Notes under the pieces: generated by a model | Told to the model about the DNA's origin: nothing | What the model saw: only the letters and a program-made list of their open reading frames with translations | Databases searched by the model: none | Source of the DNA: a virus | Taxonomy: Duplodnaviria; Caudoviricetes | Length of the DNA stretch: 64,000 bases | Reading direction: 5' to 3' (one strand) | Virus record (IMG/VR): IMGVR_UViG_2706795806_000001 | Location: 35,731 to 99,730 of that record | Program-made: the position numbers and the translations under genes | Shown: positions 1 through 64,000 of the stretch, piece after piece | Layout of the letters: every line of letters starts with the position of its first letter | Position numbering within the stretch: position 1 is the stretch's first letter

Positions 1-90
1 CCAAATGATCTTCGTCGTATTGCTGATGAGATGGAATTGCTTGGAATCGAACCTGATGAATTTGGAGGTGCAAGAAAAATATGTCAATGA
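1..90 (+). CDS. 3' end of a CDS entering from outside the window
   Basis: Frame 1 open from base 1 (PNDLRRIADEMELLGIEPDEFGGARKICQ) to TGA at 88-90, overlapping the next start. Confidence 0.6.
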   Translation, partial: PNDLRRIADEMELLGIEPDEFGGARKICQ

Positions 91-269
91 GTATATACAA
101 GAACACCATTAAGGGTGTAGTATATGAGATTCGTGAATACAACTGGGGTCGTAATGAATATGACCTCATTGTTGACGGAAGTATGAAGTTAGACAGCAAA
201 TGTAAAGATGAATGCTTTATGAAAATTTTGGAGATGGCTGGAGATGACAATGACAATGGCAAAAAATAA
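81..269 (+). CDS. hypothetical protein
   Basis: 62-aa ORF after GGAGG, coupled to both neighbours. Confidence 0.7.
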   Translation: MSMSIYKNTIKGVVYEIREYNWGRNEYDLIVDGSMKLDSKCKDECFMKILEMAGDDNDNGKK

Positions 270-1200
270 AATTACTTTGAATGTTAAAGGTGTTCGAGGT
301 GATCGTAGTATCCCTTTTGTAGTTCATCATTTCAATGATGGCACATACCAAGTTCGAGTTCCTAGTATCTCTCGTGAAGAGCTTACACCAGTATTTAAAA
401 TCAGTTGTTTTGTGGATACTTTAGATGACCTGATTATTGTAGGTATGTTGACAGATATCATAAAACGTAATACTCGTCTTGATCGTGCTTGGGTTGAGTT
501 AGAATTAACATCTCCAGCATACACACGTTATGATCGTGTAATGCACGAAGATCGCTCAGATGCTCTTGGTTTGCTTGTGTTTGCCAATATGGTTAAGGCA
601 ACTGGTGTTGATGATGTAATCCTGAATGATCCTCACAGTGAGGTTACAGTACGTGTACTGAAGGCTTTAGGTTTGTGTGTTGATGTTAAACACCAGAAGG
701 ATTGTCTACTTGAAGTTATGTTCCCGAATGAATATGATCGTAAGAGTAAGACCTTTGACAACATCAAAGAGAATTACATCATCTTCTGTCCTGATGCTGG
801 AGCTAAAAAGAAACTTGGAGATGTTGCAGACTTTACTTGCTATAAGGATCGTGATCCAAAGACAGGTAAGATTCGAGGTTTTGGTATTGAACACTATGAT
901 GACCTATCATTCTTAAATGAATCTCGTCAATCAATTTTAATTATTGATGACATTTGTGAGAAAGGTGGAACATTCTTAGGTACTGTTCAGGCTATTAGAG
1001 ATGCTGGTTGTACTTTGCCTGTTAGTCTTTATGTGACTCATGGAATCTTTCCTGAAGGCACACCGTTTGAAGATTTAACAAAAGCTCTTGATGCTATTTA
1101 TGTACACAGTATGCCAGAAGATGCTCACTACCGTTGTGCTTTAAACATATCTCGTGATGGTGGAACTTTTAATTGTGTAAATATTTATAAAAGTTTCTAA
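244..1200 (+). CDS. prs: PRPP-synthetase-like protein; probable ADPR-PP synthetase (Adps) of NARP1
   Basis: PAYTRYDR, NDPHS, PDAGA and IIDDICEKGGTF PRPP-binding loop, YVTHGIF; directly upstream of a NAMPT-like gene. Confidence 0.9.
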   Translation: MTMTMAKNKITLNVKGVRGDRSIPFVVHHFNDGTYQVRVPSISREELTPVFKISCFVDTLDDLIIVGMLTDIIKRNTRLDRAWVELELTSPAYTRYDRVMHEDRSDALGLLVFANMVKATGVDDVILNDPHSEVTVRVLKALGLCVDVKHQKDCLLEVMFPNEYDRKSKTFDNIKENYIIFCPDAGAKKKLGDVADFTCYKDRDPKTGKIRGFGIEHYDDLSFLNESRQSILIIDDICEKGGTFLGTVQAIRDAGCTLPVSLYVTHGIFPEGTPFEDLTKALDAIYVHSMPEDAHYRCALNISRDGGTFNCVNIYKSF

Positions 1201-1206
1201 AAGTAT

Positions 1207-1250
1207 TTGACAAACAGTGTTGAGGGTGTAATAATACCCTCATTGAAACA
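1207..1250 (+). promoter_or_regulatory. sigma70-like promoter overlapped by a hairpin
   Basis: TTGACA 1207-1212, TGT-AATAAT 1227-1235; inverted repeat TGAGGGT/ACCCTCA flanks the -10 box. Confidence 0.6.
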
Positions 1251-1276
1251 ACAAACCAACTCGGAGAAATATATAC

Positions 1277-3127
1277 ATGAACTTCAATCAATTCTTTGAA
1301 AAATTTGAAGGTGCTACATCAACTTTAGCTAAACAGGCTATTATGGAAGAGTATCTGTCAAATCAAGTACCAGCTTTAAACCCATTCCTGTATTGGACTG
1401 ACTCTTACAAGATTTCACACATCACTTTTGAAACAAAAGGTGTTGAGAATATCTACTCGAATGCTACAGCTCGTTTCTGTAAATATATGCGAGAGCTTCT
1501 TGGTGAGCATTATGATGATACATTTGTTGTGTTTGGTATCCAATGGATGATGATTCGTTTTCACTTGATGGCTAAGAATGGTTTCTTTGCTCGTGATAAA
1601 GATGAAGTTATGGATGAAATGCGTGATGTCCTTACACCTTATATTGGTCAGGATCGCTTCAAGCATTTTGAAGACCTACATGATATGCAGTATGTGCCTT
1701 TGATTGTTAAATCAATTGACGAAGGTTCTGTGATGCCTATCGGTATGCCTTTCTACACTTGTGAAAACACTGTGAAAGAGTTTGAGTGGTTAGCAAACTT
1801 CCTTGAGTCTGGTATGTCTACAGATACATGGAAACAAATGACAGTTGCAACTATTGCTTATGCTTTCCGTAAGATTAGCAATCAATTTGCAATGGAGACA
1901 CAAGGTAATTTGGATGGTGTAGATTTCCAAAACCATGACTTCCATACTCGTGGAGCTAGTGGTATGGAATCTGGAGCTGTAGCTGGTGTGGCGTTCTCTT
2001 TATCTTCTTTAGGTACAGATAACCTACCATCATTGTGGGCTTCTCGACACTTTTACTTTTCACGTAACACTAAAGAACGTCAGTTCCAAGCGTCAGTCCC
2101 TGCTGGTGAACACTCAGTTACTACTTTGGGTATTCTAACAGAACAACGTCGAGCTGAAGCACGAGGAGAGGAGATTTCATTATCTGAAGCAGAGCGTCGA
2201 TATACTCAGTGGATTATGAAAGAGCAGTTCCCAACAGGTATTGTATCTTTTGTAGCTGACAGTTTTGATTACTGGAACTTCATTACTGAGATTGTGCCTT
2301 CGTTGTATGATGATATCATGGCTCGTGATGGCAAGTTTGTAGTACGTGGTGATAGTGGTGATCCTGTACATATTATTGCTGGGTACAAGATTCTTGATCT
2401 TGACTCTAAAGATAGTGTACGTGGACGATTCCGTACTATTGAGCAGTTGAAATACAACACTCATTTATGGTGGGAAAATGGCATTGAGGTTATTAAGTTC
2501 AATGGTGAATATTACAAACTCAACTCAAAATTCTATGAAAATGGTATTTTAGAGACAATCAATGAAGAGAAGATTTCTCGTGAAGAGGCTCTTGGGACAA
2601 TCGAATGTCTTTGGAATATCTTTGGTGGTGAGGTAAATGATCTAGGATTCAAACACTTAGACTCACACATTGGGATGATTTATGGTGATGGTATTACTGT
2701 TCATCGTTCTGTTGATATCTTAACTCGTCTTCGTGACAAAGGTTTTGCATCAACAAATATTGTTTTTGGTGTAGGTAGTTATTCATTGAACATGCTTTCT
2801 CGTGACCATCTTGGTATGGCTATTAAAGCAACCAACGCCATCGTAGATATTGAAGGAACTTTGACAGATACACCAATCTACAAAGAACCGAAAACAGATA
2901 TGAGTAAGAAGTCTGATCGTGGTTACTTAGTTGTCCTGAAAGATGATGAAGGTAATTACACCAAGAAAGATTTACAATCTCGTAAAGCAATGCTTGAGAT
3001 TGGAGAGCTAACAACTTTGTATATGAATGGTCAATTCCATAAGTTTACAAATCTTGGGAAAATCCAAGACCGACTGTGGGCTGAAAAGCCTGAACCAAAA
3101 GAGGTGGTTGAGGAGACTGTAGTATAA
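1277..3127 (+). CDS. nadV: nicotinamide phosphoribosyltransferase-like protein; probable Namat of NARP1
   Basis: TDSYKISH, HDFHTRG, SVPAGEHSV, VADSFD, VRGDSGDP, YGDGIT, FGVGS, KEPKTD motifs of the NAMPT family. Confidence 0.92.
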   Translation: MNFNQFFEKFEGATSTLAKQAIMEEYLSNQVPALNPFLYWTDSYKISHITFETKGVENIYSNATARFCKYMRELLGEHYDDTFVVFGIQWMMIRFHLMAKNGFFARDKDEVMDEMRDVLTPYIGQDRFKHFEDLHDMQYVPLIVKSIDEGSVMPIGMPFYTCENTVKEFEWLANFLESGMSTDTWKQMTVATIAYAFRKISNQFAMETQGNLDGVDFQNHDFHTRGASGMESGAVAGVAFSLSSLGTDNLPSLWASRHFYFSRNTKERQFQASVPAGEHSVTTLGILTEQRRAEARGEEISLSEAERRYTQWIMKEQFPTGIVSFVADSFDYWNFITEIVPSLYDDIMARDGKFVVRGDSGDPVHIIAGYKILDLDSKDSVRGRFRTIEQLKYNTHLWWENGIEVIKFNGEYYKLNSKFYENGILETINEEKISREEALGTIECLWNIFGGEVNDLGFKHLDSHIGMIYGDGITVHRSVDILTRLRDKGFASTNIVFGVGSYSLNMLSRDHLGMAIKATNAIVDIEGTLTDTPIYKEPKTDMSKKSDRGYLVVLKDDEGNYTKKDLQSRKAMLEIGELTTLYMNGQFHKFTNLGKIQDRLWAEKPEPKEVVEETVV

Positions 3128-3132
3128 TATTG

Positions 3133-3166
3133 AAGGGAGGTGAGCTTAGGCTTGCTTCCCTTTTTT
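3133..3166 (+). terminator. rho-independent terminator overlapping a TTGCTT-N17-TACAAT promoter
   Basis: AAGGGAGGTGAGC-TTAG-GCTTGCTTCCC followed by T6. Confidence 0.85.
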
Positions 3167-3204
3167 GTTTCTGGTACAATTTATTTTTATTTGGAGGATT
3201 TATT

Positions 3205-3729
3205 ATGGATGTTGTAAAATATTTAACACTACAGGAAGTGGCTCATGAAGACAAGGCTCTGAGATTACCTAGCTCATTTGGCTTTGTAGTACACCCAGAC
3301 GGACGTTTGTTTCATCTGGTACGTCAGTATTATCATGGTGTAGCAATAGCCCTCCTAGAGCCTAAGAAGGCTGAAGAGTATGGTATTGGTTTACCTCTTC
3401 GTGATTATGTTGATGTCTATAAGTATCAAGACTTCATGTTTGATGTTGCAGATGATCTTGGGTATATTACTGTTGGTCTCGGTATGTTTAATCGCATCTC
3501 TTATGATCGTAGTCAGAATATTTCAAAAGAACAGGTTGACACTATGAAGAAATACTTCTACAATACAGGAATGTTAGAGGATACATTCATGACAAATCAG
3601 GGTGATGTATCTGGAGCAGAAGCTGTAAGAAACCTTGATGCACAGTATGCCAAAATTAAATTGAATGGTGGCTTGCACAAAGAGGTTGATGATGTTAAAC
3701 TAATTGAACCAGATGAATTATTTAATTAA
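3205..3729 (+). CDS. hypothetical protein
   Basis: ATG at 3205 after GGAGG; 174 aa. Confidence 0.8.
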   Translation: MDVVKYLTLQEVAHEDKALRLPSSFGFVVHPDGRLFHLVRQYYHGVAIALLEPKKAEEYGIGLPLRDYVDVYKYQDFMFDVADDLGYITVGLGMFNRISYDRSQNISKEQVDTMKKYFYNTGMLEDTFMTNQGDVSGAEAVRNLDAQYAKIKLNGGLHKEVDDVKLIEPDELFN

Positions 3730-3740
3730 GGTGAAATGTT

Positions 3741-4226
3741 ATGATGTTACCACACGGAATTTTCTTTAAACCAAATGCTAAATTTCTAAACACTATGGCA
3801 AGTGAGTATAAGGATGTTGGAATCCTTGAAGCTGGTTCTGGTGTTGGTCATGTGCTAAAGGTTGTTAAGGAGTATGGGAAGAATTACGGTATCTCTGCAA
3901 TGAGTAATATTCGTGGTTTTGATATTCATCGTCGAACTGAGTATGAAGTACCTGAGTTTGAAATCTTTATGGCAGATGCACTAGATTTAACTGTGTACCA
4001 TCAAAGACTTCAGGTTCTTGTGTGTCGTCCTGATCATGGTGGTTGGGTTAGTGAGCTACTGGAACAATTCCTATTAGGTGAAAAAGTGTGTAAGCGTTTC
4101 ATTTATGTTGGGAAGCCTGAGAATATTGAAATTGATTTTGATGAAGATCAATTACTGCATGTACATAAAAAGGTAGAGGGTGTTGGTGAAGACAACGAAA
4201 CAATGTTGGTTTGGGAGATTGTGTAA
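3741..4226 (+). CDS. putative class I SAM-dependent methyltransferase-like protein
   Basis: ILEAGSGVG motif I followed by RGFDI acidic motif II and ADAL. Confidence 0.55.
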   Translation: MMLPHGIFFKPNAKFLNTMASEYKDVGILEAGSGVGHVLKVVKEYGKNYGISAMSNIRGFDIHRRTEYEVPEFEIFMADALDLTVYHQRLQVLVCRPDHGGWVSELLEQFLLGEKVCKRFIYVGKPENIEIDFDEDQLLHVHKKVEGVGEDNETMLVWEIV

Positions 4227-4756
4227 TGAGTGGATTTTTGATGTCCTTGTGTATCTTGGCATTCCTGTTATTATTGGTATTTCTTTTCTTTTTGATTAAA
4301 GGTGCTAATGATGAAGAGATAGCGAAGATGCCAGTAAGTGTCAATCGTGGTGAATTAATAAGCTCTGTCAAGATGAAGTATATTCATGCTTATGAGTGGG
4401 CTGTAAAACATCTTAGTGTTGATACCAACGCTTTGAATGAATGGAAGGCATATTCCGAAGAGAAGAAGCATGAACGGTTTGAATACAACCTCTGCTATCA
4501 AGTATCTCGGTACAGTCATTATCGTCCGAAGAACTTCCCGAAGATGAAAAATGAAGTTACAAATGGAAGTCTGTATGATTGCTATAATGCCAGAAACTTT
4601 ATGATTGAATTCATTGGTATTGTAGAAGATTTGAAGAAAGACCATGAGCTTGTAGACCTTTGTGATCAATATAAAGTTCCTGTAGATTTTGGTGTAATTG
4701 GATCAAAACGTAAGTATGATTCTCGTTACTCTAGTTATGAAGGGAGATGGCTTTAG
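4226..4756 (+). CDS. hypothetical membrane-anchored protein
   Basis: N-terminal hydrophobic helix; start overlaps the upstream stop. Confidence 0.75.
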   Translation: MSGFLMSLCILAFLLLLVFLFFLIKGANDEEIAKMPVSVNRGELISSVKMKYIHAYEWAVKHLSVDTNALNEWKAYSEEKKHERFEYNLCYQVSRYSHYRPKNFPKMKNEVTNGSLYDCYNARNFMIEFIGIVEDLKKDHELVDLCDQYKVPVDFGVIGSKRKYDSRYSSYEGRWL

Positions 4757-4958
4757 ATACGCCAGCGAGACAAGGGATGAGACAAAGACTTCAGAGGGAC
4801 TTCTTGGGGTAAGCTCCAGAAGAGATAGGATGAGAGCCAGATGCTCTGCAATAACAGAGTTGAGTAACACTATTAGAGATACTGAATCCGTGTTAAATGA
4901 GCAAAGTAGAATCCTTGAGATGGCTGTTAAAAATATTTAAATTATTTTGAAATAAGGG

Positions 4959-5018
4959 TTGACATACAGCCCTTGTCTCTATAAAATGAACCACATAGAC
5001 AAACAAACCAATCGGAGT
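4959..5018 (+). promoter_or_regulatory. sigma70 promoter with early-type CA-rich leader
   Basis: TTGACA-N17-TAAAAT followed by CACATAGACAAACAAAC. Confidence 0.75.
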
Positions 5019-5025
5019 AAACACT

Positions 5026-5709
5026 ATGAACTTTTTAAAGAAACTTTTCACTATCGGTACTAACGTAGTAACAGAAGCTGGTGAGAAAACTGTAGATAAT
5101 TTAGTTGATATTCGTCGTGAAGGCAACGGCATTATCCGTAAACTTGATTCAAACATTAAAGCAATTGAATCTCGTGTGGAGGATGCACAAGTTAGTGTGA
5201 ACTTAGCTAAGTTAGAAATTAAAGAGAGTGAGCCACGTATTACTGCAATGAACAAAGTAGCTAAACGTGCTGTTAAATCTGGAAATGATGGAGATGCTTT
5301 AAATGCACTATCTCAGGTTGAAAGTATGGAAATGATGAACACAAGCCATCAATCAACTATTGAAACTTTAGAACCTATCATTAAAGAGCAATTGGCAAAT
5401 GTTCGTACATTAAAGACTGAACGAAATCAACTGCAAAGTGAGATCACTCGTCTTGATATCGAAGAGAAAGCTTACAAAGCTAAATTACAATTACTTGGTG
5501 GAGGTGCTGGTGATATGGCGTTTAATGTTGATGAACTTCGTAACCGTGTGAAGCGTGTTAAAGCTCAAGTTGATGCAAAACAAGTTATCAAGAATAACTC
5601 TGTAGAAAACCTTGAACAGAAATACAATGTTTCTGGAAGTAGTGTAACAGCTACAGCTCAAGAGCGTTTGGAAGCTTTGAAAGCTAAGAACTCTGAAAAA
5701 GAAGATTAA
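5026..5709 (+). CDS. PspA/IM30-family coiled-coil protein
   Basis: MNFLKKLF amphipathic start, long coiled coil, A..AVKSGNDGDALNAL, C-terminal ERLEALKAK. Confidence 0.75.
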   Translation: MNFLKKLFTIGTNVVTEAGEKTVDNLVDIRREGNGIIRKLDSNIKAIESRVEDAQVSVNLAKLEIKESEPRITAMNKVAKRAVKSGNDGDALNALSQVESMEMMNTSHQSTIETLEPIIKEQLANVRTLKTERNQLQSEITRLDIEEKAYKAKLQLLGGGAGDMAFNVDELRNRVKRVKAQVDAKQVIKNNSVENLEQKYNVSGSSVTATAQERLEALKAKNSEKED

Positions 5710-5715
5710 TTAATA

Positions 5716-5747
5716 AGGCAATCATCATAAGGTGGTTGCCTTTTTTA
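5716..5747 (+). terminator. rho-independent terminator
   Basis: AAGGCAATCATC-ATAA-GGTGGTTGCCTT followed by a T-run. Confidence 0.8.
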
Positions 5748-5784
5748 TTGCCTATGTTATAATAAATTAAATTAGGAGGTGTAT

Positions 5785-5937
5785 ATGTTTGGGTATTGGT
5801 GGAATGTTTTGTTTTGCAAGCATGAATTAGAAACTGTAAACAAAGTGAGACACACATGGGAGCTAGGGTATCTGTACACTGTATATCATTGCCGTTGTAC
5901 TAAGTGTGGTTATATCAAAGGAGTAAAAGTGAAGTGA
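5785..5937 (+). CDS. small Cys/His protein, 50 aa (not in ORF track)
   Basis: AGGAGG RBS; MFGYWWNVLFCKHE...CRCTKCG. Confidence 0.7.
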   Translation: MFGYWWNVLFCKHELETVNKVRHTWELGYLYTVYHCRCTKCGYIKGVKVK

Positions 5938-6185
5938 ATACAATTGATTTGACGAAGAAGAAGGTGGAGAAGTTTGGAGGTATTTCAGGTCTTAGAAATA
6001 TTCTAAGTTTTGCACCTACATCACCAGATGCTGTGTACTATGTTCACAAGGTTTCTCGTGTTACTGGTCACATGGGTTTCTTTACAGATAAATTCATTGT
6101 TGGTGTTGACAATCCAGCAGATTGCTGTAAGATTAAAGACATGAGAGATTATGTTCGAGACTTCCATAAGACAAAGGTGCTATGA
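5934..6185 (+). CDS. hypothetical protein
   Basis: GTG start after AAGGAG, overlapping the previous stop. Confidence 0.7.
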   Translation: MNTIDLTKKKVEKFGGISGLRNILSFAPTSPDAVYYVHKVSRVTGHMGFFTDKFIVGVDNPADCCKIKDMRDYVRDFHKTKVL

Positions 6186-6307
6186 TGAAAGAAGTTTTTA
6201 AGTGGTTGTTGTTAGTGGGTTCTATTTCTTGTGTTGTCATCACATTATTACAGATGAAGGATTCAGGTTGTAATGGTTTAGATTGCTCTGAGGTGGTGCA
6301 TGAGTGA
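6182..6307 (+). CDS. small membrane protein, 41 aa
   Basis: ATGA overlap; hydrophobic WLLLVGSISCVVITLL. Confidence 0.55.
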   Translation: MMKEVFKWLLLVGSISCVVITLLQMKDSGCNGLDCSEVVHE

Positions 6308-6500
6308 AGAGTATCAAGTAGGTGTTAAAGTTATCCTACATACTGGTAAGAATGAATATGAATACCCTTATGAGATAACAGAACGACACGGTGAACACTT
6401 TCGATTGAAGTCGAAACATGGTATCAGGTTTTGTAGGTTGTGGAGAATCAAACGACTTGCAACTCAAAATGAAATAGCAGTAGACAGTTGGAGTACATAG
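6300..6500 (+). CDS. hypothetical protein
   Basis: GAGGTGG RBS; 66 aa. Confidence 0.7.
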   Translation: MSEEYQVGVKVILHTGKNEYEYPYEITERHGEHFRLKSKHGIRFCRLWRIKRLATQNEIAVDSWST

Positions 6501-6501
6501 A

Positions 6502-7005
6502 ATGGATCGTAATTTAGTTGAGTATATTGGTGGGCTTGAGGCATCTATTAAAGCATTGGATGTAATGAGACAACACAAGATTTGCTGTGGAGAATACCAG
6601 TGGGATATGTTGGAAGTCTTTGGTAAAGGTAGAGCAAGCCGAAAGGTTGTTGATCGTAAGCTGGAAGCTTTAATATCTTATGACAGTAAAACCTCATTCA
6701 GCCTAGATGAGCTTGAGAGAGCCGTAGAGCAAGAGTTGAAGAGACACCTAACAACCATAGATGAGAGCTTTAAAGTCGTCTATAACGAGCCTACAGTGCT
6801 TCCAAGACGATTGTTTGGTGCTAGTCGTTCTGATTACTGGGAGGCATCTCCTAAACTCCTATTGAAGTATGAGAAAGGTGGAGAGACTTACTATGTAACT
6901 GGTGAGTATCACTTTAAAACTTATGAAGGTGGTATTGACGAATTCCGATTAGATGGTCATAATGGTAATTGGTCTCAGTTTGTTACAGGATGGGCTTATG
7001 TCTGA
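6502..7005 (+). CDS. hypothetical protein
   Basis: 167-aa ORF with GGAG RBS. Confidence 0.8.
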   Translation: MDRNLVEYIGGLEASIKALDVMRQHKICCGEYQWDMLEVFGKGRASRKVVDRKLEALISYDSKTSFSLDELERAVEQELKRHLTTIDESFKVVYNEPTVLPRRLFGASRSDYWEASPKLLLKYEKGGETYYVTGEYHFKTYEGGIDEFRLDGHNGNWSQFVTGWAYV

Positions 7006-7174
7006 TAATGTAAAAGCATTCTTAATTGTTATGGTCTTTATTGTATTGTGCATATTTGCAGGTAATACAACAAGAGATAGACATCGAGAAGAGGTATGTA
7101 GTATTAAAGGTAAGTCCACATATATCTATGGAGGATTTGAATACAGTTGTTTAAATGGAGGGAGGTTGAAATGA
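6998..7174 (+). CDS. small membrane protein
   Basis: N-terminal TM helix AFLIVMVFIVLCIFA. Confidence 0.6.
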   Translation: MSDNVKAFLIVMVFIVLCIFAGNTTRDRHREEVCSIKGKSTYIYGGFEYSCLNGGRLK

Positions 7175-7283
7175 AAAAGATTCCTAAACCTAAAGTAGTT
7201 CCAATTAGTTCCAGTAAATTGGTTAAGTTATTTCCACCTATCAAGGTGTATACAATCTGGCAGTTATTTAAAGGAGAACACAA

Positions 7284-7541
7284 ATGTCACACGGCAACAT
7301 GACTATGGAACAAGCTAAAGAACTTCAGAGACAATATGGAGGTCGGGTAATCTCAACAGGTTTGACTGGAGAACAACGTGTAACTCATCACAAGCCGACA
7401 GATAGAATGGAAGACTTTAACTTAGCGTTGCACAGAAATGGTGATCACAATGCAAACATACAAGCAACTGTAGTTGTAATGAAAAGCCGTAAGACTCGTA
7501 CAGGTGTTGAGTCTCATGTGATCCAGAAGTTTGAGCTGTAG
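7284..7541 (+). CDS. hypothetical protein
   Basis: AAGGAG RBS; last gene of the rightward run. Confidence 0.75.
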   Translation: MSHGNMTMEQAKELQRQYGGRVISTGLTGEQRVTHHKPTDRMEDFNLALHRNGDHNANIQATVVVMKSRKTRTGVESHVIQKFEL

Positions 7542-7620
7542 ATATTCCCAGATATTCCTGAGAATCTGAACAAAAAGGCAAAACTTTTTGAAAGTTTTTG
7601 GATTATTTAGGGTGGTGTGG

Positions 7621-7650
7621 TTGACATAGGTTAGCCATCCACTATATAAT
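7621..7650 (+). promoter_or_regulatory. sigma70 promoter upstream of a candidate ncRNA
   Basis: TTGACA-N18-TATAAT with no convincing downstream ORF. Confidence 0.6.
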
Positions 7651-7690
7651 AGAACTCTTATGTAGTTTTAAACTTTAATTATTTACACAT

Positions 7691-7852
7691 CAATCAGTCG
7701 TAGGAGCATTTGCTATGAAGTTTTAATCTTTGGCTATATAGGTGGGAAGCTTCAGAAATAACTGGAACAAAGTGTCTAAGTGTTTCACCATCTTGATCGA
7801 GTTCATTGCATGGCTTCTGCTTTGAACAAGGAAGGCTTTCTATTGCTGATTG
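7691..7852 (+). ncRNA. candidate structured ncRNA (four-way junction)
   Basis: Closing stem CAATCAG/CTGATTG plus three internal hairpins with G-U pairs on the + strand. Confidence 0.5.
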
Positions 7853-8262
7853 TCTTCCTCCTTTCCTCTCTTCCACTCTCCCTGAAAAATTTTTGCAAGG
7901 CATGATGGATTTGAAATCTGAAACCATATACACCGTTTGTAGGTTTTTACAATCTTCACAAGAAATTACAATTAATCTGGAAGCAATTCATAAAAGTTAG
8001 AGAATTGCAATAGGAAATTACAAAAGATAATTATTTATTTTAATTGATTTTTATTTTTATTGTGGTATTCACACACGCCCACATATTAGAAAGAACAATA
8101 AACCTTGTCCGTTTCAGTGATTGCTATTATCTCAAGCCTTAAAAACATTGCATTAAAAAAGATTTCCTGAAAATTTTCCGAAAATTTAACATACAATTAT
8201 TTTAAAAAACAAAGACTTAACCAAAAGTTAAATATTATTTTTAATTATTTTTATCTAAGGTA

Positions 8263-8322
8263 TTGCAAAAATAATTTATTCCTATAGAATGGCATCCATA
8301 CCAAGCAAACAACTTAAAAGGT
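8263..8322 (+). promoter_or_regulatory. early promoter + conserved leader
   Basis: TTGCAA-N16-TAGAAT then ATACCAAGCAAACAACTTAAAAGG. Confidence 0.8.
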
Positions 8323-8329
8323 TATTAAC

Positions 8330-9007
8330 ATGAAAGCATTTAACTTTAAACATTCTTTTGAATATGACAACGACTTAGCACGTATTTACTTTGAAGACTT
8401 TGAACGTGAAACGTCTTTACTTCGATATGGTGTACGTGATTTTGATTATTATGTATTGTTCGCCACTGCTGAAGACAAGGACAAGAAATACTATAAAGTC
8501 TCTTCATTGCGTAAAATGAAGAAAACAGACCTATATGATCTTTGTGTGAACTTCGATCTAGTGGCATACTGGGAAGATGAAAAAGAGTATTTAAAGAAAG
8601 ATTTTATTGAAATGTTATTGACAATAGATAATGAGGCGTTCTATAATGGTCACTATGAAAACGTACCTTATCAAGATTTAGATAGCGATTTTGTAATTCG
8701 TGGGAACTGTCAAGGTGACTATGTAAAAATTAAATTAGTTGGAAAGTTTGAACCATACATGACAAGTCAGTATCTTGAACAAGTATTCTTTCAAACGCCT
8801 ATCTATTGCCGTGTATCTGTATTAGATGGCAACTATGAAGAGATTGAAGGACAAGACGAATTATATATTGATTCTTTTGTCAAAGACTTATATAATTTTG
8901 ACAAGTCGGAAGTGTTGGAAATTGTAAAGGATCAATATAAAGATGAATTATTTTTTATTGACCTATGCAACTATGTAGAAAACTGTTTTGCAAATGAACC
9001 AAAGTAA
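8330..9007 (+). CDS. acidic early protein, function unknown
   Basis: 225 aa, D/E/Y-rich, RGNCQGDY motif. Confidence 0.85.
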   Translation: MKAFNFKHSFEYDNDLARIYFEDFERETSLLRYGVRDFDYYVLFATAEDKDKKYYKVSSLRKMKKTDLYDLCVNFDLVAYWEDEKEYLKKDFIEMLLTIDNEAFYNGHYENVPYQDLDSDFVIRGNCQGDYVKIKLVGKFEPYMTSQYLEQVFFQTPIYCRVSVLDGNYEEIEGQDELYIDSFVKDLYNFDKSEVLEIVKDQYKDELFFIDLCNYVENCFANEPK

Positions 9008-9020
9008 GGAAAAAATTGAA

Positions 9021-9230
9021 ATGTCTTTAATTATTGTTACTCGTTACGCTCAAAAAAACAAAACTAGCAAGCTTTGTAAGCGTCACACTTTTAAACGTGG
9101 AAAGATTGACAGTGTTGATATTGAGCCAATCCCAGAAAGCACATTGAATGAATTATTGAAAGATAAAAACAATATTCACTTTGTAAATGTTGAGAAGTTA
9201 AGCGATTTAGATTTAAAAAGTTTAGATTAA
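9021..9230 (+). CDS. hypothetical early protein
   Basis: AAGGA RBS, ATG 9021. Confidence 0.75.
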   Translation: MSLIIVTRYAQKNKTSKLCKRHTFKRGKIDSVDIEPIPESTLNELLKDKNNIHFVNVEKLSDLDLKSLD

Positions 9231-9235
9231 CAATG

Positions 9236-9257
9236 AAGAGGCGCAAGCCTCTTTTTT
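9236..9257 (+). terminator. rho-independent terminator, possibly bidirectional
   Basis: AAGAGGC-GCAA-GCCTCTT followed by a T-run. Confidence 0.85.
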
Positions 9258-9339
9258 GTTGTCTTAATTTCCCTGAATGTCGCCCACCTCCTGCCCTTGA
9301 ACTCCAGTATCAACCTATTAGGCTTCGTCCCTGCTATAC
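9236..9339 (-). ncRNA. candidate CsrB/RsmZ-like GGA-repeat sRNA
   Basis: Minus-strand TTGTAT-N16-TATAAT (9372-9345); GC-rich body with CAGGGA, CTGGAG, CAGGAG, CAGGGA ending at the terminator hairpin. Confidence 0.45.
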
Positions 9340-9417
9340 ATACGATTATACAGACAAATAATATAAATACAAGTAAATATTTAAATTAATTTATTTTAAA
9401 AATAATTATAAAAAGAG

Positions 9418-9470
9418 TTGACACAATAGAAAAACACGCCCATAATGCACCACATAGACAAACAACATAT
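9418..9470 (+). promoter_or_regulatory. early promoter + leader
   Basis: TTGACA-N17-CATAAT then ATAGACAAACAAC. Confidence 0.8.
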
Positions 9471-9484
9471 AAAGAGTTAATCAA

Positions 9485-9793
9485 ATGATTAAGAAAGTAA
9501 CTAAACATTTTATTGTTTACTTAAATGAAGCTTTTCAAATTGTCTTTGCTCGTTGCAGAAAGACAGGTAAATTTGTCAAGCATTGCCTAGCATTGGCTGA
9601 ACTTGAGTTAGACAACAAATACAGTTGCATGACAGCATTATATATTTGTTTTATGGCTTTCTTTAATGGATGTGTTTTTATGTTAAATTCGTTTGACATT
9701 GAACAAATTGTATTGTTTAATATTGTGGCTTCACTAGCAATTTTATTCACTTTTTCTTTGTCGTTTATTAACGATGAATTAATTGAAAAATAA
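9485..9793 (+). CDS. early membrane protein
   Basis: RCRKTGKFVK basic motif followed by two TM helices. Confidence 0.75.
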   Translation: MIKKVTKHFIVYLNEAFQIVFARCRKTGKFVKHCLALAELELDNKYSCMTALYICFMAFFNGCVFMLNSFDIEQIVLFNIVASLAILFTFSLSFINDELIEK

Positions 9794-9806
9794 ATTAATT
9801 AAACGC

Positions 9807-9866
9807 TTGACACATTAACTTAATATCTGTACTATGAACCACATAGACAGCAAACAACTTAAAAGG
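9807..9866 (+). promoter_or_regulatory. early promoter + leader
   Basis: TTGACA-N17-TACTAT then ATAGACAGCAAACAACTTAAAAGG. Confidence 0.8.
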
Positions 9867-9875
9867 TATTACACC

Positions 9876-10229
9876 ATGTTAAACATGAACGCATTGAACA
9901 AAGCTTTAAATAACGCTAACTTATCAACTATTATTACAGTTGAAAGTATTGGAATTGAAAACTTTACAAGTGACAGAGGCAACATTATTGCCAATCAGTT
10001 TGAAATACTTATCAATGGTACAGATACACGCTATCGAGTTTTTCAAAGTTATGAAACAATCATAGCCGTTAAATGTGCAGGGCATACCGTACTAGACGAA
10101 AAAGCTTTAGAGTACAGCGCAACAACTCTAAAATATTTAAAGCTTTTCTTAGGTACTTGTGCAACAAAGAAAGAGTTATACAAACGTATTGATCAAGGCG
10201 ATTACTTGACAGCAGATTTAAACAAATAA
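9876..10229 (+). CDS. hypothetical early protein
   Basis: Start placed after the leader; FQSYETIIAV...YSATTLKYL motifs. Confidence 0.8.
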   Translation: MLNMNALNKALNNANLSTIITVESIGIENFTSDRGNIIANQFEILINGTDTRYRVFQSYETIIAVKCAGHTVLDEKALEYSATTLKYLKLFLGTCATKKELYKRIDQGDYLTADLNK

Positions 10230-10254
10230 TTTTTGAATTAATTTAAATAAACAC

Positions 10255-10313
10255 TTGACTAGGGTATCAAAAAGCTTTAATATTCTAGTCATACCAAGCA
10301 AACAACGAAAGGA
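10255..10313 (+). promoter_or_regulatory. early promoter + leader
   Basis: TTGACT-N17-TAATAT then ATACCAAGCAAACAACGAAAGG. Confidence 0.8.
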
Positions 10314-10320
10314 AATAAAC

Positions 10321-10743
10321 ATGAACATTTTAAACGCTGTAAACACTGAATTAAACCTTGCTATGATCGACTTTAGTGCTGTATTTACTTGCACACAAAT
10401 TACAGATAAATGGGAGCATGACAACTTTGTATGTGTGTTTAAAAACCGTGCTACAGGTGAAGCTTTCCAATTTGACTATAAAATGGGTATCGGGCATCGT
10501 CATAAGTTAGGTCGTATCATGTTGCCTAAAGTTGATAGTGTTTTGCATTCACTCATCATGGATTCATACAGTACAGATGAATGCTTTTCTGATTGGTGCG
10601 CTAACTATGGCTATGATGATGATTCAATCAAAGCTAAGGGCATCTATGAGGCTTGCATTGAGAATGCTAAGAAATTACAAGGCGTATTTTCAAAGCGTGA
10701 AAAGTCCCTTGAAAATATCAAAGAGCTTTTAGAAGATTTTTAA
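10321..10743 (+). CDS. hypothetical early protein
   Basis: AAAGGA RBS; FSDWCANYGYDDDSIKA motif. Confidence 0.85.
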   Translation: MNILNAVNTELNLAMIDFSAVFTCTQITDKWEHDNFVCVFKNRATGEAFQFDYKMGIGHRHKLGRIMLPKVDSVLHSLIMDSYSTDECFSDWCANYGYDDDSIKAKGIYEACIENAKKLQGVFSKREKSLENIKELLEDF

Positions 10744-10762
10744 AATTAATTTGAAATAAAGC

Positions 10763-10811
10763 TTGCTTTTAGTATGACTTTCTATATAATGGAGGTCATA
10801 CAGTAAAGCAA
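10763..10811 (+). promoter_or_regulatory. hairpin-promoter element copy 1
   Basis: TTGCTT...GTATGACTTTC-TATATAAT-GGAGGTCATAC...AAAGCAA. Confidence 0.75.
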
Positions 10812-10846
10812 CCTTGCTTAACTTGAACCACATAGGAAATATTGAA

Positions 10847-11326
10847 ATGTCTTTAATCACTTTAGAATTTAACCATGCAAACATTATCGAAGCAAGTGCA
10901 ATTGATTCTTTAGCCGATGAGGGTTTAGCTTTAATTGAAGACCTAGAAAATGAAATTGAAGAGCTGAAGGAAGAGAAAGAGGCTTTAGAGGAAGGCGAAG
11001 AGGAAAACGAGGAAGACAATAGCGAACGTCTCAAAGAAATTGATCAAGAAATTGAAGGCAAGGAAAAAGAGATTAAAGACCTAAAAAGTGACGTTGATCA
11101 TTTACAAGGGGCTTACAATGAGTTATCATGCTATAATGATATGGCTATTGCAGACGACCACATAGAGGATTACATCCGTTCAAGTATTGAAGAGTCAAAC
11201 GCTGAAGAGCTGGAAAGCTTATCGGATTTGATTAAAAACAATATCAATTGGAGTGGTATTATTGAAGATGCAAAAACAGATTATTCTGAATTGACTTTAG
11301 ACGGCTTTACATATCACTTTGCATAA
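10847..11326 (+). CDS. highly acidic protein; possible ArdA-like DNA mimic
   Basis: Very E/D-rich; C-terminal INWSGIIEDAKTDY resembles the ArdA (Y/F)DYE..ARD segment. Confidence 0.6.
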   Translation: MSLITLEFNHANIIEASAIDSLADEGLALIEDLENEIEELKEEKEALEEGEEENEEDNSERLKEIDQEIEGKEKEIKDLKSDVDHLQGAYNELSCYNDMAIADDHIEDYIRSSIEESNAEELESLSDLIKNNINWSGIIEDAKTDYSELTLDGFTYHFA

Positions 11327-11333
11327 GTTTTAT

Positions 11334-11367
11334 TTTAGCATGACTTTGTAGGAGGTCATGCACTAAA
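11334..11367 (+). promoter_or_regulatory. hairpin element copy 2 (no -10 box in loop)
   Basis: TTTAGCATGACTTT-GTAG-GAGGTCATGCACTAAA. Confidence 0.7.
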
Positions 11368-11405
11368 TGAAATTTAAATCAACAAACAACGAAAGGCATA
11401 AGGCT

Positions 11406-11573
11406 ATGAACTTATCAGAAATTAAGCAAGCGTTAGACAATGGCGAATGTGTGAAGTATTTCAAAAGCACAAACAAAGTTAGATTAGAGGGTGATAAGGT
11501 GCTTTCTAAGTGTATCAATACAGGCTTTGAAAAAGTTCTGAGCCAATCAGATTTAGAAGACTGCTTTATTTAA
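11406..11573 (+). CDS. hypothetical early protein
   Basis: AAGG RBS, ATG 11406; 55 aa. Confidence 0.65.
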   Translation: MNLSEIKQALDNGECVKYFKSTNKVRLEGDKVLSKCINTGFEKVLSQSDLEDCFI

Positions 11574-11587
11574 AGGGAAAAGGGCAA

Positions 11588-11731
11588 TGAAAACTTTCAT
11601 CAAAGCTTTTAATTTTGTACTCGATAAGTTTATCCGTTTATATTTATTTTTGTTTAAACTTTACATCTTACAATTTTGTTTAGGCTTGTTATACGTCTTC
11701 ATTGCCGTTCTAAGACACGTTTACCTATAAG
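11588..11731 (+). CDS. small hydrophobic protein, 47 aa
   Basis: GGGAAAGGG RBS; MKTFIKAFNFVLDKFIRLYLFLFKLYILQFCLGLLYVFIAVLRHVYL. Confidence 0.5.
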
Positions 11732-11741
11732 GGCTACAACC

Positions 11742-11864
11742 ATGCAACAAGCATATAAAAAGATCACACAAGACCAATGGAAGGCTTTAGGAGGCTTCGA
11801 CAATCCTAGTCTATTCAGAAAATCGCTAGGTCGGTTCGGTTTTAAGTATTATCAATATATTTAA
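11742..11864 (+). CDS. small protein, 40 aa
   Basis: AAGGG RBS; MQQAYKKITQDQWKALGGFDNPSLFRK. Confidence 0.55.
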   Translation: MQQAYKKITQDQWKALGGFDNPSLFRKSLGRFGFKYYQYI

Positions 11865-11883
11865 ATTATTTTTAATTAAGGGC

Positions 11884-11943
11884 TTGACAGTATTGTACAA
11901 GTCCTTTAATATGGCACTCATACCAAGCAAACAACTTAAAAGG
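11884..11943 (+). promoter_or_regulatory. early promoter + leader
   Basis: TTGACA-N17-TAATAT then ATACCAAGCAAACAACTTAAAAGG. Confidence 0.8.
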
Positions 11944-11951
11944 CTATTATC

Positions 11952-12053
11952 ATGAACTTTAACGCTATTATCTCAAAAGTAGAAGTTATCTATTTCGTTA
12001 TCATTATGACATTATGTGCTGTATTATCTTTCAACTCTTTTATGATTGGTTAA
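11952..12053 (+). CDS. 33-aa single-TM microprotein (not in ORF track)
   Basis: Directly follows a conserved promoter/leader; MNFNAIISKVEVIYFVIIMTLCAVLSFNSFMIG. Confidence 0.65.
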   Translation: MNFNAIISKVEVIYFVIIMTLCAVLSFNSFMIG

Positions 12054-12057
12054 TATA

Positions 12058-12435
12058 ATGGGAAAGGTTGATATAATCAGAGCAAAGTTACAAGTTCAAA
12101 AGCATTATTTAGAAACTGCCAAGCAATTGGCTAATGATTTCGGTATTAACTTTGCTATTGAATTGTTAGAAAATGCAGAACATGAAGCAATGAACCTTTT
12201 AAATTCAATGGGTTATGATGTACACATAAATAACTTATATAAAGTGATTGAGATTGCTTATAATAAAGAGTTGTATTTAAATCGTTTTAAGTGTACTATT
12301 AACAGCAATGAGTTTTATATTATCTCCGATATCTATCATAATCAAATGATTATTAAGACTAAAAATTCTTGTATATTATGTGTTGTATTAGAAACTATTA
12401 ACGGTTATAATGCAGTTACTTTCGAAATGGATTGA
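12058..12435 (+). CDS. hypothetical early protein
   Basis: 125-aa ORF. Confidence 0.7.
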   Translation: MGKVDIIRAKLQVQKHYLETAKQLANDFGINFAIELLENAEHEAMNLLNSMGYDVHINNLYKVIEIAYNKELYLNRFKCTINSNEFYIISDIYHNQMIIKTKNSCILCVVLETINGYNAVTFEMD

Positions 12436-12441
12436 TTTATT

Positions 12442-12627
12442 ATGTTATATGTTATTGCTTTTCTATTTATTAATGTGAATGGTGATGAGTATTTAAATGT
12501 TATCGAAGAGCCATATTTTAAGACAGAAAAAGAGTGTAATATATTTGTTAAGAAAAACTATGTACAGCGTAAAGATTTAAAATTTTCTTGTGTACGTGAA
12601 GATTTAGTTAAAAAATCTTTTCAATAA
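12442..12627 (+). CDS. hypothetical early protein
   Basis: Hydrophobic N-terminus, FKTEKEC motif. Confidence 0.65.
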   Translation: MLYVIAFLFINVNGDEYLNVIEEPYFKTEKECNIFVKKNYVQRKDLKFSCVREDLVKKSFQ

Positions 12628-12631
12628 AAGC

Positions 12632-12681
12632 TTGCTTTTAGCATGAATTTAAAGTTATAATGAGTTCATGCAATAAAGCAA
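12632..12681 (+). promoter_or_regulatory. hairpin-promoter element copy 3
   Basis: TTGCTTTTAGCATGAATTT...TATAAT-GAGTTCATGCAATAAAGCAA. Confidence 0.75.
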
Positions 12682-12706
12682 ACAAACAACTTAAAAGGCT
12701 TGCACC

Positions 12707-13150
12707 ATGTTAAACAATCGCTACCGTGTAGAAATTCAAAAACTAGACCTATTAATCTCTAATTGGTCACTCTTAGCAGAAAGTGACACACGCTATTTTA
12801 AACTAGGTTCAATTGACTTAGATTTAGAAATGGGCTTGTGTCACAATGCAGGGCTTTACAATGTGCCTTCTAATGTACTTCATGAAAGTTATTCTAATTG
12901 GTCGGGCTTCAGTGGATCGTTGGGCTACCCTGTAGAGGGAAAGAAAGCTTTCTATGATCACACAAACAAATTTACAGTGGAACGTCTAAGACTTGCTAAA
13001 CATTTACGGACTGATTTATTTATCAAAGGTTCACCAAAGCAGACATTCAGCCAAAAGGTAGATAAAGCTTTAGATAATAAATTTATATCAGTTCCTTTAT
13101 GCTTTCTTATGTTCTTTGCATTGGCTTATACTTTTGTAAAATTAATCTAA
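12707..13150 (+). CDS. early protein with C-terminal TM helix
   Basis: GLCHN...WSGFSGSLGYPV...ERLRLAKHL motifs. Confidence 0.8.
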   Translation: MLNNRYRVEIQKLDLLISNWSLLAESDTRYFKLGSIDLDLEMGLCHNAGLYNVPSNVLHESYSNWSGFSGSLGYPVEGKKAFYDHTNKFTVERLRLAKHLRTDLFIKGSPKQTFSQKVDKALDNKFISVPLCFLMFFALAYTFVKLI

Positions 13151-13312
13151 TAAGGTATTGCAGAATGATTAAATTTCTTGCTATACTTTGCCTGTCGTTT
13201 ATTGATGGAAGTTACACAATAGACACTCACAACTATTCTTTTATTCGTGAATGCTTTCACAATTTCTCTATTCACACAATAGAAAATAGAGAAAATTTAA
13301 TAAAGAATTTAC

Positions 13313-13372
13313 TTGACACTATAGATTTATTTCTTTAGAATGTAACACATACCAAGCAAACAACATACAAGG
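13313..13372 (+). promoter_or_regulatory. early promoter + leader
   Basis: TTGACA-N17-TAGAAT then ATACCAAGCAAACAAC. Confidence 0.8.
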
Positions 13373-13380
13373 TTTTAAAG

Positions 13381-13905
13381 ATGGAAAAGCAACTTGAATT
13401 ATTTGATACTCGTTTTAATCACAATGACTTTGAATACGAAATGTGGTATGATCGTTCGGCAGAAATGGCTGAAGATGAAGACGGAAATGCCATTGACTTC
13501 GATTGTGACACTGTTTACGCTCGTACTGAATTTGCAAAGGCTTATATTGATTGGATCAATGAAGAGTTAGGAACTAGCATTCTTTTTTCTAGTATGTTCT
13601 TTCCGAAAGAATACAACTTCATGACCGATGCAATTAATGTGCAGTTTACCAATGAAGACTATGAAAAGGTTAAACAGTGGTTTAAAAGTGATGTATCTAA
13701 CAAAGCTATCCTATTGAACAAGATAGAAGGCTATGCAACTTCATGCAGTGGATATATAGCTTTTCACTCTAAGGATGAAATATGGAGCAATAAAGGCTTG
13801 TTAATGGGTATTTTATTAGAAGTATTTGCAGAAGTTCAAAACGATGAATTTACAGCATACTTTGATAGACAATGTGTTTATGACCGTTTATTTAAAGAGG
13901 TGTAA
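13381..13905 (+). CDS. acidic early protein
   Basis: 174 aa; PKEYNFMTDAI and TSCSGYIAF motifs. Confidence 0.85.
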   Translation: MEKQLELFDTRFNHNDFEYEMWYDRSAEMAEDEDGNAIDFDCDTVYARTEFAKAYIDWINEELGTSILFSSMFFPKEYNFMTDAINVQFTNEDYEKVKQWFKSDVSNKAILLNKIEGYATSCSGYIAFHSKDEIWSNKGLLMGILLEVFAEVQNDEFTAYFDRQCVYDRLFKEV

Positions 13906-13907
13906 CA

Positions 13908-14117
13908 ATGAGATTTAATGTTAATGATATCCTATGCTTATCATCGGAAGGCGTAAACAGTTATCAAGTAATCCAACGAGATGGGGACTATTTAAAACTA
14001 TTGTGTACTGACTTTGAACAAGTTGAACAAATAACCTATGATTTGACAGTATACAACCATAATACAGAGTTTTGGATTGATCGAAATAATTTTCATTTAT
14101 TTGAATTAATCGCATAA
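13908..14117 (+). CDS. hypothetical early protein
   Basis: GAGGTG RBS. Confidence 0.75.
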   Translation: MRFNVNDILCLSSEGVNSYQVIQRDGDYLKLLCTDFEQVEQITYDLTVYNHNTEFWIDRNNFHLFELIA

Positions 14118-14123
14118 ATTCAC

Positions 14124-14178
14124 TTGACAAGGAAGTCAAACAAAGCCATAATAGGCACATACCAAACAACATACAAGG
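14124..14178 (+). promoter_or_regulatory. early promoter + leader
   Basis: TTGACA-N17-CATAAT then ATACCAAACAAC. Confidence 0.8.
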
Positions 14179-14187
14179 TTAAACACC

Positions 14188-14514
14188 ATGACAAACGAAC
14201 ATATCAATTTTAACGCCTTTGTTTCATGCAAAAAGACACGAAATAAGGAAGAGTATACAATGACAGCTAACCTATACTTTAACAGCACTGAGGAAGGTAA
14301 AAAGCTAGATAGAAAGACTTTCATTGTCAAGGGTGAAAACACTCAAGAAATTGAAAAGACTTTGATTGATCAAGTTGATAAATTTATTTTCAGTCACCCA
14401 TTGACAAAAGGCGTTGCAATGTCTAGTCTAGTATTGAAAAATGTATCATATAGAGGATTTAAGGTTTTATCTCAAATTACAACTTGGAATACAATTAAAT
14501 CAAAAAAGGCTTGA
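14188..14514 (+). CDS. hypothetical early protein
   Basis: 108-aa ORF after leader. Confidence 0.8.
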   Translation: MTNEHINFNAFVSCKKTRNKEEYTMTANLYFNSTEEGKKLDRKTFIVKGENTQEIEKTLIDQVDKFIFSHPLTKGVAMSSLVLKNVSYRGFKVLSQITTWNTIKSKKA

Positions 14515-14516
14515 AA

Positions 14517-14849
14517 ATGGAATCAACTGGGTATATAATCGAAGTCATAACATTTGACACGGACATAGACCATGATCTATGGGTAAAGAACAATGACAGA
14601 TTGACCGATGAGCTTTTAAGGGTTAGGCTTTTAAAAGAAAATCTAAAATTTATTGATCATGACAACTATTTAAAACCTGAGTTATATTACAGTGTAAACA
14701 ATGTGGATTGTTCGCACGGCTCATTTGAAATTGAATTACCCAACGTCACCGAAGAAACAAACATGAGGGAGTTTTTTAAGGTACGAAATAAGCTTTTAAG
14801 TAGAACTAGAAGTCTAGTAAACAAATACTTTAAAAGTGAACCAAAATAA
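14517..14849 (+). CDS. hypothetical early protein (start uncertain)
   Basis: ORF whose 5' end overlaps a TTGAAA-N17-TATAAT promoter-like site. Confidence 0.55.
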   Translation: MESTGYIIEVITFDTDIDHDLWVKNNDRLTDELLRVRLLKENLKFIDHDNYLKPELYYSVNNVDCSHGSFEIELPNVTEETNMREFFKVRNKLLSRTRSLVNKYFKSEPK

Positions 14850-14852
14850 AGC

Positions 14853-14901
14853 TTGTTTTTAGCATAACTTTCTGTATAATGGAGGTTATGCAATAAAGCA
14901 A
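14853..14901 (+). promoter_or_regulatory. hairpin-promoter element copy 4
   Basis: TTGTTTTTAGCATAACTTTC-TGTATAAT-GGAGGTTATGCAATAAAGCAA. Confidence 0.75.
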
Positions 14902-14925
14902 TCAAACAACTTAAAAGGGCGTGTT

Positions 14926-15258
14926 ATGAAATTTGCATTTAATGATGAAGACCAATTGTATTGGTTCAATGTATTTTTAGATTTGTGTTTTGATCAATGC
15001 GGTACTAATTGTGACCGTGATGCCCTTGTGTTAGGTGCTTTTAAGGCATTCACCTATTCAGAGAATCTTTTAGCAATGGCAAGAAAACGCCCTATCACAT
15101 TCACCTTTTCAGAGGCTGAAGAAACTCTTTTAACAGTGTGTTATGAAAATGATTTGAATAGTTATTACTATGGAGTAATTAAGCATTTAACGCCTAGTAA
15201 GATCATTCAGTATGGTTATACAAACGAGCAATTTAAACCTAAAATTAAAATGATTTAG
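14926..15258 (+). CDS. hypothetical early protein
   Basis: 110-aa ORF after leader. Confidence 0.8.
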   Translation: MKFAFNDEDQLYWFNVFLDLCFDQCGTNCDRDALVLGAFKAFTYSENLLAMARKRPITFTFSEAEETLLTVCYENDLNSYYYGVIKHLTPSKIIQYGYTNEQFKPKIKMI

Positions 15259-15261
15259 GGC

Positions 15262-15313
15262 TTGCAATTACTTTAAACGTCTATATAATGAAAGACACAA
15301 ACAACATAGAAGG
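15262..15313 (+). promoter_or_regulatory. early promoter + leader
   Basis: TTGCAA-N16-TATAAT then ACAAACAACATAGAAGG. Confidence 0.7.
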
Positions 15314-15320
15314 CAATGCA

Positions 15321-15605
15321 ATGAAACAAGATTATAGCTTTTTCCTATTCTGTCAATTGGTTAATGATGATTTAATCAATGTGAATAACTTATCAATTCC
15401 TTATGATCAACTTTTTCCAATAATGACAGAGCATTTCGAAGTATTTAAAAACTTTGATAGTAATATGGAAATATCAGAGTATGAGGCTATAGAGCTGTAT
15501 TTTGAGAATTCAGGAACTCTTTTAGCTGAATTGATGCGATTAGATGAGGAAAACGAGTGGGAACGACCAAAGCCAAAAGGCTATTCATTTTTGTTTGACA
15601 AGTGA
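15321..15605 (+). CDS. acidic early protein
   Basis: Start placed after leader; 94 aa. Confidence 0.75.
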   Translation: MKQDYSFFLFCQLVNDDLINVNNLSIPYDQLFPIMTEHFEVFKNFDSNMEISEYEAIELYFENSGTLLAELMRLDEENEWERPKPKGYSFLFDK

Positions 15606-15616
15606 GGCATAGAGCT

Positions 15617-15949
15617 ATGAAAAGTAATTTAAACAAACTGATTGACAAGTTAATCAAACTAAGAAACAATTGTGCTATCCCTGTTAGCTCACTAAATGAA
15701 TTAAATCAGGTAGCAATTGCTTTAAAACGTGCAGGGTATAAAGGACAGTTTAGCAGTGATTACGATAGCAAGCGATTTAGAAATCATATAGGTGATGCAA
15801 AGTATTTTTGTTATAGCTCGAATGACGGAAAACAAAGGCATCCTATAGGCATATCTGTCTACAATGTACAAGGTGAAGACAAAGAGTATATGATAGTAAA
15901 TTGGGATGTAACAGAGCCTTGTTATAGTAACAAATTACTAAGACTTTAA
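15617..15949 (+). CDS. hypothetical early protein
   Basis: 110-aa ORF. Confidence 0.7.
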   Translation: MKSNLNKLIDKLIKLRNNCAIPVSSLNELNQVAIALKRAGYKGQFSSDYDSKRFRNHIGDAKYFCYSSNDGKQRHPIGISVYNVQGEDKEYMIVNWDVTEPCYSNKLLRL

Positions 15950-15975
15950 CAACTGATTTAATGTAAACTTATGTA

Positions 15976-16004
15976 AACGGTGGCACTTTTCAAGTGTTGC
16001 CGTT
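15976..16004. terminator. hairpin, probable terminator
   Basis: AACGGTGGCACTT-TTC-AAGTGTTGCCGTT. Confidence 0.6.
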
Positions 16005-16863
16005 ATCTCATTTCATGAGAATTAATATTTAAATAAGAATCAATACTTTACGGCAGTAAAGCAATGTATCTAAAATAAGAACAAACAACATAGAGAAAAA
16101 CAACAAAATGAAGGTTAATAATAGCTTTCACTATCGTTCAAAGGCTATTAGAAGGACAAACAAAGACAATGGATAACATAACTCATCTATAACAAACTAT
16201 CGTTTATATACGCTCTAAGCGAAGCTTAAAAGCTTTCTTGCACTATCTTGTTTATTCTTCATTGTTCTTTGTTGTTCCTTATGTTTAAAGGCTTTGCAGG
16301 GCAAAGAGTTCTAATAATTGAATGTTTAAAAGGCTTGAATTAATTTCTTGAAGTATGAACATTGAAGCAATTTCTTGAAGTATAAGTCTTGAAAGCTTAT
16401 TTCTAAATGTACTCTAATTTACTTAGATTGTACACCAATTGTCAGGCATGACCCTATGTCTTTTGTCAAGAATTATTTTAAATTAATTTTGTTTAGAAAT
16501 GAATCAGAAAAGTTAGAGTTTGTCAAGCACTTTATTCAGTTAAATTTCAGGATCACACATTCAATTAAATGTCAAGAAGAATTCAAATAAACGATAAAAG
16601 GAATAAATTAATTAGAAAATTAAATAAAGAAATGTATTGCATTGAGAGGATAATTCAAGTATAATACTTTAGACTATGGCTGGAGTCTTTCACCACGAGG
16701 TTCGTAAACAAGTTACTGAGTATATCATATAAATGTCGATTTGTCAAGTCTTTTTTATATGAATTATTCTTATAAGGATGTGCAGGACTTATCACTAAAA
16801 GTTATAAGACTTAAAGTTATGAAACCTTTAGTAATGTATAACAAAAAAGAATGAATAAATAAA

Positions 16864-16925
16864 TTGACACGGCGTATGGAAATAGGCATAATAAGCACAT
16901 ACCAAGCAAACAACATATTAAAGGT
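16864..16925 (+). promoter_or_regulatory. early promoter + leader
   Basis: TTGACA-N17-CATAAT then ATACCAAGCAAACAAC. Confidence 0.8.
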
Positions 16926-16931
16926 TAAGAG

Positions 16932-17348
16932 ATGATTACACCATACAAGGGCAGAGAGATAGACTTTACAAAGACTGTAATGATTTACAAGAATCTTACA
17001 AATGGTCTATGGAGCATTAAACAAGGTGGAAAGGTTGTAGGTCATGCCAATTGCTTTCTATTGCGCTCTACTGAATTTAAAGTATCTGAAGCAACTAGAC
17101 AAAGAGTTATAGCAGAACGTAAAAAGTATGTACACGCTTTTGTTATTGGTTATCTTGATCCTAAATGTCCTTTGGATTTAGAAGTATTAGAGCTTGACAA
17201 ACGTATAACATACAACCCATTTAAATCAGGATCATTTCTATTTGTTACAAATGAATACTTGACACCAATAAAGAATGATGGTTCAATGTATTATATTCAT
17301 GGCGGTAATGGCTTAGGTCATTTACATTTAGTTAAATATTCAGCTTAA
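16932..17348 (+). CDS. conserved-looking phage hypothetical protein
   Basis: YKNL...WSI, RKKYVHAFVIG, TYNPFK motifs. Confidence 0.85.
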   Translation: MITPYKGREIDFTKTVMIYKNLTNGLWSIKQGGKVVGHANCFLLRSTEFKVSEATRQRVIAERKKYVHAFVIGYLDPKCPLDLEVLELDKRITYNPFKSGSFLFVTNEYLTPIKNDGSMYYIHGGNGLGHLHLVKYSA

Positions 17349-17376
17349 TTCATCAACTCAACAAAAGGCTATCAAC

Positions 17377-17562
17377 ATGCTAAACAATCCACTATTAAAC
17401 GACCATCAAACTATCTTGCTAAACTCCAAAGGCTATGAGCTTGTACAGTCAAACCTAGACGGACAATACAACCTAGTGGACAATAGAAATGGCTTAGTTA
17501 TACATAGCACTCATAAGCTTTCTATCATGGTCAAATACCTATCAGGAATGAGCTACATATAA
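17377..17562 (+). CDS. hypothetical protein
   Basis: AAAGG RBS; 61 aa. Confidence 0.65.
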   Translation: MLNNPLLNDHQTILLNSKGYELVQSNLDGQYNLVDNRNGLVIHSTHKLSIMVKYLSGMSYI

Positions 17563-17623
17563 CAATTAGTTAGGTGTAAGCCTTCTATTCATAACATGTA
17601 GTTATAATTAACTACTCATTAGT

Positions 17624-17650
17624 AGCCTACTGTCATGCAGTGGGCTTTCT
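17624..17650 (+). terminator. rho-independent terminator
   Basis: AGCCTACTG-TCATG-CAGTGGGCT followed by TTCT. Confidence 0.6.
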
Positions 17651-18072
17651 GTCGTCTGTAATCACAGCACACACATATCTAACACAGCCATAGGCACTAT
17701 GTCCACTCTAAATGGCTATGTAAGCTCGTTTAAGCTCATGTAAGGGCTATGGGTATGTCATTGTACCACTCATATATAAACAACGCTTAAAACGCATTAG
17801 AGAAGCTTACAGAGCTGATGCCATCCCATACCACGATATTAGATAAAAGTCAAAAGTTAAATCGTTAGATATTTGTAAAGTTTTGTAGATATTTCAATTC
17901 TTCAGTTGACTTTATTTCAGGGGTGTGGTAGGGTCTGTTAAAGCCATAATCTGATAATACCTCAAGAATAAAACTCTGTAGATATTTTGACCTATAGAAA
18001 AAGACCTCAAGAAATATAAACTCAAGGTCTAAAAATTTTAAAAATCGAAAATGCACCTAGAAATAAAATTCC

Positions 18073-18354
18073 CTAGTCACCATAAATTTTCTTGTATGCT
18101 TCTGATCCAACCCTCACTCCTTCTGCTGTAAATTCAGGAGGTGGATAGTTTTTATCATGATCCTCAACTACCCAACCACACTCACAAACTCCATAGACAT
18201 AGATACACTTATGAGGTCTACTTTCTTCTTCCACTGGAACTTTCCCAGCAAGAGCCGATCTTAGATCATAGTACAACTTCATCTCAAGGTTTCCCGAAGG
18301 AGTGAAGTCATCAAGAATTGCTTCTATCAGTTTTAATTTATCCGACATCTTCAT
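18073..18354 (-). CDS. hypothetical protein with H/C cluster
   Basis: HKCIYVYGVCECG. Confidence 0.7.
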   Translation of the reverse strand: MKMSDKLKLIEAILDDFTPSGNLEMKLYYDLRSALAGKVPVEEESRPHKCIYVYGVCECGWVVEDHDKNYPPPEFTAEGVRVGSEAYKKIYGD

Positions 18355-18628
18355 TTGGAATCTTCTCCAGAATCTCTGCCAATGTTTTCAAAGTATCCCC
18401 TGATAAAACCACACGAGCTGTATTGTTGATACGACCTGATAGCAAATTTATCTGTTTTGATATGTTTAGAAAACTCTTCAGCTTTGATGCTATACGTGGC
18501 ACTTCATCTTTAGCTCTTCGACCCATTCCGATATAAAAGTTCTTATCTTTCTCTGGATCATAGGCATTCAATTTCTCAATCACTCTTTCTAGTTGATGAG
18601 TGTCCATCTCTATGGATAAGTCTGTCAT
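18338..18628 (-). CDS. hypothetical protein
   Basis: GAGGAG RBS, ATG 18628. Confidence 0.75.
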   Translation of the reverse strand: MTDLSIEMDTHQLERVIEKLNAYDPEKDKNFYIGMGRRAKDEVPRIASKLKSFLNISKQINLLSGRINNTARVVLSGDTLKTLAEILEKIPNEDVG

Positions 18629-18871
18629 AATTAATCTCCTCTTTTGGTTTGTGCATGACACAGTTCATAACACTCTTGATCTGCTCCTTCTCATACTCTG
18701 TAAGTTTTGAGATGGCATCTAGGGCTTTATAGAAGTTCCTACTTCTGTTATTCAAGTCTAGCATTATATCACAGCTATTAGCATGTAAGGTATCCATGTA
18801 CAAAACGATAGATACCAAATAAATGCGACAAGACCTATCAGGATAATCCAGTCAATAATCTTGCCTACCAC

Positions 18872-19066
18872 CTATGCCACCACTGTAATAGCGAATGACT
18901 CATCATCCATAATCAACTTACCTTCAGTGAGTAGCAACTCGACATCACCACTGCACATATCAATTCCTTTTAAATATTGTCTTAGATATTCTTCAGTATC
19001 GAATACCTTTAAATCTACATCAATGTAATTTCTTGGTGTAGAAGCTACAGCTAAAACGTAACTCAT
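18872..19066 (-). CDS. hypothetical protein
   Basis: GAGGA RBS. Confidence 0.7.
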   Translation of the reverse strand: MSYVLAVASTPRNYIDVDLKVFDTEEYLRQYLKGIDMCSGDVELLLTEGKLIMDDESFAITVVA

Positions 19067-19075
19067 ATTTTCCTC

Positions 19076-19399
19076 CTATTGTACACAAGTCTTTTGTCCA
19101 TCCGTTACAACTAAGACAGAACATTTACTGTAATCGAAATCACTGGATTTGTCTGTTTCAGCCTCTTTAGGGATACATACAACTTCATTCTTACTGTTCA
19201 GTTTGAAGTTCATCCCATTTAGTGTGCAAGTACGTCTGTCACGAGCTTGTTGATCTGGGAGGCTACGAGAGCCATCCTTATCTCTTACTGTACTGACATC
19301 TTCATCACTCTTTAATGCTGGGAAGATTATAGATGCCAAAATCCCAATAATAGCCACTACAATCATTAACTCAATTAGAGTGAAACCTTTGTTTTTCAT
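19076..19399 (-). CDS. type IV pilin-like protein (class III signal peptide)
   Basis: MKNKG/FTLIELMIVVAIIGILASIIFP prepilin cleavage/N-methylation motif with Glu+5; GGTGG RBS. Confidence 0.9.
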   Translation of the reverse strand: MKNKGFTLIELMIVVAIIGILASIIFPALKSDEDVSTVRDKDGSRSLPDQQARDRRTCTLNGMNFKLNSKNEVVCIPKEAETDKSSDFDYSKCSVLVVTDGQKTCVQ

Positions 19400-19637
19400 A
19401 ACACCACCTATGTAGTTTTTGTCCGTAGTATATTGACTCAGGACAATGTTCAAAATATCCGTAAGCCCAATAACCTACGCACTTACCTCTAGCCCAATAA
19501 GACTTCTCAGAGGTACAAGGGCTTCCCCAAGCCTCCAAGCTATCTTCGACCCTTTCAGATATTCTACCGTACCTGATTAGGAAGTACAAGGACTTTAAGA
19601 ATAAAACAAGTTTAGTATATTGTTCTGTAACAAACAT
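19371..19637 (-). CDS. hypothetical protein
   Basis: GGAGG RBS; VGYWAYGYF motif. Confidence 0.6.
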   Translation of the reverse strand: MFVTEQYTKLVLFLKSLYFLIRYGRISERVEDSLEAWGSPCTSEKSYWARGKCVGYWAYGYFEHCPESIYYGQKLHRWCYEKQRFHSN

Positions 19638-19878
19638 CCCTACCTCCTATTGGAAGAATGATATTGTCAAACTTCCTTTCTCTGATCTTCCCACAATGCT
19701 TGCACTTACCAATATCGTATGAGAATAAGTACCAGCGATTAAATGCTTTAGGATAGTTTGGATGACCTCTTTTACATTCATGCTCCCAGTAATGAACCTC
19801 TTCGATTCGCTCAAATTCGCATGTGTGGAACAGCCTCCAGATTAAACCTTTCTTCCGTGTGTTGACGATAATCGGCAT
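19612..19878 (-). CDS. hypothetical Cys/His protein
   Basis: HTC...CKHCG. Confidence 0.65.
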   Translation of the reverse strand: MPIIVNTRKKGLIWRLFHTCEFERIEEVHYWEHECKRGHPNYPKAFNRWYLFSYDIGKCKHCGKIRERKFDNIILPIGGRDVCYRTIY

Positions 19879-20306
19879 GGTACACTCTCCAAAATTTTAA
19901 ACTTAATACTTGCAGAGAACCAAGATGTAGAATCATTAAAGATTTGTCCATATTCAACTGCTTCGACCTTGAAACGACTAAAAGCTTTAGGCATCTTACT
20001 TGCTGGGTATGTGGTGCATTCCCTCTCCCACCCATTTAGGGAGTACAGTTGAGCATCTGCTGAGTATCCCTCTTGGTATCTACCAAAATCAACCACCTTA
20101 TCTACAACTTGATGGTATTTTGAGATATCTTCAGCGACATAAAACTCTTTACCTAGTGGAATGTTTCTATTCAGGTGGTCAATGGCATTGAATCCATTTT
20201 GACTACTAAACCTGAACTGCTTCATTAGTTCAAATTCATCACCTTCACTGAGTTTAATAATCTTCAGGATTTCATCCTCCCAGAGATTCAACCTTTTAGC
20301 CATCAA
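19842..20306 (-). CDS. hypothetical protein
   Basis: 154-aa ORF; YPASKMPKAFSR motif. Confidence 0.7.
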   Translation of the reverse strand: MMAKRLNLWEDEILKIIKLSEGDEFELMKQFRFSSQNGFNAIDHLNRNIPLGKEFYVAEDISKYHQVVDKVVDFGRYQEGYSADAQLYSLNGWERECTTYPASKMPKAFSRFKVEAVEYGQIFNDSTSWFSASIKFKILESVPCRLSSTHGRKV

Positions 20307-20554
20307 ACTTTCCTCCCATAAAATTTATAAAACACTGTATCTGGTAGCGTAAAGAATCTTCCATCAAGAGTGAGGTATGTGATCCTTACATCTTCATACT
20401 CTCGACCTGATATTGGCATCTTATGCTTAGACTTCCTAAGTTCAACTACATGGACATCTTCTCTATCATCTCCCCATATCCCAATATACTTTGGAGATAA
20501 CAATCTTAATACAGATAGTGCAAACTTATTGATTATCAACATTCTCTCAAGCAT
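20303..20554 (-). CDS. hypothetical protein
   Basis: AGGAGG RBS. Confidence 0.7.
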   Translation of the reverse strand: MLERMLIINKFALSVLRLLSPKYIGIWGDDREDVHVVELRKSKHKMPISGREYEDVRITYLTLDGRFFTLPDTVFYKFYGRKV

Positions 20555-20562
20555 ACAACCTC

Positions 20563-20802
20563 CTAAATTGGGAAAACTTTTGTTGTGTCCACAGATTTAA
20601 ATTTCTCTTGAAACTCTGCCAGAGGTCTTGAGTAGATAACTCCACCCTCACTAACATACACAACAGTTTGTGGGAAGCCAGCACGACCTGAATACTCATT
20701 AGAGATAAACAGAACTCGATACTTGTTACCTGTTTTTGTGTGGATATACTCTCTTGACATTTTTGCCAACAACTTTAAAAGTAGAAGTTTCACCATTTCC
20801 AA
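20563..20802 (-). CDS. DUF1653-like protein (start uncertain)
   Basis: YIHTKTGNKYRVL...TVVY...YSRPLAEFQEKF. Confidence 0.75.
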   Translation of the reverse strand: MEMVKLLLLKLLAKMSREYIHTKTGNKYRVLFISNEYSGRAGFPQTVVYVSEGGVIYSRPLAEFQEKFKSVDTTKVFPI

Positions 20803-20960
20803 TATACTCCTTGATGACTATAGATGTCATAACATGCAAACATCAATAGTATTGCGAAAATTACACGACACATTAATGTCGCTTGTGTTGTTGTGCAGAA
20901 ACCCTCTACCCAAACAAAAAATGCCACCAATGCCGTGAGCATTGCTACTGCTAATATCAT
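20790..20960 (-). CDS. small two-TM membrane protein (not in ORF track)
   Basis: 56-aa hydrophobic ORF filling the gap, coupled to neighbours. Confidence 0.55.
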   Translation of the reverse strand: MILAVAMLTALVAFFVWVEGFCTTTQATLMCRVIFAILLMFACYDIYSHQGVYWKW

Positions 20961-21325
20961 CTGCTGTTCTCCAAATATGTCCGAATCACATCACCGTGAC
21001 ACTTCTCTGGTTTACAGAAGCAAACCAATGTCACAGGACTTTTACGACTTAACTCTAAAACCTTGTTTAGTGCAAGGTAAGAGTGTTCAGACAATCTCCT
21101 GTTGTATAGGTCAAATTCAAACTTCTCTATTGCACACTCCCTAGACTCAACTTTTACAACATCTTTGTATCGTGAATCTTTGTGGGTGTAAATATTACCT
21201 AAAGGGCTTCCACGACCTATGTATACGTGTGACCCATTAATAAATCCAGTGTCAAACATATCAATATGCTCAACACCCATCTTTACCACAGATATCGGAT
21301 TATCATCAAACATTTTATCCCTCAC
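20957..21325 (-). CDS. DUF4326-family protein
   Basis: VYIGRGSPLGN and LVCFCKPEKCHGDVI motifs. Confidence 0.85.
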   Translation of the reverse strand: MRDKMFDDNPISVVKMGVEHIDMFDTGFINGSHVYIGRGSPLGNIYTHKDSRYKDVVKVESRECAIEKFEFDLYNRRLSEHSYLALNKVLELSRKSPVTLVCFCKPEKCHGDVIRTYLENSR

Positions 21326-21512
21326 AATGATCTTGTAGTGTCTTCAGTAGGTGATTGTAATCCTTCTCCATACATTCGTCAAGAACTTTTACTATCTCAC
21401 TGCTAGTGAATCCTGACTCTTTAGCACAAGATTCCCAATGTGCCATTAATACAAAAGCATTTCCATCTTTACCTTCCAGATTACATACAGCTTTCTTATT
21501 TACAATACTCAT
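21315..21512 (-). CDS. hypothetical protein
   Basis: AGGAG RBS; GKDGNAF...DYNHLL. Confidence 0.8.
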   Translation of the reverse strand: MSIVNKKAVCNLEGKDGNAFVLMAHWESCAKESGFTSSEIVKVLDECMEKDYNHLLKTLQDHCEG

Positions 21513-21570
21513 ATTACTCTCCTAAATTAATTTCCCTCGATAGAGGGTACGAACCACGCCTGTCGGCAAC

Positions 21571-21608
21571 AAAAAAGACCTGCAAGCAGTCTAACGCTTC
21601 AGGTCTCT
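21571..21608 (-). terminator. rho-independent terminator (minus strand)
   Basis: AGACCTG...CAGGTCT hairpin with a T-run on the minus strand. Confidence 0.7.
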
Positions 21609-21612
21609 TGTG

Positions 21613-21894
21613 TCAAGTAACTTGTTCTAAAATTTTCTGGAAAAACAGCATTGCAAACAACTCATCATCATCCATACCAAGAAACCCTGATTGGTCAATC
21701 TCTTTTGCAAGACCATCAACACATCCAGATGCACCTTCAAGTAGCTCACTAAGCTCTTGTAACTGCTCTTCAGAGCAATCAGATTTAATTCCATTGAACA
21801 CATCACCAACTTTCTTCATGTCCTCTCTGAACCTAGTAGCGTTCTCAGGAGTCATATTACTTAAAGCATTCTTTGCAATATCGAAGCTAGTCAT
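21613..21894 (-). CDS. hypothetical protein
   Basis: GGAGGGAG RBS, ATG 21894. Confidence 0.7.
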   Translation of the reverse strand: MTSFDIAKNALSNMTPENATRFREDMKKVGDVFNGIKSDCSEEQLQELSELLEGASGCVDGLAKEIDQSGFLGMDDDELFAMLFFQKILEQVT

Positions 21895-22336
21895 AACTCC
21901 CTCCAGAACAACTTGAGCTTCCAGAGTCACTACCACTATCACTTGAATATGATGGTGTAGGTGAACTATATCCACCAGAGCAACGATCATCATCTCTGTG
22001 GCTGTTTGAGCTGAGAGCCGATCCCACTACCATCCCTGTCATCATGTGGTCATTTGATGTATTGTGGTGTATATGGTTAGATAACCCAGTGTGCCTACTT
22101 GAAGATACACTAGAACCAACAGAAGGCGACCTAGTTGGAATCTTAGCCTCTTGCACAATAGGTTTACTCTTCAGGCTACCAGAAACTGATACCGAACTCT
22201 TAATCACATTTATGTCAACAGGTTTCTGTGGTGAAACTTTCTTGGATTTCTTACTCATCTTTCTGAGGTACAGACCACCAAGAATTGTTAGAGATAAGAT
22301 AAATAAAATTAAAAATACTAAGCAAAATGTCGGCAT
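21887..22336 (-). CDS. membrane-anchored Ser/Gly-rich protein
   Basis: N-terminal TM helix; C-terminal SDSGSDSGSSSCSGG. Confidence 0.75.
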   Translation of the reverse strand: MPTFCLVFLILFILSLTILGGLYLRKMSKKSKKVSPQKPVDINVIKSSVSVSGSLKSKPIVQEAKIPTRSPSVGSSVSSSRHTGLSNHIHHNTSNDHMMTGMVVGSALSSNSHRDDDRCSGGYSSPTPSYSSDSGSDSGSSSCSGGSYD

Positions 22337-22409
22337 AGTTTACTCCTTAAATTGTAGAAATGATAAGTTGCGAAATCGTATGAAACTCCCAACCAAAATA
22401 GTGTAACCA

Positions 22410-22646
22410 TTATAAATCCTCCCGAATAACCTTTGAGTTGACCCCATTCTTCATTAGGGCTGTTCTTAGGTTGTTTAACCTTTCCTCTGTAATCTCCTCT
22501 ACGGACTGGTTTGTCATTCCGTATGGTTCAGACTCAAACTCATATAGAGTTATGTCTGAGAGCGTTACAGACTTCCTTAATCTGTGGTTCTTGTCTCCAA
22601 CAACCTTAAACTTTCTCGTAAGTACCTTAATAACTAAAATAGGCAA
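22410..22646 (-). CDS. hypothetical protein
   Basis: AGGAGG RBS, TTG start. Confidence 0.65.
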   Translation of the reverse strand: MPILVIKVLTRKFKVVGDKNHRLRKSVTLSDITLYEFESEPYGMTNQSVEEITEERLNNLRTALMKNGVNSKVIREDL

Positions 22647-22766
22647 TACCTCCTAAAACAACAACCAAGAAATTAGCATATCTAAACCAATTGAGGTCGA
22701 ACCCATCCTCATAGAGTTCGTCCCCAATGTATTTAATTAAATATAAAATTAAAATGTAGTATAGCA

Positions 22767-23021
22767 TCAAACTTTGGAATTCACACGATATGCACCTTTT
22801 CCATATAACGCATCACAAGCTTTCTGTGCTTTGTCTCGTGTAGGGCATTTGAAGTATGTCTTCCATCCAAGAGCATTCATGATCCAGAACCCTGAAGCAC
22901 ACTCTACAACATCGTAGTTTCTCGGATTGTCGATATAAGTCCTTACACCAACAATATAAACAACACCACCAGATAATGTTGCCTTCTGAATATCCTGTTC
23001 TTTAGAATCTTTAATAGCCAT
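22767..23021 (-). CDS. hypothetical protein
   Basis: GGAGGA RBS, ATG 23021. Confidence 0.8.
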   Translation of the reverse strand: MAIKDSKEQDIQKATLSGGVVYIVGVRTYIDNPRNYDVVECASGFWIMNALGWKTYFKCPTRDKAQKACDALYGKGAYRVNSKV

Positions 23022-23076
23022 GTCTTCCTCCAATATTTGATAAGTTGGTGAGTTTCCTCACCGTCTATTATACATA

Positions 23077-23313
23077 TTAATTCTGATTATTCAACCTTTG
23101 CTTTAGCTCTTGTATTTCGCTTTGGCTTTGAGTCAGGTTCGCTTGTAGCGTTACTTGGCTTGTTTCCAGTGTTGCTATTTTCGCTTCCAACTGAGATGCT
23201 GTCACCTTTAGTCTCTTCTTGCTCTTTAGCTTCTCCTGTACCAGACTCACTCCCGATTGTATCAGTGGCTTCAGTACCAGATTTATTACCAGTGGACTCT
23301 TCAGTATATTCAT
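23077..23313 (-). CDS. coiled-coil protein overlapping the next gene in another frame
   Basis: Strong AAGGAG RBS; heptad-rich C-terminus. Confidence 0.5.
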   Translation of the reverse strand: MNILKSPLVINLVLKPLIQSGVSLVQEKLKSKKRLKVTASQLEAKIATLETSQVTLQANLTQSQSEIQELKQRLNNQN

Positions 23314-23482
23314 TATTTACTCCTTCATATAAAACCATAGTGATTACGATATTTCCAAATTGTCGATTACATTGTAGAGGTAGAGGTTCATACCCTTTAT
23401 TTGTTAAATCGAATACAAATTTCGCTAGTGTAAAAGCATCTGCTGTACAAATAACTTTGTGATCTAAGATCAAACGACTCAT
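23087..23482 (-). CDS. hypothetical protein with low-complexity C-terminal tail
   Basis: AAGGAG RBS, ATG 23482; upstream TTGACT-N16-TATAAT promoter. Confidence 0.75.
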   Translation of the reverse strand: MSRLILDHKVICTADAFTLAKFVFDLTNKGYEPLPLQCNRQFGNIVITMVLYEGVNNEYTEESTGNKSGTEATDTIGSESGTGEAKEQEETKGDSISVGSENSNTGNKPSNATSEPDSKPKRNTRAKAKVE

Positions 23483-23836
23483 AATTAACTCCTTTCCGTT
23501 GAATGAGGTTGTATTATACATGACATCATGTAGAAGTCAAGACTTAATTTCATTATCTTGCACATTACAAAAGGTAACAATAATAAACTTGACAAATCAA
23601 TATTTCATGGTACTATAACTTTAGTTATCATTCTTTACGGAGTAAATTATATATTCATTAAGTTATTATCATTCTTTATTGTCTTTGTTTGTTCTTTAAG
23701 TTATTTTCTTTAAGAATAAACAAACAACTGTAATAATTATATAAATAAAATATTTAATTAATTACCAGTCAAATATATTTAATATAATAAATAATTAATT
23801 GTCAATACCTGTTTACATTTCTTTACACTAATTGTC

Positions 23837-23864
23837 TTGACTTTTCAGGAATCTGTGGTATAGT
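23837..23864 (+). promoter_or_regulatory. extended -10 promoter
   Basis: TTGACT-N16-TATAGT with TGTGG before the -10 box. Confidence 0.7.
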
Positions 23865-23913
23865 ATTATCATGAATTAGGAAATTTGTCAACAACTAAAT
23901 TGGAGAATGTAGT

Positions 23914-24087
23914 ATGAGATGTATCTGCTGTGATACTCCTCTACAATCTTTTGATGATCCTGATATGTGCAAGGTTTGTATTAAAGCAAGTGAGGATGAT
24001 ACAACAAAATATCGTGATCCACAACATGCACTTATCACTGATAAAGATTTTAGAGTAAAGTATAACCCACACAAACCATTACGGTGA
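23914..24087 (+). CDS. 57-aa putative zinc-binding protein (not in ORF track)
   Basis: GGAG RBS; MRCICCD...MCKVC. Confidence 0.7.
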   Translation: MRCICCDTPLQSFDDPDMCKVCIKASEDDTTKYRDPQHALITDKDFRVKYNPHKPLR

Positions 24088-24112
24088 GTTACAAAACTTT
24101 ACAATATAGTTC

Positions 24113-24140
24113 TTGACTTTTCAGAAAACTGTGGTATTAT
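24113..24140 (+). promoter_or_regulatory. probable tRNA-array promoter
   Basis: TTGACT-N16-TATTAT, near-duplicate of the 23837 promoter. Confidence 0.7.
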
Positions 24141-24242
24141 ATTAGTATAGTTTGAAGTTATTCCAATAATTAATTTAAAGTTACCTCCGATAACCAAAAA
24201 CAATTAATTTAATATTTTAATTAATTATAGGATATCAGATTT

Positions 24243-24331
24243 GGTAGATAGCGTCAAGGTGACAAAGTGGATTTGAAATCCATGCTATTGGTTAGTAGCC
24301 GATAAGGGTTCGATTCCTTTATCTACCTCCA
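24243..24331 (+). tRNA. tRNA-Ser(TGA)
   Basis: Cloverleaf, long variable arm, TTCGA, CCA. Confidence 0.9.
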
Positions 24332-24333
24332 AA

Positions 24334-24421
24334 GGGAGTTAGACGACTGTTGGTTGGTCGTAGCAGACTGTAAATCTGCCCTCACAAAGCATCATTGGTT
24401 CGATTCCAATAGCTCCCACCA
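24334..24421 (+). tRNA. tRNA-Tyr(GTA)
   Basis: GCAGA-CTGTAAA-TCTGC anticodon arm, CCA. Confidence 0.95.
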
Positions 24422-24428
24422 AGATTAT

Positions 24429-24517
24429 AGAGAATAAATAGCTTAGGTAGCTAGACTCCCTGCTAAGGAGATCGACTGATTAAATCGGTTTCGTTTCGAG
24501 TACGATGTTCTCTGCCA
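24429..24517 (+). tRNA. tRNA-Ser(GCT)
   Basis: CTGCTAA loop, long variable arm, GCCA. Confidence 0.9.
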
Positions 24518-24620
24518 TACATGCTTCGAGGTATTTCGCTACCGAAGATGTTGGGTTTGCCAGTATGACTTTAGGAAACTGGAATTAATTTTTTTAAATA
24601 ATTTAATTATGAGGTGTTAT

Positions 24621-24863
24621 ATGTTTGGTAAGAAAGTTACTTGTGCGAACAAGATTGCTAGTAAATCATTAGATGTTTTTGCTGGTGCTAAGGAACAGAT
24701 TCAAAGTGGTATGGATGAGATTGTAGCCAATCGTGCTAATCGTGTTGTCTTGAAAGAAGAGTTACAAGCTCAGTTAGCTGAAGTTTGTGGCGAGATTGAC
24801 AAAGATGATGAAAATCTTGCACTTTTGAAAGGTAAATTAGAAAGTATTGATAAACTGATTTAA
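24621..24863 (+). CDS. hypothetical coiled-coil protein
   Basis: GAGGTG RBS, ATG 24621. Confidence 0.8.
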   Translation: MFGKKVTCANKIASKSLDVFAGAKEQIQSGMDEIVANRANRVVLKEELQAQLAEVCGEIDKDDENLALLKGKLESIDKLI

Positions 24864-24931
24864 TCGGTTTTGAGATAGGCGGTGAATAAGGAATTCTCGA
24901 ATAATGGATATTACAAGAGACACCGCCACCT

Positions 24932-25008
24932 TACGTCATTGGTCGAGCGGATTAGGCATCACACTTCTAATGTGACTTACAGGGGTTCGAATCCTCTATG
25001 GCGTACCA
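24932..25008 (+). tRNA. tRNA-Arg(TCT)
   Basis: TCACA-CTTCTAA-TGTGA, CCA. Confidence 0.95.
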
Positions 25009-25095
25009 AGATTTATTATGGATGAATACAGATCATCGAAGCAGTTTAGCTACCCTGATTGGTTTGAGCAATATTCATCACATAATAAATTTTAA

Positions 25096-25170
25096 GGGTT
25101 GGTAACTCAGTGGTAGAGTGACTGTCTGAAGAACAGTAGGTCGTAAGTTCGATTCTTACCCTTCCCACCA
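25096..25170 (+). tRNA. tRNA-Phe(GAA)
   Basis: ACTGT-CTGAAGA-ACAGT; two U:U mismatches in the acceptor stem. Confidence 0.85.
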
Positions 25171-25287
25171 AATATAAACTGTGGAGATATAGTCCGATGT
25201 TTTGATGCAGTTCGTAACTGCCTAGCTACAGTGTTGTAGGTCATGTTAATCACGGATTGTGGTGGTTCGACTCCACCTCTAAACAAT

Positions 25288-25362
25288 AGCGGTATAGTGT
25301 AATAGGTAGCACGAAAGGCTCATAACCTTTTAGTTCGGGTTCGATTCCCGATACCGCAACCA
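25288..25362 (+). tRNA. tRNA-Met(CAT), initiator-like
   Basis: CTCATAA loop; 1:72 mismatch (A:A). Confidence 0.9.
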
Positions 25363-25368
25363 AACAAT

Positions 25369-25444
25369 GGTCGATTAGCTCAGTTGGTAGAGCAGTAGCC
25401 CGATAAGCTATTGGTCGCTGGTTCAAATCCAGCATCGACTACCA
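25369..25444 (+). tRNA. tRNA-Ile(GAT)
   Basis: Cloverleaf; loop CCGATAA (C33). Confidence 0.9.
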
Positions 25445-25450
25445 TTTAAT

Positions 25451-25536
25451 TCTTGTGTAGACAAACTGGTAAAGTCAGTGGACTGTTAATCCACCGCTTA
25501 ATTGCACTGTAGGTTCGAAGCCTACCACAAGAGCCA
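25451..25536 (+). tRNA. tRNA-Asn(GTT)
   Basis: GTGGA-CTGTTAA-TCCAC; enlarged variable region; GCCA. Confidence 0.9.
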
Positions 25537-25542
25537 AACAAT

Positions 25543-25619
25543 CAGGGTATAGGGCAGTCTGGTAGCCTATTTCTTTTGGAAAGAAAATGTCGATGGTTCA
25601 AATCCATCTACCTTGACCA
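25543..25619 (+). tRNA. tRNA-Pro(TGG)
   Basis: TTTCT-TTTGGAA-AGAAA, CCA. Confidence 0.9.
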
Positions 25620-25832
25620 ATTAAGTTGTGTATCGTCGGCTGTCGTGAAAACGATAAAGGTTATACTCAAAAGTGACATGGTACTGGGACAGGCAATTGC
25701 TCCTCCTTTTATCAGTGGAATTATGATCGCCACGAAGGATCGTATTACCCAGTGAAATGATATCTAAGTAACTGGCAAGATGATAAGGAGTTCTCGAATA
25801 TCTCTTTGTAAAACGCTCGAAATCGAAATTAT

Positions 25833-25908
25833 CATGTGGAAGTATTTACAGGAGATGCACTATCGGTTGGCGGTAGGTTAAGTTGGTTCGAATCCAACCC
25901 CATGACCA
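25833..25908 (+). pseudogene. degenerate tRNA-like element
   Basis: Intact T arm GTTGG-TTCGAAT-CCAAC and CCA; bulged acceptor; anticodon loop GGTTGGC lacks U33. Confidence 0.6.
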
Positions 25909-25958
25909 AATTTAAATTTACCTACATGAGTGTAACTGATATGGTTGTAGGTAATTTT

Positions 25959-26034
25959 GGCTCTGTAGCATAGCGGATTATGCGCCTCCCTGTCTAGGAG
26001 AAAAACGAGGGTTCGAGTCCCTTCAGAGTCGCCA
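25959..26034 (+). tRNA. tRNA-Asp(GTC)
   Basis: CTGTCTA loop, GCCA. Confidence 0.9.
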
Positions 26035-26263
26035 ATATAGGTTTTGGATTGCTGTCGAAAGACTCCCCCAGAGCCGACAAATTCTGTAGCTGATGGACGT
26101 AAGGTATGGGCTTATAATCCAACCGACAAGGATAAGGTATGGTAAGCGAGTGATCATTAGCTTCCCTACAGAACCAATTTAGGTAAAGAACCTTAAACAC
26201 TCTGTTGAGATGTTAAGAGGACAACTGGAGCTGAGAACCTAACTCATTTAATAGCTCCTTTTC

Positions 26264-26337
26264 GCTGGTATCGTATAATGGTATTACGCTTGTTTTGTAA
26301 TCAAGTCATGGCAGTTCGATTCTGTCTACCAGCACCA
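26264..26337 (+). tRNA. tRNA-Thr(TGT)
   Basis: TTTGTAA loop, CCA. Confidence 0.9.
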
Positions 26338-26368
26338 AGATTCGTTGTATATTAAGAGGTGTATTTTG

Positions 26369-26668
26369 ATGGAACATTTAGCTTTAGGTAAATATATTTT
26401 AGTTGAGTTGGCAAGTGATGAGAAAGTTTCAAAGGGTGGTATTTTACTTCCTGATGATCAAGTTCAAGCTGACTGTAAACGATCTCGTGTAGTCTCTGTA
26501 TCAGAAGATTTACTTGAGATGTATTCACAAAAAAATCGTAAGTTCCCATTAAAGGTTGGTGATATTGTATATCATGCCTTCCATATTGGTACACCACTTA
26601 CAACACATGATGACAAGAAGTTGACAGCGATTCATATCGACAACGTGTTATCTGTGGAAATCGGTTGA
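26369..26668 (+). CDS. groES: GroES-like co-chaperonin
   Basis: ALGKYILVE, SKGGILLP mobile loop, LKVGDIV. Confidence 0.85.
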   Translation: MEHLALGKYILVELASDEKVSKGGILLPDDQVQADCKRSRVVSVSEDLLEMYSQKNRKFPLKVGDIVYHAFHIGTPLTTHDDKKLTAIHIDNVLSVEIG

Positions 26669-26669
26669 T

Positions 26670-26744
26670 AGGTCGTTAGTGTAAAGGTTGCACAGTGGAT
26701 TCCAAATCCTCTTGAATGGGTTCGATTCCTATACGATTCTGCCA
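26670..26744 (+). tRNA. tRNA-Trp(CCA)
   Basis: TTCCAAA loop, GCCA; imperfect acceptor stem. Confidence 0.8.
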
Positions 26745-26803
26745 AATTAAGCGTTGCATCGTTTAATCAAACTTAAAGTTTGAACCTTAATCAAACTGGC
26801 AAT

Positions 26804-26877
26804 TGTCGTATGGTGTAATGGTAGCACCTCAGAATTTGACTCTGATAGCGAAGGTTCGATCCCTTCTACGACTTCCA
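26804..26877 (+). tRNA. tRNA-Gln(TTG)
   Basis: TCAGA-ATTTGAC-TCTGA, CCA. Confidence 0.9.
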
Positions 26878-26878
26878 A

Positions 26879-26954
26879 TGTAGTCTTAGGTTATATGGTA
26901 AACCCACAGGTTGTGACCCTGAAAAACATGGTTCGAGTCCATGAGATTGCACCA
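26879..26954 (+). tRNA. tRNA-His(GTG)
   Basis: TTGTGAC loop; U-1:A73 instead of G-1:C73. Confidence 0.9.
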
Positions 26955-26956
26955 AT

Positions 26957-27033
26957 TGATCGGAAGCTAAAGTGGAGGAAGCACTGGACTTTTAATCCAG
27001 ATAAAGAGGGTTCAACTCCCTCCCGATCAACCA
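26957..27033 (+). tRNA. tRNA-Lys(TTT)
   Basis: CTGGA-CTTTTAA-TCCAG, CCA. Confidence 0.9.
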
Positions 27034-27034
27034 G

Positions 27035-27186
27035 ATTTATTACTGGGACAATTTAGATGATGAAGGCGTTCAGTCGCTCTTATGTCAATAGGTTAAGTGG
27101 GTTCGATTCCCTAGCTGTGGTCAGCACAACCGAAATTCTAGACTTCACATATTAGTGTTTGTGTTTAGATTGTCCCAGTAATAAAT
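27035..27186 (+). ncRNA. candidate Y-RNA-like permuted tRNA mimic
   Basis: 23-bp closing stem; T arm GGG-TTCGATT-CCC followed by TA and a D-like arm GCT-GTGGTC-AGC. Confidence 0.55.
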
Positions 27187-27197
27187 TTGTTTTAGGA

Positions 27198-27273
27198 GAG
27201 CCATAATCTAAAGGCTCGAAGAGACGATCTGCAACATCGTTGTTAGTGAGTTGAAGTCTCACATGGTTCTCCA
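27198..27273 (+). tRNA. tRNA-Cys(GCA)
   Basis: ACGAT-CTGCAAC-ATCGT, U73, CCA; T loop TTGAAGT. Confidence 0.8.
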
Positions 27274-27285
27274 AAGTAAATTAAA

Positions 27286-27360
27286 GCGTGTGTCGTATAG
27301 TGGCAATTATAGGTGGCTTCCAACCATCGGACGAGGGTTCGATTCCCTCCACCCGCACCA
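27286..27360 (+). tRNA. tRNA-Gly(TCC)
   Basis: CTTCCAA loop, CCA. Confidence 0.92.
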
Positions 27361-27366
27361 AATTTT

Positions 27367-27442
27367 GTTCTCATCGTCTAACTGGTCAGGATGCCACACT
27401 CTCAATGTGGTGATTTGGGTTCGATCCCCAATGAGAATACCA
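27367..27442 (+). tRNA. tRNA-Glu(CTC)
   Basis: CCACA-CTCTCAA-TGTGG, CCA. Confidence 0.9.
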
Positions 27443-27448
27443 AACAAT

Positions 27449-27523
27449 GCTCTATTCGTCTAATGGCTAGGATTTCTCCCTTTCAAGGAGAAGAAGAGGG
27501 ATCGAAACCCTCATAGAGTACCA
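27449..27523 (+). tRNA. tRNA-Glu(TTC)
   Basis: TCTCC-CTTTCAA-GGAGA, CCA. Confidence 0.9.
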
Positions 27524-27536
27524 AATTGGAGGTTGT

Positions 27537-27767
27537 ATGATTGAAGATGTTTTACTTTCAGATATTGATTGTGTTTCAAATTGTGGTTTAGGTAACTATA
27601 TGTTCAAAACCATTACAAGATCATACACCTTAAACGTACCAAAGAAAACTCTCCTGAGATTCATTAAAAAGGAAGGTGGCTTTGGTATGACAGAAGATTG
27701 GTTTGATAAAACCATTGTTCTTAATGATGAAGAATTTAATAAGCTTAAACAAAAGCTTTGTATATAA
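27537..27767 (+). CDS. hypothetical protein
   Basis: GGAGG RBS. Confidence 0.75.
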   Translation: MIEDVLLSDIDCVSNCGLGNYMFKTITRSYTLNVPKKTLLRFIKKEGGFGMTEDWFDKTIVLNDEEFNKLKQKLCI

Positions 27768-27768
27768 T

Positions 27769-27845
27769 GCTCAGGTAAGAGAATTGGCATATCGCACAGT
27801 CTTAGAAACTGTGATTTGTGGGTTCGAGTCCCACCCTGAGTACCA
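27769..27845 (+). tRNA. tRNA-Leu(TAG)
   Basis: CTTAGAA loop, short variable arm, CCA. Confidence 0.9.
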
Positions 27846-27851
27846 AATAAT

Positions 27852-27928
27852 GATCGGGTAGGCTAACTGGCAAAGCTGACAGACTTAAAATCTGTTGTTT
27901 GTGGGTTCGACTCCCACCCCGATTACCA
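27852..27928 (+). tRNA. tRNA-Leu(TAA)
   Basis: CTTAAAA loop, short variable arm, CCA. Confidence 0.9.
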
Positions 27929-27942
27929 ATGGAGATTCTGAT

Positions 27943-28203
27943 ATGAAACTTAGAGATATTGTACTTCACGTTTGTATGAATAACAGTCATCGTGAAATGG
28001 TTATACACCAAAGACTCAGAGAGTTTGCTCTGGATGGTGCAGTTATTTTAAAGCGTTCAAAGACTATGGCTATAGTTGGAGAGGAAGAGCATATCTTTAA
28101 GACTGAAGAAGAGATTCAACAAGGACGTTGTTTAAGTTACAACATCACAAGAGTTGAAGGATTCGTACCAGAAAGTTTAAAGAGACAAATTCGAATTATT
28201 TAA
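27943..28203 (+). CDS. hypothetical protein
   Basis: GGAG RBS, ATG 27943. Confidence 0.75.
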   Translation: MKLRDIVLHVCMNNSHREMVIHQRLREFALDGAVILKRSKTMAIVGEEEHIFKTEEEIQQGRCLSYNITRVEGFVPESLKRQIRII

Positions 28204-28213
28204 GAGGTGTTTT

Positions 28214-28477
28214 ATGAAAGTGTTCCAAAATGTATTAGTTAAGTTTGGTGCTACGTGGTGTAACCCATGTAATCAGGCTGAAAAGTTCCTATCAAGTAAA
28301 TTTCAACCAACTCAATATGAAAGTATTGATGTCACAGAAAATGAGGACGTAGCCAAACAGTATGGCATTAAAAACGTACCTACATTTATCCTATTCGATG
28401 AGACAGGCGATATCGTAGAACGGTTCACTGGATTCAACCCGAAACAAATAACAGATTCAATTGCAAAATTAGCGTAG
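28214..28477 (+). CDS. thioredoxin
   Basis: FGATWCNPC active site, VPT cis-Pro motif. Confidence 0.9.
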   Translation: MKVFQNVLVKFGATWCNPCNQAEKFLSSKFQPTQYESIDVTENEDVAKQYGIKNVPTFILFDETGDIVERFTGFNPKQITDSIAKLA

Positions 28478-28486
28478 TTTACCTCA

Positions 28487-28511
28487 AGCCCATTAGTGGG
28501 CTTTATTTTTT
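28487..28511 (+). terminator. rho-independent terminator
   Basis: AGCCCA-TTAG-TGGGCT followed by a T-run. Confidence 0.75.
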
Positions 28512-28568
28512 GAATATTAAATGGTGTGAACTATTTCAGCTCATACCCTTTAACATTTAGGAGTAGTT

Positions 28569-28934
28569 ATGAGAAAGAGAGTAAATAATACTGAACTTCT
28601 CAGGTCTATGGATAATGTGGTAGAGACTGCAATCACGAAAATGGTGAAGGTGTTGAATGACCCACAAGCCAAAAATTCGGAGATTTTGAACTCTGCTGAT
28701 AAAATCATTAAACTTAGATTTCAGCTACAAGAGAACATCCGTAAAGAGGCTCTTGACAAAATTGAAATTGAGTATAAACAACTCAACCTAGAAGAGAAAC
28801 AAATTAAACTTGAGGCACTAAGAGGGCTTAGAAACCCAGACTCAACACCAGATCAGGTGAAGACGTACTCACGTACATTTACACCAGCTATGAAGCCACA
28901 AGATGTCGATGACTCGATTCTGGAGACAGGCTAA
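28569..28934 (+). CDS. putative terminase small subunit
   Basis: Helical protein coupled (TAATG) to terL; positional inference. Confidence 0.55.
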   Translation: MRKRVNNTELLRSMDNVVETAITKMVKVLNDPQAKNSEILNSADKIIKLRFQLQENIRKEALDKIEIEYKQLNLEEKQIKLEALRGLRNPDSTPDQVKTYSRTFTPAMKPQDVDDSILETG

Positions 28935-30442
28935 TGGCAGAAAATAAGGATTTAGGATTAGAGTTATGTGAACCTAAAGGACAGAAGCACTATGACTTTA
29001 TTTGGTCTGATGCTGACATCACCGTCTTTGGTGGTTCGGCTGGATCAGGAAAGACATGGCAAGGATTGTGTAGATTTTTGAGATTCATTAACGAACCTCA
29101 ATATATCGGGTACGTGATTCGTAAAACACAGGCATCTTTGAAACAAGGTGCATTCAAGACAGCGATTCGATTATTCACTGCTTGGGAGAGTAAGATCAAG
29201 GTCAATAGAGTTGACATGACAATTACATTTCCTTCAGGTGCTATTATCATTTTCAAAGGTCTTGACGGTACAGCGTCTATTGAATACTTTCAAGGACAAG
29301 AGATTTCAGGGGCATTGGTCGATGAGGCGACACACATTAAATATGAAGAGATTTCATGGTTAATGACTCGTCTTCGTACAAATGCCAATGTACATCCTAC
29401 TGTGTGGTTTACGTGTAACCCTGACCCAGATCACTTTATTGCTGAGTGGGTTGATCCCTACCTTTACCCAAAGAAAACGTACAAAACCTTAGATGGACAC
29501 CTTACAGATGTTGGTGGTCGTGTTGATCCAGACATCAATGGTAGAAAGAAATGGTACTACGTTATTGATGGACAATGGTACTGGGATGATGACAGAGAAA
29601 ACCTTGTAAAAACTTGGTCACATCTGATTACCGATCCAAACCAAAAGCCGATGTCATTTAGGTTCATTGGAGCAACATTTATTGATAACCCTGTATTGTG
29701 TGCAACACAGCCAGCGTATATCAACTCACTTATGAATAAACCAAAAGTTGAGAAGGAACGACTAGCTTATGGTAATTGGTATATCCGAGAGGAAGGTGCT
29801 GGTTATTGGAAGCAAGAGTGGGTAAGAGTTATTAAACAATTCCCTCACCCTGATGATCCTGACGACAAGGTTGATAAGAGAGTACGTTGTTGGGACTTAG
29901 CATATACAGTGCCTCATGAAGCCAACCCAGACCCCGACTATACAGCCTCTGTACTGATGTTTAGAACAAAACATGGGTATTATGTTGTAGAGCATGTTAT
30001 TAGGGCAAGGAAGCGTGTTGGTGAGCTTTATAAGTACATTGCAGAAGTCGCTAAGGCTGACTACAAGACTTATGGAATCATTACACAATATATCCCTGAA
30101 GACCCTGCGGCTGGAAAGGTAACTTATTTATTTGCAAAGGAATTTTTGCAAAAACGAGGGATTTTCGTTGATAAAGTTAAAGCTAGTCAACAGAAATCTA
30201 AACTAGAAAGATTCAAGAACTTTGCATCTGCTTCTGAGAATGGAGCTGTTATGATTATTGACACTTCACACATTAAAGACCCTGTAGCAAACTGGAATGA
30301 ATACTATTTCACAGAGCTTGAAGTTTTTGATGGGACACGTAATACACGACATGATGATATGGTCGATGCTACGAGTGATTGTTTCAACGTACTGTACCGA
30401 AGACGTAGAGTTCGTAAAGGGATTGTTAAAAATATGTTTTAA
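28934..30442 (+). CDS. terL: terminase large subunit
   Basis: Walker A GGSAGSGKT, Walker B ALVDEAT, TCNP coupling motif, WDLA and HDDMVDA nuclease motifs. Confidence 0.97.
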   Translation: MAENKDLGLELCEPKGQKHYDFIWSDADITVFGGSAGSGKTWQGLCRFLRFINEPQYIGYVIRKTQASLKQGAFKTAIRLFTAWESKIKVNRVDMTITFPSGAIIIFKGLDGTASIEYFQGQEISGALVDEATHIKYEEISWLMTRLRTNANVHPTVWFTCNPDPDHFIAEWVDPYLYPKKTYKTLDGHLTDVGGRVDPDINGRKKWYYVIDGQWYWDDDRENLVKTWSHLITDPNQKPMSFRFIGATFIDNPVLCATQPAYINSLMNKPKVEKERLAYGNWYIREEGAGYWKQEWVRVIKQFPHPDDPDDKVDKRVRCWDLAYTVPHEANPDPDYTASVLMFRTKHGYYVVEHVIRARKRVGELYKYIAEVAKADYKTYGIITQYIPEDPAAGKVTYLFAKEFLQKRGIFVDKVKASQQKSKLERFKNFASASENGAVMIIDTSHIKDPVANWNEYYFTELEVFDGTRNTRHDDMVDATSDCFNVLYRRRRVRKGIVKNMF

Positions 30443-30451
30443 GGAGTTTAT

Positions 30452-31942
30452 ATGGCTAGAGTAAGAAAGAGTGGAGGGCAGAAAAACGATAAAGTATCTT
30501 CAGTTGATAAAATCAAACCTGAAATCGGTAATCTTGGAGTACAAATCGACTTCTTATCCATTTCTAGTGAAGCTATTAAAGATTTAACCTTCCCTTGTTC
30601 TATTACAACATTTGACAACATGGCTCGTAGTTCTGTTGTTGGTGCAACATTAAGTGCCATCAATACTATCGCAAGTCAAGTTGATTTTATTATTGACTCC
30701 TACGATGAGTCAGCAACACATAAAGGGCGTAGAGACTTCTTGAAGCAATGTCTGTTTGAGGATATGGAATATTCTTTCAATCAAGTTGTACGAGATGCCT
30801 TGACAATGACTAAATATGGTTTCTCAGTTCTTGAGAAGGTTTACCGATTTAGACGTAGAAAGGAAGGTAGTCTTTACAATGATGGTCGTGTCGGTATTAA
30901 ATATTTGCCGATTCGATCTCAACGATCTATCAACCAATTTGTATATGACGACAACAACAGAACATTGAAGTATGTCGAACAAAATCCAGTTGGTCTAAAA
31001 GGCACAATACAAAAGATTGAACCTATTAGAATGGATGCTGATCGTTGTATGGTGTTCCGAGTGAATCCTACAGGACTTCACCCTTACGGACAATGCCCTT
31101 TAGCAGATGCCTACAAGTCGTGGAGAGTTTTAGAAAAACTCCAAGATATTGAAACCACAAGTGCAAACCGAAACCTAAATGGTATTCCTCACTTATCAGC
31201 ACCTTCAGAAGTGTTGGACGAAGATGAGGATGATCCAGAGTCAGTTAAACGTGTGAGAGCAATGAAAGCTGGATTATCTGCAATCTCTTCTGGAGAGCAA
31301 AGTTATATCCTTACACCGTCTGACAGATACACCCAAGATGAAGGTGGTTCTGCACAGTACGATTTCAAGCTCGTCACAGGCTCTAGTTCGCATCTTACAG
31401 CCTTGAGTGGTATTATCACACGTTACAGCAATGAAACCTTCCAGACGATGTGTGCTGACGTTTTAACGCTGGATAACGGACAAGGTGGTGGTAGTACAAG
31501 CCTGACATCGAATAAACAGACAATGTTGAATATGTTTGTTGAAGCTCGATTGAAAGAGTTCTTAGACATTCTGAATAAAGACTTGATTCCTGACCTTTGG
31601 AGAAAGAATGGTTGGGATGACACTAAATGTCCTAAGATTAAACATGGACGTATTGAGAAGGTTGCTCTTGAGACACTTGCTAAAGCTGTACAACAGTTAA
31701 TGGCAACAAATTCTATTCCAATTACAGTTGAGAACATCAACTATATTATGGAAATCTTCGGATTCCCTACACGTATTTCTGATGAAACTTCGAGAGAGGA
31801 TTTACTGGAAATGTTAGGTTTTGGATTAGAAATGCAAAGTCGATCAGGTGATGGGATGAAGAAAGGGACTGTCGGTGAAGGTACAGCTAAGAAAGTATCA
31901 GGCACTGACAAAAATGCTTCAAACTTGAACAAGGAGAATTAA
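30452..31942 (+). CDS. portal protein
   Basis: Follows terL; YGFSVLEKVY motif; 496 aa. Confidence 0.9.
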   Translation: MARVRKSGGQKNDKVSSVDKIKPEIGNLGVQIDFLSISSEAIKDLTFPCSITTFDNMARSSVVGATLSAINTIASQVDFIIDSYDESATHKGRRDFLKQCLFEDMEYSFNQVVRDALTMTKYGFSVLEKVYRFRRRKEGSLYNDGRVGIKYLPIRSQRSINQFVYDDNNRTLKYVEQNPVGLKGTIQKIEPIRMDADRCMVFRVNPTGLHPYGQCPLADAYKSWRVLEKLQDIETTSANRNLNGIPHLSAPSEVLDEDEDDPESVKRVRAMKAGLSAISSGEQSYILTPSDRYTQDEGGSAQYDFKLVTGSSSHLTALSGIITRYSNETFQTMCADVLTLDNGQGGGSTSLTSNKQTMLNMFVEARLKEFLDILNKDLIPDLWRKNGWDDTKCPKIKHGRIEKVALETLAKAVQQLMATNSIPITVENINYIMEIFGFPTRISDETSREDLLEMLGFGLEMQSRSGDGMKKGTVGEGTAKKVSGTDKNASNLNKEN

Positions 31943-33303
31943 TGAATTTCATCGAACTCTCCCAACTTCTTTTTGATAAACAATTGCTGGCAAGTGAAGG
32001 GGCAGTAAGGGATGTACTGAATAAGTATGAACTTGCTACTCAACACGGTCATGAGTATGTGGGGCTGATTAAAAAGGATAAATCACCTATTACAGCTATC
32101 ACATCACAAATCTACAAAGGTACTGACAACAAGCTTATTGGTGTCTTGCCGATCAAAGGTGCTTTGGTTTACGAAGAGACTGGCTGGGAAGCTTTGTGTG
32201 GTATGACTTCTTACGAAGGACTGCAAAATAAAGCTACTTACATGATTAAAGAAAAGAAAGTTGACCATCTTATTCTCGAATTGAATAGTGGTGGTGGTAT
32301 GGCTTATGGATGCTTTGAAACGGCACAATTTGTCAAGAACCTAGCGAAAGAACATGGCGTTAAAATCACTTCCTATGTGGATGGTGTAGCCCATTCTGGT
32401 GGGTATGCTTGGGCTTGTATCGCTGATGAAGTAATTCTTAATCCAATGGCTAAGGTAGGATCAATTGGTGTTGTTCTTCCTCTTATTAACTCTTCTGAGA
32501 AAGATAAGAAAGATGGTATCAAACGAGTTTACGTTACTGCTGGAAAGAGTAAAGTTCCATTCGATAAAGATGGTAACTTCACTGAAGAAGCTTTAAGCAA
32601 CATCCAAAAAGATGTAATGGTTACTTATGACATGTTTGTTGATCATGTCTCAGAGAATAGAAATCTGAACAGAGATGCAGTCATTGATACTGAAGCCAAA
32701 ACATTCGGAACAAAGGAAGCTCTTAAAATTGGTTTGATTGATAAAGTTATGACCAAAGAGCAATTTTATGAACACTTAGGAAATTTTAACGGAGAATCAA
32801 GTATGAGTCTTACAATTAATACAGATGGAACAAAAGTAGAAGCTGGTACAGATGGTGCTAACAGCCTTGTTGTTTCACAATTATCAACACAAATTCAGAC
32901 TCTTGAGTCAGACAAATCTGGTCTAGTTGCACAAGTTGCTACTTTAACAGGTGAACGTGATCAAGCAGTTGCTGATCTTGGTGTTGCACAGACAAAAATC
33001 TCAGAACTAACTACACAGTTGGCTACTGCACAGACTGAAGCGAATACAGCGATCTTAACAGCTCGTCGTGAAGCAATCTCAGCTCTTGTATCGGCTGATG
33101 ATGTAGAAGATCACATGAGCTTTATTGCAGACTTTGATGCTGAGAAGTTTGATAAGTATAAAGAGAAGCTATCAGTTCAAAGTGAGAAAATGTCGGCAAG
33201 CTTTACGGCTCAAGGCGTTGACACTGGTGAAGCTGAAGGCGAGAAGCTTAGTGTGGAAGAGAAAATGGCTGAACGTGTTCGTCAACGTAATGGGAAGGCT
33301 TAA
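31942..33303 (+). CDS. S49-family prohead protease with C-terminal scaffold region
   Basis: LNSGGG, AHSGGYAWA, VGSIGVV, AGKSK motifs. Confidence 0.93.
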   Translation: MNFIELSQLLFDKQLLASEGAVRDVLNKYELATQHGHEYVGLIKKDKSPITAITSQIYKGTDNKLIGVLPIKGALVYEETGWEALCGMTSYEGLQNKATYMIKEKKVDHLILELNSGGGMAYGCFETAQFVKNLAKEHGVKITSYVDGVAHSGGYAWACIADEVILNPMAKVGSIGVVLPLINSSEKDKKDGIKRVYVTAGKSKVPFDKDGNFTEEALSNIQKDVMVTYDMFVDHVSENRNLNRDAVIDTEAKTFGTKEALKIGLIDKVMTKEQFYEHLGNFNGESSMSLTINTDGTKVEAGTDGANSLVVSQLSTQIQTLESDKSGLVAQVATLTGERDQAVADLGVAQTKISELTTQLATAQTEANTAILTARREAISALVSADDVEDHMSFIADFDAEKFDKYKEKLSVQSEKMSASFTAQGVDTGEAEGEKLSVEEKMAERVRQRNGKA

Positions 33304-33356
33304 TCGCCCCCATTCAGCAACATTAAATTAAACTTAACTTAAAAGGAAATTCAAAT

Positions 33357-33848
33357 ATGGCTATTATGCAATTGCAAAAATACTTCCCACGCTTCGGTGA
33401 TGTTTTCCAACATGAAGATGGCGTTCCAATCGGTTTCACACGTAAGACCTTAGAAGTAACAGGTACTGCTGGTAAGAAATTGTTTATTGGTGACTTCATT
33501 GTGATGGAATCAAAAACAGCTAAAGTCGGTACGATCCCAGCAGATATTGAGGCAATCAAATCAGCTAAGTGGCTTGGTGTTTATGCTGGTAATGATGCAC
33601 ACCAGAATATGAATACAGACAATCCAACGTACAACCACAACGTAACAGAGTTTGAAGCTGACACTTTAAAACAGAATGTTGTTGTTGTTTATCGTGGTCG
33701 TATGGGTGTTGCTCGTGGTGGTGCTGAAGGTACTACACGCTATGATTCAGGTCTTCGCTTCCCTAAAGGAACTTCGAAGGTTGATATGCAAGCTGTCTGG
33801 GACAAGCTTGAAGAGCAAGACATCCACGTTTTACGTCAAGTACCTTAA
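33357..33848 (+). CDS. head decoration/stabilising protein
   Basis: Position between protease and MCP; 163 aa. Confidence 0.7.
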   Translation: MAIMQLQKYFPRFGDVFQHEDGVPIGFTRKTLEVTGTAGKKLFIGDFIVMESKTAKVGTIPADIEAIKSAKWLGVYAGNDAHQNMNTDNPTYNHNVTEFEADTLKQNVVVVYRGRMGVARGGAEGTTRYDSGLRFPKGTSKVDMQAVWDKLEEQDIHVLRQVP

Positions 33849-33914
33849 TTGGTACTGGCGTTTAGCTAATCAAATAAGTAAATAAATTTCAATTTTTAGA
33901 AGGATTCTATAACT

Positions 33915-34997
33915 ATGGCACAAGATATTATCAACCCAAAAGACACTACAGCTATCATCCAATTGAATGCTGTGATCAATGAAGTTCAGACTGGCGTAGG
34001 CTTTATCAAGAACTCAGGTCTCTTTACCGAATCGTTGACTCCACGAGATGCTATTATCGAGCAAATCAAGAAAGAGGATAAACGAGGAATGTTAGGTTTC
34101 ACATCTCGTCGTGAGCGAAACAAAGTGAAACAAACAAAACGTAAAGAAGTGCAATTCGCTCTGCAAATTCCTTACCAAGAGACAATCGAAGACTTGACAA
34201 AAGAAGATGTTTATCAAGTTGCGAAGTCTTGGAATGATGCTACTGAAGAGCAAATCATGGACTTGTATGAAGGCAAGCTAACAGCTCAACGTGAGTCAAT
34301 TGACAATGCTCATGAGTTCCTTTACTGGACGGCTGCTCAAGGTCAAACTCGTGACCCAGCAACAGGTGAAATCGTTCTGGATATGTTCCAAGTTACTGAT
34401 ACAACTCGTCCTGTTGTTGATCTTGACTTGACTGATGCAACTCTCAATCTATTAACTTGGATGGGTGAGTTCCGTAACCGTGTTATGCGTGATAACAAAC
34501 GTGGTTCGAATCAGGGAACAATCGAGATTTTCACTACTGATGCAGTGTTCACCAAGTTCGTAAGTCATCCATCTGTGTTGGCTACATTCCAACAAGCTTA
34601 TATGGGTACTGGTAAAGCTTATCTCGAAAATGTTGTTAGCCCTTACGGTACAACAAAACGTGGTGAGTACGGTATCGTTCGTGAGTTCGAGTGGAATGGT
34701 GTACGTCTTGTTGTTGCTCCTCAGACCTTCATCCTTGAAGATGCTGATGACATCACTGATGAGTACGAAGCGGTTAAAGAGGACGAAGGCTTTGCTGTAG
34801 TTCGTGGTATCCGTGATTCATTCAAAGCGTTGTTTGGTCAAAACAACAGTATGACAGACCCTAGCCTAGCTAAAGTCTATGCGTACCGTTCTAAGATCAT
34901 CGACGATGCCTACTTTGAGATTACAGCTAGTTCAGCTCCTATGGCTTACACTACTGCTCCAGAGTTGTGCTACCAATTCAAATTCAAAACTAAGTAA
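33915..34997 (+). CDS. major capsid protein (lambda gpE-like)
   Basis: 360 aa, highly biased codons, followed by a terminator; FVSHPSV motif. Confidence 0.9.
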   Translation: MAQDIINPKDTTAIIQLNAVINEVQTGVGFIKNSGLFTESLTPRDAIIEQIKKEDKRGMLGFTSRRERNKVKQTKRKEVQFALQIPYQETIEDLTKEDVYQVAKSWNDATEEQIMDLYEGKLTAQRESIDNAHEFLYWTAAQGQTRDPATGEIVLDMFQVTDTTRPVVDLDLTDATLNLLTWMGEFRNRVMRDNKRGSNQGTIEIFTTDAVFTKFVSHPSVLATFQQAYMGTGKAYLENVVSPYGTTKRGEYGIVREFEWNGVRLVVAPQTFILEDADDITDEYEAVKEDEGFAVVRGIRDSFKALFGQNNSMTDPSLAKVYAYRSKIIDDAYFEITASSAPMAYTTAPELCYQFKFKTK

Positions 34998-35013
34998 TTA
35001 GTTTTGGATACAT

Positions 35014-35042
35014 AGGGGACATCGTTTGATGTCCTCTTTTTC
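35014..35042 (+). terminator. rho-independent terminator
   Basis: AGGGGACATC-GTTT-GATGTCCTCT followed by a T-run. Confidence 0.85.
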
Positions 35043-35070
35043 CCTTAATACTAATTGTTTGGAGTTTTTA

Positions 35071-38000
35071 ATGACTACTGTTGATAATTTAAATGGACTA
35101 GAGTTGTTATCTGGTAGATTGGTAACATTGTTCCTCACTCTAGCTGAAGCTGAAGAAGCTGTAAAAAGCCTACCTGCTGGAACACACGTAAAAGTTACTA
35201 ATGATCCTAATCCTGATCTCAATGGTGAATACACTTGGGATGGAGAGAAGTTATTAAAAACTACAAATAACACTTTAGAGAAAGCTAAAGAACAGGCTGA
35301 AGAAGTTGCACAAGAAATTATTGATCGCAATGTTACTGCAAGCCATGTCTTAGATTTACTCGAAGGGCAAATTACTGGAAGTTTACTTGATCGTCGCTTA
35401 GAGCAACGTATTGAGAAAATTCCTTCTATCGTTGGTGAGATCGAAGAACTTAAAAACGAAGTTACTACAATCAATTATGATCTTGGTGTAAAGGTTAATT
35501 ATATTAATTTTGACCTTGAGAAACTTACACAGTATGTAGAAGAGTTGGAGCTTATTGTTGACGTTGATTTCTCTGAAATTAAACAGCAAATCCAAGACCT
35601 ACATGATCAAGTCAATTCAGACTTTGAAGCTGTAAGAGTTAAGATTGATGAGTTACAAGCTCAAGTAACTGCTGACTTTGAGAAAGTTCGTCAAGAGGTT
35701 AAAGACCTACAAGCTCAAGTTGACGCTGACATTAAAAAACTTCAAAAAGAAGTTGCTGATAAGTTCCTTGAAGTGGATCAAATCAAAATTGGTTTGGACA
35801 AAGAGATTCAGGATCGTATTAGTGCTGTTAAAGCTGAGACAGAAGCTCGTGTTGAAAGCATTCGACTACTTAACGATGGATTAACAAAAGAGATTCAAGA
35901 GCGTAAAGATGGTGATCAAAAACTTCTTACAAACATTGAAAACTATAAAACATCAAACGATAAATCTTTAGCAAACGTAAGGGAGCAAGTTACTGTAGCA
36001 GTTGATACAGCGAATGCGTCAGCACAGAAAGTTGATGCCCTTGATGCTCGTGTCGTTTCTGCTGAAAATAACTCTAAAACAGCTTTAGAGAATTCTGCTA
36101 GTGCTGTGAGTAAAGTTACTGCTTTGGCAAGTGATGTTGGTGCAATGTCTGAGAAGGTAGACACCCTTGAAGCTAACGTAATTAAAGCTGTCGATGACAG
36201 TGGTAAAGCGTTGACAAACTCAGCAACTGCTATTTCACAATCTAAAACTGCTGTTGATAAAGCTAATGCTGTTTCAGAGCAAGTTAATATTGTTGAAGCT
36301 AAGTTGAATGACAAGTCTACAACATACCGAACAAATATAGCTCCTACCAAAGCTACTCACCCTAACCTATCCGTTGGGGATGTCTGGATCAACCAAGACA
36401 AGAAAAATGAGCAAAAGCGTTGGGATGGAAAAGCATGGGTTGATATCAACGATGTTCGTGTTAGTGATAATGCTACGGCTATCTCTAAGACAAATGCAAC
36501 TGTAACTGAACAGGGTAAAACTATTCAAGCAAACGTACAGAAGATTGACAGCTTAACAGCAAGTCTTGGAGACAAGGCTGATGCTTCTGCACTGACTAAA
36601 CTTGAATCAACTGTTACTAAACAAGGTACTGACATTCAAACAAACTCTGCCAATATCACTAGCCTACAAGGTCAGATTAAGGATAAGGCAGATGCTAAAG
36701 CTTTGAATGAGTTAAGCACCAAAGTTACAGAGCAAGGTGGAACTATTGCCTCTCAAGGTCAATCCATCACAGCGTTGAACAACCAAATAAAAGATAAAGC
36801 TGATGCTTCAGCCGTGACACAGCTCACAAGCACTGTCACAAAGCAAGGTGAGACCATTAATGCACAAGGTAAGCAGATCACAACTCTTGAAGGTAAGGTA
36901 GACGGTAAAGCCGATGCTACTGCTGTTACTGAGTTGAAGGCTACTGTAACCGAGCATGAAGGGAAGATCGCCACTCAAGGACAAGCCATTACATCTTTGA
37001 ATAACCAAATCAAGGATAAGGCTGATACTAAAGCTGTTACAGCACTTGAAACTAAAGTGACAAAACAGGGAGAGGATATCACAGCACAAGGTAAACAAAT
37101 TACTTCTGTTGAAGCTCAGTTGAAAGACAAGGCATCAACTCAAGCAGTTAGTACCTTAGATGCAAAAGTGAATAAGCAAGGTGAAACAATCACAGCTCAG
37201 GGACAAGCTCTAACAGGTTTGAAACAAGAAGTGGATGGTAAGGCTTCTGTACAAGCTGTTGACGAATTAAAGACAACAGTTACACAGCAAGGTAAAGATA
37301 TTACAGCACATGGACAGTCTTTGACTTCCCTGCAAAACCAAATGAAAGATAAAGCAGACGCTAAAGCTCTTACAGCTCTTGAGACCAAAGTTACCAAACA
37401 AGGTGATGATATTAAATCTCAAGGTGAGGCTATTACTTCTGTTGAAGCTCATTTGGATGGAATGATTATCGGTGGATCGAACTTAATTCGTAAAACTGAT
37501 ATTCAGGCTGGATACTTAAAATCTTATTCACCAAACGTAGTAACTTTCCCTGCACTACCAAAAGCTAGAACACCTGTTGCTAGGTCTCTTACTGGAAGTG
37601 GTGCTTCTGTTGGTGTCAATACAGTTTCTGATATCAGTTTAAAAGCTGGACAAGAATATACACTCTCATTCAGAGGGGCATCTTCTAAAGGTGCTTTCAC
37701 ATACGCTTATGTTATGTTGAATAAGTCGGGTGCTTCAAACATCCCACTACTTTTGAATAACAAACCTGTATCGAAGGTTGAGAGTGTTCTTACCTATGTT
37801 AGTGCTACATTCAAGTGTACTCATGATGTTGATACAGCTCATATCATGTTTGCTTGTAATGGTGCAGTAGCTAGTGATTGGGTTCTTGTTGCTGAACCTA
37901 TGTTGGTTGAAGGTAATACTGGAACAACATGGTCTAAGAGTATTGATGAACTTGCTGGCTCTGAAGCATTGAATGAATTAAAAGCCACTGTTGGGAAACA

Positions 38001-41000
38001 GGGAGAGACTATTACAGCTCAAGGACAGTCGATTACAGGGCTTAAACAGGAAGTAGATGGGAAAGCATCATCTCAAGCTGTAAACGAGCTTAAATCGACT
38101 GTGACACAGCAAGGAAAGGACATTGCAACTCAAGGTCAAGCGATTACTACTCTAAACAACCAAATCAAAGACAAAGCTGATGCGAAAGCATTGACAGCGT
38201 TGGAGACTAAGGTTACAGAGAACTCAGGTAAAATCGAGTCTCAAGGTACAGCATTGACAGGAGTTAAAGCTTCTCTTGGTGCTATGGATAGTGATAGTTT
38301 ACTACCTGACTACAACCTTGCTAGTCCTGACGAGTGGTTCAGTCATTATGGGTATAAGATGGAGCAGTATTTTAAGACAACTCCTAACGGAAAGGTTGGA
38401 AACACTGTTTTTAGGCATGATAGTAGTAATCCACAACCTTGCTGGAATTACAACAAAAAGCCTCTCCCAAATGACAGGAAGTATAAAGTAACAGCAAAGG
38501 TTAAAAGGTCTACTGACAGTGTAGGTGGTTCAAACTACATCACTGTTCTGTATGGAACACCTGATGGAAAATGGTCTTCAGCAAACTACACTTATGTTGG
38601 TATTGTACCTAAAGCTTCAGGAGAATGGGAAGATGTTGAAGCTATCGTAAACCTGACATCCAATAGTGATAAGTACCCTCAGATCAAGATTGGTTTTGCT
38701 ATCAATCATAACAGTACGGCTGGTATGGCTGAGTTGCAAGGGTTTAAGGTTGTTCACCTAATAGAGACAGGAGATGTAGGAAGCTCTATTGCTACTGCTG
38801 AAAGTGTTAGTAAGTTATCTGCAACAGTGACTCAGCAAGGTAATACAATCACCTCACAAGGGACTGCAATTACTGGTCTTGAGAACTCGATCAAAGACAA
38901 AGCTGATGCGAAAGCTGTCAATGAGTTAAAGACGACAGTTGAACAGCAAGGTAATGATATTAAATCACAAGGTCTTTCAATTACCAAAGTTGAAGCAAGT
39001 GTTAAAGATGTTGATATCATTGCAAAAGATTCTAAACTGTTGGCTATGTATCAAGGACAAGGTAAGCTCATTTGGGATGATCCAACATTCAAGAAGAGTG
39101 ATAACAGTATAAAGGAGTACGGAAAAAACAATGCTATTCATATTGTTGACCGAGTTCCAGTTGGGGCTGGGAATCCTACAGGCTCTACACATGAAATTCT
39201 TGATAAGATTGTTGGTGACATCAATCTAGGTAACTTCGGAATTTATCCAGCTAATCTAGCTACTGCAATTGATAAGGTATTCTTGCATAAATATGTTGCT
39301 AAAATACCTACCAATTACAGAATGACAAAAGCATCTAATGCTATTGGTGTTGGTGGTATTGACGATTTTATTGGAGACACTACTGGTACTGGTAATTATG
39401 AGGTTTATTGGAGACTTACTAGGTGTGGACAATCTGGAACTTTTAGTACAACAGGACATGTTGCATTAAAAAGAAATTCTGGAGCAATCCCAACTCCAGC
39501 TAAACCTGATGAGGTTAGGTTCGCACAAGTGGCTATTTTTGATGTCACTGATGCACCTGACTCTATCCCTAAAGAATTGTTGGATAAAGTCGATGCTAAC
39601 TCAAAAGCTATTTCATCACTTGATGCTGAAGTTAAGCGTGTAGATGGTGTTGTTGTTGCTCAAGGTAAGCAAGTTACACAACTAACAGCAGAAGTCAATA
39701 AAAAGGCTGATGGTACTGCTTTGACAGCTCTTGAAACTAAGGTTACTCAACAAGGGAAGGACATTACCTCACAAGGGCAATCCATAACTAACTTGAATAA
39801 CCAAATCAAGGATAAAGCTGATGCTTCTGCTGTCAACAGTCTTAAAACTACAGTTGATCAGCAAGGGAATGATATTAAAACTAATAGTCAAAATATCATT
39901 AACTTGAATACTAACTTAGGTAAAAAGGCAGATGCTTCTGCTGTTACTGCACTGGAAGCTGAAGTTAAAAAAGTTGATGGTAAAACTGTAACCAACAGTC
40001 AGTCTATTACAAAACTTCAAGGTCAAGTAAACACTATTGATGGAGAGGTTAAGAAAAAGGCTGACGCATCTGCTTTAAATAGCTACTACACTAAAGTTGA
40101 AGCTGATAAAGCTATTGCTGGACAAATCTCAGAGTTCAATAGCAGTCTTGTTATTGGTGGTGTAAACCAACTTTTAGATTCTGAAAGGGAGAGAAGTTCT
40201 TCTGCGACAAGTCAACGAGAATATTTCATGTATGAACGTAGTGTCTACTTGAAAGATTTCTATGACAGAAACTTAGGTAAGCCAGTGACAATCAGCTTTG
40301 AAATAAAAGTTCCTGTTGCTGGTACAGTTCAAGTTTATAGTTTTAATAATTCAGCACACACATATTCAACCTCAACACCTTCATTAAAGGCAAATGAGTG
40401 GACTTATGTGGAACTTACTGTTAAGCCAAATAAACATGGAACAACACCTGAGAATGTCGCTGGGTCAACTTTAGAGTTTTATGGTACTTACGGTACAGGA
40501 AGGATTCCAAGTGTTCGTAGGGTTCAGCTAGAGGCTGGTACAAAGGCTACAGATTGGTCAGTATCTCCTAGAGATGTATCTGAGTCATTGGAAGCTAACT
40601 CAACTGCTGTTGGTAAGGTTGAGGCTAAGACAACAGCACTTGAAGGAAAGGTTAACACCCAAGCCACTCAAATTACTGGTCTTCAAAGCCAGATAAATGG
40701 GAAGGCTGACTCTTCAGCTCTTAATAGTCTTAAAACAACTGTAGAGCAACAGGGTAATACAATCTCTTCACAAGGGACTGCAATTACTCAGGTAGAGTCA
40801 AGTGTCAACAATGCCTTGAAAGCTGTGACTGTAGAGGATACTAGAAGCAAGAACGAGTTACCTCTTTGGTACTGGACTAACCACCCAAGAAGGGTAGTAA
40901 ATGAGTTTAAGACAGCTTCAGTTATCGGTGTTACAGGTCTTGGTACTTATGTAAACCTTGAGACAAGAGTTTACTATACCGATGCTTCTGGTGGGAGTAT

Positions 41001-41676
41001 TATTCAGATTGCACATTCTGCAAATAACTCTGTTTTACAAATGGAGAGGAATAGTGTTGGTTCTGGTTCTACTGCCACATGGTCAGCTTGGAGACAACCT
41101 CTCAAGTCAATTGATGATAGTGCTAAAGCTTCGGCAACTGCTGTTAACAAACTTACAACTGATGTAACAAAGATTGATGGAAAGGTTGATGCTCAGGCAA
41201 CGGCTGTACAGCAATTAGATACAAAAGTTGGTCAGAACTCAGCAAGTATCCAAACACAAAGTCAAACGATCAATGGTATTCGTGCCAATTGGACAATGAA
41301 GATGGATGTGAATGGTTATGTTTCTGGAATTGGTGCAATGAATGATGGTAAGACATCTGAGTTCATCATTAGGGCTGACAGGTTTGCTATTGCTAATCCT
41401 ACAGGTACAGGTAAGAAGTATGGATTTGTTTATCAATCCTCACCGAAGACTTTGCCGAATGGTACAGTGATTCCAGCAGGGTTGTACATCGACAATCTTA
41501 TTCTTGGTGACATTGATGCTCGTAAAATCAATGCTGAAAGTATTAGTGCTATCAGTGCTAACTTAGGTAGGTTTGAGTCAAGTGTTGCTGGAAAAGGTAA
41601 GACTGTCATCTCTGGTACTGAGTATCAAGTTTTTGATGCCAATGGTGTTGAAAGGATTTTCTTAGGAGTTAGATAA
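35071..41676 (+). CDS. giant fibre protein: 37-aa coiled-coil repeats, several CBM-like domains, J/DUF1983-like C-terminus
   Basis: KADA..L..L...V..QG..I repeats; GGxNL...VEG..ATxW modules; WTMKMDVNGYVSGIG...FIIRADRFAI. Confidence 0.85.
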   Translation: MTTVDNLNGLELLSGRLVTLFLTLAEAEEAVKSLPAGTHVKVTNDPNPDLNGEYTWDGEKLLKTTNNTLEKAKEQAEEVAQEIIDRNVTASHVLDLLEGQITGSLLDRRLEQRIEKIPSIVGEIEELKNEVTTINYDLGVKVNYINFDLEKLTQYVEELELIVDVDFSEIKQQIQDLHDQVNSDFEAVRVKIDELQAQVTADFEKVRQEVKDLQAQVDADIKKLQKEVADKFLEVDQIKIGLDKEIQDRISAVKAETEARVESIRLLNDGLTKEIQERKDGDQKLLTNIENYKTSNDKSLANVREQVTVAVDTANASAQKVDALDARVVSAENNSKTALENSASAVSKVTALASDVGAMSEKVDTLEANVIKAVDDSGKALTNSATAISQSKTAVDKANAVSEQVNIVEAKLNDKSTTYRTNIAPTKATHPNLSVGDVWINQDKKNEQKRWDGKAWVDINDVRVSDNATAISKTNATVTEQGKTIQANVQKIDSLTASLGDKADASALTKLESTVTKQGTDIQTNSANITSLQGQIKDKADAKALNELSTKVTEQGGTIASQGQSITALNNQIKDKADASAVTQLTSTVTKQGETINAQGKQITTLEGKVDGKADATAVTELKATVTEHEGKIATQGQAITSLNNQIKDKADTKAVTALETKVTKQGEDITAQGKQITSVEAQLKDKASTQAVSTLDAKVNKQGETITAQGQALTGLKQEVDGKASVQAVDELKTTVTQQGKDITAHGQSLTSLQNQMKDKADAKALTALETKVTKQGDDIKSQGEAITSVEAHLDGMIIGGSNLIRKTDIQAGYLKSYSPNVVTFPALPKARTPVARSLTGSGASVGVNTVSDISLKAGQEYTLSFRGASSKGAFTYAYVMLNKSGASNIPLLLNNKPVSKVESVLTYVSATFKCTHDVDTAHIMFACNGAVASDWVLVAEPMLVEGNTGTTWSKSIDELAGSEALNELKATVGKQGETITAQGQSITGLKQEVDGKASSQAVNELKSTVTQQGKDIATQGQAITTLNNQIKDKADAKALTALETKVTENSGKIESQGTALTGVKASLGAMDSDSLLPDYNLASPDEWFSHYGYKMEQYFKTTPNGKVGNTVFRHDSSNPQPCWNYNKKPLPNDRKYKVTAKVKRSTDSVGGSNYITVLYGTPDGKWSSANYTYVGIVPKASGEWEDVEAIVNLTSNSDKYPQIKIGFAINHNSTAGMAELQGFKVVHLIETGDVGSSIATAESVSKLSATVTQQGNTITSQGTAITGLENSIKDKADAKAVNELKTTVEQQGNDIKSQGLSITKVEASVKDVDIIAKDSKLLAMYQGQGKLIWDDPTFKKSDNSIKEYGKNNAIHIVDRVPVGAGNPTGSTHEILDKIVGDINLGNFGIYPANLATAIDKVFLHKYVAKIPTNYRMTKASNAIGVGGIDDFIGDTTGTGNYEVYWRLTRCGQSGTFSTTGHVALKRNSGAIPTPAKPDEVRFAQVAIFDVTDAPDSIPKELLDKVDANSKAISSLDAEVKRVDGVVVAQGKQVTQLTAEVNKKADGTALTALETKVTQQGKDITSQGQSITNLNNQIKDKADASAVNSLKTTVDQQGNDIKTNSQNIINLNTNLGKKADASAVTALEAEVKKVDGKTVTNSQSITKLQGQVNTIDGEVKKKADASALNSYYTKVEADKAIAGQISEFNSSLVIGGVNQLLDSERERSSSATSQREYFMYERSVYLKDFYDRNLGKPVTISFEIKVPVAGTVQVYSFNNSAHTYSTSTPSLKANEWTYVELTVKPNKHGTTPENVAGSTLEFYGTYGTGRIPSVRRVQLEAGTKATDWSVSPRDVSESLEANSTAVGKVEAKTTALEGKVNTQATQITGLQSQINGKADSSALNSLKTTVEQQGNTISSQGTAITQVESSVNNALKAVTVEDTRSKNELPLWYWTNHPRRVVNEFKTASVIGVTGLGTYVNLETRVYYTDASGGSIIQIAHSANNSVLQMERNSVGSGSTATWSAWRQPLKSIDDSAKASATAVNKLTTDVTKIDGKVDAQATAVQQLDTKVGQNSASIQTQSQTINGIRANWTMKMDVNGYVSGIGAMNDGKTSEFIIRADRFAIANPTGTGKKYGFVYQSSPKTLPNGTVIPAGLYIDNLILGDIDARKINAESISAISANLGRFESSVAGKGKTVISGTEYQVFDANGVERIFLGVR
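36571..37458 (+). repeat. 8 tandem degenerate 111-bp coding repeats
   Basis: DKAD/GKAS starts at 36571, 36682, 36793, 36904, 37015, 37126, 37237, 37348. Confidence 0.85.
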
Positions 41677-42092
41677 TGAGTGCTAAGTTGATAATTAAAG
41701 ATAAAGATGGGAAGGTCGTTCTCGACCTTTCTAGTCGTATTACAAGGTTTACAATAGATTATGTTGCTACAACCGACCCTACAAAACTTCTCCCTAAACA
41801 AGTTATCAAGATTGGTAACAAAGTTGACAGGGGTAGTTTTTGGTTTTTAACTAGGTATGCTAAAACAGCTTGGTCAAACAGACCAGAAATTGAAGGAGGC
41901 CCATATCCATCATTTGCAGTATATATGTGCGATAAAGCAGAGGTTCAGTCATCTGGTTTTAGTGCTGGATGGGTTAATGATGTTTCATCAAAAATGGATG
42001 ACAATTCATTGTACATCGTAATTGAAGATACTAGAAACTCTGTACAAGGTGGATATCAAAACAGTGTTTCAGTGGATGTTGGGAGGTATTAA
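41676..42092 (+). CDS. fibre-tip associated protein
   Basis: Coupled to the fibre gene; LIIKDKDGKVVLDLSSR start. Confidence 0.65.
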   Translation: MSAKLIIKDKDGKVVLDLSSRITRFTIDYVATTDPTKLLPKQVIKIGNKVDRGSFWFLTRYAKTAWSNRPEIEGGPYPSFAVYMCDKAEVQSSGFSAGWVNDVSSKMDDNSLYIVIEDTRNSVQGGYQNSVSVDVGRY

Positions 42093-42880
42093 TGGCTGAA
42101 TATTTGAAAATTGTAAATAACGATGGGTACATCTTAATTGATGACACATTCCAGAATTACCACTTCTTAGAGAAAGTTACTGTTGTTGGATCAACAATGA
42201 AGCACTACTCAACAGGTAGGGGTGGAAGTCAGTTAGAGGATTCAAATGGATTCTTAATGGTGCAACACATTTTTGAAGTTACAAGTGCCAAAAAGCCTGT
42301 AGTTGCCTATCAAATAGGTAAGAATCTGGATGCTGGCATTATGGCTATTACATACACTGAGGTTTCACCTAATAAGTGGTCGATCAAGGTTATGTGTTCT
42401 TCCCAATATGGTGGAGCTGTTGGAACTTACGGTACATTGACGATGTATGTGTATGGACTTTTACCTGAAGGTGTTCAACCAAGTACAGGAGCTGTTTTCC
42501 AAGTTAGGAATGCAAAAAATGAGATGATTTTCGATAGTGGAAGAAGACCTATGGATGTCGTCCAGTTTGAGTCAAAACTCATTCCCTATAGTTGGCTATA
42601 CCCAGCTATGGCTAAACAGGTAGAGATTCCAATTAAAGGTTGGGATGCGTCAAGGAAGTATGCCATTGTGCCTTGCTCCTTTATGTTTGATAGTTATTAT
42701 CAAAACCCAAACTTTTTCTACTACACAGGTACTTTTGCAAAAATGTATGACACCACACAAGGTAAAGTTGTTTTAGGAACAACACAGGTTGGGATCAACA
42801 ATATTATGTGGGCGCAAAACTACCCAACTATGGTTTCTTATTCACATGCAATGATTATTATTGATGTTACAGGGTTATAG
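42092..42880 (+). CDS. fibre-tip associated protein, putative receptor-binding
   Basis: NNDGYILIDDTF and FQVRNAKNEMIFDS repeats; C-terminal IIIDVTGL. Confidence 0.65.
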   Translation: MAEYLKIVNNDGYILIDDTFQNYHFLEKVTVVGSTMKHYSTGRGGSQLEDSNGFLMVQHIFEVTSAKKPVVAYQIGKNLDAGIMAITYTEVSPNKWSIKVMCSSQYGGAVGTYGTLTMYVYGLLPEGVQPSTGAVFQVRNAKNEMIFDSGRRPMDVVQFESKLIPYSWLYPAMAKQVEIPIKGWDASRKYAIVPCSFMFDSYYQNPNFFYYTGTFAKMYDTTQGKVVLGTTQVGINNIMWAQNYPTMVSYSHAMIIIDVTGL

Positions 42881-42888
42881 GAGATTTT

Positions 42889-43365
42889 ATGGCACTAACA
42901 GAGATTCAAAAATTAAGGCGAGATGCTGGAGACAATGATCCAGATTTTCAATATCTCACGGATGAAGACTATCAACAATTGATGGATGACATCCCAAGTA
43001 AAAGAAAACTAAGTAAGCACATTGACATGCTTATTTTAAATATGAAAGCCAATGACATCCATGAGAGATCAGGTCAAGAAGAGCGTTGGGGAAACCAACT
43101 ATTCGAGAATGGATTGAAGATGGTCAAGTTGAAGTGGAAAGACCCAGCATTTAGTGGCACTCATGGACTACCTTCTTTTGGTGGTACATCTCGTGAGGAG
43201 ATGTCAGAGCTTGCTACAGACCCAGATCGTGTTCCTGATACATTCTATAAGGGAGACAACAAAGGTCGTGCTGAGTGGCAAGAGAGGCGCATTTACAGGT
43301 ACTGTGGTCGTGCCTTTGAGTCTGGTTCTTGTCTGCTGTGGAATTGTTATGGCTTTCAAGCATAA
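42889..43365 (+). CDS. head-tail adaptor-like protein
   Basis: LRRDAGD...YLTDEDY motif; position. Confidence 0.7.
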   Translation: MALTEIQKLRRDAGDNDPDFQYLTDEDYQQLMDDIPSKRKLSKHIDMLILNMKANDIHERSGQEERWGNQLFENGLKMVKLKWKDPAFSGTHGLPSFGGTSREEMSELATDPDRVPDTFYKGDNKGRAEWQERRIYRYCGRAFESGSCLLWNCYGFQA

Positions 43366-43876
43366 TTTCAAAATGGATTTATCTGGACTCAAGAAGCTCC
43401 AGAGAGATTTAAAGAAGATTGACAAGACTGAGATTGAATGGGGATGGATTAATGGTAAGGCTTACAACAAAGCTGATATCAATAAACGTGGTGGAATACC
43501 TTATGCACTCATTGCCATCAATAACGAATTTGGTGGATATGCAAAAGATATGAGAACAAACAAATATGTTTATATCCCATCTCGACCATACTTTCAACAG
43601 TCAACCAAATCTTCAGTCTCTTATGCAAAGAAAGAGGTTGCAGATGTATTTCGTTTGGTTATGGCTGGTGGTGATTATAAAGCCCACTTACAAGCTATTG
43701 CAAACGCTCAGGTTGACATTCTCAAGAAGAGTATTGCACAAAACAATATGACCCCACTTCACCCTAAGACAGTGGCTATTAAAGATAGTTCTAAGCAATG
43801 GGATGATACAGGTCAAATGATCAAGAATATTACAGCTAAGGTTGTGTACAAACGATCTGACTACAAAGGAGATTAA
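43349..43876 (+). CDS. neck/tail-completion protein
   Basis: NEFG...IPSRPYF...DTGQM motifs. Confidence 0.75.
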   Translation: MAFKHNFKMDLSGLKKLQRDLKKIDKTEIEWGWINGKAYNKADINKRGGIPYALIAINNEFGGYAKDMRTNKYVYIPSRPYFQQSTKSSVSYAKKEVADVFRLVMAGGDYKAHLQAIANAQVDILKKSIAQNNMTPLHPKTVAIKDSSKQWDDTGQMIKNITAKVVYKRSDYKGD

Positions 43877-43878
43877 AG

Positions 43879-44253
43879 ATGAGAAATCGAATGAAACTTG
43901 GTAGAGAAAAATATGACGTTGTTCGATCAGCCCCAGCAAAATTGGTGAATGGTCTTTGGCAGAAAGCTTCTGTTGAGACTGTTCAGATCAGAGCTAATAT
44001 TCAAGGTGGATTGTTTTGGAACTCTGTCAAGTTTTCTGACTCAGGTGACATCTCTAAACAAGCTATTTCAATCCGAAGTGATGAGCCGTTATATATGGCA
44101 AATGACAAAAAGCAAGGTGATCTTGTTTTCTTTGGTGGTAATTATTGGGAAGTTAGAGATTGTCGAATTTACAAGAATTTAAAAAGAACTCGTCATTGGG
44201 AAGCAATGGCAGTTTTGATTGACGGATCGAAAGTTCCAAGAGAGGGAGAATGA
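43879..44253 (+). CDS. head-closure protein
   Basis: Position and size. Confidence 0.65.
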   Translation: MRNRMKLGREKYDVVRSAPAKLVNGLWQKASVETVQIRANIQGGLFWNSVKFSDSGDISKQAISIRSDEPLYMANDKKQGDLVFFGGNYWEVRDCRIYKNLKRTRHWEAMAVLIDGSKVPREGE

Positions 44254-44924
44254 TTGAAACAGAGATTTGCGCTATCTTGGGACAACACAAGATGTATGGA
44301 AGTAAGGATAGAATCCTCTCTGAAAAATATCAAATAATTGTTGATAATCAAAATGGTGTACACCCTATGGATGAGACATTCTTCCTGATTGGCTTGATTG
44401 ATGAATACAATTTAGGTACAGCTACCAAGACCCTTACTACAAGAGAGATTGTGGAAGGCACGGATGGGAAGATTGGTATCTGGAAGGTTAATCAACCAAA
44501 GGCATACGAAGTGAGGATCAGCATTCAAGGTGATAAGAGTCTAAATGGTCGTGGAGATGGTGTAGGGGATATCTTAGAGCTATTGAAGCTTCAGATGGAC
44601 TTACCAAGCATGAGGCGTAGATTCGCTAATGCCTTCACTATTACACACAATGAAGGAGAGGATGATGAATGGGATGAGGTTGTCAAAGGTTATTCCTATG
44701 AGATTGATCCTCAAACAATCACCCTCCCAATCAAATTAAATACTGACCAATACATTCGGTATTCTTTTAAAGTCACTTTCAAAACAAACATTGCCTTCGA
44801 TGTTGAACAAGAAGTTATGGATGGTGTGAAAGTTGAAGGGAAGTTCATTGATGACAGTAAGAATGTCATTGAAGAATATTCAGAAACGGTAGATAAAAAT
44901 ACCATCATAAACAGTAAAGGATAA
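44250..44924 (+). CDS. tail terminator/neck protein
   Basis: Directly before the sheath gene. Confidence 0.6.
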   Translation: MIETEICAILGQHKMYGSKDRILSEKYQIIVDNQNGVHPMDETFFLIGLIDEYNLGTATKTLTTREIVEGTDGKIGIWKVNQPKAYEVRISIQGDKSLNGRGDGVGDILELLKLQMDLPSMRRRFANAFTITHNEGEDDEWDEVVKGYSYEIDPQTITLPIKLNTDQYIRYSFKVTFKTNIAFDVEQEVMDGVKVEGKFIDDSKNVIEEYSETVDKNTIINSKG

Positions 44925-44929
44925 ATATT

Positions 44930-45994
44930 ATGGATTTTATGAAAGATATTGTTGACATTCAGATCACAAACGTAACTGGTAATACCAACACTACAGATTT
45001 GAATACAATCCTCATTATGGCAAAACATGACAAGCTTAAAGCCCCTGAGATGTTTGCTGTTTTCACAGAGTTGACACAGGTGACAGAAGCTAAGTTTGAG
45101 AAGACTTCTTATGTTTATAAATCAGCTCAACTTGCATTCTCCCAAACACGTAGACCTAAACAAATTGTTGTTAGTAAAGGTGTTGAAGCTGAAGGCAGTT
45201 ATGTAGATATGTTTGAAAAAATGCAAATGATCAATCAAGGTTGGTTGTGGTTAGTTTCAGACTTACGTGATCCTGTCAAGCAATTAGAACTTGCTAAGGC
45301 TGTTCAGGCAACTGAGAAGTTCTATGCAATTGGTTCAAGTGATGCAAATGCTGTAGTAAGTACAAACAAGACTGATATTGGTTCACTGATCCAGTCTAAC
45401 CAATTAAGCCAATCTTATGCTTGGTTTGATGTGGCAGATACAGACCTTAAAACATACAGTGCTACAGAGATTGCTCTCTTGGCTCGTTGTGGTGGTGATG
45501 TTGCTGGTACAGTTCAATTCTTGCTTAAAGAGCTTGTTGGTGTCCCAAGTCCAGATGCTATTGTTGATACAAAAGCAAAGCAAAAGATTTTGACAGACAA
45601 AGGCTATACATACTGTGCTGTTGGTAACAAGAAAGTTTACTCTTTCGGTGCTGGTAAGCTTGGTAATGGAGAGTGGATTGACATTGGTTTGGCAACAACT
45701 TGGATCAAAGTTAATATCCGTGAGCGAATTTTCAACACCCTAACAAGTGTAGATACTTTGCCAATGGAAAACGATGGTGCGAGTGTTATCGAAGGAGATG
45801 TACGTTCAGTCCTTATGGAAGCTCGTGATCTTGGTATCGTAGCAAATGACAGCCCAATTGTAGTAACTGTTCCAGACGTTACACAGTTAAGTAAAGTTAC
45901 TCGTTCTAAACGTAATCTTCCGAGAGTTCGATTCTCTTGTCGTTTACGTGGTGCGATTATCGGTACTGAAGTTCGTGGTGAAGTGTACGAGTAA
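44930..45994 (+). CDS. tail sheath protein (DUF3383-like)
   Basis: AFSQ..RP, GEWID, LRGAI motifs. Confidence 0.85.
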   Translation: MDFMKDIVDIQITNVTGNTNTTDLNTILIMAKHDKLKAPEMFAVFTELTQVTEAKFEKTSYVYKSAQLAFSQTRRPKQIVVSKGVEAEGSYVDMFEKMQMINQGWLWLVSDLRDPVKQLELAKAVQATEKFYAIGSSDANAVVSTNKTDIGSLIQSNQLSQSYAWFDVADTDLKTYSATEIALLARCGGDVAGTVQFLLKELVGVPSPDAIVDTKAKQKILTDKGYTYCAVGNKKVYSFGAGKLGNGEWIDIGLATTWIKVNIRERIFNTLTSVDTLPMENDGASVIEGDVRSVLMEARDLGIVANDSPIVVTVPDVTQLSKVTRSKRNLPRVRFSCRLRGAIIGTEVRGEVYE

Positions 45995-46042
45995 TCGTCG
46001 CTTCAACCCAACTAATAATTTTAATTTAAGAGGACAATATAT

Positions 46043-46576
46043 ATGGCTAATAAAACTGGTGTATACGATTTCAGTAAGTGTATCGTTCTAATTAAGCACC
46101 CATTGTATGAAGGTAACATCCTTATTGATGGGTTCATGAATGATACATCAATCACAGTGGCTCGTAATGATCCACGTTGGTCTCAAAACTCTTCAGGTGA
46201 TGGTAAGGCTTCAACCCTTGTCCGTAACCCAATTGATGCAGGGACAATCACATTTACTCTAAACCAATCTACGGATTCTTTAGGTAAGATGAATGCTATT
46301 GCACAACATGCCAATATTAGTGATGGACATGATTTGATGTTTGAAATCACTGTTGCTGATAAGAGTTCTGGTTCTTTCCACTTCAGTCGTGATGCGATTG
46401 TTGGTGATCCAGAGAGTGTTGAGTATGGTCGTGAAGAGAATGGTCGTGAGTTCCAAGTTCAATGTGGTTCTTTATCAAACAACCTTAACGGTTCTGCTAA
46501 AGTTCCTCAAGAGACATTGCGAATCATCAAAGCTCTTGGTTTCGATCTTGATGCTTCACGAGTAGCTGATTACTAA
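46043..46576 (+). CDS. tail tube protein
   Basis: YD...GF...GTITFTLNQST. Confidence 0.8.
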   Translation: MANKTGVYDFSKCIVLIKHPLYEGNILIDGFMNDTSITVARNDPRWSQNSSGDGKASTLVRNPIDAGTITFTLNQSTDSLGKMNAIAQHANISDGHDLMFEITVADKSSGSFHFSRDAIVGDPESVEYGREENGREFQVQCGSLSNNLNGSAKVPQETLRIIKALGFDLDASRVADY

Positions 46577-46586
46577 GGAGAAATAG

Positions 46587-47156
46587 ATGAGCGTATCAAT
46601 TTTAGACCCAGCCAAGTTAAGTTTAAACATTCTTGGTTGTAAGGTAGAGGGATTTTCTGAAGGATCATTTGTAACGATCCAAAAGGAGTCACCAACATTC
46701 TCTACCAAGACTTCGGTTAAAGGTTCAAAAATGGTGACACGCCATCGGCACTCTGACTACACACTGACATTCAGACTTGACAATACAGCAGTTGCTAACA
46801 CTTGGTTGCACTCTATTCACAAACTCCAAGAGATGTATGGGATTGTTTTTCCAGTCCCTATCATCTACAAGGATAAGAATGGAGAGACCTCTTTCTTCTG
46901 TGTTACAGGGATTCTTGAAGAGCCTAGAGTTGATCAAGGTTCTACTGTAAACCCTACAGAATGGAAGGTTATCTGCCCTAAAGTAATGAATACGATTGGT
47001 GGTAGTGGTAAAGAGGCTATGGTGGCTAAAGTGTTGCAAACATTAACGACTGTGTTGTCTATGGCTGATTTTGCTGGACTTGACCTATCAGGGATTCAAG
47101 GACAGGCGAGAGGTTTAATGGATAAAGCATCCTCAACGATTGGAGGTATGTTTTGA
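46587..47156 (+). CDS. tail tube-like protein (paralog)
   Basis: LDPAKLSL...GFSEGSFVTI. Confidence 0.65.
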   Translation: MSVSILDPAKLSLNILGCKVEGFSEGSFVTIQKESPTFSTKTSVKGSKMVTRHRHSDYTLTFRLDNTAVANTWLHSIHKLQEMYGIVFPVPIIYKDKNGETSFFCVTGILEEPRVDQGSTVNPTEWKVICPKVMNTIGGSGKEAMVAKVLQTLTTVLSMADFAGLDLSGIQGQARGLMDKASSTIGGMF

Positions 47157-47602
47157 ATATAATTGATAAGATTGTAAAAAAGGTTGGTGTCTATAATTTT
47201 GACCCTTCCAACACAGATTTAATTATTGCTGGTTATACGATGAGTGATTACACAAGCGTAACACTTACACCTAACCAACGTAGGAGAACAGAACAGGGGA
47301 TTGATCCTCTATATCACACGTATGTAGATTTACCATCATATTGTGACCTAAGTGTTTCTATCCTTCCAGCATGTCCTGACTTGCAGTTCATGGAAGATTT
47401 ACAAGATGCCTTAGAACTTATGAAGGGATATTTCGAAGTTACACTCAAACAAAACGGACGCTTCATTGGTACTTATGATTGCTATTTCAAGAATGATTCA
47501 GCAGATATAGTAAGTGGTGATGCAAACGACAAGACCTATGAAATGGTAGCCGTTAAACAGAATGATAGCGTCTTTAAGACTGAAGATAGCTTAGATTTAT
47601 AA
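47153..47602 (+). CDS. tail tube-like protein (paralog)
   Basis: FDPSNTDLIIAG. Confidence 0.6.
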   Translation: MNIIDKIVKKVGVYNFDPSNTDLIIAGYTMSDYTSVTLTPNQRRRTEQGIDPLYHTYVDLPSYCDLSVSILPACPDLQFMEDLQDALELMKGYFEVTLKQNGRFIGTYDCYFKNDSADIVSGDANDKTYEMVAVKQNDSVFKTEDSLDL

Positions 47603-47615
47603 TTAGGAGATTATT

Positions 47616-48095
47616 ATGGAAATGCAAAAAGCAGTAGTAACCGACATTCAAGGTCGTGATGGATTTCGTACCGTACAGTATGAGAATAACAAGATTTTCG
47701 TGATCAAACCGTTTCGTGGTAAGCAGGGTACACGACTATCAATGACACTGGCTAAATATGCCTCTGGTGCTTTTGGTGGAATCCTAGTTGGTGTTGTTGA
47801 CCAGATCAGTGATGGTACGGATGTTGACAAGCTTGACACAATTGGTCTTATGATCTCAGGTGTTCTTGAAGGTGCTTTCACAGAGTTAGATGATCCTAAA
47901 TTCCAAGATTTCTTCTTTGAATTATTCTCTAATGTTTCTGTAGATGGACAACCTCTTGACTATGACCGTGAGTTCCAGTTGGACTTTGGATTACCATTCG
48001 ATTTAGTTCGTCACATTGTTACTTACAACTTCTCATCGGTTTTTCAGCGACTCGGTATCGGTGCGCTCTTAAAGAAAAAGGAACAGAGCGAGTAA
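47616..48095 (+). CDS. tail assembly chaperone (gpG-like)
   Basis: Precedes the tape measure gene; slippery GGTTTTT at 48038. Confidence 0.75.
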   Translation: MEMQKAVVTDIQGRDGFRTVQYENNKIFVIKPFRGKQGTRLSMTLAKYASGAFGGILVGVVDQISDGTDVDKLDTIGLMISGVLEGAFTELDDPKFQDFFFELFSNVSVDGQPLDYDREFQLDFGLPFDLVRHIVTYNFSSVFQRLGIGALLKKKEQSE

Positions 48096-48328
48096 GCGAT
48101 TCGAGGGTAAACAATAGGGAGTATAAAGCATTAGAACAAAATATGTCACTCCCTAAAGAGTGGATTCATATTCTAAATGCTGAAGCTCCTCTTTTATCTT
48201 TAGAGTATTTAATAAATGACGCTACTATCGAAGATGTGTATGACGCACTCGAAATGATGGAAGTGCAAAAATATTTAAGATTAGAAGCGGAGAAATTTAA
48301 CGATGGCAACAAAGATAGAAGTAGCTAA
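48038..48328 (+). CDS. -1 frameshift extension of the tail chaperone (gpT-like)
   Basis: -1 frame open from 48038 to the stop at 48328. Confidence 0.7.
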   Translation, partial: GFSATRYRCALKEKGTERVSDSRVNNREYKALEQNMSLPKEWIHILNAEAPLLSLEYLINDATIEDVYDALEMMEVQKYLRLEAEKFNDGNKDRSS

Positions 48329-50303
48329 ACTCTTTTCCAAGATGGGTTTTGAAATTGATACGACCCAGCTTGAGAAATTTGAGCAACTTACAAGAACGAT
48401 TAGAACATCGACTGTCAAGTTAGCTCGTGATTTACGACAGACAAACAATCAATTGACATCTGTATCATCTAAATTGAAGACTGTCAACAGTGGACTTAAT
48501 TCAGTAAATTCTAGGAAAGGTGCTGGTAATCTTGCACAAAGTTATGCAAGCCTTTCTAAGAATGTGAATGTGTCACAAACAGCTTTAAATAGATTTAGTA
48601 GCACAGTAACTGCTGTAGAGCCTAAATTAGCCACACAGACAAGCACTGTAGCTCGATTAGCACAACAATGGGGTGAATATGCCATCCGTGTTAAAGAAGC
48701 CAACAGACAGCTTAGGGATCGCCCTAGTGGACAGCCTCCAAGACCTCCTTCTGGCGGTGGAGCTGGTTCAGGTGGTGGAAGACCTTCAGGAGCTGGTGGC
48801 GGTGGTGTTGGAGCTGGGTTAGCTGGTGGTGCTATGGCACGAATGGCTGGACACTTCATTAACCCTGCTTATATGGCTGGTGCTGGTGGTGCTTATGCTG
48901 TTAAAGAGGTTATTAAGGTTGGTCGTGAATACCAAAAAATGAAACAAGTTTTGTTAGCCTCTTCGAAGAACCAAGAAGAGTTCAACATGCACTTAAAATT
49001 CACAGAAGAGACTACAAACCGACTAGGTACAAACGTAACAGAGTTTGGTAGTGCTTACGCTAAGATGCTTCAGGCTGTTGGTGGTAAGTTGAAGAATGAG
49101 GAGACTCAAGGAATCTTCACTAAGTTCTCTGAATTGATGGTTGTACTTGGATCAAGTGACGATGACCAAAAAGGTATTTTCCGAGCAATGTCTCAGATGT
49201 TCTCCAAAGGTAAAATCCAGATGGAGGAGATCAACCAGATGGCTGAACGTAACGTACCAGCACTGGCAATGATGACAAGGGCTTATAAAGAGTTAGGAAT
49301 GACAACTGCTGAGTTTGAGAAAGCTCAACGTGAAGGTAAGTTAGACCCTACCAAATTCATGCCACTCTTCGGTAAGTATGCTCGTGAGTTCGCTACAAAC
49401 AACGATGCTTTGCAAAAGGCAATGGATAGTAGTGTTACCCAACAAGGTATCTTCATGAACCAAATGCGTAAGCTTTCGAATCAAATCATGGAAGCTGGTC
49501 TTGATAAAGCACTAGGTCAAATGTTTAAGGGTTTAACAGCTCTTGGTACAGCATTCGCACCTCTAGCAATCTGGATAACAAAAGCGACATTAGGTTTGAT
49601 TGAGTTCATTAAAGCAATTTATGACTTCGCCAAAGCACACCCTATTATCGCTGGATTGTTAGGAACATTGCTAGGTGGATTTGTTGGGCTTAGGATGGCA
49701 ATGAGGGCTGGTATTACAGTAGGTGGTGCATTCTTCGTTGCAATGGTCAGAGGTCTTCAAATGCTGAAGGTTGCCATGATTAAGACTGCTATCCTTGCAG
49801 TATTCATTGGTATCGCTGAAGTGTTAGTTGCTTTGTATGATCACATGAATGGAGATAAGAACTGGTTATCTGTAACAATTGGATGGTTTGAATTACTTGG
49901 ATTAAAGATCAAGAGTGTTTGGCTTGACTTCCAGATGTTAATTTCTGCACTAACAAGAGGTATTAAAGATAGTTGGGTTGGAAGATTCTTTGAGAAGATT
50001 TTCAGCTTTGACTTTGGAGATGCTTTCAAAGGTGCTGGTGATGCCTATGCTGATGGAGCTGGCGCACAAACTGTTCCTCAAGTACCTATGAGACAGGCTG
50101 GACAAAATCCACTTGCCTTGAGTCCTGAACAGTTAAATACATTCAAACAGAATATGGGTTACTCAGGACAAGTTCCAATGGGTAATGGTAATAAGATGTT
50201 TGGTAATATGAACGTAGGTTATAAGCTTGAAATTGTAAATGGAAAGCAAGTAATTACTTCAACAAATACACAGACAGTCAACATTGGAGGATTGAAAAAA
50301 TGA
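48303..50303 (+). CDS. tape measure protein
   Basis: AMSQMFSKGKIQMEEINQMAE tape-measure domain, TM segments. Confidence 0.92.
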   Translation: MATKIEVAKLFSKMGFEIDTTQLEKFEQLTRTIRTSTVKLARDLRQTNNQLTSVSSKLKTVNSGLNSVNSRKGAGNLAQSYASLSKNVNVSQTALNRFSSTVTAVEPKLATQTSTVARLAQQWGEYAIRVKEANRQLRDRPSGQPPRPPSGGGAGSGGGRPSGAGGGGVGAGLAGGAMARMAGHFINPAYMAGAGGAYAVKEVIKVGREYQKMKQVLLASSKNQEEFNMHLKFTEETTNRLGTNVTEFGSAYAKMLQAVGGKLKNEETQGIFTKFSELMVVLGSSDDDQKGIFRAMSQMFSKGKIQMEEINQMAERNVPALAMMTRAYKELGMTTAEFEKAQREGKLDPTKFMPLFGKYAREFATNNDALQKAMDSSVTQQGIFMNQMRKLSNQIMEAGLDKALGQMFKGLTALGTAFAPLAIWITKATLGLIEFIKAIYDFAKAHPIIAGLLGTLLGGFVGLRMAMRAGITVGGAFFVAMVRGLQMLKVAMIKTAILAVFIGIAEVLVALYDHMNGDKNWLSVTIGWFELLGLKIKSVWLDFQMLISALTRGIKDSWVGRFFEKIFSFDFGDAFKGAGDAYADGAGAQTVPQVPMRQAGQNPLALSPEQLNTFKQNMGYSGQVPMGNGNKMFGNMNVGYKLEIVNGKQVITSTNTQTVNIGGLKK

Positions 50304-51172
50304 TTTATACAATTGTCCTTTTTAGTGAGGATGGTGCGGTTGATGAAACAATCGTATTTGACTCAGTATCTGGGTTCGATGAGACTTATTCATCTTCAAT
50401 CCCTCAAGCTCCTGTAGAGAATGGCTTCAGTTTAAGTGACCACATTATCAAGGGGAATGATAAATTCTCCATGAGTGGTGTAATCACAGACTCATTGTTC
50501 AGACGAAAAGGTGCATTAATTCAATATGTTAATGGTCGTTTCGTCAGAATGTATGAAGATGTTGATCCACTTCCTACTGAGAATCCAATCGTTACTATGA
50601 AGGCTAGGATTAAGAAACTTCGAGATGATCGTGAAATCTTTGGTGTCTTTGAATCTCTTAGAGGTTTTAATGAGACCGAGACCTCTCAGGTTAATCTTAT
50701 TTATCCTTGTGCATTAACGGATGTTTCATTCTCAAATAAGGATGGTGGTAATGCCATCTACCCTAATATGTCTTTTGAAAGGATTCGTATTTCTACAGTT
50801 GATTTTAAGGTTGTAGAGAATCCATCACCTGAGTTGATCCCACACATTAAACACAACAATGGTGGTAATCAGACTGGTGACTCTGGTGCTGTTAAAATCG
50901 CTGATGCTGGCTCTCCTGACTTAAAAGCTCAGGCAGATGCTGGAAAGAGTGTAGTACCTAAAGAGTTGAAGAAAGAGGAGTCATGGGCTGACAAGAAGGT
51001 TGCACAACAACAGAAGCAGAAAGACATTCTACTGGCTACCAACAAGGCTAAAGAGAAAGCATCTCAATTAATCTCTGAAGGTAAGCTTGGTTATGGACAA
51101 TCTGGTGCTTATGTTGCTGATCAAGTTTCTAAAGATATGAAACCTAAATATGGAGCTAAGTGGGACGAATGA
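50300..51172 (+). CDS. distal tail/tube-initiator-like protein
   Basis: PVENGFSLSDHI motif. Confidence 0.7.
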   Translation: MIYTIVLFSEDGAVDETIVFDSVSGFDETYSSSIPQAPVENGFSLSDHIIKGNDKFSMSGVITDSLFRRKGALIQYVNGRFVRMYEDVDPLPTENPIVTMKARIKKLRDDREIFGVFESLRGFNETETSQVNLIYPCALTDVSFSNKDGGNAIYPNMSFERIRISTVDFKVVENPSPELIPHIKHNNGGNQTGDSGAVKIADAGSPDLKAQADAGKSVVPKELKKEESWADKKVAQQQKQKDILLATNKAKEKASQLISEGKLGYGQSGAYVADQVSKDMKPKYGAKWDE

Positions 51173-51504
51173 GTTATTTCAATTATACAAAAGTGAATAT
51201 CATTGATGATCCAAGTTACACATTCACAGCCACTTGCTTTGAGCAAACTTTGAATTGCACTGTAACTTGGATTGATAGGATCAAGAAGAGAGCTATTACT
51301 ATCTTAGGTGGTAATGGTGATGTCTACCTTCAAAATACAGTAATCACAATTGATGAGCCACTGGCTTTCAATATGAATGCGATTGAAGATGACTTTGGTT
51401 GTAGTATAGTTTTACAGCATCTTCCCGATGCTGACAATACTGTAGATTATTTAAATTGGTCAAGGAATATGTTCTTGACTGTGTACCGTATTACAGAGGA
51501 GTAA
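51169..51504 (+). CDS. baseplate protein
   Basis: Position. Confidence 0.6.
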   Translation: MSYFNYTKVNIIDDPSYTFTATCFEQTLNCTVTWIDRIKKRAITILGGNGDVYLQNTVITIDEPLAFNMNAIEDDFGCSIVLQHLPDADNTVDYLNWSRNMFLTVYRITEE

Positions 51505-51509
51505 ATAAT

Positions 51510-52736
51510 ATGCTTGGTGGTGACATTCAATGGGGTAGACATGCTGAAGTTATTTTTACCAACTTCGATTCAGGGCTTGTTACTACCATCAAAAGCAATG
51601 AGATTGACAATAACAATAAAGTTATTGGAGATGGTTTAAGGATTGCTTTTGAGTACACAAAAAATGATGATCAGGGTTACGACACTCCAAATGGTAAAGT
51701 CGTGATCTATGGTCTTACTGAGAAAACATTTAACTCTCTTGGTGACAGGTTACGTTGTGAACTTGAAGTCAAGGCTGGTTATTTGAGATCACAGAAGAAT
51801 GCTCCTAAAAGATTATTCTATGCCGTACTGATGGACAAAACTTATGAAATCCAAGATGGTATGAGTGTTGCGACATTCACAGTTCTTGGGGACTTTATTG
51901 AGAAGGTAGTGGCTACAAAAATGTCAATGAATTTACCTAAACCGACTTTAGTTGACATTATGGTATCTATTTCTGAAGGGATGAATAAAGGCTTTGCAAT
52001 GCAGTTGACAGGATCAGAAGATGATAATCAAATCATGGCTGAGTACCTACAGAAATGGAGAGTTTCACCTTATGGTTACTCTTTTGCAAATACACCAAAA
52101 CAGGAACTGAAGAGATTAAGAGAGTCTTTCGGTATAGCTCACAGAGTTGAGTCTGATATGGTTGTGTTCTCAATTCTGGACAACTGGTATAACTGGCACT
52201 TAGATGGTGCAAAGCAGATTTCAGAGATTAATAAACAGAAAGCCAACAATGCTTTGGTAGCTGAAAATAAGACAGCAACTGAGGCTAAAGATACAAAACC
52301 TACAGACAAGTCAGGAAAGAAAATCAACTTGGTTAAGACACATGCTTTAGTTCTTACACCAGATACAGGTTTGATTGGAAGTCCTGTACTGAAGACGAAG
52401 ATTGTAGATAAACAATACGACTCAGCTTTAGGTGAAGGTGAAGAGGTTTGGTCTAAGAAAGAGCAAAAAGTAATCAGAGATAAAAAGACTGGTGAAGTTA
52501 AGAAAGATAAGAAGACTGGTGAAGTCAAGATGACTAAGAAACCCAAGAATATGAAAGTTGCTAGACGTACTGTAACAGCTAAATGCTATATCAACAGTAT
52601 GCTTGGTTTTAACTCTCAAGTTTCTATTCAAACTGACTCAGCTATCTGTGATGGAGTTTACCGAGTTCGTAGTGTCAAGATTAATGGAGACACTGATGGA
52701 TCGGATTGGTTTATGGAGTTGGAATTAAATGAGTGA
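51510..52736 (+). CDS. baseplate hub protein
   Basis: LEVKAGY, TGLIGSP, GVYRV...GDTDGSDW. Confidence 0.75.
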   Translation: MLGGDIQWGRHAEVIFTNFDSGLVTTIKSNEIDNNNKVIGDGLRIAFEYTKNDDQGYDTPNGKVVIYGLTEKTFNSLGDRLRCELEVKAGYLRSQKNAPKRLFYAVLMDKTYEIQDGMSVATFTVLGDFIEKVVATKMSMNLPKPTLVDIMVSISEGMNKGFAMQLTGSEDDNQIMAEYLQKWRVSPYGYSFANTPKQELKRLRESFGIAHRVESDMVVFSILDNWYNWHLDGAKQISEINKQKANNALVAENKTATEAKDTKPTDKSGKKINLVKTHALVLTPDTGLIGSPVLKTKIVDKQYDSALGEGEEVWSKKEQKVIRDKKTGEVKKDKKTGEVKMTKKPKNMKVARRTVTAKCYINSMLGFNSQVSIQTDSAICDGVYRVRSVKINGDTDGSDWFMELELNE

Positions 52737-53496
52737 TAATACTTTTACAATTGAATTAGCTCCAGACGTTGTTGATCTTGGAGGAAGTGACGAGGTTATC
52801 CACCTTGAACCTTTACTGTACAACTTTGTCGATGAGTATATAAGAGGGTTGAATTTCTGTATTCCAGCTCGTGTTGTCAATGTACAGCATGTAGAAGAAC
52901 TCAGAGTAGATGTTCAACCTCTTCCAAAAATTAGGCATGAAGACAACACTGTTACAGATATGCCTATTATCACAAATGTTCCAATGATGATGTTTGGTAC
53001 AGATGATAGTGCAATCTTGATTTCACCAAAGCAAGGTCAGACAGTTTTACTTTTATTCTCCCAGTTAAGTCTTGATGAGTTTAAAGGTGGAAGTATTTTA
53101 CCTTACTCAGCTCTAAGTAATAGGAAGTGTGATTTACAGGATGCTATTGCTATCCCAAGTATCTTCCCATTCAACCGTAGTCCTAACCGTACCGTCAGAC
53201 ACTACACAGATCACTCTACAGAGGATTTGACAGTAGTACATAACTTAGGTACAGAAAAGGAAAACAAAGTCACCCTGAAGCGTTCAGGAGCTATTGGAGT
53301 GATCAGTACGAAGAGTGTTGACATAGATACCCCAACAACAAACATTAGTGGAGATTTAAATGTCAAAGGAGAGATTAATGTTGACATTGATGTGAAGATT
53401 GCTGGAAGAAGTGTTAAGACGTTCATGGATACACATACACACAACTACACAGATGATGGTAGCCCTGCTGTTACTGCTGTGCCAAATGAGACTTAA
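52729..53496 (+). CDS. baseplate central spike (gp138/gpV-like)
   Basis: IPARV...VDVQP, C-terminal HTH iron-binding tip. Confidence 0.85.
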   Translation: MSDNTFTIELAPDVVDLGGSDEVIHLEPLLYNFVDEYIRGLNFCIPARVVNVQHVEELRVDVQPLPKIRHEDNTVTDMPIITNVPMMMFGTDDSAILISPKQGQTVLLLFSQLSLDEFKGGSILPYSALSNRKCDLQDAIAIPSIFPFNRSPNRTVRHYTDHSTEDLTVVHNLGTEKENKVTLKRSGAIGVISTKSVDIDTPTTNISGDLNVKGEINVDIDVKIAGRSVKTFMDTHTHNYTDDGSPAVTAVPNET

Positions 53497-53499
53497 TTT

Positions 53500-53877
53500 A
53501 TGGATATTAAACTAGGAAGCGAGGGAGTAGTTCTTGAGAAAGGAAAACTTAAAATCACATCGAGTCGTGGTGAGTCCCTTGCACAACGATTAACGATTCG
53601 ACTTAGAACACATTTTGGTAGTTGGTTTCTAAATACTCAGTATGGTATTGATTATTTCAAACGTGTATTTGAGAAGACTATCCCTAAAACTTCTATTGAT
53701 GCTTTGTTTCAGGCAGAGATCAATAAGGATGTTCGGGTAGCTAAGATTCTGGATTTTCATAGTGATATTGTCCAGAACACATACAAGATGCGATTCAAAG
53801 TAAAAGCGAAGGATGGTACTGTCAGTGATCAAGTATCTCTTACAGCCACTCCTTCAGGTATTTCAGTAAATTTTTAA
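53500..53877 (+). CDS. baseplate wedge protein (gp25/W-like)
   Basis: QRLTIRL...GSWFLNTQYGIDY. Confidence 0.8.
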   Translation: MDIKLGSEGVVLEKGKLKITSSRGESLAQRLTIRLRTHFGSWFLNTQYGIDYFKRVFEKTIPKTSIDALFQAEINKDVRVAKILDFHSDIVQNTYKMRFKVKAKDGTVSDQVSLTATPSGISVNF

Positions 53878-53887
53878 GAGGTGTTTT

Positions 53888-55330
53888 ATGGCTATTTTAA
53901 ACGACAGTGGTATTGAGATTCAAAAACTCGAAGGTATCCTTCAGGAACTTCAATCTATCGCAAAGAAAAAGTTTGCCGATTTGGTAGACCCAAAAGATGA
54001 ATTAGATGTTAGTGACAGTTCACTTCTTGGACGTATTCTTGGTATCGTAGCAGAGCCAGAAGCATCAAATGAAGAGTTACTGTTTATGCTTTGGCAGTCA
54101 CTTGATCCTGACCAAGCTGAAGGCATCTATCTTGATAAGATTTTAAATCTTGTTGGAGTGAAAAGAAAGTCAGAAACCAGAGGATATTCAGGCTTGATGC
54201 TTCACGGTAAAATGGGTGCAACAGTTCCAGAAAAGAGTATGGTTTCAAGTAACTTGACAGGTGATGTATTCGAGACAACAACAGGAGTTACTTTCTCTAA
54301 TACAGATACAAACGGTGTAGTTGTCAAGATTGAAACTATTGTCCCTAACACAGTATATAAACTAGGTTATACAAGCACTTACGGAACTAACACATACCCA
54401 ACGATCACAACAAGAAGTGTTGAAGGTGACACAAAAGAGATGGTTGCTAGGCGTTTTATGGAGACTGTGAATAGTAGTTCTACACTCCTTGAAGCTACAG
54501 TTGACAATGATGACAACATTAAAGTTGTTTTTAAGAATCAAAACTACATTGGAAACTTCACAGCACAGACAGATGGTATTAAGTTGATTGAGAGTTTCAT
54601 GCCTGTTTCAAGTATCTCTATCACAGCAGATGCTGTTCGTCAAGCATCTAATACACTTGATGTTATGCAAACTTCTGTTGTTGGTTGGATTGGGGTTACA
54701 AACCCATTTGACAGTATTGCCAGTGAGCCGAAAGAGGATGACGTAGCATTTAGAACAAGAGGAAGATTCTCTCGTGGGATGAAGTCAGTAAGTAACCGAG
54801 TTTCAATGTACTCAGACTTATATGATCTTGATGGTGTTCGTTTTGTCAATATCAAAGAGAATATCTATGATAACCCTGCTGGTGGTAGAAGCTCTAAAGG
54901 TATTTCTGTAGTTGTTCTTGGTGGTAATGATCAAGACATTGCACAAACTATCTTTAACAACCTTCCTTTAGGATGTGCAACAGATGGAGTTCTTGAAGAG
55001 CCTGTATACGACGAAGCTGGTGTAACTAAAGTTAAGTTCAGTCGTCCAGAAGTTGTTGATGTTGTGATTAGTATCTCACTATCTGCTGACAGCACTTTCC
55101 CTCAAAACGGTAAGGTACTTATTCAAGAGGCAATAGTGCGCCACATTGATTCGCTTGATGTTGGTGATTCAATTGTTTGGTCTAAACTGTTTAGTCCTAT
55201 CAATGAAGTTAAAGGTCAGAGTGTCAATAGTTTACTTATTGGTAAGAAAGGAGAGCCACTAACTTCAGGAAATATCGACCTTAACTTCAACCAAATTCCT
55301 TCAATTTCATTTGAAAACATCGACATTTAA
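53888..55330 (+). CDS. baseplate J-like protein
   Basis: AEGIYLD, EDDVAFRTR, VVLGGNDQDIA. Confidence 0.9.
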   Translation: MAILNDSGIEIQKLEGILQELQSIAKKKFADLVDPKDELDVSDSSLLGRILGIVAEPEASNEELLFMLWQSLDPDQAEGIYLDKILNLVGVKRKSETRGYSGLMLHGKMGATVPEKSMVSSNLTGDVFETTTGVTFSNTDTNGVVVKIETIVPNTVYKLGYTSTYGTNTYPTITTRSVEGDTKEMVARRFMETVNSSSTLLEATVDNDDNIKVVFKNQNYIGNFTAQTDGIKLIESFMPVSSISITADAVRQASNTLDVMQTSVVGWIGVTNPFDSIASEPKEDDVAFRTRGRFSRGMKSVSNRVSMYSDLYDLDGVRFVNIKENIYDNPAGGRSSKGISVVVLGGNDQDIAQTIFNNLPLGCATDGVLEEPVYDEAGVTKVKFSRPEVVDVVISISLSADSTFPQNGKVLIQEAIVRHIDSLDVGDSIVWSKLFSPINEVKGQSVNSLLIGKKGEPLTSGNIDLNFNQIPSISFENIDI

Positions 55331-55342
55331 TAGGAGAAAACT

Positions 55343-56353
55343 ATGGAGAATATTGATTATGTAGCGTTGTCAAAAAGCCGTTACACAGACCAGTTTGACT
55401 ATGACCCTACATTCAACGCTATTGTCCAGACTCTTATTGAATATAAAATGAGAGTTCAAGGACTCTACATAAATTTTGCTGACACAATTCTTGATATCGA
55501 CAAGTCTACTGGAAAGAACTTAGACTTGATCGGTTCGATTGTTGGTCAGGAACGTGTTCTGGTAGATTACTATGCAAACCCTTTCTTTGGTTTTGATGGT
55601 AATCCAAAGGCAGAACCTTTTGACAAAGGGCTTTGGTACTCATTGTTTAGTGACAGTGGTGGTGATAGTCGTATCTTGTCTGATGAAGAGTACAGAAGAG
55701 TTATTAAAGCTCGTATCATTCGTAATAAGACAAACTGCACAAGAAAGGATTTTACAGACATTATGTACCTCCTTCTTGGGTACAGTAGTGAAGTACCTAG
55801 AAACTATGTGGTTAGCTCTCATGAGGAAAAGGTTGGAAATCCTGAATATGTTTTATACCAAAACAGTAAACTTTTAAATGAGGCATATTCTACTGGGGAA
55901 GTTACTATCAGTTTCGATGTCAAGGTTGAAGGTGGAGATGGTGGTATTAGGGTTTACAGTTCAAATGGTAATGTTGATTGGTCTTTCACAGGTGATGTTA
56001 ATGGAGTAACTTCAACATACCAAAGGAAGACTATCACAGTTAAGCCTAGAAGAGTTGTAGCGAATAACTCAGGGATTTCTAAATTAGAGTTCCACGCATT
56101 TCCAACAGGTTCAAAACGGAAAGTATTTGTTAAAAATATTAAAGTTGAGATTGGATCAAAAGCTACATCATGGACTCCAGCACCAGAGGATTTATTTCAG
56201 TTGGATAGCAAGTCTCATGGAAATATTGACTTGACCTTCCCTAAAGGGTTCTCAAGTGATTTTGTTGCATACTTCTTGTCAAAGATGGATGACCTAGACT
56301 CACTTATTCCAAGACCACTGGGATACAAATTAAACGTATATATTAGGAGTTGA
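55343..56353 (+). CDS. DUF2612-like baseplate wedge protein with inserted CBM-like domain
   Basis: GKNLDLIGSIVG, FFGF, LSDEEYRRVIKARI, PRPLG. Confidence 0.85.
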   Translation: MENIDYVALSKSRYTDQFDYDPTFNAIVQTLIEYKMRVQGLYINFADTILDIDKSTGKNLDLIGSIVGQERVLVDYYANPFFGFDGNPKAEPFDKGLWYSLFSDSGGDSRILSDEEYRRVIKARIIRNKTNCTRKDFTDIMYLLLGYSSEVPRNYVVSSHEEKVGNPEYVLYQNSKLLNEAYSTGEVTISFDVKVEGGDGGIRVYSSNGNVDWSFTGDVNGVTSTYQRKTITVKPRRVVANNSGISKLEFHAFPTGSKRKVFVKNIKVEIGSKATSWTPAPEDLFQLDSKSHGNIDLTFPKGFSSDFVAYFLSKMDDLDSLIPRPLGYKLNVYIRS

Positions 56354-56355
56354 CA

Positions 56356-57216
56356 ATGAGACTTAAAGTAGAAGTATTTTTTAAAGTTAGTGTATGGGAT
56401 AAAAAATTCCTATTATCTGACACAATGGTTGACTGGACAAAAGCGACAGTAACTGATCAAGGTCTTGATAGAGTTGGTGATAGTTATTGGATTGGTGGTG
56501 TTCATGTCGGTGGTGGAACTTCAGCATTTACTGAAAGTTCTAATGGCTTGGAAGCCTTCTTCAACTACAACTCAAAACCTAGCAAAGATACTTCTTCTGT
56601 CTCAAAAGGCGAGGAAGTTATTACTTGGGTTAGAGAGATGGAGTACAGATTTACTAAGGAAGATTTAGGAGATAGAGATATTTCTGAAGTTTCTCTTTCT
56701 TGGGATCGTGACCCGAAGACAGCTTCAGCACTTCTTAACCTCCCTGAAGGTGTAGGCTTTACAAAAGATCAGGAGTTAGTCATTACTTGCAAGGTTCATG
56801 TTATCGAAGATTTAGATGACATTGAAGTTGGTGAGGTTGACTTTGGTGCATCTAAGCACACTTACACGATCAAGCCTTGCTTCTTTGAAAAATTTAAGAA
56901 TGCTTATATTGGCTCTCCTTTGACTCAGAAGGACGGAAGAGTCTACAGTGGTGAAATACCAATAGATCAGGCTAAAGAGCCAACAGGGAGCATTGACACG
57001 AATCTAGCGGTATTTAACAACTATACTTACGAGACACGTAGTAGAACATTCAGTAATTTCTTTACTTTGAGTTCTCCAAATGCTGTAACTCGTACAGTAA
57101 CTTCACATACATACGGATTGCCAAGTGCCTTCGGTGTACAGTTTGACCCTCCTATTGACAAAGACTTCAATAGAGAGTTGACATTAAACTTTAAGATTAA
57201 CTGGGATAGAGGATAA
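56356..57216 (+). CDS. putative tail/baseplate protein
   Basis: VTDQGLD, FDPPIDK...WDR; position. Confidence 0.6.
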   Translation: MRLKVEVFFKVSVWDKKFLLSDTMVDWTKATVTDQGLDRVGDSYWIGGVHVGGGTSAFTESSNGLEAFFNYNSKPSKDTSSVSKGEEVITWVREMEYRFTKEDLGDRDISEVSLSWDRDPKTASALLNLPEGVGFTKDQELVITCKVHVIEDLDDIEVGEVDFGASKHTYTIKPCFFEKFKNAYIGSPLTQKDGRVYSGEIPIDQAKEPTGSIDTNLAVFNNYTYETRSRTFSNFFTLSSPNAVTRTVTSHTYGLPSAFGVQFDPPIDKDFNRELTLNFKINWDRG

Positions 57217-57221
57217 TAATT

Positions 57222-58301
57222 ATGGTAGCTATAGTAAAACCTGACTTTGAAAATATTTGGGCTTCAGAGGGTGGAGTTGCACCTCCTACATTGGATCAGA
57301 TTCTTTCTGGTTGGAAGCAAAACCAGTTCCCTCCATCGGAGATTTCTAACTTCCTACAAAAGCGTGTAGATAGTGCTATTGCCTACCTATACCAAAATGG
57401 ATTGCCAGACTGGGACAAGAAAATTGAATACCAAAAAGCAAGCCTTGTCAAGTACGAAGGTAAACACTACATTTCAAAGACTGTAAACATTAACAAAGTC
57501 CCTAGAGCTGAGTCTCCAGACTGGACAATTGCTTTTGATGCCTATGGTGCTAGTAATGACCTACGTGCTGAGATAGCGAAGATTATGGGTGTGGATGGAT
57601 ATGTTCCATTCTATGTTAAAAAATCTGATCCAATTATGACATCTAAAGCGAAAGCTCCTTCTTTTGAAGCTGATGTTGCTCTGACAAATGGTTTCTCTTT
57701 CAAGGGCTATAAGTCTGGTATGTATTCTCTTGGTGGTGATCTTTTGTTTGTCTCAGGTGGTGTTACAAATGGACGTATTAAAAACACTCCTCCTACACTA
57801 GAGATGAATGATGATACTCTTGTTACAACAGCACTTTTAAACAAAGTGATTGAGCAAATCAAGAAAGATACTCAGATTCCTATTGGTTGGTCTGTTATTA
57901 CAACTAATAAAAAGCCACCAAGCGATAAAGATCAGTTGGGATATGGGACATGGAAGCTTGATGTACAAGGTCGTGCATTAGTTGGAGCAAACGATAGTAC
58001 AGCTATTAATGCTCCAGAGTGGACAATGGATGCTGACTCCCAACATGGAGAGTATGAACATACTGTGACAATTGCCGAGTTGCCACGACACAGAATGTCT
58101 TTCCCTGCCGATGACCAATTAATTGAGTCTTTCGACTTGGAGAGAAATAAAGACCTACAAGGTCGGGGTTATGATGCAAAATCTTCACAAGAGTCTAAAT
58201 GGGCTTCTGGGTGGGCTTTCACAAACTATGTTGGAGAAGGTAAGCCGATGAATGTCGTTCAGCCTTCACAAGTTAAATTCATTTGGACAAGGATCACATA
58301 A
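57222..58301 (+). CDS. tail fibre protein
   Basis: IWASEG...YQNGLPDWD N-terminus; GYGTW...GRALVG, GEYEHTVTIAELPRH, NVVQPS. Confidence 0.85.
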   Translation: MVAIVKPDFENIWASEGGVAPPTLDQILSGWKQNQFPPSEISNFLQKRVDSAIAYLYQNGLPDWDKKIEYQKASLVKYEGKHYISKTVNINKVPRAESPDWTIAFDAYGASNDLRAEIAKIMGVDGYVPFYVKKSDPIMTSKAKAPSFEADVALTNGFSFKGYKSGMYSLGGDLLFVSGGVTNGRIKNTPPTLEMNDDTLVTTALLNKVIEQIKKDTQIPIGWSVITTNKKPPSDKDQLGYGTWKLDVQGRALVGANDSTAINAPEWTMDADSQHGEYEHTVTIAELPRHRMSFPADDQLIESFDLERNKDLQGRGYDAKSSQESKWASGWAFTNYVGEGKPMNVVQPSQVKFIWTRIT

Positions 58302-58302
58302 T

Positions 58303-58707
58303 ATGGAATTAGTAACAAGTCTTCTCACTTTCGCTAAAGGCGTTTTTCCAGCAACTGTTGGATCAATAATCGCTGTTTGGCGAAAGCGAAAGGAGGTGAA
58401 ATTAGAAGAGATGAGTGTATTCCAAAGGATGTCTTTGGTGGTTGTGATTATTTGTGCAATCATCGTTGGTGTCTGTATTGGTAAGTGGGTTGGTGGAGCA
58501 ATTGCTTTATACTTTGGTATAGAACAAGGGGTTCAGGTTGTGTTGATCGAGTTTGCAACTGCCTTAAATGGCTTGAAAATTGTTGACAGCCTCATCAAAG
58601 GGGCTGAGTCTGCTCTTGATATAGTAACAGAAAATATACCGATTTTAATCAACAAAGTTGTCAGTGCTATCTCAGATAAGATTGACAAACTATTCGGTAA
58701 GAAATGA
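58303..58707 (+). CDS. putative holin/membrane protein
   Basis: Several TM helices near the endolysin. Confidence 0.6.
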   Translation: MELVTSLLTFAKGVFPATVGSIIAVWRKRKEVKLEEMSVFQRMSLVVVIICAIIVGVCIGKWVGGAIALYFGIEQGVQVVLIEFATALNGLKIVDSLIKGAESALDIVTENIPILINKVVSAISDKIDKLFGKK

Positions 58708-58719
58708 GAGGTCTAAAAG

Positions 58720-59043
58720 ATGATCATCCTAATAACACAATTTGTAATTTTGGTTTTTGGTTTGCTTTGCTTGTACTGCGAAGTCTCAGATAAATACCGT
58801 GACTGTAACTGGCATGTTTCAGTTCGTTGGGTATTGATGATGGCTAGTATTTTAATAGCATTCAAAGTGAGCTTAATTGCCTCTGCACCAATTCTAGCTC
58901 AGATTGGTGTCCTATTCGCAACATGCCTAACTGCTAAATTTTTATATCGAAAGGTTTTAAAACGGCAGATTAGGATCAAGAATTTTAAACTAAAGAAACT
59001 TTATCTAGGAGACTTGTATGTCAAAAGTATTAACAGGAAATGA
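58720..59043 (+). CDS. putative holin/antiholin membrane protein
   Basis: Three hydrophobic segments, basic C-terminus. Confidence 0.55.
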   Translation: MIILITQFVILVFGLLCLYCEVSDKYRDCNWHVSVRWVLMMASILIAFKVSLIASAPILAQIGVLFATCLTAKFLYRKVLKRQIRIKNFKLKKLYLGDLYVKSINRK

Positions 59044-60226
59044 AACAGTAAGTATTGTAGGTAACTTTGCAAAATCAAAAGCTACTCTGAAGGAGATCGC
59101 AAGTTTTGCAGTAGTAGATGGTGGAGTTACTGAAGAGTTTGTTACTGAAGCTGTAAAGCCGAAAGCTGATAAGGTTTATGTAGATGCAGAGTTAAGTAAA
59201 AAGGCAAATGCTTCAGCACTAAATAAGGCTGGAGTAGGTCTTGGTAATGTTGATAATACTTCAGATGCCAATAAGCCTGTATCAACAGCTCAAAAAACAG
59301 CTTTGGATTTAAAGGCTGATAAAACAGCTTTGGATTTAAAGGCTGATAAAACCTCTCTAAACAAATCTGGAGTAGGTCTTGGTAATGTTGATAATACTGC
59401 TGACTCAGCAAAGCCAGTAAGTACGGCACAGAAGAGTGCTTTAGATAAGAAAGTTGACCTTGCTGGTTTGCTCAAGACTATCGAGGCTACCCCAGCCATT
59501 GTTCATACTGGAGAGGGTGAAATTGATTGCCATAAATTAGATTATGGACAACATCTTATTCGTAGTGACAATGCTATTAATGCACCTCCAGACACCAAGA
59601 TTACTCTTCTCTATGTCGTCAAAACACATGATGAAGTTGGTTCAGGTGGTATTGGTCAGGTGTTAAAACCTTCTGACTTTGAGCAAGGTACTATTAGTGA
59701 GAGTTCTAGTGTTGGCACTGATTACGAGCTTGCTAAATACCCTCCAACAGAACCGCTACATGGCTCTAGGATTAGGAGTATCAAACCTATACCAATTACT
59801 GAATTTTCAACCGTTTCAGTAGCGGAAGGTTTTGAATATTCTGTATTAGCTTTTGATGAGAATCAGAAATATTTAGGACGAAGTTCATTTATGGTGTGGT
59901 CTGGAAATCCTAGACTTACATACCCAAATGCGAAGTTCATAGCTGTAGCAGTTAAGAAAGTCGGTCAGAATGTTCCTATTACCCCAGAAGAGGCAACACA
60001 AGCTAAGTTGACAGTAACGACTCTTGGACAAACATCTGGTGGATCAAAATTACTGATTGCATGGGGTGCTACAATGGGTGACTTGCATACATGTGTGAAC
60101 ATTTCTGGAGCTTGGTCATCTTGGTCTAGGATTGGTTCAGTAATACCAAAAGATGCAAACGAGGGGGATCATCTGGTCTTCCGTTCAGGAAAATGGGTTG
60201 CAGAAGCACCTAAACCAACAGTTTAA
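59018..60226 (+). CDS. fibre-like structural protein
   Basis: VGLGNVDNT..KPVSTAQ repeats, WSSWSRI motif. Confidence 0.7.
   Translation: MSKVLTGNETVSIVGNFAKSKATLKEIASFAVVDGGVTEEFVTEAVKPKADKVYVDAELSKKANASALNKAGVGLGNVDNTSDANKPVSTAQKTALDLKADKTALDLKADKTSLNKSGVGLGNVDNTADSAKPVSTAQKSALDKKVDLAGLLKTIEATPAIVHTGEGEIDCHKLDYGQHLIRSDNAINAPPDTKITLLYVVKTHDEVGSGGIGQVLKPSDFEQGTISESSSVGTDYELAKYPPTEPLHGSRIRSIKPIPITEFSTVSVAEGFEYSVLAFDENQKYLGRSSFMVWSGNPRLTYPNAKFIAVAVKKVGQNVPITPEEATQAKLTVTTLGQTSGGSKLLIAWGATMGDLHTCVNISGAWSSWSRIGSVIPKDANEGDHLVFRSGKWVAEAPKPTV
59229..59430 (+). repeat. internal direct repeats
   Basis: CTGGAGTAGGTCTTGGTAATGTTGATAATACT x2; tandem 27-bp AAAACAGCTTTGGATTTAAAGGCTGAT x2. Confidence 0.85.
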
Positions 60227-60244
60227 TATAAGGAGAAGTAGAAA

Positions 60245-60505
60245 ATGGCTTTGACAGGAAATGAAGTAGTTTTAGTAATTGGAAATCAAGCACAAACTTT
60301 TGCAACACTTAATGAACTTAAAGAGTTCTTGGGTGGTGAAGGTGGTGTCACTGAAGATCAATTGAAGACTAAAGCAGATAAAACTTATGTGGATAATAAA
60401 TTAAAGTTAAAATTTGATATCCCAACAAATGAAGCACCCAAAGATGGTGCTAGTTTAATTTTTGCGAATGGTAAATGGGAAATCTCAAACCCAGTACCAA
60501 TTTAA
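60245..60505 (+). CDS. miniature paralog of the 59018 protein
   Basis: Shares LTGNE, GGVTE, KADKxYVD and GKW end. Confidence 0.75.
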   Translation: MALTGNEVVLVIGNQAQTFATLNELKEFLGGEGGVTEDQLKTKADKTYVDNKLKLKFDIPTNEAPKDGASLIFANGKWEISNPVPI

Positions 60506-60514
60506 GGAGTATTT

Positions 60515-61135
60515 ATGACAGACTATTCAAATATGATCCCTCAAGCCTACTCATGGCTTCGGGGTATGTCTGGCGGTAAACTTGCACAAACTCAAGTAAC
60601 TGCTGGGGATATGGTAATTAGTAAACTTGGCTTTCCAGTGTTTGCTGATATGATTGGATTCACCTACACAACAGTTGGAGTGACAGGTCAGTGGGATATC
60701 TCATCTGTCGGGTACGACTTAATCAAGCAGTTTGAAGGTTTCAGGGCTGATGCTTACCTTGATACTGGAGGTGTTTGGACTATTGGATATGGTACGATTA
60801 AGTATCCAAATGGTGTACGTGTTAAGAAGGGTGACAAGGTAACGATGGATCAAGCTTTAACTTATCTGAAGAGTGATTGTGGTTGGGTTGATTCTTGCCT
60901 TGACTCTAAAGTTAAAGTTAAGATTTCTCAACAGCAGTTCGATGCCCTTGCAAGCTTCGTATACAACGTAGGAGAGTCGCAATTCAGTTCTAGTACCCTA
61001 CTAAGGAAAATCAACTTAGGGGACTTTAAAGGGGCAGGGAATGAGTTTGACAGATGGGTATATGACAATGGTAAGAAGATTGATGGATTAGCTAACAGAA
61101 GAGCTAAAGAGAAGTCAGTATTTTTAAACGGATAA
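60515..61135 (+). CDS. endolysin, GH24 lysozyme
   Basis: FEG...YLDTGGVWTIGYG (E-D-T triad), FDALASFVYNVG, GLANRRAKE. Confidence 0.95.
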   Translation: MTDYSNMIPQAYSWLRGMSGGKLAQTQVTAGDMVISKLGFPVFADMIGFTYTTVGVTGQWDISSVGYDLIKQFEGFRADAYLDTGGVWTIGYGTIKYPNGVRVKKGDKVTMDQALTYLKSDCGWVDSCLDSKVKVKISQQQFDALASFVYNVGESQFSSSTLLRKINLGDFKGAGNEFDRWVYDNGKKIDGLANRRAKEKSVFLNG

Positions 61136-61167
61136 AAGAAAAGGGAGCATAAGCTCCCTATTTTTTG
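61136..61167. terminator. bidirectional terminator
   Basis: A-run, AGGGAGC-ATAA-GCTCCCT, T-run between convergent genes. Confidence 0.85.
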
Positions 61168-61174
61168 GTCTGTA

Positions 61175-61480
61175 CTATTTACAAGTTTTTAACATATCTT
61201 TTAGAAGCTCTCTATTCAGAAAAATGCTACCAAAGACGAGACCTTGCAAGTGTTCGGCATTACCACCTGAATCTTCAAACTCTTTTGTAAACTTTTCAAG
61301 CTTTTCATTTAACTTCTCAAAAGCATTTTCATTGAAATTTTCCTCAATGTATTGATTACCTTTTTCACTATCTAGTTTTGCCAGACTGATATACAAATCC
61401 TTATTTCGGATGATGTTTGCCAAAACCTTATTTGAACGTCTTAAAGCTTTATTTGCCAAAGCTTTTGATTTATTACTCAT
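61175..61480 (-). CDS. hypothetical protein
   Basis: AGGAG RBS. Confidence 0.75.
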   Translation of the reverse strand: MSNKSKALANKALRRSNKVLANIIRNKDLYISLAKLDSEKGNQYIEENFNENAFEKLNEKLEKFTKEFEDSGGNAEHLQGLVFGSIFLNRELLKDMLKTCK

Positions 61481-61489
61481 ATTTATCTC

Positions 61490-61636
61490 CTAATCAAATC
61501 CTATACCATTATAAGAAAGGTCATCAAAAGCTAGACCAGTCATTGACATTGCCTTCTTCATTGCATCATTGTAATTCGTAGCATACACTTTCAGAGTTAC
61601 ATTTTGAGAATGAATAATCTTAAAGAACTTTTTCAT
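61490..61636 (-). CDS. small protein, 48 aa (not in ORF track)
   Basis: GGAGG RBS. Confidence 0.6.
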   Translation of the reverse strand: MKKFFKIIHSQNVTLKVYATNYNDAMKKAMSMTGLAFDDLSYNGIGFD

Positions 61637-61681
61637 AAAACCTCCAGACAATAAAAAGGAGAGCCGAAGCTCCCCAAGTAG

Positions 61682-61816
61682 TTAAGCTGAGAACAAGCTT
61701 TGGTTTACACTTTTAGCAAAAGCTAAGAACATATCCTTTTCACGTTGATCTACACCTTTAGGTAAAACAACACGACCTTTATACTCACCACGTTTAACGA
61801 TTGATGTATTCTTCAT
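61682..61816 (-). CDS. small protein, 44 aa (not in ORF track)
   Basis: AAGGAG RBS; followed by a minus-strand terminator at ~61653-61676. Confidence 0.6.
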   Translation of the reverse strand: MKNTSIVKRGEYKGRVVLPKGVDQREKDMFLAFAKSVNQSLFSA

Positions 61817-61821
61817 AGTTA

Positions 61822-62289
61822 CTACTCCTTAATTAATGAAATTTTCAACATACGATTTGTTTTACTGTCGTACTCAGTTTCTACAGTATAACCAATTGAT
61901 TTTAAGATTGCAACTACATTTTTCATTCCAATCGAATCATCTATTGATACCTTCTTAACAACACCTTTTTTATTTACAGTGTCATGTAATCCAAATAAAG
62001 TAACTTCATCACGAAATTTCCATTCATTCTCAACGGAACTATTCCCATTTTGATACTCAACACTAGAACCTTTTCCAGATAGAGATAACAACTCTTTATA
62101 CAAAAAGTAGTTAGACCATCTTGAAAGAAGTGTTGATGGTGTTTGTGTGCTTACCTTGTCAAATGATACAGCCGTCTTACGATCAAGATTATCATAAATC
62201 TCAATCATAAATCTACCATTGGAATTCTTGAATGTTCGGAATCGTAGCTCCGTTATCTTTAATGGTTTACGGACTTCAATCTTATACAT
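61822..62289 (-). CDS. hypothetical protein
   Basis: GAGG RBS; 155 aa. Confidence 0.75.
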   Translation of the reverse strand: MYKIEVRKPLKITELRFRTFKNSNGRFMIEIYDNLDRKTAVSFDKVSTQTPSTLLSRWSNYFLYKELLSLSGKGSSVEYQNGNSSVENEWKFRDEVTLFGLHDTVNKKGVVKKVSIDDSIGMKNVVAILKSIGYTVETEYDSKTNRMLKISLIKE

Positions 62290-62333
62290 AATAAGAATAC
62301 CTCAAATTCTAAAACTGAATTTTACAACAGTAA

Positions 62334-62726
62334 TCAATCAAAGTCAAAAGAATTTTTATCAAAGATAATTAAATCAATCCCCATTTCTTTTGATGATTTT
62401 ATCATGTGTGTTGTCCCTGAACTAAAGTCATATCTAAAAGCTACAACCTTCATGTCAGCTCTACAAACAGCTTTACTTTTAATGTATTCAAGCATATCTA
62501 AATTCCTCACTGCTCCAGCCTTCTTCCCTAGTGCATCCCAGTCAGCAAACATTTCAGTGAATTTAATATTGTTACGCTTTGCATAAATTTTAGCAAATGT
62601 GTCAATACCTTTTGCACCTCCAGCTACCATTTCATGAACTTCATTTGGGTTGAAGTGTTCACTAAAATAGTTGTTAAATTCTTTATATGTAAATCCTGTT
62701 CTGCTTCCCGATACTAAAACAATCAT
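62334..62726 (-). CDS. SLOG-superfamily (YspA/DUF2493-like) protein
   Basis: VSGSR, AGGAKGIDTFA, ADW...AGAVRNLDM, SSGTTHMI. Confidence 0.85.
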   Translation of the reverse strand: MIVLVSGSRTGFTYKEFNNYFSEHFNPNEVHEMVAGGAKGIDTFAKIYAKRNNIKFTEMFADWDALGKKAGAVRNLDMLEYIKSKAVCRADMKVVAFRYDFSSGTTHMIKSSKEMGIDLIIFDKNSFDFD

Positions 62727-63517
62727 TAGAACTCCTCTTTAAAACTACGTGCCATTTCTAACTCTTTACGATTCTTTTCAAATTGTTCTAAGTTAGGTAC
62801 TTTATTGAAAACCTTACCAAGCAAGTCACCAAAAGACATACTCTCATTTTGTTCTTGTTGACATTGAGCAATACTGTTGTCTAAAGCTTTAAAGTAATCA
62901 TCTTCATTAATTGAATCATCTTCGTCTTGCTGATCAATAAAATCAAAATCATCAAATACAGGTTCAAAGTCTTCAAAAGAAGTAGGCTCAGGTTTTACTT
63001 CCTCTACAACATCTACAGGTTTTTTCTTCAAAAGTCCTTGAAGTTTGTTTTTAAGTTCTTCAGGGATTGAAACAGCTTTATCATTAACACCATAGTTTTT
63101 GAATTCGTTTTCCATAGAAGTTGGTTTAACATTTGAATTGTTAGGTTTAGAATTCTTAGGTTTAGAGAAAGGTTTCTTAACTGCATCTACAGATTTCTTT
63201 ACAACAGTCTTTACAGCTTCACCAATCATACCAAGAAGACCTTTTGCTTTCTCAGTTAGTGCATAGTGAGTTGTACGAAGATGTCCTCTGTCATGAGTAA
63301 CAATGATTAAACCATTATCAACTAATTTCTTTTTAGCTCGTTGAATTTGAGACTCAGATAAAGTTCCTTTGAAGTCTTCAGAGATTTGTTGGTTAGTACG
63401 ATAAACCTTATCCAAGTTGTATTCTTCAACCCAATATTTAATGTGGTTCAAAAGCAATGATGCTTGGATACCAACAATAACTGCAACTTCAGGTTTGTAA
63501 GCTTTAACTTGTGACAT
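62726..63517 (-). CDS. winged-HTH replication-initiator-like protein
   Basis: ASLLLNHIKYW...LSESQIQRAKKKLVDNGLI...THY; GAGGA RBS. Confidence 0.65.
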   Translation of the reverse strand: MSQVKAYKPEVAVIVGIQASLLLNHIKYWVEEYNLDKVYRTNQQISEDFKGTLSESQIQRAKKKLVDNGLIIVTHDRGHLRTTHYALTEKAKGLLGMIGEAVKTVVKKSVDAVKKPFSKPKNSKPNNSNVKPTSMENEFKNYGVNDKAVSIPEELKNKLQGLLKKKPVDVVEEVKPEPTSFEDFEPVFDDFDFIDQQDEDDSINEDDYFKALDNSIAQCQQEQNESMSFGDLLGKVFNKVPNLEQFEKNRKELEMARSFKEEF

Positions 63518-63630
63518 GATCGTATTCCTCTTTGATGACGCTATTCTATGCTTTTCGTTCTTAAAAATCAAACCCTTTTATTTTTTATTTTATTTAATTC
63601 TATTTATATTCTATTTATAACATTTTTCGG

Positions 63631-63718
63631 ATATGAAATTTGCATTCTTCGATTACGTTATTTGCATTCTTCGCTATTGAACAATCCAAATTTCTTATAT
63701 GAAATGTGCATATTGCAT
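63631..63718. repeat. iteron-like direct repeats with 22-bp phasing
   Basis: ATTTGCATTCTTCG at 63638 and 63660; ATATGAAAT(T/G)TGCAT at 63631 and 63697. Confidence 0.65.
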
Positions 63719-63874
63719 AAACGAAATATGGAATTTAAGGGTATTTGTCAGGAGGGAATCTTTAAGTAGGGGGTATTGAAATGATAAACAAATGTGTTGA
63801 CTTAGAATATTATTATTGTATATTAGATATATAAATAACTTCCTAACGGAAAGTATTAAAAATTGTAAAAGAAT

Positions 63875-63902
63875 ATAGTACCACAGAATCCCTATTTGTC
63901 AA
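63875..63902 (-). promoter_or_regulatory. extended -10 promoter (leftward)
   Basis: TTGACA-N16-TACTAT with CTGTGG before the -10 box. Confidence 0.65.
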
Positions 63903-64000
63903 GTAAAGTTTTGTAACCAGTTACACGACTTATACAATTGTGTCTATACAATTCTATTAAATTTATGTATAATAACTGCATATACAAAGAAGGAGGAAAT

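Follow-up and report, generated by a model that had tools for sequence, protein, structure and literature searches.

What does a perfect consensus promoter transcribe when it stands in a part of a phage genome to which no gene has been assigned? The DNA analysed here (64,000 nt, below called the window) is part of Acinetobacter phage vB_AbaM_Acibel004. Its offset to the published coordinates is +35,730, and after this shift ORF074 (43,014-43,271) and ORF075 (44,060-44,737) coincide exactly with their positions in the window. The published annotation lists no ORF, terminator or RNA between these two genes (PMC4128745) and leaves 7542-8329 gene-free, a gap of 789 nt. By our own analysis together with that annotation (PMC4128745), the element described below stands at the edge of the early gene block and is transcribed there as the first unit; in this block ORF075 and nearly every early gene have their own promoter and leader (P08 and R01 lie at 43,987-44,051; PMC4128745). 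A reading made from the sequence alone had placed in the gap an unannotated structured non-coding RNA with its own promoter, folded into a four-way junction and ending in a pyrimidine tail resembling an anti-Shine-Dalgarno sequence.

Taxonomically, Acibel004 stands alone, as an outlier, in its proposed genus, and the proposed subfamily that holds it also includes phiAbaA1 and Saclayvirus; nucleotide similarity between Acibel004 and phiAbaA1/Saclayvirus is about 30%, and the genomes of phiAbaA1 and Aci05 are about 60% similar (PMC8878043). The large terminase of Acibel004 is 74% identical in amino acids to its relatives in the phiAbaA1/Saclayvirus group.

The promoter was found exactly as the sequence-only reading had it, and all motifs quoted in that reading are present at their places by direct reading and by script. 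Two sites with a 12/12 consensus match were seen in the 64-kb window, against 0.17 expected. This one lies within the published predicted promoter P07 of Acibel004 (43345-43390; Table S3A, PMC4128745), a prediction that dates from 2014 and whose 46-nt sequence is identical to the window. The position of the -10 box predicts the transcript start to about 2 nt. The features of the locus are the following.

7621-7650, + strand: sigma-70-type promoter TTGACA-N18-TATAAT, 12/12 consensus match
7656-7885, + strand: predicted transcript of about 230 nt with a putative 3' end, deduced from its promoter and the homologous Saclayvirus unit
7691-7697, + strand: 5' strand of helix P1 of the sequence-only reading, pairing with 7846-7852; lineage-specific
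7701-7706, + strand: Shine-Dalgarno-like UAGGAG, invariant in 17/17 sequences, with a constant 8-nt spacer to the aligned AUG
7715-7726, + strand: mini-ORF AUG AAG UUU UAA, by direct reading
7738-7751, + strand: conserved island AUAGGUGGGAAGCU, containing the 5' strand of helix S2 (7740-7745) and the 5' strand of the predicted pseudoknot (7746-7751)
7755-7786, + strand: two-tier hairpin P3, the minimum-energy fold of the segment
7788-7800, + strand: conserved island CCAUCUUGAUCGA, containing the 3' strand of S2 (7788-7793)
7801-7827, + strand: hairpin P4, GUUCA/UGAAC, with loop GGCUUC (7812-7817) complementary to 7746-7751
7829-7859, + strand: terminal hairpin AGGAAGGC/GUCUUCCU, 8 bp with a 15-nt loop, in the minimum-energy fold of the whole transcript
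7853-7882, + strand: pyrimidine tract with CCUCC; lineage-specific, none in the Saclayvirus homologues

A megablast search against phages, from which the phage's own record was excluded, gave no match, and blastn at a more sensitive 'distant' setting linked only 7992-8080, to eight Saclayvirus records. The locus is syntenic: every Saclayvirus record examined has an ORF-free gap of about 740 nt, against 789 nt here, at the upstream edge of the early block, with promoter, RNA and terminator inside it. The gap of Aci05 holds a TTGACA promoter, UAGGAG with its AUG, both islands at identical 41-nt spacing and a clean intrinsic terminator. As a promoter-to-terminator RNA unit of about 220-225 nt, the element is present in 21 Saclayvirus-type records (85-100% identical to Aci05), most of which leave it unannotated. 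The gap's other non-coding blocks are likewise common to Acibel004 and the Saclayviruses; the flanking genes have been replaced between them.

We built a covariance model (R1) from 16 Saclayvirus sequences only, with Acibel004 excluded, and searched both strands of the window with it (128 kb). The sole significant match was 7698-7841 on the + strand, with 31.3 bits and an E-value of 9.6e-7; the second-best match had an E-value of 1.9, and by covariance-model search the element is single-copy in the genome. A sequence-only model scored 19.6 bits, which is not strictly comparable with the 31.3 bits of R1. The 16 Saclayvirus sequences and Acibel004 make up the alignment of 17 sequences used below. 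The -35 hexamer TTGACA is invariant in 17/17 of them, and the -10 hexamer is retained at a spacing of 17-18 nt with differing spacer sequences. Identity between Acibel004 and the Saclayviruses is about 55-65% in the islands and 23-41% elsewhere; the 5' leaders, at 28%, are near unrelated. Between phiAbaA1 and Aci05 the leader is 51% identical. Since the RNA core of these two phages is 97-100% identical although their genomes are only about 60% similar, constraint on the core is much above that on its surroundings.

Additional homologues were sought in several collections. Motif scans of IMG/VR returned only the two known isolates and chance matches, two metagenome scans returned no match and one chance match within a coding region, respectively, and a scan of GTDB genomes returned none. 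Loci found via the neighbouring protein at 10255-10743 belong to unrelated phages of 56% GC without the RNA element, and the element does not lie in the 39.7-kb fragment of the terminase relative L051. As IMG/VR, the metagenomes and GTDB supplied no further relatives, the comparison rests on two deep lineages. The Rfam check proposed in the sequence-only reading gave no match in the element: a scan of the window with Rfam 15 at the gathering threshold recovered tRNAs only, and a search at E<=10 found nothing within 7650-7890, riboswitches, ribozymes, 6S, tmRNA and CRISPR repeats included. ARAGORN predicted no tRNA or tmRNA in the element, and in the literature we found no paper describing the RNA or linking Acibel004/Saclayvirus phages with sRNAs.

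The conserved core begins with the Shine-Dalgarno-like motif and its AUG. The mini-ORF has three codons in Acibel004 and one codon in the Saclayviruses, where it is a start-stop of the form AUG UGA or AUG UAA; in Liucustia and Ab121 the stop is retained via a UGA-to-UAA change. Accessibility predictions for the Shine-Dalgarno motif were inconsistent across the homologues. Downstream follow the two islands AUAGGUG.GA (7738-7747) and CAUCUUGAU.GAG (7789-7800), spaced by 41 nt in both lineages. They supply the strands of S2, which reads AGGUGU/GCAUCU in the Saclayviruses and AGGUGG/CCAUCU in Acibel004, with an innermost pair of U-G or U-A versus G-C. The outer stem of P3 is formed by GAAAUA/UGUUUC (7755-7760/7781-7786) and its inner stem by UGGA/UCUA (7763-7766/7775-7778), with ACAAAGUG as the loop. 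The Saclayvirus counterpart of the inner stem is GUAG/CUAU, in which a G-U pair occurs with G-C and A-U variants; all four inner pairs have thus changed between the lineages yet are complementary, and 7 of the 8 loop nucleotides are identical. The counterpart of the outer stem in Acibel004 shows a slip of 1 nt.

P4 is retained even though neither the sequence nor the length of its loop is related between the lineages (17 nt in Acibel004 versus 11 nt in the Saclayviruses). In the predicted fold of Acibel004 the loop motif GGCUUC is placed in a 7-nt apical loop. Its pairing with the six bases directly 3' of S2 comes in three versions: GACACU/AGUGUC, GACUCU/AGAGUC in five records with a double transversion, and GAAGCU/GGCUUC in Acibel004, for which a complementarity test gave a chance of 0.007-0.05. 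S2, P4 and this loop pairing would together form a pseudoknot. Over the 17 sequences 5 of the 14 pairs of S2 and P3 change on both sides and remain paired, a count reached by 0 of 500 shuffles and compared with at most 1 in slid controls; this cross-lineage covariation depends entirely on one sequence, Acibel004, with two deep lineages only, and among the Saclayviruses a double change occurs in one pair only. Exceptions are one outer P3 pair, A-C in CRR8/TAC1, and one P4 pair, C-A in KIMZ24. A hairpin in the Saclayvirus leader also covaries (AGGUU/AACCU versus UGGCA/UGCCA); it is unrecognisable in Acibel004. A further helix, which resembles P2 of the sequence-only reading and includes the AUG, UGUG/UACG in the Saclayviruses and UGAAG/CUUCA in Acibel004, crosses S2 and overlaps the pseudoknot strand, and may be an alternative conformer or a chance match. 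S2, the pseudoknot and this helix cannot all nest, and some of them may be alternatives or chance matches.

More likely than not, we think, the locus is an early small RNA gene that had escaped annotation, in the version of Acibel004, and that is common to the whole Acibel004/phiAbaA1/Saclayvirus group. Host sigma-70 RNA polymerase would start at 7621-7650 and produce an RNA of about 200-230 nt that encodes no protein and has three parts. The first would be the well-spaced RBS, UAGGAG-N8-AUG, opening only a mini-ORF of 1-3 codons. In the second, S2 (7740-45/7788-93) would enclose the two-tier P3, and 7746-51 would pair with the P4 loop at 7812-17 to give the pseudoknot. The third would be the 3' hairpin, a canonical terminator in the Saclayviruses and a weaker hairpin with a C/U tract in Acibel004. 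The RNA would be released early in infection as a stand-alone molecule, its invariant islands AUAGGUG.GA and CAUCUUGAU.GAG would bind a host or phage factor or RNA, and the mini-ORF would load a ribosome that protects or refolds it. Conservation, the lack of coding function and the + strand are shown, and compensatory changes back S2, inner P3 and the pseudoknot; as to function, an early stand-alone regulatory or decoy RNA is most likely. No target or partner emerged within the phage: the complements of the islands have no other occurrence in the 64-kb window, and duplexes with eight published conserved early leaders were no better than shuffles.

The two lineages differ at the 3' end. At the homologous position, about 225 nt from the start, the Saclayviruses have the terminator GCCCAUG-CUUUGU-CGUGGGC-UUUUUU with a GC-rich stem of 7 bp and U6. 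No intrinsic terminator is predicted for the Acibel004 element, and none is given there in the published terminator list (Table S3B, PMC4128745). Aci05 has a canonical intrinsic terminator, and the terminal hairpin of Acibel004 was not scored as one; this hairpin occupies the position of the Saclayvirus terminator, with 8 bp, a 15-nt loop and a C/U tail. Its strands are 7829-7836/7852-7859, and the start of the pyrimidine tract is buried in the stem, the tract being made up of the 3' half of the hairpin and a C-rich, G-free tail. This tail may belong to a weak terminator or serve as a loading tract for Rho. Without a recognisable terminator, the Acibel004 RNA could instead make up the 5' portion of a longer early transcript.

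That leads to the main rival of a free RNA, a cis-acting leader of the early region, which we regard as unlikely. The leader could be an attenuator, in which ribosome loading on the mini-ORF chooses between P1/P1b and the terminal hairpin or Rho loads on the C-rich tract, or it could be put-like as in phage HK022, with the RNA altering the polymerase that transcribes it and thereby letting this enzyme pass terminators further downstream. In HK022 and lambda the put/nut layout consists of a structured RNA between promoter and terminator, and here too a strong promoter and a terminator directly flank a structured RNA. That the element leads the early block, as its first transcription unit, fits such a role, as does the lack of a terminator between the element and ORF075 in Acibel004; furthermore, the 3' strand of P1 lies inside the loop of the terminal hairpin, which makes P1 and that hairpin mutually exclusive. 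A 680-nt leader would, however, be unneeded, since ORF075 and nearly all early genes have promoters and leaders of their own. P1 is unconserved, amino-acid sensing is impossible for a 1-codon ORF, and the Saclayvirus terminator is strong and invariant, with no competing anti-terminator sequence found. A cis-acting leader therefore fits the missing terminator of Acibel004 and fits the invariant terminator of the homologues poorly.

A special form of the stand-alone RNA, to which we give a low probability, is one that engages ribosomes: the start-stop site would load a host ribosome onto the pseudoknotted core, and the islands would hold or modify the ribosome or a factor of translation or RNA decay. 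The AUG region of Acibel004 (7716-7724) is able to pair with the pseudoknot-forming bases 7746-7751; if it competed for them with the P4 loop, ribosome loading would be the switch in this phage. Should this hold, the RNA would found a new class of host-takeover RNAs of phages, one that the proposed subfamily has conserved throughout.

The islands might also be DNA sites, such as regulator operators or a replication/recombination site, in a control region whose transcript is incidental, which seems very unlikely to us. Conserved non-coding blocks and repeats do lie in the gap outside the RNA (7539-7600, 7876-7924, 7992-8080), and the islands are invariant even where pairing alone permits change. 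Against this, promoter and terminator bracket exactly the RNA stretch in 21 records, and compensatory double changes are unexpected for protein-binding DNA. Direct terminal repeats are mapped in Aci05, where the element is about 7.4 kb inward of them and not at a genome end; nothing supports the role in packaging that had been suggested for the RNA.

The architecture proposed in the sequence-only reading, a four-way junction closed by P1 and an exposed CCUCC tail that would pair with the Shine-Dalgarno sites of mRNAs from host or phage, is less probable again. P1 is a perfect 7-bp helix, CAATCAG (7691-7697) with CTGATTG (7846-7852), extended by TAGGAGC (7701-7707) with GCTTTCTA (7835-7842). 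The junction is indeed the minimum-energy fold of 7688-7856 when this segment is folded alone (z = -1.8), with probabilities above 0.9 for P1, its extension, P2 and P4. It is lost in the fold of the full transcript (7655-7885), where the 5' leader pairs with the AUAUAGGUGGG region, the hairpin 7829-7836/7852-7859 forms and the tract is half buried. The energy of the full transcript is ordinary compared with shuffles (z = -0.35; minus strand z = +0.84). P1 has no counterpart at the homologous positions of the 16 homologues, P1 and the tract both being absent from 16/16, and we estimate that a 7-mer complement between two flanks of about 40 nt is expected about 1 time in 10. The other proposed helices fared unevenly. 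P2, in which TGAAGTTTT (7716-7724) pairs with GGAAGCTTCA (7745-7754), has a weak counterpart of 3-4 bp in the homologues. TGGAACA (7763-7769) and TGTTTCA (7781-7787) of the proposed P3 are complementary, but that register has a probability of 0.008 in the isolated segment and is replaced by the two-tier hairpin, and P4 (GTTCA 7801-7805 with TGAAC 7823-7827) is a conserved helix. Covariation in related phages was named there as a check; compensatory changes are seen for S2, inner P3 and the pseudoknot and not for P1.

As to the tail, the pyrimidine tract is present at 7853-7882 as described, with CCTCC at 7857, and its uninterrupted run of 22 nt (7853-7874) is the longest in the 64 kb. It is specific to Acibel004: the homologues have a terminator and no CCUCC there, so that titration of RBSs cannot be the conserved function of the family. 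In Acibel004 itself, pairing with the eight conserved early leaders was not significant. The choice of the + strand, which had been argued from G-U pairs, agrees with our results; it follows from the orientation of promoter and terminator, and the + strand also folds better than the minus strand (-49.1 versus -39.8 kcal/mol).

The absence of a credible ORF is upheld, in line with the empty published annotation. Where they cross the invariant CAUCUUGAU island, the two lineages' longest plus-strand frames disagree, and the minus-strand frame there reads DQD in Acibel004 and SRC in the Saclayviruses; judged from these frames, neither strand encodes a conserved protein. A small protein, be it from the 79-codon minus-strand ORF (7694-7933), a short plus-strand ORF or the tripeptide MKF, is extremely improbable: for Rocket, KissB, phi1_092033 and HB01 the output of some pipelines includes minus-strand ORFs, and BLASTP gives a weak similarity between minus-strand ORFs (K.IMP.KNF...RHF, E = 0.005), but the called ORFs disagree on start, stop and length (55-98 aa), most annotators call none, frames differ at the invariant island on both strands, the 'RHF' match reflects conserved nucleotide blocks in which non-homologous copies of the AAAGUGUCU motif are paired, and the mini-ORF is a bare start-stop in the Saclayviruses.

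Three further candidates were rejected. A genome terminus was discarded when the apparent record start of UOL-KIMZ-24 turned out to be a 127-nt assembly overlap. A CsrA sponge was discarded with only one GGA motif conserved between the lineages. The element contains 'GUUCAU...AGAAA', which we take to be reminiscent of type I-F repeats; a mimic of CRISPR repeats was dropped, as the hairpin architecture differs and the CRISPR-repeat models of Rfam are without a match.

In summary, an unannotated structured non-coding RNA with its own promoter is supported by the unit in 21 related records, the match to the structure model, the lack of a conserved frame and the compensatory changes. The sequence-only reading found a real gene but drew its conserved architecture wrongly and took the wrong tail for the functional one. 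Acibel004 and Saclayviruses are used or have been proposed for therapy against multidrug-resistant Acinetobacter baumannii, and absent from their annotations is a gene under stricter conservation than the protein genes around it. Among the homologues, only that of Acibel004 has diverged far enough to delimit the conserved core of the family: the promoter, both islands, the start-stop site and the pseudoknot core of S2, P3 and P4 matter, and the 5' leader, P1 and the pyrimidine tail do not. The alignment provides a seed for an RNA family and a design for mutate-and-rescue experiments. Should the RNA prove to target the ribosome or some other host machine, it would join the very few functionally defined ncRNAs of lytic phages.

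The closest known relative is the Saclayvirus unit, which shares position, promoter type, the UAGGAG-N8-AUG mini-ORF, the islands and S2/P3/P4 with the predicted pseudoknot. Compared with it, the 5' leader of Acibel004 is about 20 nt shorter, and Acibel004 has a weaker hairpin with a 30-nt pyrimidine tract and the extra P1 complementarity. With the element, an undescribed phage ncRNA family gains a divergent new member, the first from outside Saclayvirus. In lytic Pseudomonas phages, ONT-cappable-seq and RNA-seq have uncovered ncRNA candidates, including sRNA1 and sRNA2 of PAK_P3, which are similar in kind: short, genus-conserved, non-coding and bounded by a start site and a terminator (PMC10914365). 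PAK_P3 belongs to a phage family related to the Acibel004/Saclayvirus group (PMC12846349). Its sRNAs lie at a different locus, beside tRNAs and the terminase gene, and are late and processed from 3'UTRs, whereas a consensus promoter of its own, located where the early block starts, precedes the Acibel004 unit. We found no homology to them in sequence or structure (best R1 match 11 bits, E = 0.37).

Other likenesses concern single parts of the RNA. The tail of Acibel004, with its UCC and CCUCC motifs, could pair with purine-rich RBSs. This recalls sRNAs of the RsaE/RoxS type, whose C-rich seeds pair with Shine-Dalgarno regions. Unlike these seeds, the tract is unconserved in the family and partly base-paired in the predicted fold, and no target was found for it. 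The start-stop site resembles the bar minigenes of lambda and bacterial start-stop sites, in which a strong Shine-Dalgarno sequence and an AUG are followed by a stop at once or after 1-2 codons. The Shine-Dalgarno spacing, the near-immediate stop and the strong early promoter are alike, which is a likeness at the level of the sequence signature. In contrast to the bar minigenes, the start-stop of Acibel004 is embedded in a conserved structured RNA instead of an mRNA leader.

The window (1-64000) was identified as Acinetobacter phage vB_AbaM_Acibel004, since ORF074, ORF075 and promoter P07 agree with the 2014 genome paper (PMC4128745). The genome length of 99,730 bp is likewise the same as reported there, and record coordinates equal window coordinates plus 35,730. 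The "standardised early leader" of this phage, the motif AAGCAAACAACTTAAAAGG (R01-R08), has already been published (PMC4128745). In and around the ORF-free gap holding the RNA gene the following features were mapped:

7540-7559, two tandem 10-bp repeats AGATATTCC(C/T), directly upstream of the RNA-gene promoter
~7581-7600, 8-bp inverted repeat AAAACTTT/AAAGTTTT, after the tandem repeats
7876-7924, block common to Acibel004 and Saclayviruses, after the RNA, in the order GAAAAATTTTT (palindromic), GGCATGATG, TTTGAAA
7992-8080, AT-rich block, 76-79% identity to Saclayviruses (blastn)
8618-8647 (record ~44,348), second perfect TTGACA-N18-TATAAT, within ORF075 (8330-9007)

The tandem pair upstream of the promoter is accompanied by a third, degenerate copy, and at the equivalent place Saclayviruses carry GATATT repeats spaced by about 11 bp together with TTTGAAAGTTTT units. 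The repeats at 7539-7600 may represent an operator or UP-element array. Downstream of the RNA, the AT-rich block is the sole segment of the gap with blastn-level identity to Saclayviruses; within it lie a conserved GCGCCC and a sequence resembling a promoter, TTGATT-N16-TATTCA. In Aci05, a weak promoter-like site on the minus strand (TTTTCA-17-TAAAAT) overlaps the counterpart of the shorter block at 7876-7924; no site of this kind scored at that block in the window. The consensus promoter sequence within ORF075 is absent from the published Acibel004 promoter list.

In record PV067941.1 (UOL-KIMZ-24) the first 127 nt are identical to the last 127 nt. A terminal repeat was considered and rejected, the end identity being an assembler overlap, which makes the point where this record begins, shortly ahead of the RNA gene, arbitrary.

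The genes adjoining the conserved RNA are replaced between Acibel004 and Saclayviruses. In Aci05 the gap is directly preceded by Aci05_142 (1983-2549 of the Aci05 sequence), a gene with similarity to HNH endonuclease families (phrog_953, E = 2e-24). This gene is missing from that place in other Saclayviruses and in Acibel004, and has probably inserted beside the RNA gene as a mobile element. The first gene past the gap is non-homologous between the two lineages: the Saclayvirus gene (Aci05 3287-3886) belongs to phrog_5162 and in CP14 bears the annotation "RNA polymerase binding protein", whereas ORF075 is a member of phrog_25822, with relatives of 27-35% identity in Pasteurella, Shewanella and Vibrio phages.

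Follow-up and report, generated by a model that had tools for sequence, protein, structure and literature searches.

The locus analysed here raises the question of what a short, comparatively G+C-rich stretch of non-coding DNA does in the gap between two early genes of a phage. A first-pass annotation, made from the letters of one sequence, had assigned to its minus strand a CsrB/RsmZ-like small RNA that would act as a decoy for the host protein CsrA and so reprogram host translation early in infection. Comparison with related phages brought out a different property, namely the conservation of positions 9276–9357, which is a more-than-chance feature and was invisible from those letters alone.

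The window, i.e. the whole 64-kb stretch of DNA that was analysed, is the last part of a 99,730-base virus record. Its source is probably Acibel004, a 99.7-kb Acinetobacter myovirus. Acibel004 was described as an A. baumannii myovirus with 22 tRNAs and with genes for a ribose-phosphate pyrophosphokinase and a nicotinamide phosphoribosyltransferase, and its early region is dense in sigma-70 promoters with a common leader motif (PMC4128745). The window matches this published description, as judged by a tRNA scan, a promoter and terminator scan, gene annotation, and comparison of the leaders. At the protein level, the closest named relatives are the Acinetobacter Saclayvirus phages. The near-full-length assemblies behind relatives L002 and L003 (95.9 kb and 94.6 kb), which are independent of each other, both stop ~3 kb downstream of the locus, at about window positions 12300–12700, and these breaks may mark a physical genome end or the boundary of a terminal repeat. 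The genome ends of Acibel004 could not be determined in the original study (PMC4128745).

The unit in question is placed in a 254-nt gap that separates two plus-strand early genes, and all genes around the gap run on the plus strand. The gap also contains the intrinsic terminator of the upstream gene, at 9235–9254 with a T-run behind it, and the strong promoter of the downstream gene. The G+C content of the unit is 0.40–0.43 as compared with 0.19–0.30 on either side, in agreement with the first-pass description of a GC-rich unit in AT-rich DNA. The features to which the text refers are as follows (window coordinates).

9021–9230, plus strand: upstream early gene, 69 aa; many relatives have an unrelated-looking allele of 65 aa instead
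About 9236–9253, plus strand: terminator hairpin of the upstream gene, possibly bidirectional (terminator scan)
9258–9275, no strand assigned: hypervariable linker of 18 nt between block and hairpin (haplotype comparison)
9276–9357, no strand assigned: invariant non-coding block of 82 nt, G-rich on the minus strand and C-rich on the plus strand
9276–9337, minus strand: predicted conserved body of the putative small RNA (spacing from the −10 hexamer, leader comparison)
9345–9350, minus strand: consensus −10 hexamer TATAAT within the invariant block, identical in all haplotypes covering it
9367–9372, minus strand: −35-like hexamer TTGTAT, 16 nt upstream of the −10 hexamer; TTGCAT in all relatives
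9418–9446, plus strand: strong early promoter TTGACA-17-CATAAT of the downstream cassette (promoter scan, leader comparison, profile)
9485–9793, plus strand: downstream early gene, 102 aa, hypothetical, confined to this phage lineage

Conservation and reading frames

Relatives were found through the exact sequences of the flanking proteins and through the members of the cluster to which the 102-aa protein belongs. This yielded ~20 contigs, which came from assemblies of isolates and of wastewater or metagenomes, and they gave nine haplotypes of the unit, the window included. All relatives are close (at least ~88% identical), and the argument from conservation thus draws on a single shallow clade.

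When four haplotypes were aligned over 5.7 kb, positions 9276–9357 formed the second-longest invariant run, the longest being a plus-strand promoter with its leader. In the neighbouring genes of the same four haplotypes, 29.5% of third, 8.7% of first and 3.9% of second codon positions are variable. In the block, one column of 83 is variable, and it is located at the block edge. If columns changed at the third-position rate, the probability that 82 of them would all be invariant is ~4e-13. Across the nine haplotypes, the block showed 95–100% identity (six relatives compared pairwise with the window), as against 88–95% for most of the flanking coding DNA. The 82 invariant columns and the identity higher than that of flanking coding DNA indicate that, as judged from these alignments, the block is under nucleotide-level purifying selection. 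Conservation extends from the block into the next promoter and leader.

The linker on the other side of the block behaves differently. Seven of its 18 columns vary in the four haplotypes, which is approximately the neutral rate, and eight versions, 1-nt indels included, occur among the nine haplotypes, making it far more variable than its surroundings. The 69-aa and 65-aa alleles of the upstream gene (window 9021–9230, L002, L012–L016, L018, and L020–L022) are hardly alignable with each other, and either of them is found with differing linker versions, which points to frequent recombination at the joint. In L008–L011, an insertion of 133 nt with a 43-aa ORF, whose product has a hydrophobic N-terminus, separates the conserved leader from the start of the 102-aa gene (window 9484/9485).

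A protein-coding basis for the conservation, either as a tiny minus-strand gene or as the decayed 3′ end of one, is hardly probable. One minus-strand frame, alone among the six, does score positive on codons once two stops are skipped; it favours G at position 1 and closes with TAA, TGA or TAG at the block edge in most haplotypes, ~20 nt before the hairpin. However, the same frame contains two in-frame stops with no start codon to follow, and its codon score was equalled by 18% of shuffles. Moreover, ~30% variation at third positions would be expected in a coding sequence and none is found in the block; constraint at the protein level is therefore unlikely. Two further ORFs were considered, a 42-aa one on the plus strand and a 28-aa one on the minus strand; neither has a ribosome-binding site, and indels interrupt both in several haplotypes. 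The former (9233–9361) was rejected as it crosses the terminator and is disrupted in three haplotypes, and the latter, which starts with TTG, as it has a bad codon score and is cut by indels. The 7-codon ORF reported at first pass does exist, with its ATG at 9341–9339 and two stop codons at its end. Gene callers called no ORF at the block in any of the ~20 contigs. On the sequences compared, the block is thus without a usable reading frame, since each frame either is closed or is interrupted in some of the haplotypes.

GGA motifs and the CsrA proposal

CsrB/CsrC and RsmX/RsmY/RsmZ RNAs (Rfam families RF00018, RF00084, RF00195, and RF00166) resemble the unit in being short, non-coding and equipped with GGA motifs, in a host lineage that has CsrA. 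The four minus-strand GGA motifs from which the first-pass annotation started are present in the window as follows.

9328–9330, minus strand: GGA motif 1, in CAGGGAC, invariant
9303–9305, minus strand: GGA motif 2, in CTGGAGT, invariant
9289–9291, minus strand: GGA motif 3, within the perfect Shine-Dalgarno-like 8-mer AGGAGGTG; missing from L007, displaced in L022
9270–9272, minus strand: GGA motif 4, in CAGGGAA, not conserved

Among the relatives, motifs 1 and 2 are thus unchanged, motif 3 is intact in all but two haplotypes, and motif 4 is mostly lacking. The CAGGGA of motif 4 was found in two of the nine haplotypes (the window and L019), and the corresponding position elsewhere has TAAGAA, TGAGAA, TAGAGA or TATAGA. 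Folding did not reliably put motif 4 into a hairpin loop either, and the first-pass picture of it as an ATT-CAGGGA-AAT loop did not stand. The same applies to the other motifs: on folding, none of the four was reliably located in a hairpin loop, their placement shifts between haplotypes, and none has the GGAUG context.

The number of motifs is at the level expected from composition (P = 0.35–0.45). The 62-nt core has three GGA as compared with a mean of 2.4 in shuffles (P = 0.45), and a stretch of 102 nt has four as compared with 3.3 (P = 0.42), so that a shuffled unit reaches the observed count in 35–45% of trials. In the 99.7-kb genome, four GGA per 100 nt occur at 114 loci and three per 70 nt at 204 loci. 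A purine tract on the minus strand at 7850–7895 of the window, which has five GGA in ~40 nt, is denser in this motif than the unit itself, and GGA tracts thus arise by composition in this phage. This tract lies inside a 79-aa minus-strand ORF (7694–7933), which is uncalled in the relatives, within the non-coding gap 7542–8329. Finally, positions of the block outside the GGA show the same invariance as the motifs; hence the constraint is not centred on the motifs.

A search of 8500–10200 with cmscan on both strands at E ≤ 10 gave four chance matches to microRNA models and none to a Csr or Rsm model. As a positive control, sub-threshold RsmZ-like matches from genomes of the bacterial family of the host were used. 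These RNAs have 5–9 GGA per 110–174 nt, mostly as GGAUG, and clear hairpins present several of these in their loops. The RNAs are closed by strong terminators with a U-tail and fold with −34 to −59 kcal/mol, as compared with about −20 kcal/mol for the phage unit, most of which is due to the terminator. The unit differs from the known CsrB/RsmZ RNAs in the same respects, having three conserved GGA, no GGAUG, no presentation in hairpins, no U-tail, and no match to a model. The control RNAs themselves (L119 at G039:C185:6251-6876, L120 and L121) score 30–34 bits with an Rfam gathering score of 44, and are probably uncurated Csr/Rsm sponges; one host-family genome carries two RsmZ-like RNAs in tandem.

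A minus-strand RNA whose GGA motifs serve to titrate host CsrA is, on this evidence, very improbable. In its favour, 117 of 121 genomes in a sample of the bacterial family of the host encode CsrA (PF02599 over the cut-off), which is near-universal there, so that a target for a decoy exists; one of these genomes, G058, is unpublished, and the finding holds without it. Motifs 1 and 2 do not vary and motif 3 hardly does, and as the core is predicted to be single-stranded, the motifs would be accessible. One of the conserved motifs, CAGGGA, fits CARGGA, the core of the CsrA SELEX consensus, and CsrA can be bound by small RNAs that carry few GGA sites, E. coli McaS being an example. Against these points stand the composition-level count, matched at 114–204 other loci of the genome, the lack of GGAUG and of reliable loop placement that sets the unit apart from the host-family RNAs, the non-conserved fourth motif, the lack of a Csr/Rsm match in Rfam at E ≤ 10, and the equal invariance of the rest of the block. 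Only the presence of CsrA in the host family speaks for the decoy as originally proposed, and by any feature testable here the unit does not appear to be a CsrB/RsmZ-type sponge. No description of a phage-encoded CsrA sponge was found in the literature. The label of a phage CsrA sponge should not be applied to the locus, which should henceforth be treated as a strongly conserved non-coding element and no more.

Promoter-like site, terminator and structure

The minus-strand TTGTAT-N16-TATAAT recorded at first pass is present, at 9372–9367 and 9350–9345. Its −35 hexamer matches the consensus at three of six bases, and only the TTG is kept among the relatives. Sites of the form TTGnnn-N16-18-TATAAT number 25 in the genome as compared with 6.6 ± 3.0 expected, 21 of them on the plus strand and four on the minus strand. 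Two of these four head a minus-strand gene cluster, and one is the site at 9372–9345. A profile derived from seven early promoters of the phage recovered all seven but not the minus-strand site. A shared AT-rich 14-mer upstream is accounted for by a near-palindromic upstream element that belongs to the neighbouring plus-strand promoter.

Base composition gives an indication of the strand. Sense strands of this phage are G-rich, and over the whole genome G-rich 70-nt windows track gene orientation almost perfectly. The block holds the most C-rich 70-nt plus-strand stretch of the genome, with up to 27 C against 10 G; hence it resembles a sense sequence on the minus strand. In L007, which is among the more divergent lineages, the promoter spacer is shortened by a 9-nt deletion, and this occurs together with several changes in the core (one contig, 1.5x coverage). 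L007 may thus represent a decaying copy, as would be expected if promoter and core form one unit.

The hairpin between the upstream gene and the linker was listed by the terminator scan on both strands. Its plus-strand version has eight pairs and is followed by a T-run; its minus-strand version has seven pairs and a poor tail, the sequence that follows (CATTGTT...) being U-poor. The terminator that the first-pass annotation took to be shared by both strands is accordingly there as a hairpin, at 9253–9236, but its T-run belongs to the plus strand only. A variant in L008–L011 and L005 forms a G-U pair in the plus-strand RNA and an A-C mismatch in the minus-strand RNA, which suggests that the hairpin is maintained first of all as the plus-strand terminator.

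On folding, the whole unit, terminator included, was no more stable than shuffles (z = −0.46), and the minus-strand core was less structured than shuffles (z = +1.5). Likewise, the plus-strand block has a minimum free energy of −4.6 kcal/mol (z = +1.4 relative to shuffles). RNAalifold on the nine haplotypes gave 27 pairs, none of them with a compensatory change, and ARAGORN found no tRNA or tmRNA at the unit. A CRISPR-repeat mimic, i.e. an RNA anti-CRISPR, was rejected as the block has no repeat hairpin, and an R-loop replication origin as nothing but the G-rich transcript would support it.

The search for homologues was equally negative. No copy of the unit was found among GenBank phages by blastn, nor outside the lineage in IMG/VR, JGI metagenomes and GTDB genomes by exact words. 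The related Saclayvirus phiAbaA1 lacks the unit and shares with it AT-rich promoter similarity only, and 401 genomes of the host family gave only short chance matches in unrelated contexts. Neither the phage genome, on both strands, nor the shared early leaders contained a target exceeding shuffled controls. Pairing of the core with the leaders was no better than that of shuffles (P = 0.2). The best non-self duplex of the core in the phage genome (−51.9 kcal/mol, as compared with −43 to −47 kcal/mol for shuffles) was discarded as it is antisense within a gene for a 2216-aa protein.

Competing explanations and meaning for phage biology

What is directly supported at this locus is purifying selection at the nucleotide level, the absence of a usable ORF, signals resembling a promoter and a terminator, and a lack of structure. 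The stretch would be a functional non-coding element, and the likeliest explanation, put forward tentatively, is that it is a small RNA gene of ~100 nt, expressed early from the minus strand. The order of promoter, invariant 60-nt body, neutral linker and hairpin would correspond to the layout of a small RNA gene. Moderate indirect support for a small non-coding RNA gene on the minus strand comes from the constrained block, its lack of an ORF, and its position between a TTGnnn-N16-TATAAT site and a hairpin.

For the putative RNA we infer transcription, strand, start and end, and a binding partner as follows. Host sigma-70 RNA polymerase would transcribe leftward, i.e. on the minus strand, early in infection from TTG(C/T)AT-N16-TATAAT. 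The plus-strand early leaders of the phage start 6–7 nt past the −10 hexamer with (C)ATAG or (C)ATAC, and by analogy the RNA would start near 9337, which would leave the ATG of the mini-ORF outside the RNA. It would end at or just beyond the hairpin that is shared with the converging plus-strand gene, and the 18-nt linker before the hairpin would be a neutral spacer. The working part would be the invariant, purine-rich and unusually unstructured 5′ 60 nt. Being purine-rich and less structured than shuffles, this part would lend itself, as a single strand, to contacts with a protein or a pyrimidine-rich RNA, and its partner may accordingly be a pyrimidine-rich mRNA segment or an RNA-binding protein. 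Several observations count against this explanation. The −35 hexamer is weak and the early-promoter profile misses the site; the U-run of the hairpin is on the plus strand only, and one hairpin variant weakens the minus-strand RNA alone; and no supported secondary structure, covariation, or target beyond shuffled controls was found. Moreover, the layout can equally be read from the plus strand as a terminator, a neutral spacer, a conserved block and the next promoter.

Two alternatives to a minus-strand small RNA make use of this other reading of the layout or of the DNA itself. The element may act at the DNA level, either as a protein-binding platform that controls the early cassette or as a module boundary beside the terminator stem-loop and the promoter, at which homologous recombination would swap adjacent early genes as in the PeSL cassettes of T4-type phages; this is considered unlikely. 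The block does lie at the exact point where gene content changes, with the 69-aa and 65-aa alleles and freely recombining linkers on one side and the 43-aa ORF insertion of L008–L011 on the other, and its conservation runs on through the next promoter and leader. Joints of promoter and stem-loop of the PeSL type are on record and resemble the locus in combining a conserved non-coding joint, a stem-loop with an early promoter, and exchange of small genes among close relatives (PMC2839356, PMC4122927). However, PeSLs are dispersed repeats, whereas the G-rich block is single-copy in the genome and only the promoter and leader parts of the early cassettes are repeated. The block also lacks the internal repeats or palindromes typical of protein-binding arrays and, at ~60–140 nt upstream of the −35 hexamer of the next promoter, is remote for the site of a classical activator. 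A role as a recombination substrate alone cannot account for conservation stricter than that of second codon positions.

On the plus strand, the block may serve as a rut-like tract for loading of Rho, giving a back-up Rho-dependent stop that would insulate the next early promoter from read-through; this is quite improbable. Rho-dependent terminators with rut sites, such as lambda tR1 and trp t′, likewise have a C-rich, G-poor and unstructured tract of ~70–80 nt downstream in the direction of transcription, and in the trp operon of E. coli an intrinsic terminator (trp t) is followed by a Rho-dependent one (trp t′). The C content of the block, the highest in the genome, its folding worse than that of shuffles, its beginning ~20 nt past the T-run of the terminator, and a direction shared with all neighbouring genes are consistent with such a role. 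Rut sites, however, are not sequence-specific; they are degenerate and tolerate substitution, whereas the sequence of the block is invariant, and invariance over 82 nt goes far beyond what a rut role needs. In addition, the other early cassettes of the phage are without a comparable C-rich tract.

For the preferred small RNA, the nearest known counterpart is sRNA1 of PAK_P3, a therapeutic Pseudomonas myovirus in which an abundant RNA of ~100 nt arises from a 200-bp gap between hypothetical genes (PMC4933390). The likeness consists in a size of ~100 nt, a gap of ~200–250 bp between hypothetical genes, and the absence of an ORF. The PAK_P3 RNA was seen by RNA-seq and is late and G+C-rich, whereas the unit described here is known from sequence alone, belongs to an early region and is unstructured. 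As read from its printed sequence, without folding, the PAK_P3 RNA appears to contain a hairpin, and on reading no similarity was found between its published sequence and the unit.

A bolder proposal, regarded as a long shot, is that a strictly lytic therapeutic phage produces an early, unstructured decoy RNA of ~100 nt, which would titrate CsrA by means of its three conserved GGA or the 30S subunit by means of its perfect 8-nt Shine-Dalgarno mimic. If true, such a decoy of CsrA or 30S would redirect the translation of the host within minutes of infection. No RNA biology was found in the literature for this phage group. If the unit is transcribed, it would represent a small RNA in an A. baumannii phage that belongs to a clinical cocktail, and action of the early region on the host bears on phage therapy and on new routes to shutting down A. 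baumannii.

Follow-up and report, generated by a model that had tools for sequence, protein, structure and literature searches.

The early region of the Acinetobacter phage vB_AbaM_Acibel004 (99.7-kb genome) carries intergenic elements in which the -10 box of a promoter lies in the loop of a hairpin, and the question is whether this hairpin is selected for itself, in which molecule it folds and what it might do. In the part of the genome that was analysed (the window, 64,000 nucleotides), four copies of the 43-50 nt element are present, starting at 10763, 11329, 12632 and 14853. In every copy an outer stem of 7 bp is joined by an invariant 2x3 internal loop to an inner stem of 10-11 bp; in copies 1, 3 and 4 the loop holds TATAAT and the outer stem contains TTG(C/T)TT:

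10763 to 10811, plus strand: copy 1 (covariance model 74.9 bits; RNA fold -23.1 kcal/mol, z -4.89); outer stem TTGCTTT/AAAGCAA, whose 5' arm is the -35-like TTGCTT (10763-10768); inner stem GTATGACTTTC/GGAGGTCATAC, with TATAAT (10785-10790) within an 8-nt loop.
11329 to 11371, plus strand: copy 2, promoter-less (57.3 bits; RNA fold -21.3 kcal/mol, z -6.43); outer stem TTTATTT/AAATGAA, which can be lengthened to 12 bp (11324-11376); inner stem GCATGACTTT/GAGGTCATGC, closed by the 4-nt loop GTAG.
12632 to 12681, plus strand: copy 3, the published Acibel004 promoter P15 (70 bits; z -4.03; Table S3A P15, S3C R05); -35 TTGCTT (12632-12637); TATAAT (12656-12661) in the loop; inner stem GCATGAATTT/GAGTTCATGC; standard leader next (12680-12698).
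14853 to 14901, plus strand: copy 4 (75.4 bits; z -4.20; R07); -35-like TTGTTT (14853-14858); extended -10 TGTATAAT (14873-14880) in the loop; inner stem GCATAACTTTC/GGAGGTTATGC; standard leader next (14900-14918).

All four elements had been located by an earlier reading made from the letters alone (the sequence-only reading), with the core of copy 2 at 11329 where it gave 11334, and the arm pairs that it quoted (GTATGAC/GTCATAC, GCATGAC/GTCATGC, GCATGAA/TTCATGC and GCATAAC/GTTATGC) are right. Its description of a -10 box in the loop and a -35-like hexamer in the outer stem agrees with what is seen in copies 1, 3 and 4, as does its account of copy 2, whose sequence holds neither a -35 nor a -10 box and in which both stems are present. 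A covariance model run over the 99.7-kb genome returned exactly these four elements (E 1e-9 to 1e-12) and no further plus-strand match below E ~1; beyond these, it listed just copy 4 again, weakly and on the minus strand (E 0.06), and a single match at E 1.5.

Each cassette is a module of ~50 nt between a stop codon and the standard A/C-rich leader of the phage. Copy 1 is flanked upstream by a homologue of Aci011_149 and downstream by a gene starting at 10847, and copy 2 lies between a stop codon (11324-11326) and the leader of a gene that probably starts at the ATG at 11406. The -35/-10 spacing is 16-18 nt; the promoter spacer, a region of little sequence constraint, is taken up by the inner stem's 5' arm, and the discriminator and the predicted start-site region (CATA/CATG) are covered by its 3' arm. 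This start-site motif of the phage's ordinary promoters is found in copies 1 and 3, and copy 4 has TATG. The invariant G31/G33 and the CATA region are also part of the promoter discriminator and start site, so that conservation of the 3' arm may partly stem from the promoter. TTGCTT, the -35 hexamer, is complementary to AAGCAA, with which the shared leader begins. In the published annotation (Merabishvili et al. 2014, PMC4128745, Table S3), copy 3 is the sigma-70 promoter P15 and the leaders after copies 3 and 4 are the 'conserved regulators' R05 and R07; copies 1, 2 and 4 are absent from it, and the hairpin, the repetition and the covariation are unmentioned.

Two copies were found in each of nine Saclayvirus genomes, and four further copies came from two metagenome contigs and two complete phage genomes of 81-83 kb. 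Covariation was assessed over 16 distinct sequences from at least 13 phage genomes or contigs, in which 98.6% of cells are paired and compensatory double changes occur in 8 of the 18 pairs. An unfitted MAFFT alignment of nine sequences gave 98.1% paired cells and two-sided changes in 7/18 pairs, against 36-50% pairing when, as a control, the 3' partner was slid by 1-3 columns in this alignment, and RNAalifold independently recovered the same fold. Among the 16 sequences, pair 18-32 is seen as UA, AU, CG and GC, the adjoining pair 17-33 is U.G in 16/16, and four bases of the internal loop (U8, A9, A41, U43) never vary. Promoter-less copies occur in three phages, namely Acibel004 (copy 2) and the two complete phages of 81-83 kb; the latter two carry copies without TATAAT that keep both stems and add two further compensatory pairs, and the outer stem of copy 2 (TTTATTT/AAATGAA) itself shows two compensatory changes. 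Moreover, the -10 differs between copies (TATAAT, TATACT, TAGTAT, TTTAAT) while the stem holds, and identity is 83-93% within the element whereas it is 35-45% in the flanks. Taken together, the covariation, the promoter-less copies in three phages and the varying -10 boxes beside a constant stem argue that the stem is selected independently of the promoter, as the sequence-only reading had claimed.

The elements are not chance. As plus-strand RNA, the four fold with z-scores of -4.0 to -6.4, and 0-1 of 200 shuffles fold as well; minus-strand z-scores are -0.5 to -3.4, and over stretches of 59-66 nt the RNA fold is 1.4-10 kcal/mol better on the plus strand than on the minus strand. With DNA parameters there is only an inner stem of 7-8 bp with a loop of 14-17 nt, at -5 to -9 kcal/mol and equal on both strands. 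The invariant U.G pair, the better plus-strand RNA fold and the weak DNA fold support a strand-specific selection of the structure as plus-strand RNA. In a 350-nt context the mean pair probability is 0.68-0.98; the stems are AU-rich, and the outer stems are less certain in this long context, with a minimum pair probability of 0.44 in copy 1 and 0.10 in copy 4. Strand-specific selection is also what RNA from upstream read-through would predict.

No U-tract lies 3' of the hairpin, where the flank is A-rich (AATAAAGCAA), which makes intrinsic termination unlikely. The 13 published Acibel004 terminators all have GC-rich stems followed by T runs, and a scan for canonical terminators from 9254 to ~15976 found none, despite ~13 co-directional promoters there. 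We think it rather probable, judging from these sequence features, that the elements are composite cassettes of the kind called promoter-early stem-loops (PeSLs), in which a sigma-70-type early promoter sits within a two-helix hairpin and the hairpin likely acts as a processing or stability signal in read-through early RNA. A transcript from the cassette's own promoter would contain the 3' halves only and could not form the hairpin, so that the fold would exist only in read-through RNA, which the many co-directional upstream promoters would supply. None of the sequencing runs on record as RNA contains the phage. In such RNA a double-strand-specific nuclease, for example host RNase III, might cut at the conserved internal loop, or the hairpin might block 3'-5' exonucleases; either way, long early transcripts would be split into defined units. 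Since no U-tract follows the hairpin, processing or 3'-end protection appears likelier than termination.

PeSLs have been described in the T4-like phages RB49/phi1, PST/T4 and nt-1/KVP40 (Arbiol et al. 2010, PMC2839356; Comeau et al. 2014, PMC4122927) and are the closest published kind (PMC2839356), one absent from the sequence-only reading. Both systems have an upstream stop codon in an AT-rich stretch, a sigma-70-like early promoter, a stem-loop with G.T pairs, a Shine-Dalgarno sequence and a start codon, and both occur among arrays of ORFans in a hypervariable early region, as conserved islands between unrelated genes with indel or replacement edges at the cassettes. A stem-loop overlapping the -10 box is among the commonest PeSL layouts (PMC2839356), and PST likewise has 'degraded' copies with the stem-loop and without the -10. 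In contrast, Acibel004 is not T4-like but a Saclayvirus-type Acinetobacter myovirus, with 2-4 copies per genome here, and its AU-rich stem has two helices and an invariant internal loop, unlike the G(n)-loop-C(n) hairpin of the PeSL. Here covariation demonstrates that the fold is selected, an analysis that had not been made for PeSLs, and, lacking a U-tract, the element is unlikely to have the terminator role that PeSLs are claimed to have.

The same layout recurs in a second, unrelated family, and the similar design that had been claimed before the NAMPT-like gene is indeed found:

1207 to 1242, plus strand: second promoter/hairpin element, ahead of the NAMPT-like gene (stem z -1.8); TTGACA (1207-1212) and, 8 nt past it, the stem TGAGGGT (1221-1227)/ACCCTCA (1236-1242) enclosing GTAATAAT.

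The gene downstream matches the NAPRTase family, with a weak NAMPT_N match, and a sister copy of this element, located 2.4 kb before the window starts, has been published as promoter P04. In P01 and P04 the -10 is within a loop, and other early promoters (P05, P07, P11, P13, P18) overlap stem-loops at other positions (z -2.4 to -4.8).

A more specific version of processing was proposed by the sequence-only reading, namely an RNase III-type site as in the T7 early region, giving a 5' end equivalent to that from promoter firing. Worked out further, host RNase III would cut on the 3' strand of the internal loop, leaving a protective 3' hairpin on the upstream mRNA and a downstream 5'-P only ~8-10 nt from the 5'-PPP of the embedded promoter, both routes giving about the same message. 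We regard this version as possible, and hold it tentatively; RNase III cleavage of the hairpin would be plausible. The phage encodes no RNase III, so the host enzyme would serve. With many promoters and no terminators, the region resembles the T7 early region, which likewise has many of the former and none of the latter. Substrates of the E. coli enzyme span ~two helical turns, for which coaxially stacked helices suffice, and internal loops confine cleavage to one strand, leaving 3' hairpins (PMC1540722); the 18 bp and 2x3 internal loop of the elements (22 bp in the copy-2 type) make about two turns and fit these substrate rules. The invariance of the four internal-loop bases also speaks for this version. 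The T7 sites (R0.3-R1.3; model substrate R1.1; substrate rules in Pertzev and Nicholson 2006, PMC1540722) are similarly ~two-turn hairpins with an asymmetric internal loop between the genes of a long multi-promoter early transcript, and cleavage, putative in Acibel004, would put a 3' hairpin on the upstream message. However, they share no sequence similarity with the Acibel004 elements and enclose no host-type promoter; an Rfam search with the elements gave no match. The proximal/distal box rules come from the E. coli enzyme and are not known for that of Acinetobacter, the AU-rich helix of 18 bp is near the short end of the substrate range, and any protein-recognised hairpin would fit the same features. 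The classical PeSL role, in which the stem-loop would attenuate or terminate upstream transcription and each cassette would reset expression of the next gene, seems unlikely. A tested PeSL stem-loop acted as a strong terminator, that of PeSL211/210 cutting lacZ read-through about as much as rrnB T1 (PMC2839356), the intergenic position directly past the stop codon is the same, and two other Acibel004 promoters overlap published U-tract terminators (P05/T05, P06/T06; Table S3, PMC4128745). Yet, besides the missing U-tract and the A-rich 3' flank, the AU-rich stems with G.U pairs are unlike the 13 canonical terminators of the genome, and the elements are absent from the terminator scan output.

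Distinctly unlikely, in our view, is a site bound by an RNA-binding protein, or a hairpin that acts on translation or as an 'insulator'. In read-through RNA it would sequester the leader start or recruit a phage or host protein, and the next gene would then be translated differently from read-through mRNA than from promoter-started mRNA. The outer 3' arm AAAGCAA does begin the published conserved leader AAGCAAACAACTTAAAAGG, of which the -35 is the complement, the internal-loop bases are invariant, and a GGAGG/GGNGG motif lies in the inner 3' arm; but the real Shine-Dalgarno AAAAGG, 10-15 nt past the hairpin, stays free, GGAGG is unconserved (GGTGG, GGCGA, GAG and AAGG also occur), and a candidate protein is not known. 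A DNA device, in which a cruciform or a non-template-strand hairpin would offer a single-stranded -10 to sigma-70, akin in spirit to the N4 hairpin promoters, appears very improbable, and this suggestion of the sequence-only reading is disfavoured. It would account for a -10 placed precisely within the loop in three sequence families that are unrelated (this one, P04 with window 1207, and P01), and the strand that sigma region 2 reads, the non-template strand, is here the plus strand. Against it stand the weak, strand-equal DNA fold, in which the G.T extension fails, the C.A mismatches that the minus-strand arm would have, and the promoter-less copies of three phages that keep the fold and covary. 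In N4 too the early promoters are tied to an inverted repeat, but those hairpins have 5-7 bp stems and 3-nt loops, act as DNA and require the virion RNA polymerase that reads them, whereas the Acibel004 boxes are of sigma-70 type. Hardly credible, finally, is an operator whose two 7-bp half-sites around the -10 would bind a dimeric phage or host repressor and silence the promoters. An inverted repeat does span the -10, and the non-consensus -35 could mark a separately regulated promoter class; however, the half-sites vary among copies while each remains complementary to its own partner, a constraint that protein recognition does not impose, their spacing ranges from 10 to 16 nt, the stem continues via invariant G.U pairs present on one strand only, the outer stem also covaries, and the phage encodes no MotA-like activator.

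The cassettes also seem to coincide with sites of gene exchange. Their neighbouring genes are ORFans, and the two conserved copies are 0.9-1.3 kb apart in Saclayviruses versus 4.1 kb here, with almost no genes in common. No recombination between copies (mini-circles) was seen. Cassette edges are points of breakage or joining in contigs of related phages (10808>14163; 14506>14844, in three studies; 14180>14844; 14902>15298), and breakpoints likewise lie at hairpin-less promoters (11882>9444, 13905>14123), so the hairpin itself need not drive recombination. Copy 4 and its counterpart in phage D22 share a 60-nt stretch that is 95% identical between unrelated flanks; such 60-nt modules, conserved between unrelated genes, would lie at the borders of a stretch in which genes are gained, lost and exchanged among related phages.

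The four hairpins that the sequence-only reading had placed between 10763 and 14901 are all present in the Acinetobacter phage vB_AbaM_Acibel004 (hereafter Acibel004), and the four-element finding is real and non-random. The elements, with their positions in the window, are:

10763-10811, plus strand: copy 1, promoter-bearing hairpin; core 19 nt after the stop codon at 10741-10743
11329-11371, plus strand: copy 2, promoter-less hairpin; core 2 nt after the stop codon at 11324-11326
12632-12681, plus strand: copy 3, promoter-bearing hairpin, the published promoter P15; core 4 nt after the stop codon at 12625-12627
14853-14901, plus strand: copy 4, promoter-bearing hairpin; core 3 nt after the stop codon at 14847-14849

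In each, the outer stem measures 7 bp (TTGCTTT/AAAGCAA) and is separated by a 2x3 internal loop (UA in the 5' strand, A-N-U in the 3' strand) from an inner stem of 10-11 bp, which has two U.G wobbles among its last three or four pairs; the hairpin loop measures 4-9 nt across the four copies. Copies 1, 3 and 4 have a loop made of TATAAT and two or three further bases, with TTGCTT or TTGTTT as the 5' outer arm at a spacing of 16-18 nt, and the AT-rich AAATAAAGC upstream of the promoter; copy 2 has neither the -35 nor the -10 box. The 5' inner arm occupies the promoter spacer, a part under little sequence constraint, while the 3' inner arm spans the GGNGG discriminator. In copies 1 and 3 it also takes in a CATA/CATG motif (TATG in copy 4), which ordinary TTGACA promoters of Acibel004 carry equally far downstream of their -10 box. 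The published conserved leader, AAGCAAACAACTTAAAAGG, begins with the 3' outer arm AAAGCAA, to which the -35 hexamer TTGCTT is complementary. Transcripts initiated within the cassette would lack the 5' arms, and folding would be possible only in RNA that reads through from upstream.

The window spans bases 35731-99730 of a complete phage record 99,730 bp long. The published promoters, terminators and "conserved regulators" of Acibel004 (PMC4128745, Table S3) agree letter for letter with the window sequence at an offset of window + 35730, for example P05 at 4959, P15 at 12632, R05 at 12680 and R07 at 14900. Of the elements, copy 3 alone is listed there, and as a promoter only (Merabishvili et al. 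2014). Positions 1-17000 of the window hold an array of small plus-strand genes to which no function is assigned, and the proteins flanking the elements have no Pfam family or match only PHROGs of unknown function. About 13 sigma-70-type promoters point in the same direction within 9254-15976, an interval in which a terminator scan returned no canonical terminator. The closest sequenced relatives are Acinetobacter myoviruses of about 100 kb in the genus Saclayvirus, from which the gene content around the elements differs. Gene order is also shuffled: a homologue of Aci011_153, the gene after the element copy designated "b" in the relatives, lies upstream at 9485 (9485-9793), and an Aci011_160 homologue at 9834 (9834-10229) precedes an Aci011_149 homologue.

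A covariance model built from nine sequences matched exactly four sites in Acibel004; in nine Saclayvirus genomes it matched exactly two sites each. Further members were sought by motif scans followed by model scoring. Of the strict motif hits, the scoring discarded as chance matches 7 of 9 from IMG/VR and, from metagenomes, 78 of the 80 loci that were scored out of 89 found. Four copies were gained in this way, two of them from one metagenome assembly (L046 and L102) and one from each of two complete phages of 81-83 kb with terminal repeats (L127 and L129), the second being a distant relative of the Acinetobacter phages Phab24 and BS46. Phab24 (L135:174-218, minus strand) and BS46 (L138:1501-1545) themselves give weak matches of 20-25 bits with an inner stem of just 5 bp (GATAA/TTATC), which may be decayed relatives or chance; both have TTTACTTTTAG...AATAAAGCAAA in common with the Saclayvirus copies designated "a". 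A further candidate, L128, was rejected at 19.8 bits. No Rfam family was matched by cmscan over window 1-20000 with E values up to 1.

The comparison across these genomes bears out the proposed covariation of the arms. In a plain MAFFT alignment of nine sequences, 98.1% of the cells were paired and 7 of the 18 pairs had changes on both sides, against 36-50% of cells paired in controls with slid partners. In the final set of 16 distinct sequences, 98.6% of the cells were paired, 8 of 18 pairs showed double changes, and 36 double-change cells were observed vs 9.1 +/- 2.6 in shuffles; this larger alignment was fitted to the model and is thereby biased towards pairing, but the effect is already visible in the unfitted MAFFT alignment. 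Alignment pair 18-32 takes all four Watson-Crick forms, and its neighbour, the U.G pair 17-33, does not vary in any of the 16 sequences. RNAalifold, to which the fold was not supplied, predicted the same structure. The sequence-only reading had offered a DNA cruciform or hairpin promoter as an alternative, and this is disfavoured by several observations. The invariant U.G pair becomes a C.A mismatch on the opposite strand, and as RNA the plus strand of the four copies folds at -18 to -23 kcal/mol, with z of -4.0 to -6.4 vs -0.5 to -3.4 for the minus strand in every copy. Under DNA parameters, the stems lose their wobble extension, the loops grow to 14-17 nt and the two strands are equal at -5 to -9 kcal/mol. 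Moreover, the spacing of the half-sites varies from 10 to 16 nt. Taken together, the U.G pair, the plus-strand RNA fold, the weak DNA fold and the variable spacing make a plus-sense RNA structure more likely than a cruciform or an operator bound by a protein.

That the structure is selected independently of the promoter had been proposed from copy 2 alone, and independent genomes now uphold it. Copy 2, L127 and L129 form a promoter-less subtype that shares AAGTTTTATTTTAG...CA(A/C)TAAATGAA, with loops of 4-6 nt and a helix of up to 22 bp; its inner stem is GGATAAC/GTTATCC in L127 and L129 vs GCATGAC/GTCATGC in copy 2, two compensatory pairs apart. Conversely, the -10 box of the promoter-bearing copies varies (TATAAT, TATACT, TAGTAT, TTTAAT) while the stem is retained. 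A role of copy 2 as a translational switch over the ATG at 11367 was rejected, as AAATGAA in L127 and L129 opens frames of only 3 and 7 codons. The real start of the ORF that follows copy 2 (11367-11573) is most likely the ATG at 11406, past the hairpin, as indicated by homology to phage D22, in which the unannotated homologue (L005:3860-4033, 43% identity) lies between vBAbaMD22_135 and _136.

The nearest published kind of element is the promoter-early stem-loop (PeSL) cassette of T4-like phages, in which the stop codon is followed in turn by AT-rich sequence, a promoter of the sigma-70 type, a stem-loop containing G.T pairs, a Shine-Dalgarno sequence and an ATG; degraded copies that keep the stem-loop and have no -10 box are also described (PMC2839356, PMC4122927). 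The Acibel004 elements are PeSL-like cassettes: a stable stem-loop lies over the promoter, with the -10 box in the loop and the -35 box in the outer stem, and they too follow stop codons among genes of unassigned function where gene content varies. Copies 1, 3 and 4 also carry what appears to be the sigma-70-like early promoter with AT-rich upstream sequence of PeSLs. They differ in several respects: Acibel004 belongs to a lineage other than the T4-like phages, and its AU-rich hairpin combines two helices with a conserved internal loop, lacks a terminator-like tail, occurs in few copies and is backed by explicit covariation evidence; we found no covariation analysis of the stem-loops in the two PeSL papers (PMC2839356, PMC4122927). 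The T4-type middle (MotA-dependent) promoter with its stem-loop was rejected as a model, since the MotA_activ domain is absent from the genome; TTGCTT does include a Mot-box-like TGCTT, but in the -35 register.

As to function, all 13 published Acibel004 terminators have GC-rich stems followed by T runs, whereas no U-tract follows the present hairpins, so we would rank canonical intrinsic termination low. The helices of 7 and 11 bp around a 2x3 internal loop (12 and 10 bp in copy 2) amount to about two helical turns interrupted by an internal loop that is asymmetric and invariant, as in RNase III processing signals of the T7 type, and this geometry fits the general substrate rules of bacterial RNase III. 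With an internal loop, cutting by this enzyme is confined to a single strand and a protective 3' hairpin stays behind (PMC1540722). No gene for a phage-encoded RNase III was found in the genome; a host enzyme would therefore act. A simple barrier to exonucleases, or a hairpin bound by a protein, would fit equally well. It is possible, though we think it rather unlikely, that a single 50-nt module yields the downstream message both by initiation and by cleavage of read-through RNA. In such a dual-entry design, firing of the embedded promoter would give a 5'-PPP end, and an endonuclease cutting the read-through RNA at the invariant internal loop would give a 5'-P end some 8-10 nt off; the same cut would leave the upstream message capped by a protective 3' hairpin. 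The promoter-less copies of three phages would then be the pure processing form of a signal specific to Acinetobacter phages, one that might have arisen when the free promoter spacer and the -35 hexamer were recruited as its 5' arms.

Acibel004 is a therapeutic A. baumannii phage with an early region that is almost wholly unannotated, and its map gains two unlisted predicted promoters and one promoter-less RNA element. Comparison across genomes gives clear evidence that selection acts on a PeSL-type stem-loop overlapping a promoter as an RNA structure itself, and that this stem-loop is not a by-product of the promoter and probably not a plain terminator. The role of the "SL" in PeSLs, long vague, thus becomes testable: because the 5' arm sits in the promoter spacer, the stem can be broken and restored with the -35 and -10 boxes untouched. 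Should the elements be processing signals, they might serve as a compact part for multi-gene constructs in Acinetobacter.

In the Acibel004 early region, overlap between promoters and stem-loops is a general feature; further cases are:

Window 10249-10293: stem-loop overlapping P11
Window 4953-4985: stem-loop overlapping P05/T05
Window 7611-7645: stem-loop overlapping P07
Window 11878-11906: stem-loop overlapping P13
Window 14124-14139: stem-loop overlapping P18
Window 1207-1242 and genome 33286-33320 (2.4 kb before the window start): two copies of the P04 family, -10 box in the loop
Genome 2552-2600 (outside the window): P01, TATAATA enclosed exactly by a 14-bp stem that includes five G.U pairs (GTAGCTGGTGTGTG / CATGCACTGGCTAT)

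The stem-loops of P05, P07, P11, P13 and P18 lie over the -35 box or reach from -35 to -10, and are significant (z -2.4 to -4.8). The similar design noted before the NAMPT-like gene was recovered as TTGACA followed by TGAGGGT / G(TA or GC)ATAAT / ACCCTCA; it belongs to the P04 family, which is unrelated to the four-copy family and of which one copy precedes this gene and the other is the published P04. The Saclayvirus relatives have no promoter ahead of the NAMPT gene. P01 makes a third independent instance in Acibel004 where the -10 box sits in a hairpin loop.

The elements stand out as islands of 60 nt with 83-93% identity, set in flanking sequence at background level, and the two conserved copies lie 0.9-1.3 kb apart in Saclayviruses vs 4.1 kb in Acibel004, with one gene shared. 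In several studies, related-phage contigs have joints or ends where the cassettes begin or stop; since similar joints occur at hairpin-less promoters, the hairpin need not be what drives recombination, and no copy-to-copy deletion was seen. Among contigs from close relatives, the ORF at 14511-14849 is absent in three studies (sequencing runs X1-X3), with 7 other letters instead (window 14506-14844), and the ORF at 13908-14117 is skipped or replaced (window 13905-14123) in all four of the runs X1-X3 and X15, the last being from wastewater and probably DNA although recorded as "RNA-Seq". Another form in X1-X3 joins 11882 to 9444 via a different TTGACA promoter. From these differences, the early region is mosaic at promoter/leader boundaries. 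A direct repeat, ATAAAGC, flanks the cores of copies 1, 3 and 4 (10755-10762/10803-10809, 12625-12631/12673-12679 and 14846-14852/14893-14899), with the one-base variants GTAAAGC after copy 1 and ATAAAAGC before copy 3. It also surrounds the "b" copies in most relatives seen, D22 and Aci02-2 excepted, and the upstream AAAGC forms with GCTTT a small palindrome across a HindIII-like AAGCTT.

Follow-up and report, generated by a model that had tools for sequence, protein, structure and literature searches.

The prophage protein P-FimU of F10-like Pseudomonas phages interacts with minor pilins, enters the pilus tip, and blocks tip-binding phages (PMC12952977). It is a full-sized and highly diverse protein with a FimU-like fold, which is expressed from the prophage and leaves pilus function intact. 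Sztanko et al. (2026) found that four groups of virulent phages also encode PilA-like proteins, which measure only about 60 residues in one of the groups, and proposed that these proteins either enter the pilus without phage-binding sites or inhibit its assembly, by analogy with the superinfection exclusion of T4 (PMC12952977). The gene analyzed here, ORF097 of the Acinetobacter phage vB_AbaM_Acibel004, has been annotated as PilE-like since 2014, through COG4968 and an HHpred match to d.24.1; the main text of that paper is silent on it (PMC4128745). The pilin likeness of this gene and the idea of exclusion or assembly block for the PilA-like proteins of virulent phages are therefore already known. 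The new results are that ORF097 belongs to a tiny, phage-only family with an inverted pattern of conservation, that it consists of a PilE-type stalk with a degenerate middle and an orphan four-cysteine head, and that this head has a lipoprotein-anchored relative.

How do the described phage pilins compare with ORF097? Our tblastn searches detected pilin-like N termini in 104 phage records, mostly those of Synechococcus, Vibrio, and Aeromonas phages, and short ORFs resembling pilins are found repeatedly among virulent phages whose piliated hosts belong to Pseudomonas, Vibrio, Aeromonas, Synechococcus, and Delftia. In the Nankokuvirus Pseudomonas phage vB_PaeM_PAO1_Ab11 (LN610583, a record with no annotation at all), we observed a headless, unannotated prepilin-like ORF of 59 residues (L007:1495-1674, plus strand), in which the leader MKRKKG precedes FTLTE. 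It is probably one of the “truncated PilA” proteins of Sztanko et al. The T4-like Vibrio phage CZ01 (PV740454) carries a 60-residue prepilin-like ORF directly upstream of the thymidylate synthase gene (L006:1501-1683, plus strand; “hypothetical protein”). Like ORF097, the stubs of the PAO1_Ab11 type are encoded by a virulent myophage and have a hydrophobic stalk with Glu+5 behind a short basic leader that ends in Gly-1, and the same idea of exclusion or assembly block has been put forward. However, the stubs are headless and end soon after the stalk, while ORF097 adds a 60-residue, four-cysteine head under strong purifying selection. P-FimU and ORF097 are alike in being phage-encoded pilins with a complete prepilin signal, but ORF097, as a protein of a virulent phage, reaches half that size, lacks FimU or GspH similarity, and has an almost invariant head. 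T4 Imm and Sp, together with the T5 lipoprotein Llp, are small early non-virion envelope proteins of virulent phages as well; unlike ORF097, they use no prepilin signal. Searches of PHROGs and Pfam revealed no similarity of ORF097 to Imm, Sp, Llp, or Cor, and no fold similarity to them was found either.

The stretch of DNA that we analyzed as a whole, hereafter called the window, comprises 64,000 nucleotides and corresponds to bases 35,731-99,730 of a virus record that is complete at 99,730 bp. The terminase of this phage shares 74% identity with the terminases of Acinetobacter myophages of roughly 100 kb. The published genome of vB_AbaM_Acibel004 is 99,730 bp long with 37.3% G+C, and shares many proteins with the PAK_P1/KPP10 phage group (PMC4128745). 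The earlier note on this DNA had called the phage lytic, in agreement with the published description of Acibel004 as virulent and devoid of lysogeny genes (PMC4128745). It had also stated that the window contains no other genes for type IV pili or type II secretion. This holds for the entire 99,730-bp genome, which contains a single N_methyl match, no prepilin peptidase (Peptidase_A24), and no pilus or secretion ATPase (T2SSE). Therapeutic cocktails and magistral preparations in Belgium have included Acibel004 (PMC4128745), and its receptor is not reported in the papers that we consulted. The host species, A. baumannii, encodes PilD, the full set of type IV pilus genes, and the PilSR system (PMC8088505).

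ORF097 reads on the minus strand, from an ATG at 19399 to a stop codon at 19076-19078. Table S2 of the Acibel004 paper lists it at 54,806-55,129 on the minus strand, with 324 bp and 107 residues (PMC4128745), and these coordinates equal window 19076-19399 plus 35,730. The gene and its parts, numbered by protein residue, are as follows.

19076-19399, minus strand: coding sequence of the mini-pilin (Acibel004 ORF097, 107 residues plus stop), from the ORF list and translation.
19404-19409, minus strand: Shine-Dalgarno-like AGGTGG, 4 nt upstream of the ORF097 ATG, read from the sequence.
19385-19399, minus strand: class III (prepilin) leader MKNKG, with Gly-1 of the predicted PilD site as its last residue, from Pfam N_methyl and TIGR02532.
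19313-19384, minus strand: hydrophobic stalk, the first half of the pilin alpha-1 helix, residues 6-29, from hydropathy, E10, and P27.
19259-19312, minus strand: charged linker, residues 30-47, a putative degenerate second half of the alpha-1 helix, from hhalign.
19166-19258, minus strand: head core, residues 48-78, a helix and beta-hairpin with C58 and C75, the most conserved segment.
19079-19165, minus strand: second half of the head, residues 79-107, a variable acidic loop and C-terminal hairpin with C93 and C105, from the alignments.

The homologous genes carry AAGGAG or GGGAG at the position of AGGTGG, and those in L002, L003, and L004 have in-frame stop codons 6-10 codons upstream of the same ATG. 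The ribosome-binding sequence and these upstream stops together make the start of ORF097 secure. A longer, type IVb-like leader from an upstream TTG is ruled out by the in-frame stops in the homologues. With the ATG thus fixed, the leaders are short, basic, and type IVa-like (MKNKG, MNKG, MGSKG, and MSSKG). The composition of the gene (38% G+C, as compared to 37.2% in the window) shows no sign of a recent capture from the host.

The N terminus of ORF097 carries a genuine prepilin motif, well above chance. The earlier note had recognized the PilD site and Glu+5 behind MKNKG, and this reading is borne out. Residues 2-26 score 38.7 bits with Pfam N_methyl (PF07963, E 5.9e-10), for which the cut-off is 21.2, and 38.6 bits with TIGR02532, for which it is 16.3. 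The leader is directly followed by the F-T-L-I-E motif. In the alignment of the eight full-length family members, Gly-1 and Glu+5 (E10 in ORF097) are invariant, and residue +1 is phenylalanine in seven and isoleucine in one. A proline is kept at position +22 (P27 in ORF097) across the homologues, and at +23 in P0008. Residues 7-25 form the sole hydrophobic segment of the protein (mean Kyte-Doolittle value 2.7), and the remainder is hydrophilic; consistently, the AF2 model places a helix at residues 8-30. A role as a substrate of the host PilD fits all of the sequence evidence, with cleavage predicted at this site. According to Strom and Lory (1991), Glu+5 is reportedly dispensable for cleavage and required for methylation and assembly. 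Its invariance in this family therefore argues for contact with the pilin-handling machinery, rather than plain anchoring in the membrane.

From which kind of pilin does ORF097 derive? When the full-length family was aligned by hhalign with twelve pilins of the PilE/ComP type (PF16732), residues 1-53 aligned with a probability of 99.4%. The linker at residues 30-47, which contains glycine and proline and is modeled by AF2 as coil with pLDDT below 50, can thus be regarded as the degenerate second half of the alpha-1 helix. The distant homologue P0048 has kept a canonical stalk, “IPAYQQYKENQ”, where ORF097 has the linker, and BLAST pairs “ARDRRTC.LNGMNF” of the ORF097 family with “ARQERYF..NNAY” of the PilE/ComP-type pilins. 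A profile search of the PDB aligned only the stalk with confidence. The GspG and GspH models reached 34 bits (cut-off 88.85) and 33.5 bits (cut-off 80), respectively, each over the N-terminal 35 residues only, with no full-length pseudopilin match, and the other NCBIfam pilin and pseudopilin models likewise covered only the first 30-35 residues, with scores far below their cut-offs. The PilE/ComP-type pilins (COG4968, PF16732) share a homologous stalk with residues 1-53 of ORF097, but their mature length is about 130-150 residues, as compared to 102 in ORF097, the ORF097 head has no profile similarity to theirs, and the conservation is inverted. Descent from a PilA/PilE-type type IVa pilin that was reduced to a mini-pilin forms part of the explanation that we favor, which we hold with slightly less than even confidence.

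The head, on the other hand, matched no known family or fold in our searches. The earlier note had described it as a short four-cysteine domain unlike a normal pilin head, and this description stands, with the qualification that residues 30-53 still align to the second half of the PilE-type stalk. Pfam detected no family besides N_methyl in ORF097 at E<=1, and thus no pilin-head family, and a head-only alignment against the same twelve PF16732 proteins yielded an hhalign probability of 0.4%. In the AF2 model, a helix at residues 48-60 is followed by hairpins at 63-67/73-77 and 95-99/102-106. The mean pLDDT is moderate, at 66 for the full-length protein and 71 for the head alone, and reaches 83-90 in the head core. 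A pilin head typically packs alpha-1C against an antiparallel sheet of four strands and in most cases carries a C-terminal disulfide loop. A helix with four short strands, at these pLDDT values, is compatible with a minimal alpha-beta pilin head. The full-length model retrieved only generic long-helix matches in Foldseek (best E 0.66) and VIA-align (best Z 3.8), the head-only model retrieved no pilin in either program (best VIA-align Z 2.1), and a search of the ESM Atlas gave no usable match. The top Foldseek matches of the head-only model consisted of scorpion toxins, with 28-residue helix-hairpins at E about 0.7. We regard this as a generic helix-hairpin likeness, not homology, and the cysteine pattern of the cysteine-stabilized alpha-beta fold is absent from the ORF097 head. 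A DNA-binding head like that of ComP or FimT is unsupported, as the head has nine basic and nine acidic residues.

The four cysteines, C58, C75, C93, and C105, are invariant in all eight full-length members. They probably pair as C58-C75 and C93-C105; P0052, a relative with only the first half of the head, has the first pair only. The C93-x11-C105 spacing, followed by two residues, appears to resemble the C-terminal disulfide loop of the type IVa pilins.

As a general rule for pilins, the stalk is conserved and the head is variable. In the ORF097 family, this pattern is inverted, with a variable stalk and a near-fixed head core. The mean pairwise identity is 0.59 in the stalk (residues 6-29), 0.57 in the linker (residues 30-47), 0.85 in the helix and hairpin (residues 48-78), and 0.65 in the C-terminal hairpin (residues 93-107). 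In a bacterial PilE-like comparison set, the corresponding values are 0.87 for the stalk, which is inflated because the set was picked by stalk similarity, and 0.27 for the head. The seven closest homologues have identical residues 45-68, although their codons there carry many silent changes. In pairwise comparisons, the C-terminal domain shows 20-27 synonymous and 15-20 non-synonymous codon differences, and silent variation occurs at invariant residues, such as R45 (CGT/AGA), L47 (CTC/CTT), R55 (AGA/AGG/CGT), and G62 (GGG/GGA/GGT). The frequent silent changes at invariant residues indicate that the protein is real and that the head core is under strong purifying selection. A constraint from an overlapping DNA or RNA element is ruled out, since the silent sites vary freely.

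Such a pattern is not as expected of a subunit that packs into a filament. Another possibility is that ORF097 acts like P-FimU, as a replacement subunit that would be built into working pili, at the tip or in the shaft, and would alter the surface recognized by phages while pilus function is kept. P-FimU itself provides a precedent (PMC12952977), the prepilin signal of ORF097 is complete, and the C93-x11-C105 loop near the C terminus is reminiscent of a pilin. However, no pilin head matches the ORF097 head, which is about half as large as any of them, the middle of the stalk has degenerated into a linker containing glycine and proline, and a subunit exposed at the surface should diversify, in contrast to the nearly invariant head. 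Moreover, a virulent phage would have little time to rebuild pili. We therefore consider a replacement subunit very unlikely.

Where else does the head occur? Using a profile search of 5.8 billion protein clusters and an exhaustive phmmer search of 1.84 billion representatives, with the head as the query and no word index, we found the head in only nine protein clusters, each on phage-like DNA. Of these, seven (64-99% identity) belong to relatives within the same phage lineage that have kept the gene order (L002 and L003). The eighth, P0048 (45% identity), comes from the more distant contig L004, in which the upstream neighbor is kept, and the ninth, P0052 (67 residues), comes from L005, a short contig whose other genes match phage families. 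The head has no additional copy in IMG/VR or in a set of 185,579 bacterial and archaeal genomes, one per species, and in bacteria the matches were confined to the stalk. The other Acinetobacter phages in GenBank lack the gene, including the closest relatives, Saclayvirus and phiAbaA1, which indicates that ORF097 is dispensable for phages of the Acibel004 type. Three giant surface proteins (P0049-P0051, E 1e-6 to 5e-4) were rejected as relatives, because they consist of cysteine-free tandem repeats scoring about 30 bits each, and the summed score is one chance resemblance multiplied over the repeats.

P0052 (L005:778-981, plus strand) is a predicted lipoprotein, which has no pilin stalk and instead begins with a hydrophobic stretch and the lipobox LSGC. 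Its mature part is 54% identical to residues 42-78 of ORF097 over 37 residues, including both C58 and C75 and the “NEVVCIPK” strand, with E-values of 9.8e-4 database-wide and 2e-13 pairwise. We consider, with moderate confidence, that it is homologous to the first half of the ORF097 head. If this link is real, then the function of the head core does not require access to the pilus platform. The inverted conservation and the lipoprotein homologue together suggest that the head binds a conserved partner, which is not necessarily the pilus, and they complicate the simple “decoy subunit” picture. The earlier note had supposed that the protein enters or jams the pilus and would thereby exclude pilus-dependent phages, block competence, or shield progeny from re-adsorption; we keep this as a hypothesis, which is in print for similar proteins of virulent phages (PMC12952977).

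These observations bear on the main rival of the explanation that we favor, in which ORF097 would be an envelope effector whose stalk, cleaved or not, is a mere inner-membrane anchor, with the head acting on a periplasmic target unrelated to pili. It could block the entry of a superinfecting genome or the tail lysozyme, in the manner of T4 Imm and Sp, or mask an outer-membrane receptor from the inside, in the manner of T5 Llp, which the lipoprotein-anchored P0052 recalls. A head that is fixed above a stalk free to vary is what such an effector would display, the same helix-hairpin module stands behind a lipobox on a phage-like contig, and the head is absent both from the genomes of the species searched and from known pilin families. 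On the other side, a plain anchor needs neither a charged Glu+5 within its membrane segment nor a proline at +22/+23, and both have been kept in eight diverged sequences. In addition, the P0052 link is one match of 37 residues, and the resemblance to Imm, Sp, Llp, and Cor has no counterpart in PHROGs or Pfam. On these grounds, the anchored effector is a possible but rather unlikely explanation.

The anchor swap would also allow a broader reading, namely that the four-cysteine head is a portable periplasmic inhibitor module carried on interchangeable envelope anchors, and that a pilin stalk was exapted to deliver it to the platform of the type IV pilus or the type II secretion system. We regard this as improbable. 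If true, ORF097 would represent a novel family of phage effectors in the envelope, directed at a defined host target and carried by a phage used for therapy. If ORF097 is only a membrane-anchored exclusion factor, then it is an ordinary member of a crowded class.

The conserved features of the stalk could alternatively serve signaling. The processed stalk would imitate a full pilin pool and, by contacting the sensor kinase PilS within the membrane or through the Pil-Chp system, turn off the transcription of pilA and other pilin-responsive genes without entering a filament. In the published model, membrane-located PilA binds PilS directly and represses pilA (PMC6058289, PMC8088505), and A. baumannii needs its PilSR for piliation and transformation (PMC8088505). 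Glu+5 and Pro+22 are kept, and the headless phage pilins of 59-60 residues could act through the stalk only. Nevertheless, this explanation leaves the most conserved part of the protein, the head, without a role, the stalk varies at many positions, and a transcriptional route would be slow for a virulent phage. We judge such a mimic to be a slim prospect, and the accompanying reprogramming of host surface behavior to be equally so.

We tentatively favor, at just under an even chance, the explanation that ORF097 is a PilD-matured inner-membrane mini-pilin, whose head would bind a conserved periplasmic partner and disable the type IV pili or the type II secretion system. The invariant Glu+5 and the proline at +22/+23 suggest that the stalk still communicates with the pilin-handling machinery, and the fixed head points to a conserved periplasmic partner. 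The scores of the prepilin signal, the alignment with PilE-type stalks, the purifying selection on the head core, the place of the gene in the early module, the lack of a peptidase or assembly ATPase in the phage, the pilus gene set of the host, and the precedents in other phages also speak for this explanation. Against it stand the inverted conservation, the lipoprotein-anchored homologue, the lack of similarity to pilin heads, the moderate confidence of the AF2 models, the absence of the gene from the closest Acinetobacter relatives, and the terminator T08. We propose the following sequence of events.

Membrane insertion: After infection, ORF097 would insert into the inner membrane such that the N terminus lies on the cytoplasmic side and the C terminus on the periplasmic side, and the host PilD would remove the MKNKG leader.

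Assembly block: The processed stalk would then reach the sites used by pilins, which could be the PilC/PilMNOP assembly platform, the minor-pilin priming complex, or the pilin pool. There, the small head, presumably locked by two periplasmic disulfides, would bind a conserved periplasmic partner that belongs to either the type IV pilus or the related machine for type II secretion, and thereby stall or cap assembly.

Consequences for the cell: The infected cell would be left without functional pili, so that pilus-dependent competitors would be shut out. One candidate competitor is the ssRNA phage AP205, a pilus-dependent Acinetobacter phage (PMC10980823). The loss of pili would also stop DNA uptake and twitching.

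Acinetobacter uses its type IV pili for twitching, adhesion, and natural transformation, the last of which spreads resistance genes, and some phages use these pili as receptors. If ORF097 shuts down the pili or type II secretion in infected cells, then it would be a compact natural inhibitor of a machine for virulence and gene uptake. Such a shutdown, if true, would explain the pilin stubs in many virulent phages of piliated bacteria, and would bear on the interference between phages within a cocktail. The inverted conservation and the anchor swap provide a sharp and cheap experimental handle on ORF097.

When would ORF097 be produced? Its region lies in the published “early genes” module, and mass spectrometry of the virion, which identified 26 proteins, did not detect the ORF097 product (PMC4128745). 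The elements that surround the gene are as follows.

23503-23546 (59276-59233 of the genome), minus strand: sigma-70-type promoter TTGACT-16-TATAAT, corresponding to P25, from the top scan hit (23513-23540) and the published Table S3A.
21568-21605, minus strand: published terminator T08, between P25 and ORF097-ORF105.
19371-19637, minus strand: ORF098 (88 residues), the conserved upstream neighbor, which overlaps the start of the mini-pilin gene by 29 nt.

P25 heads the minus-strand early block containing ORF097 and is the strongest minus-strand sigma-70-type promoter in our scan; it is also the only published promoter of this block (PMC4128745). Since T08 lies between P25 and ORF097, the downstream half of the block requires either read-through or an internal or unlisted promoter. 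ORF097 is likely expressed early in infection. Promoter-like sites are also seen inside the early block, at window 21354-21382 and 20801-20830.

ORF098 is syntenic with the mini-pilin gene in L002, L003, and the distant L004, and the syntenic copies share a Trp/Tyr-rich motif, SYWARG..VGYWAYGY. Pfam yielded no match for ORF098, and PHROGs yielded a weak one for the L004 copy alone. From its position, ORF098 may be a translationally coupled partner of the mini-pilin. No functional clue came from the genes around ORF097.

Two other genes in the window deserve a brief description. ORF106 (149 residues, window 21887-22336, minus strand), inside the “early” block, encodes a protein with an N-terminal membrane segment and a Ser-rich tail, which is nonetheless in the virion mass-spectrometry list of Table S6A (PMC4128745). 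Directly after the major capsid gene, an ORF of 2,216 residues (window 35026-41676, plus strand), very large for a 100-kb phage, corresponds to the published ORF123, a “tail component” of 237 kDa (PMC4128745).
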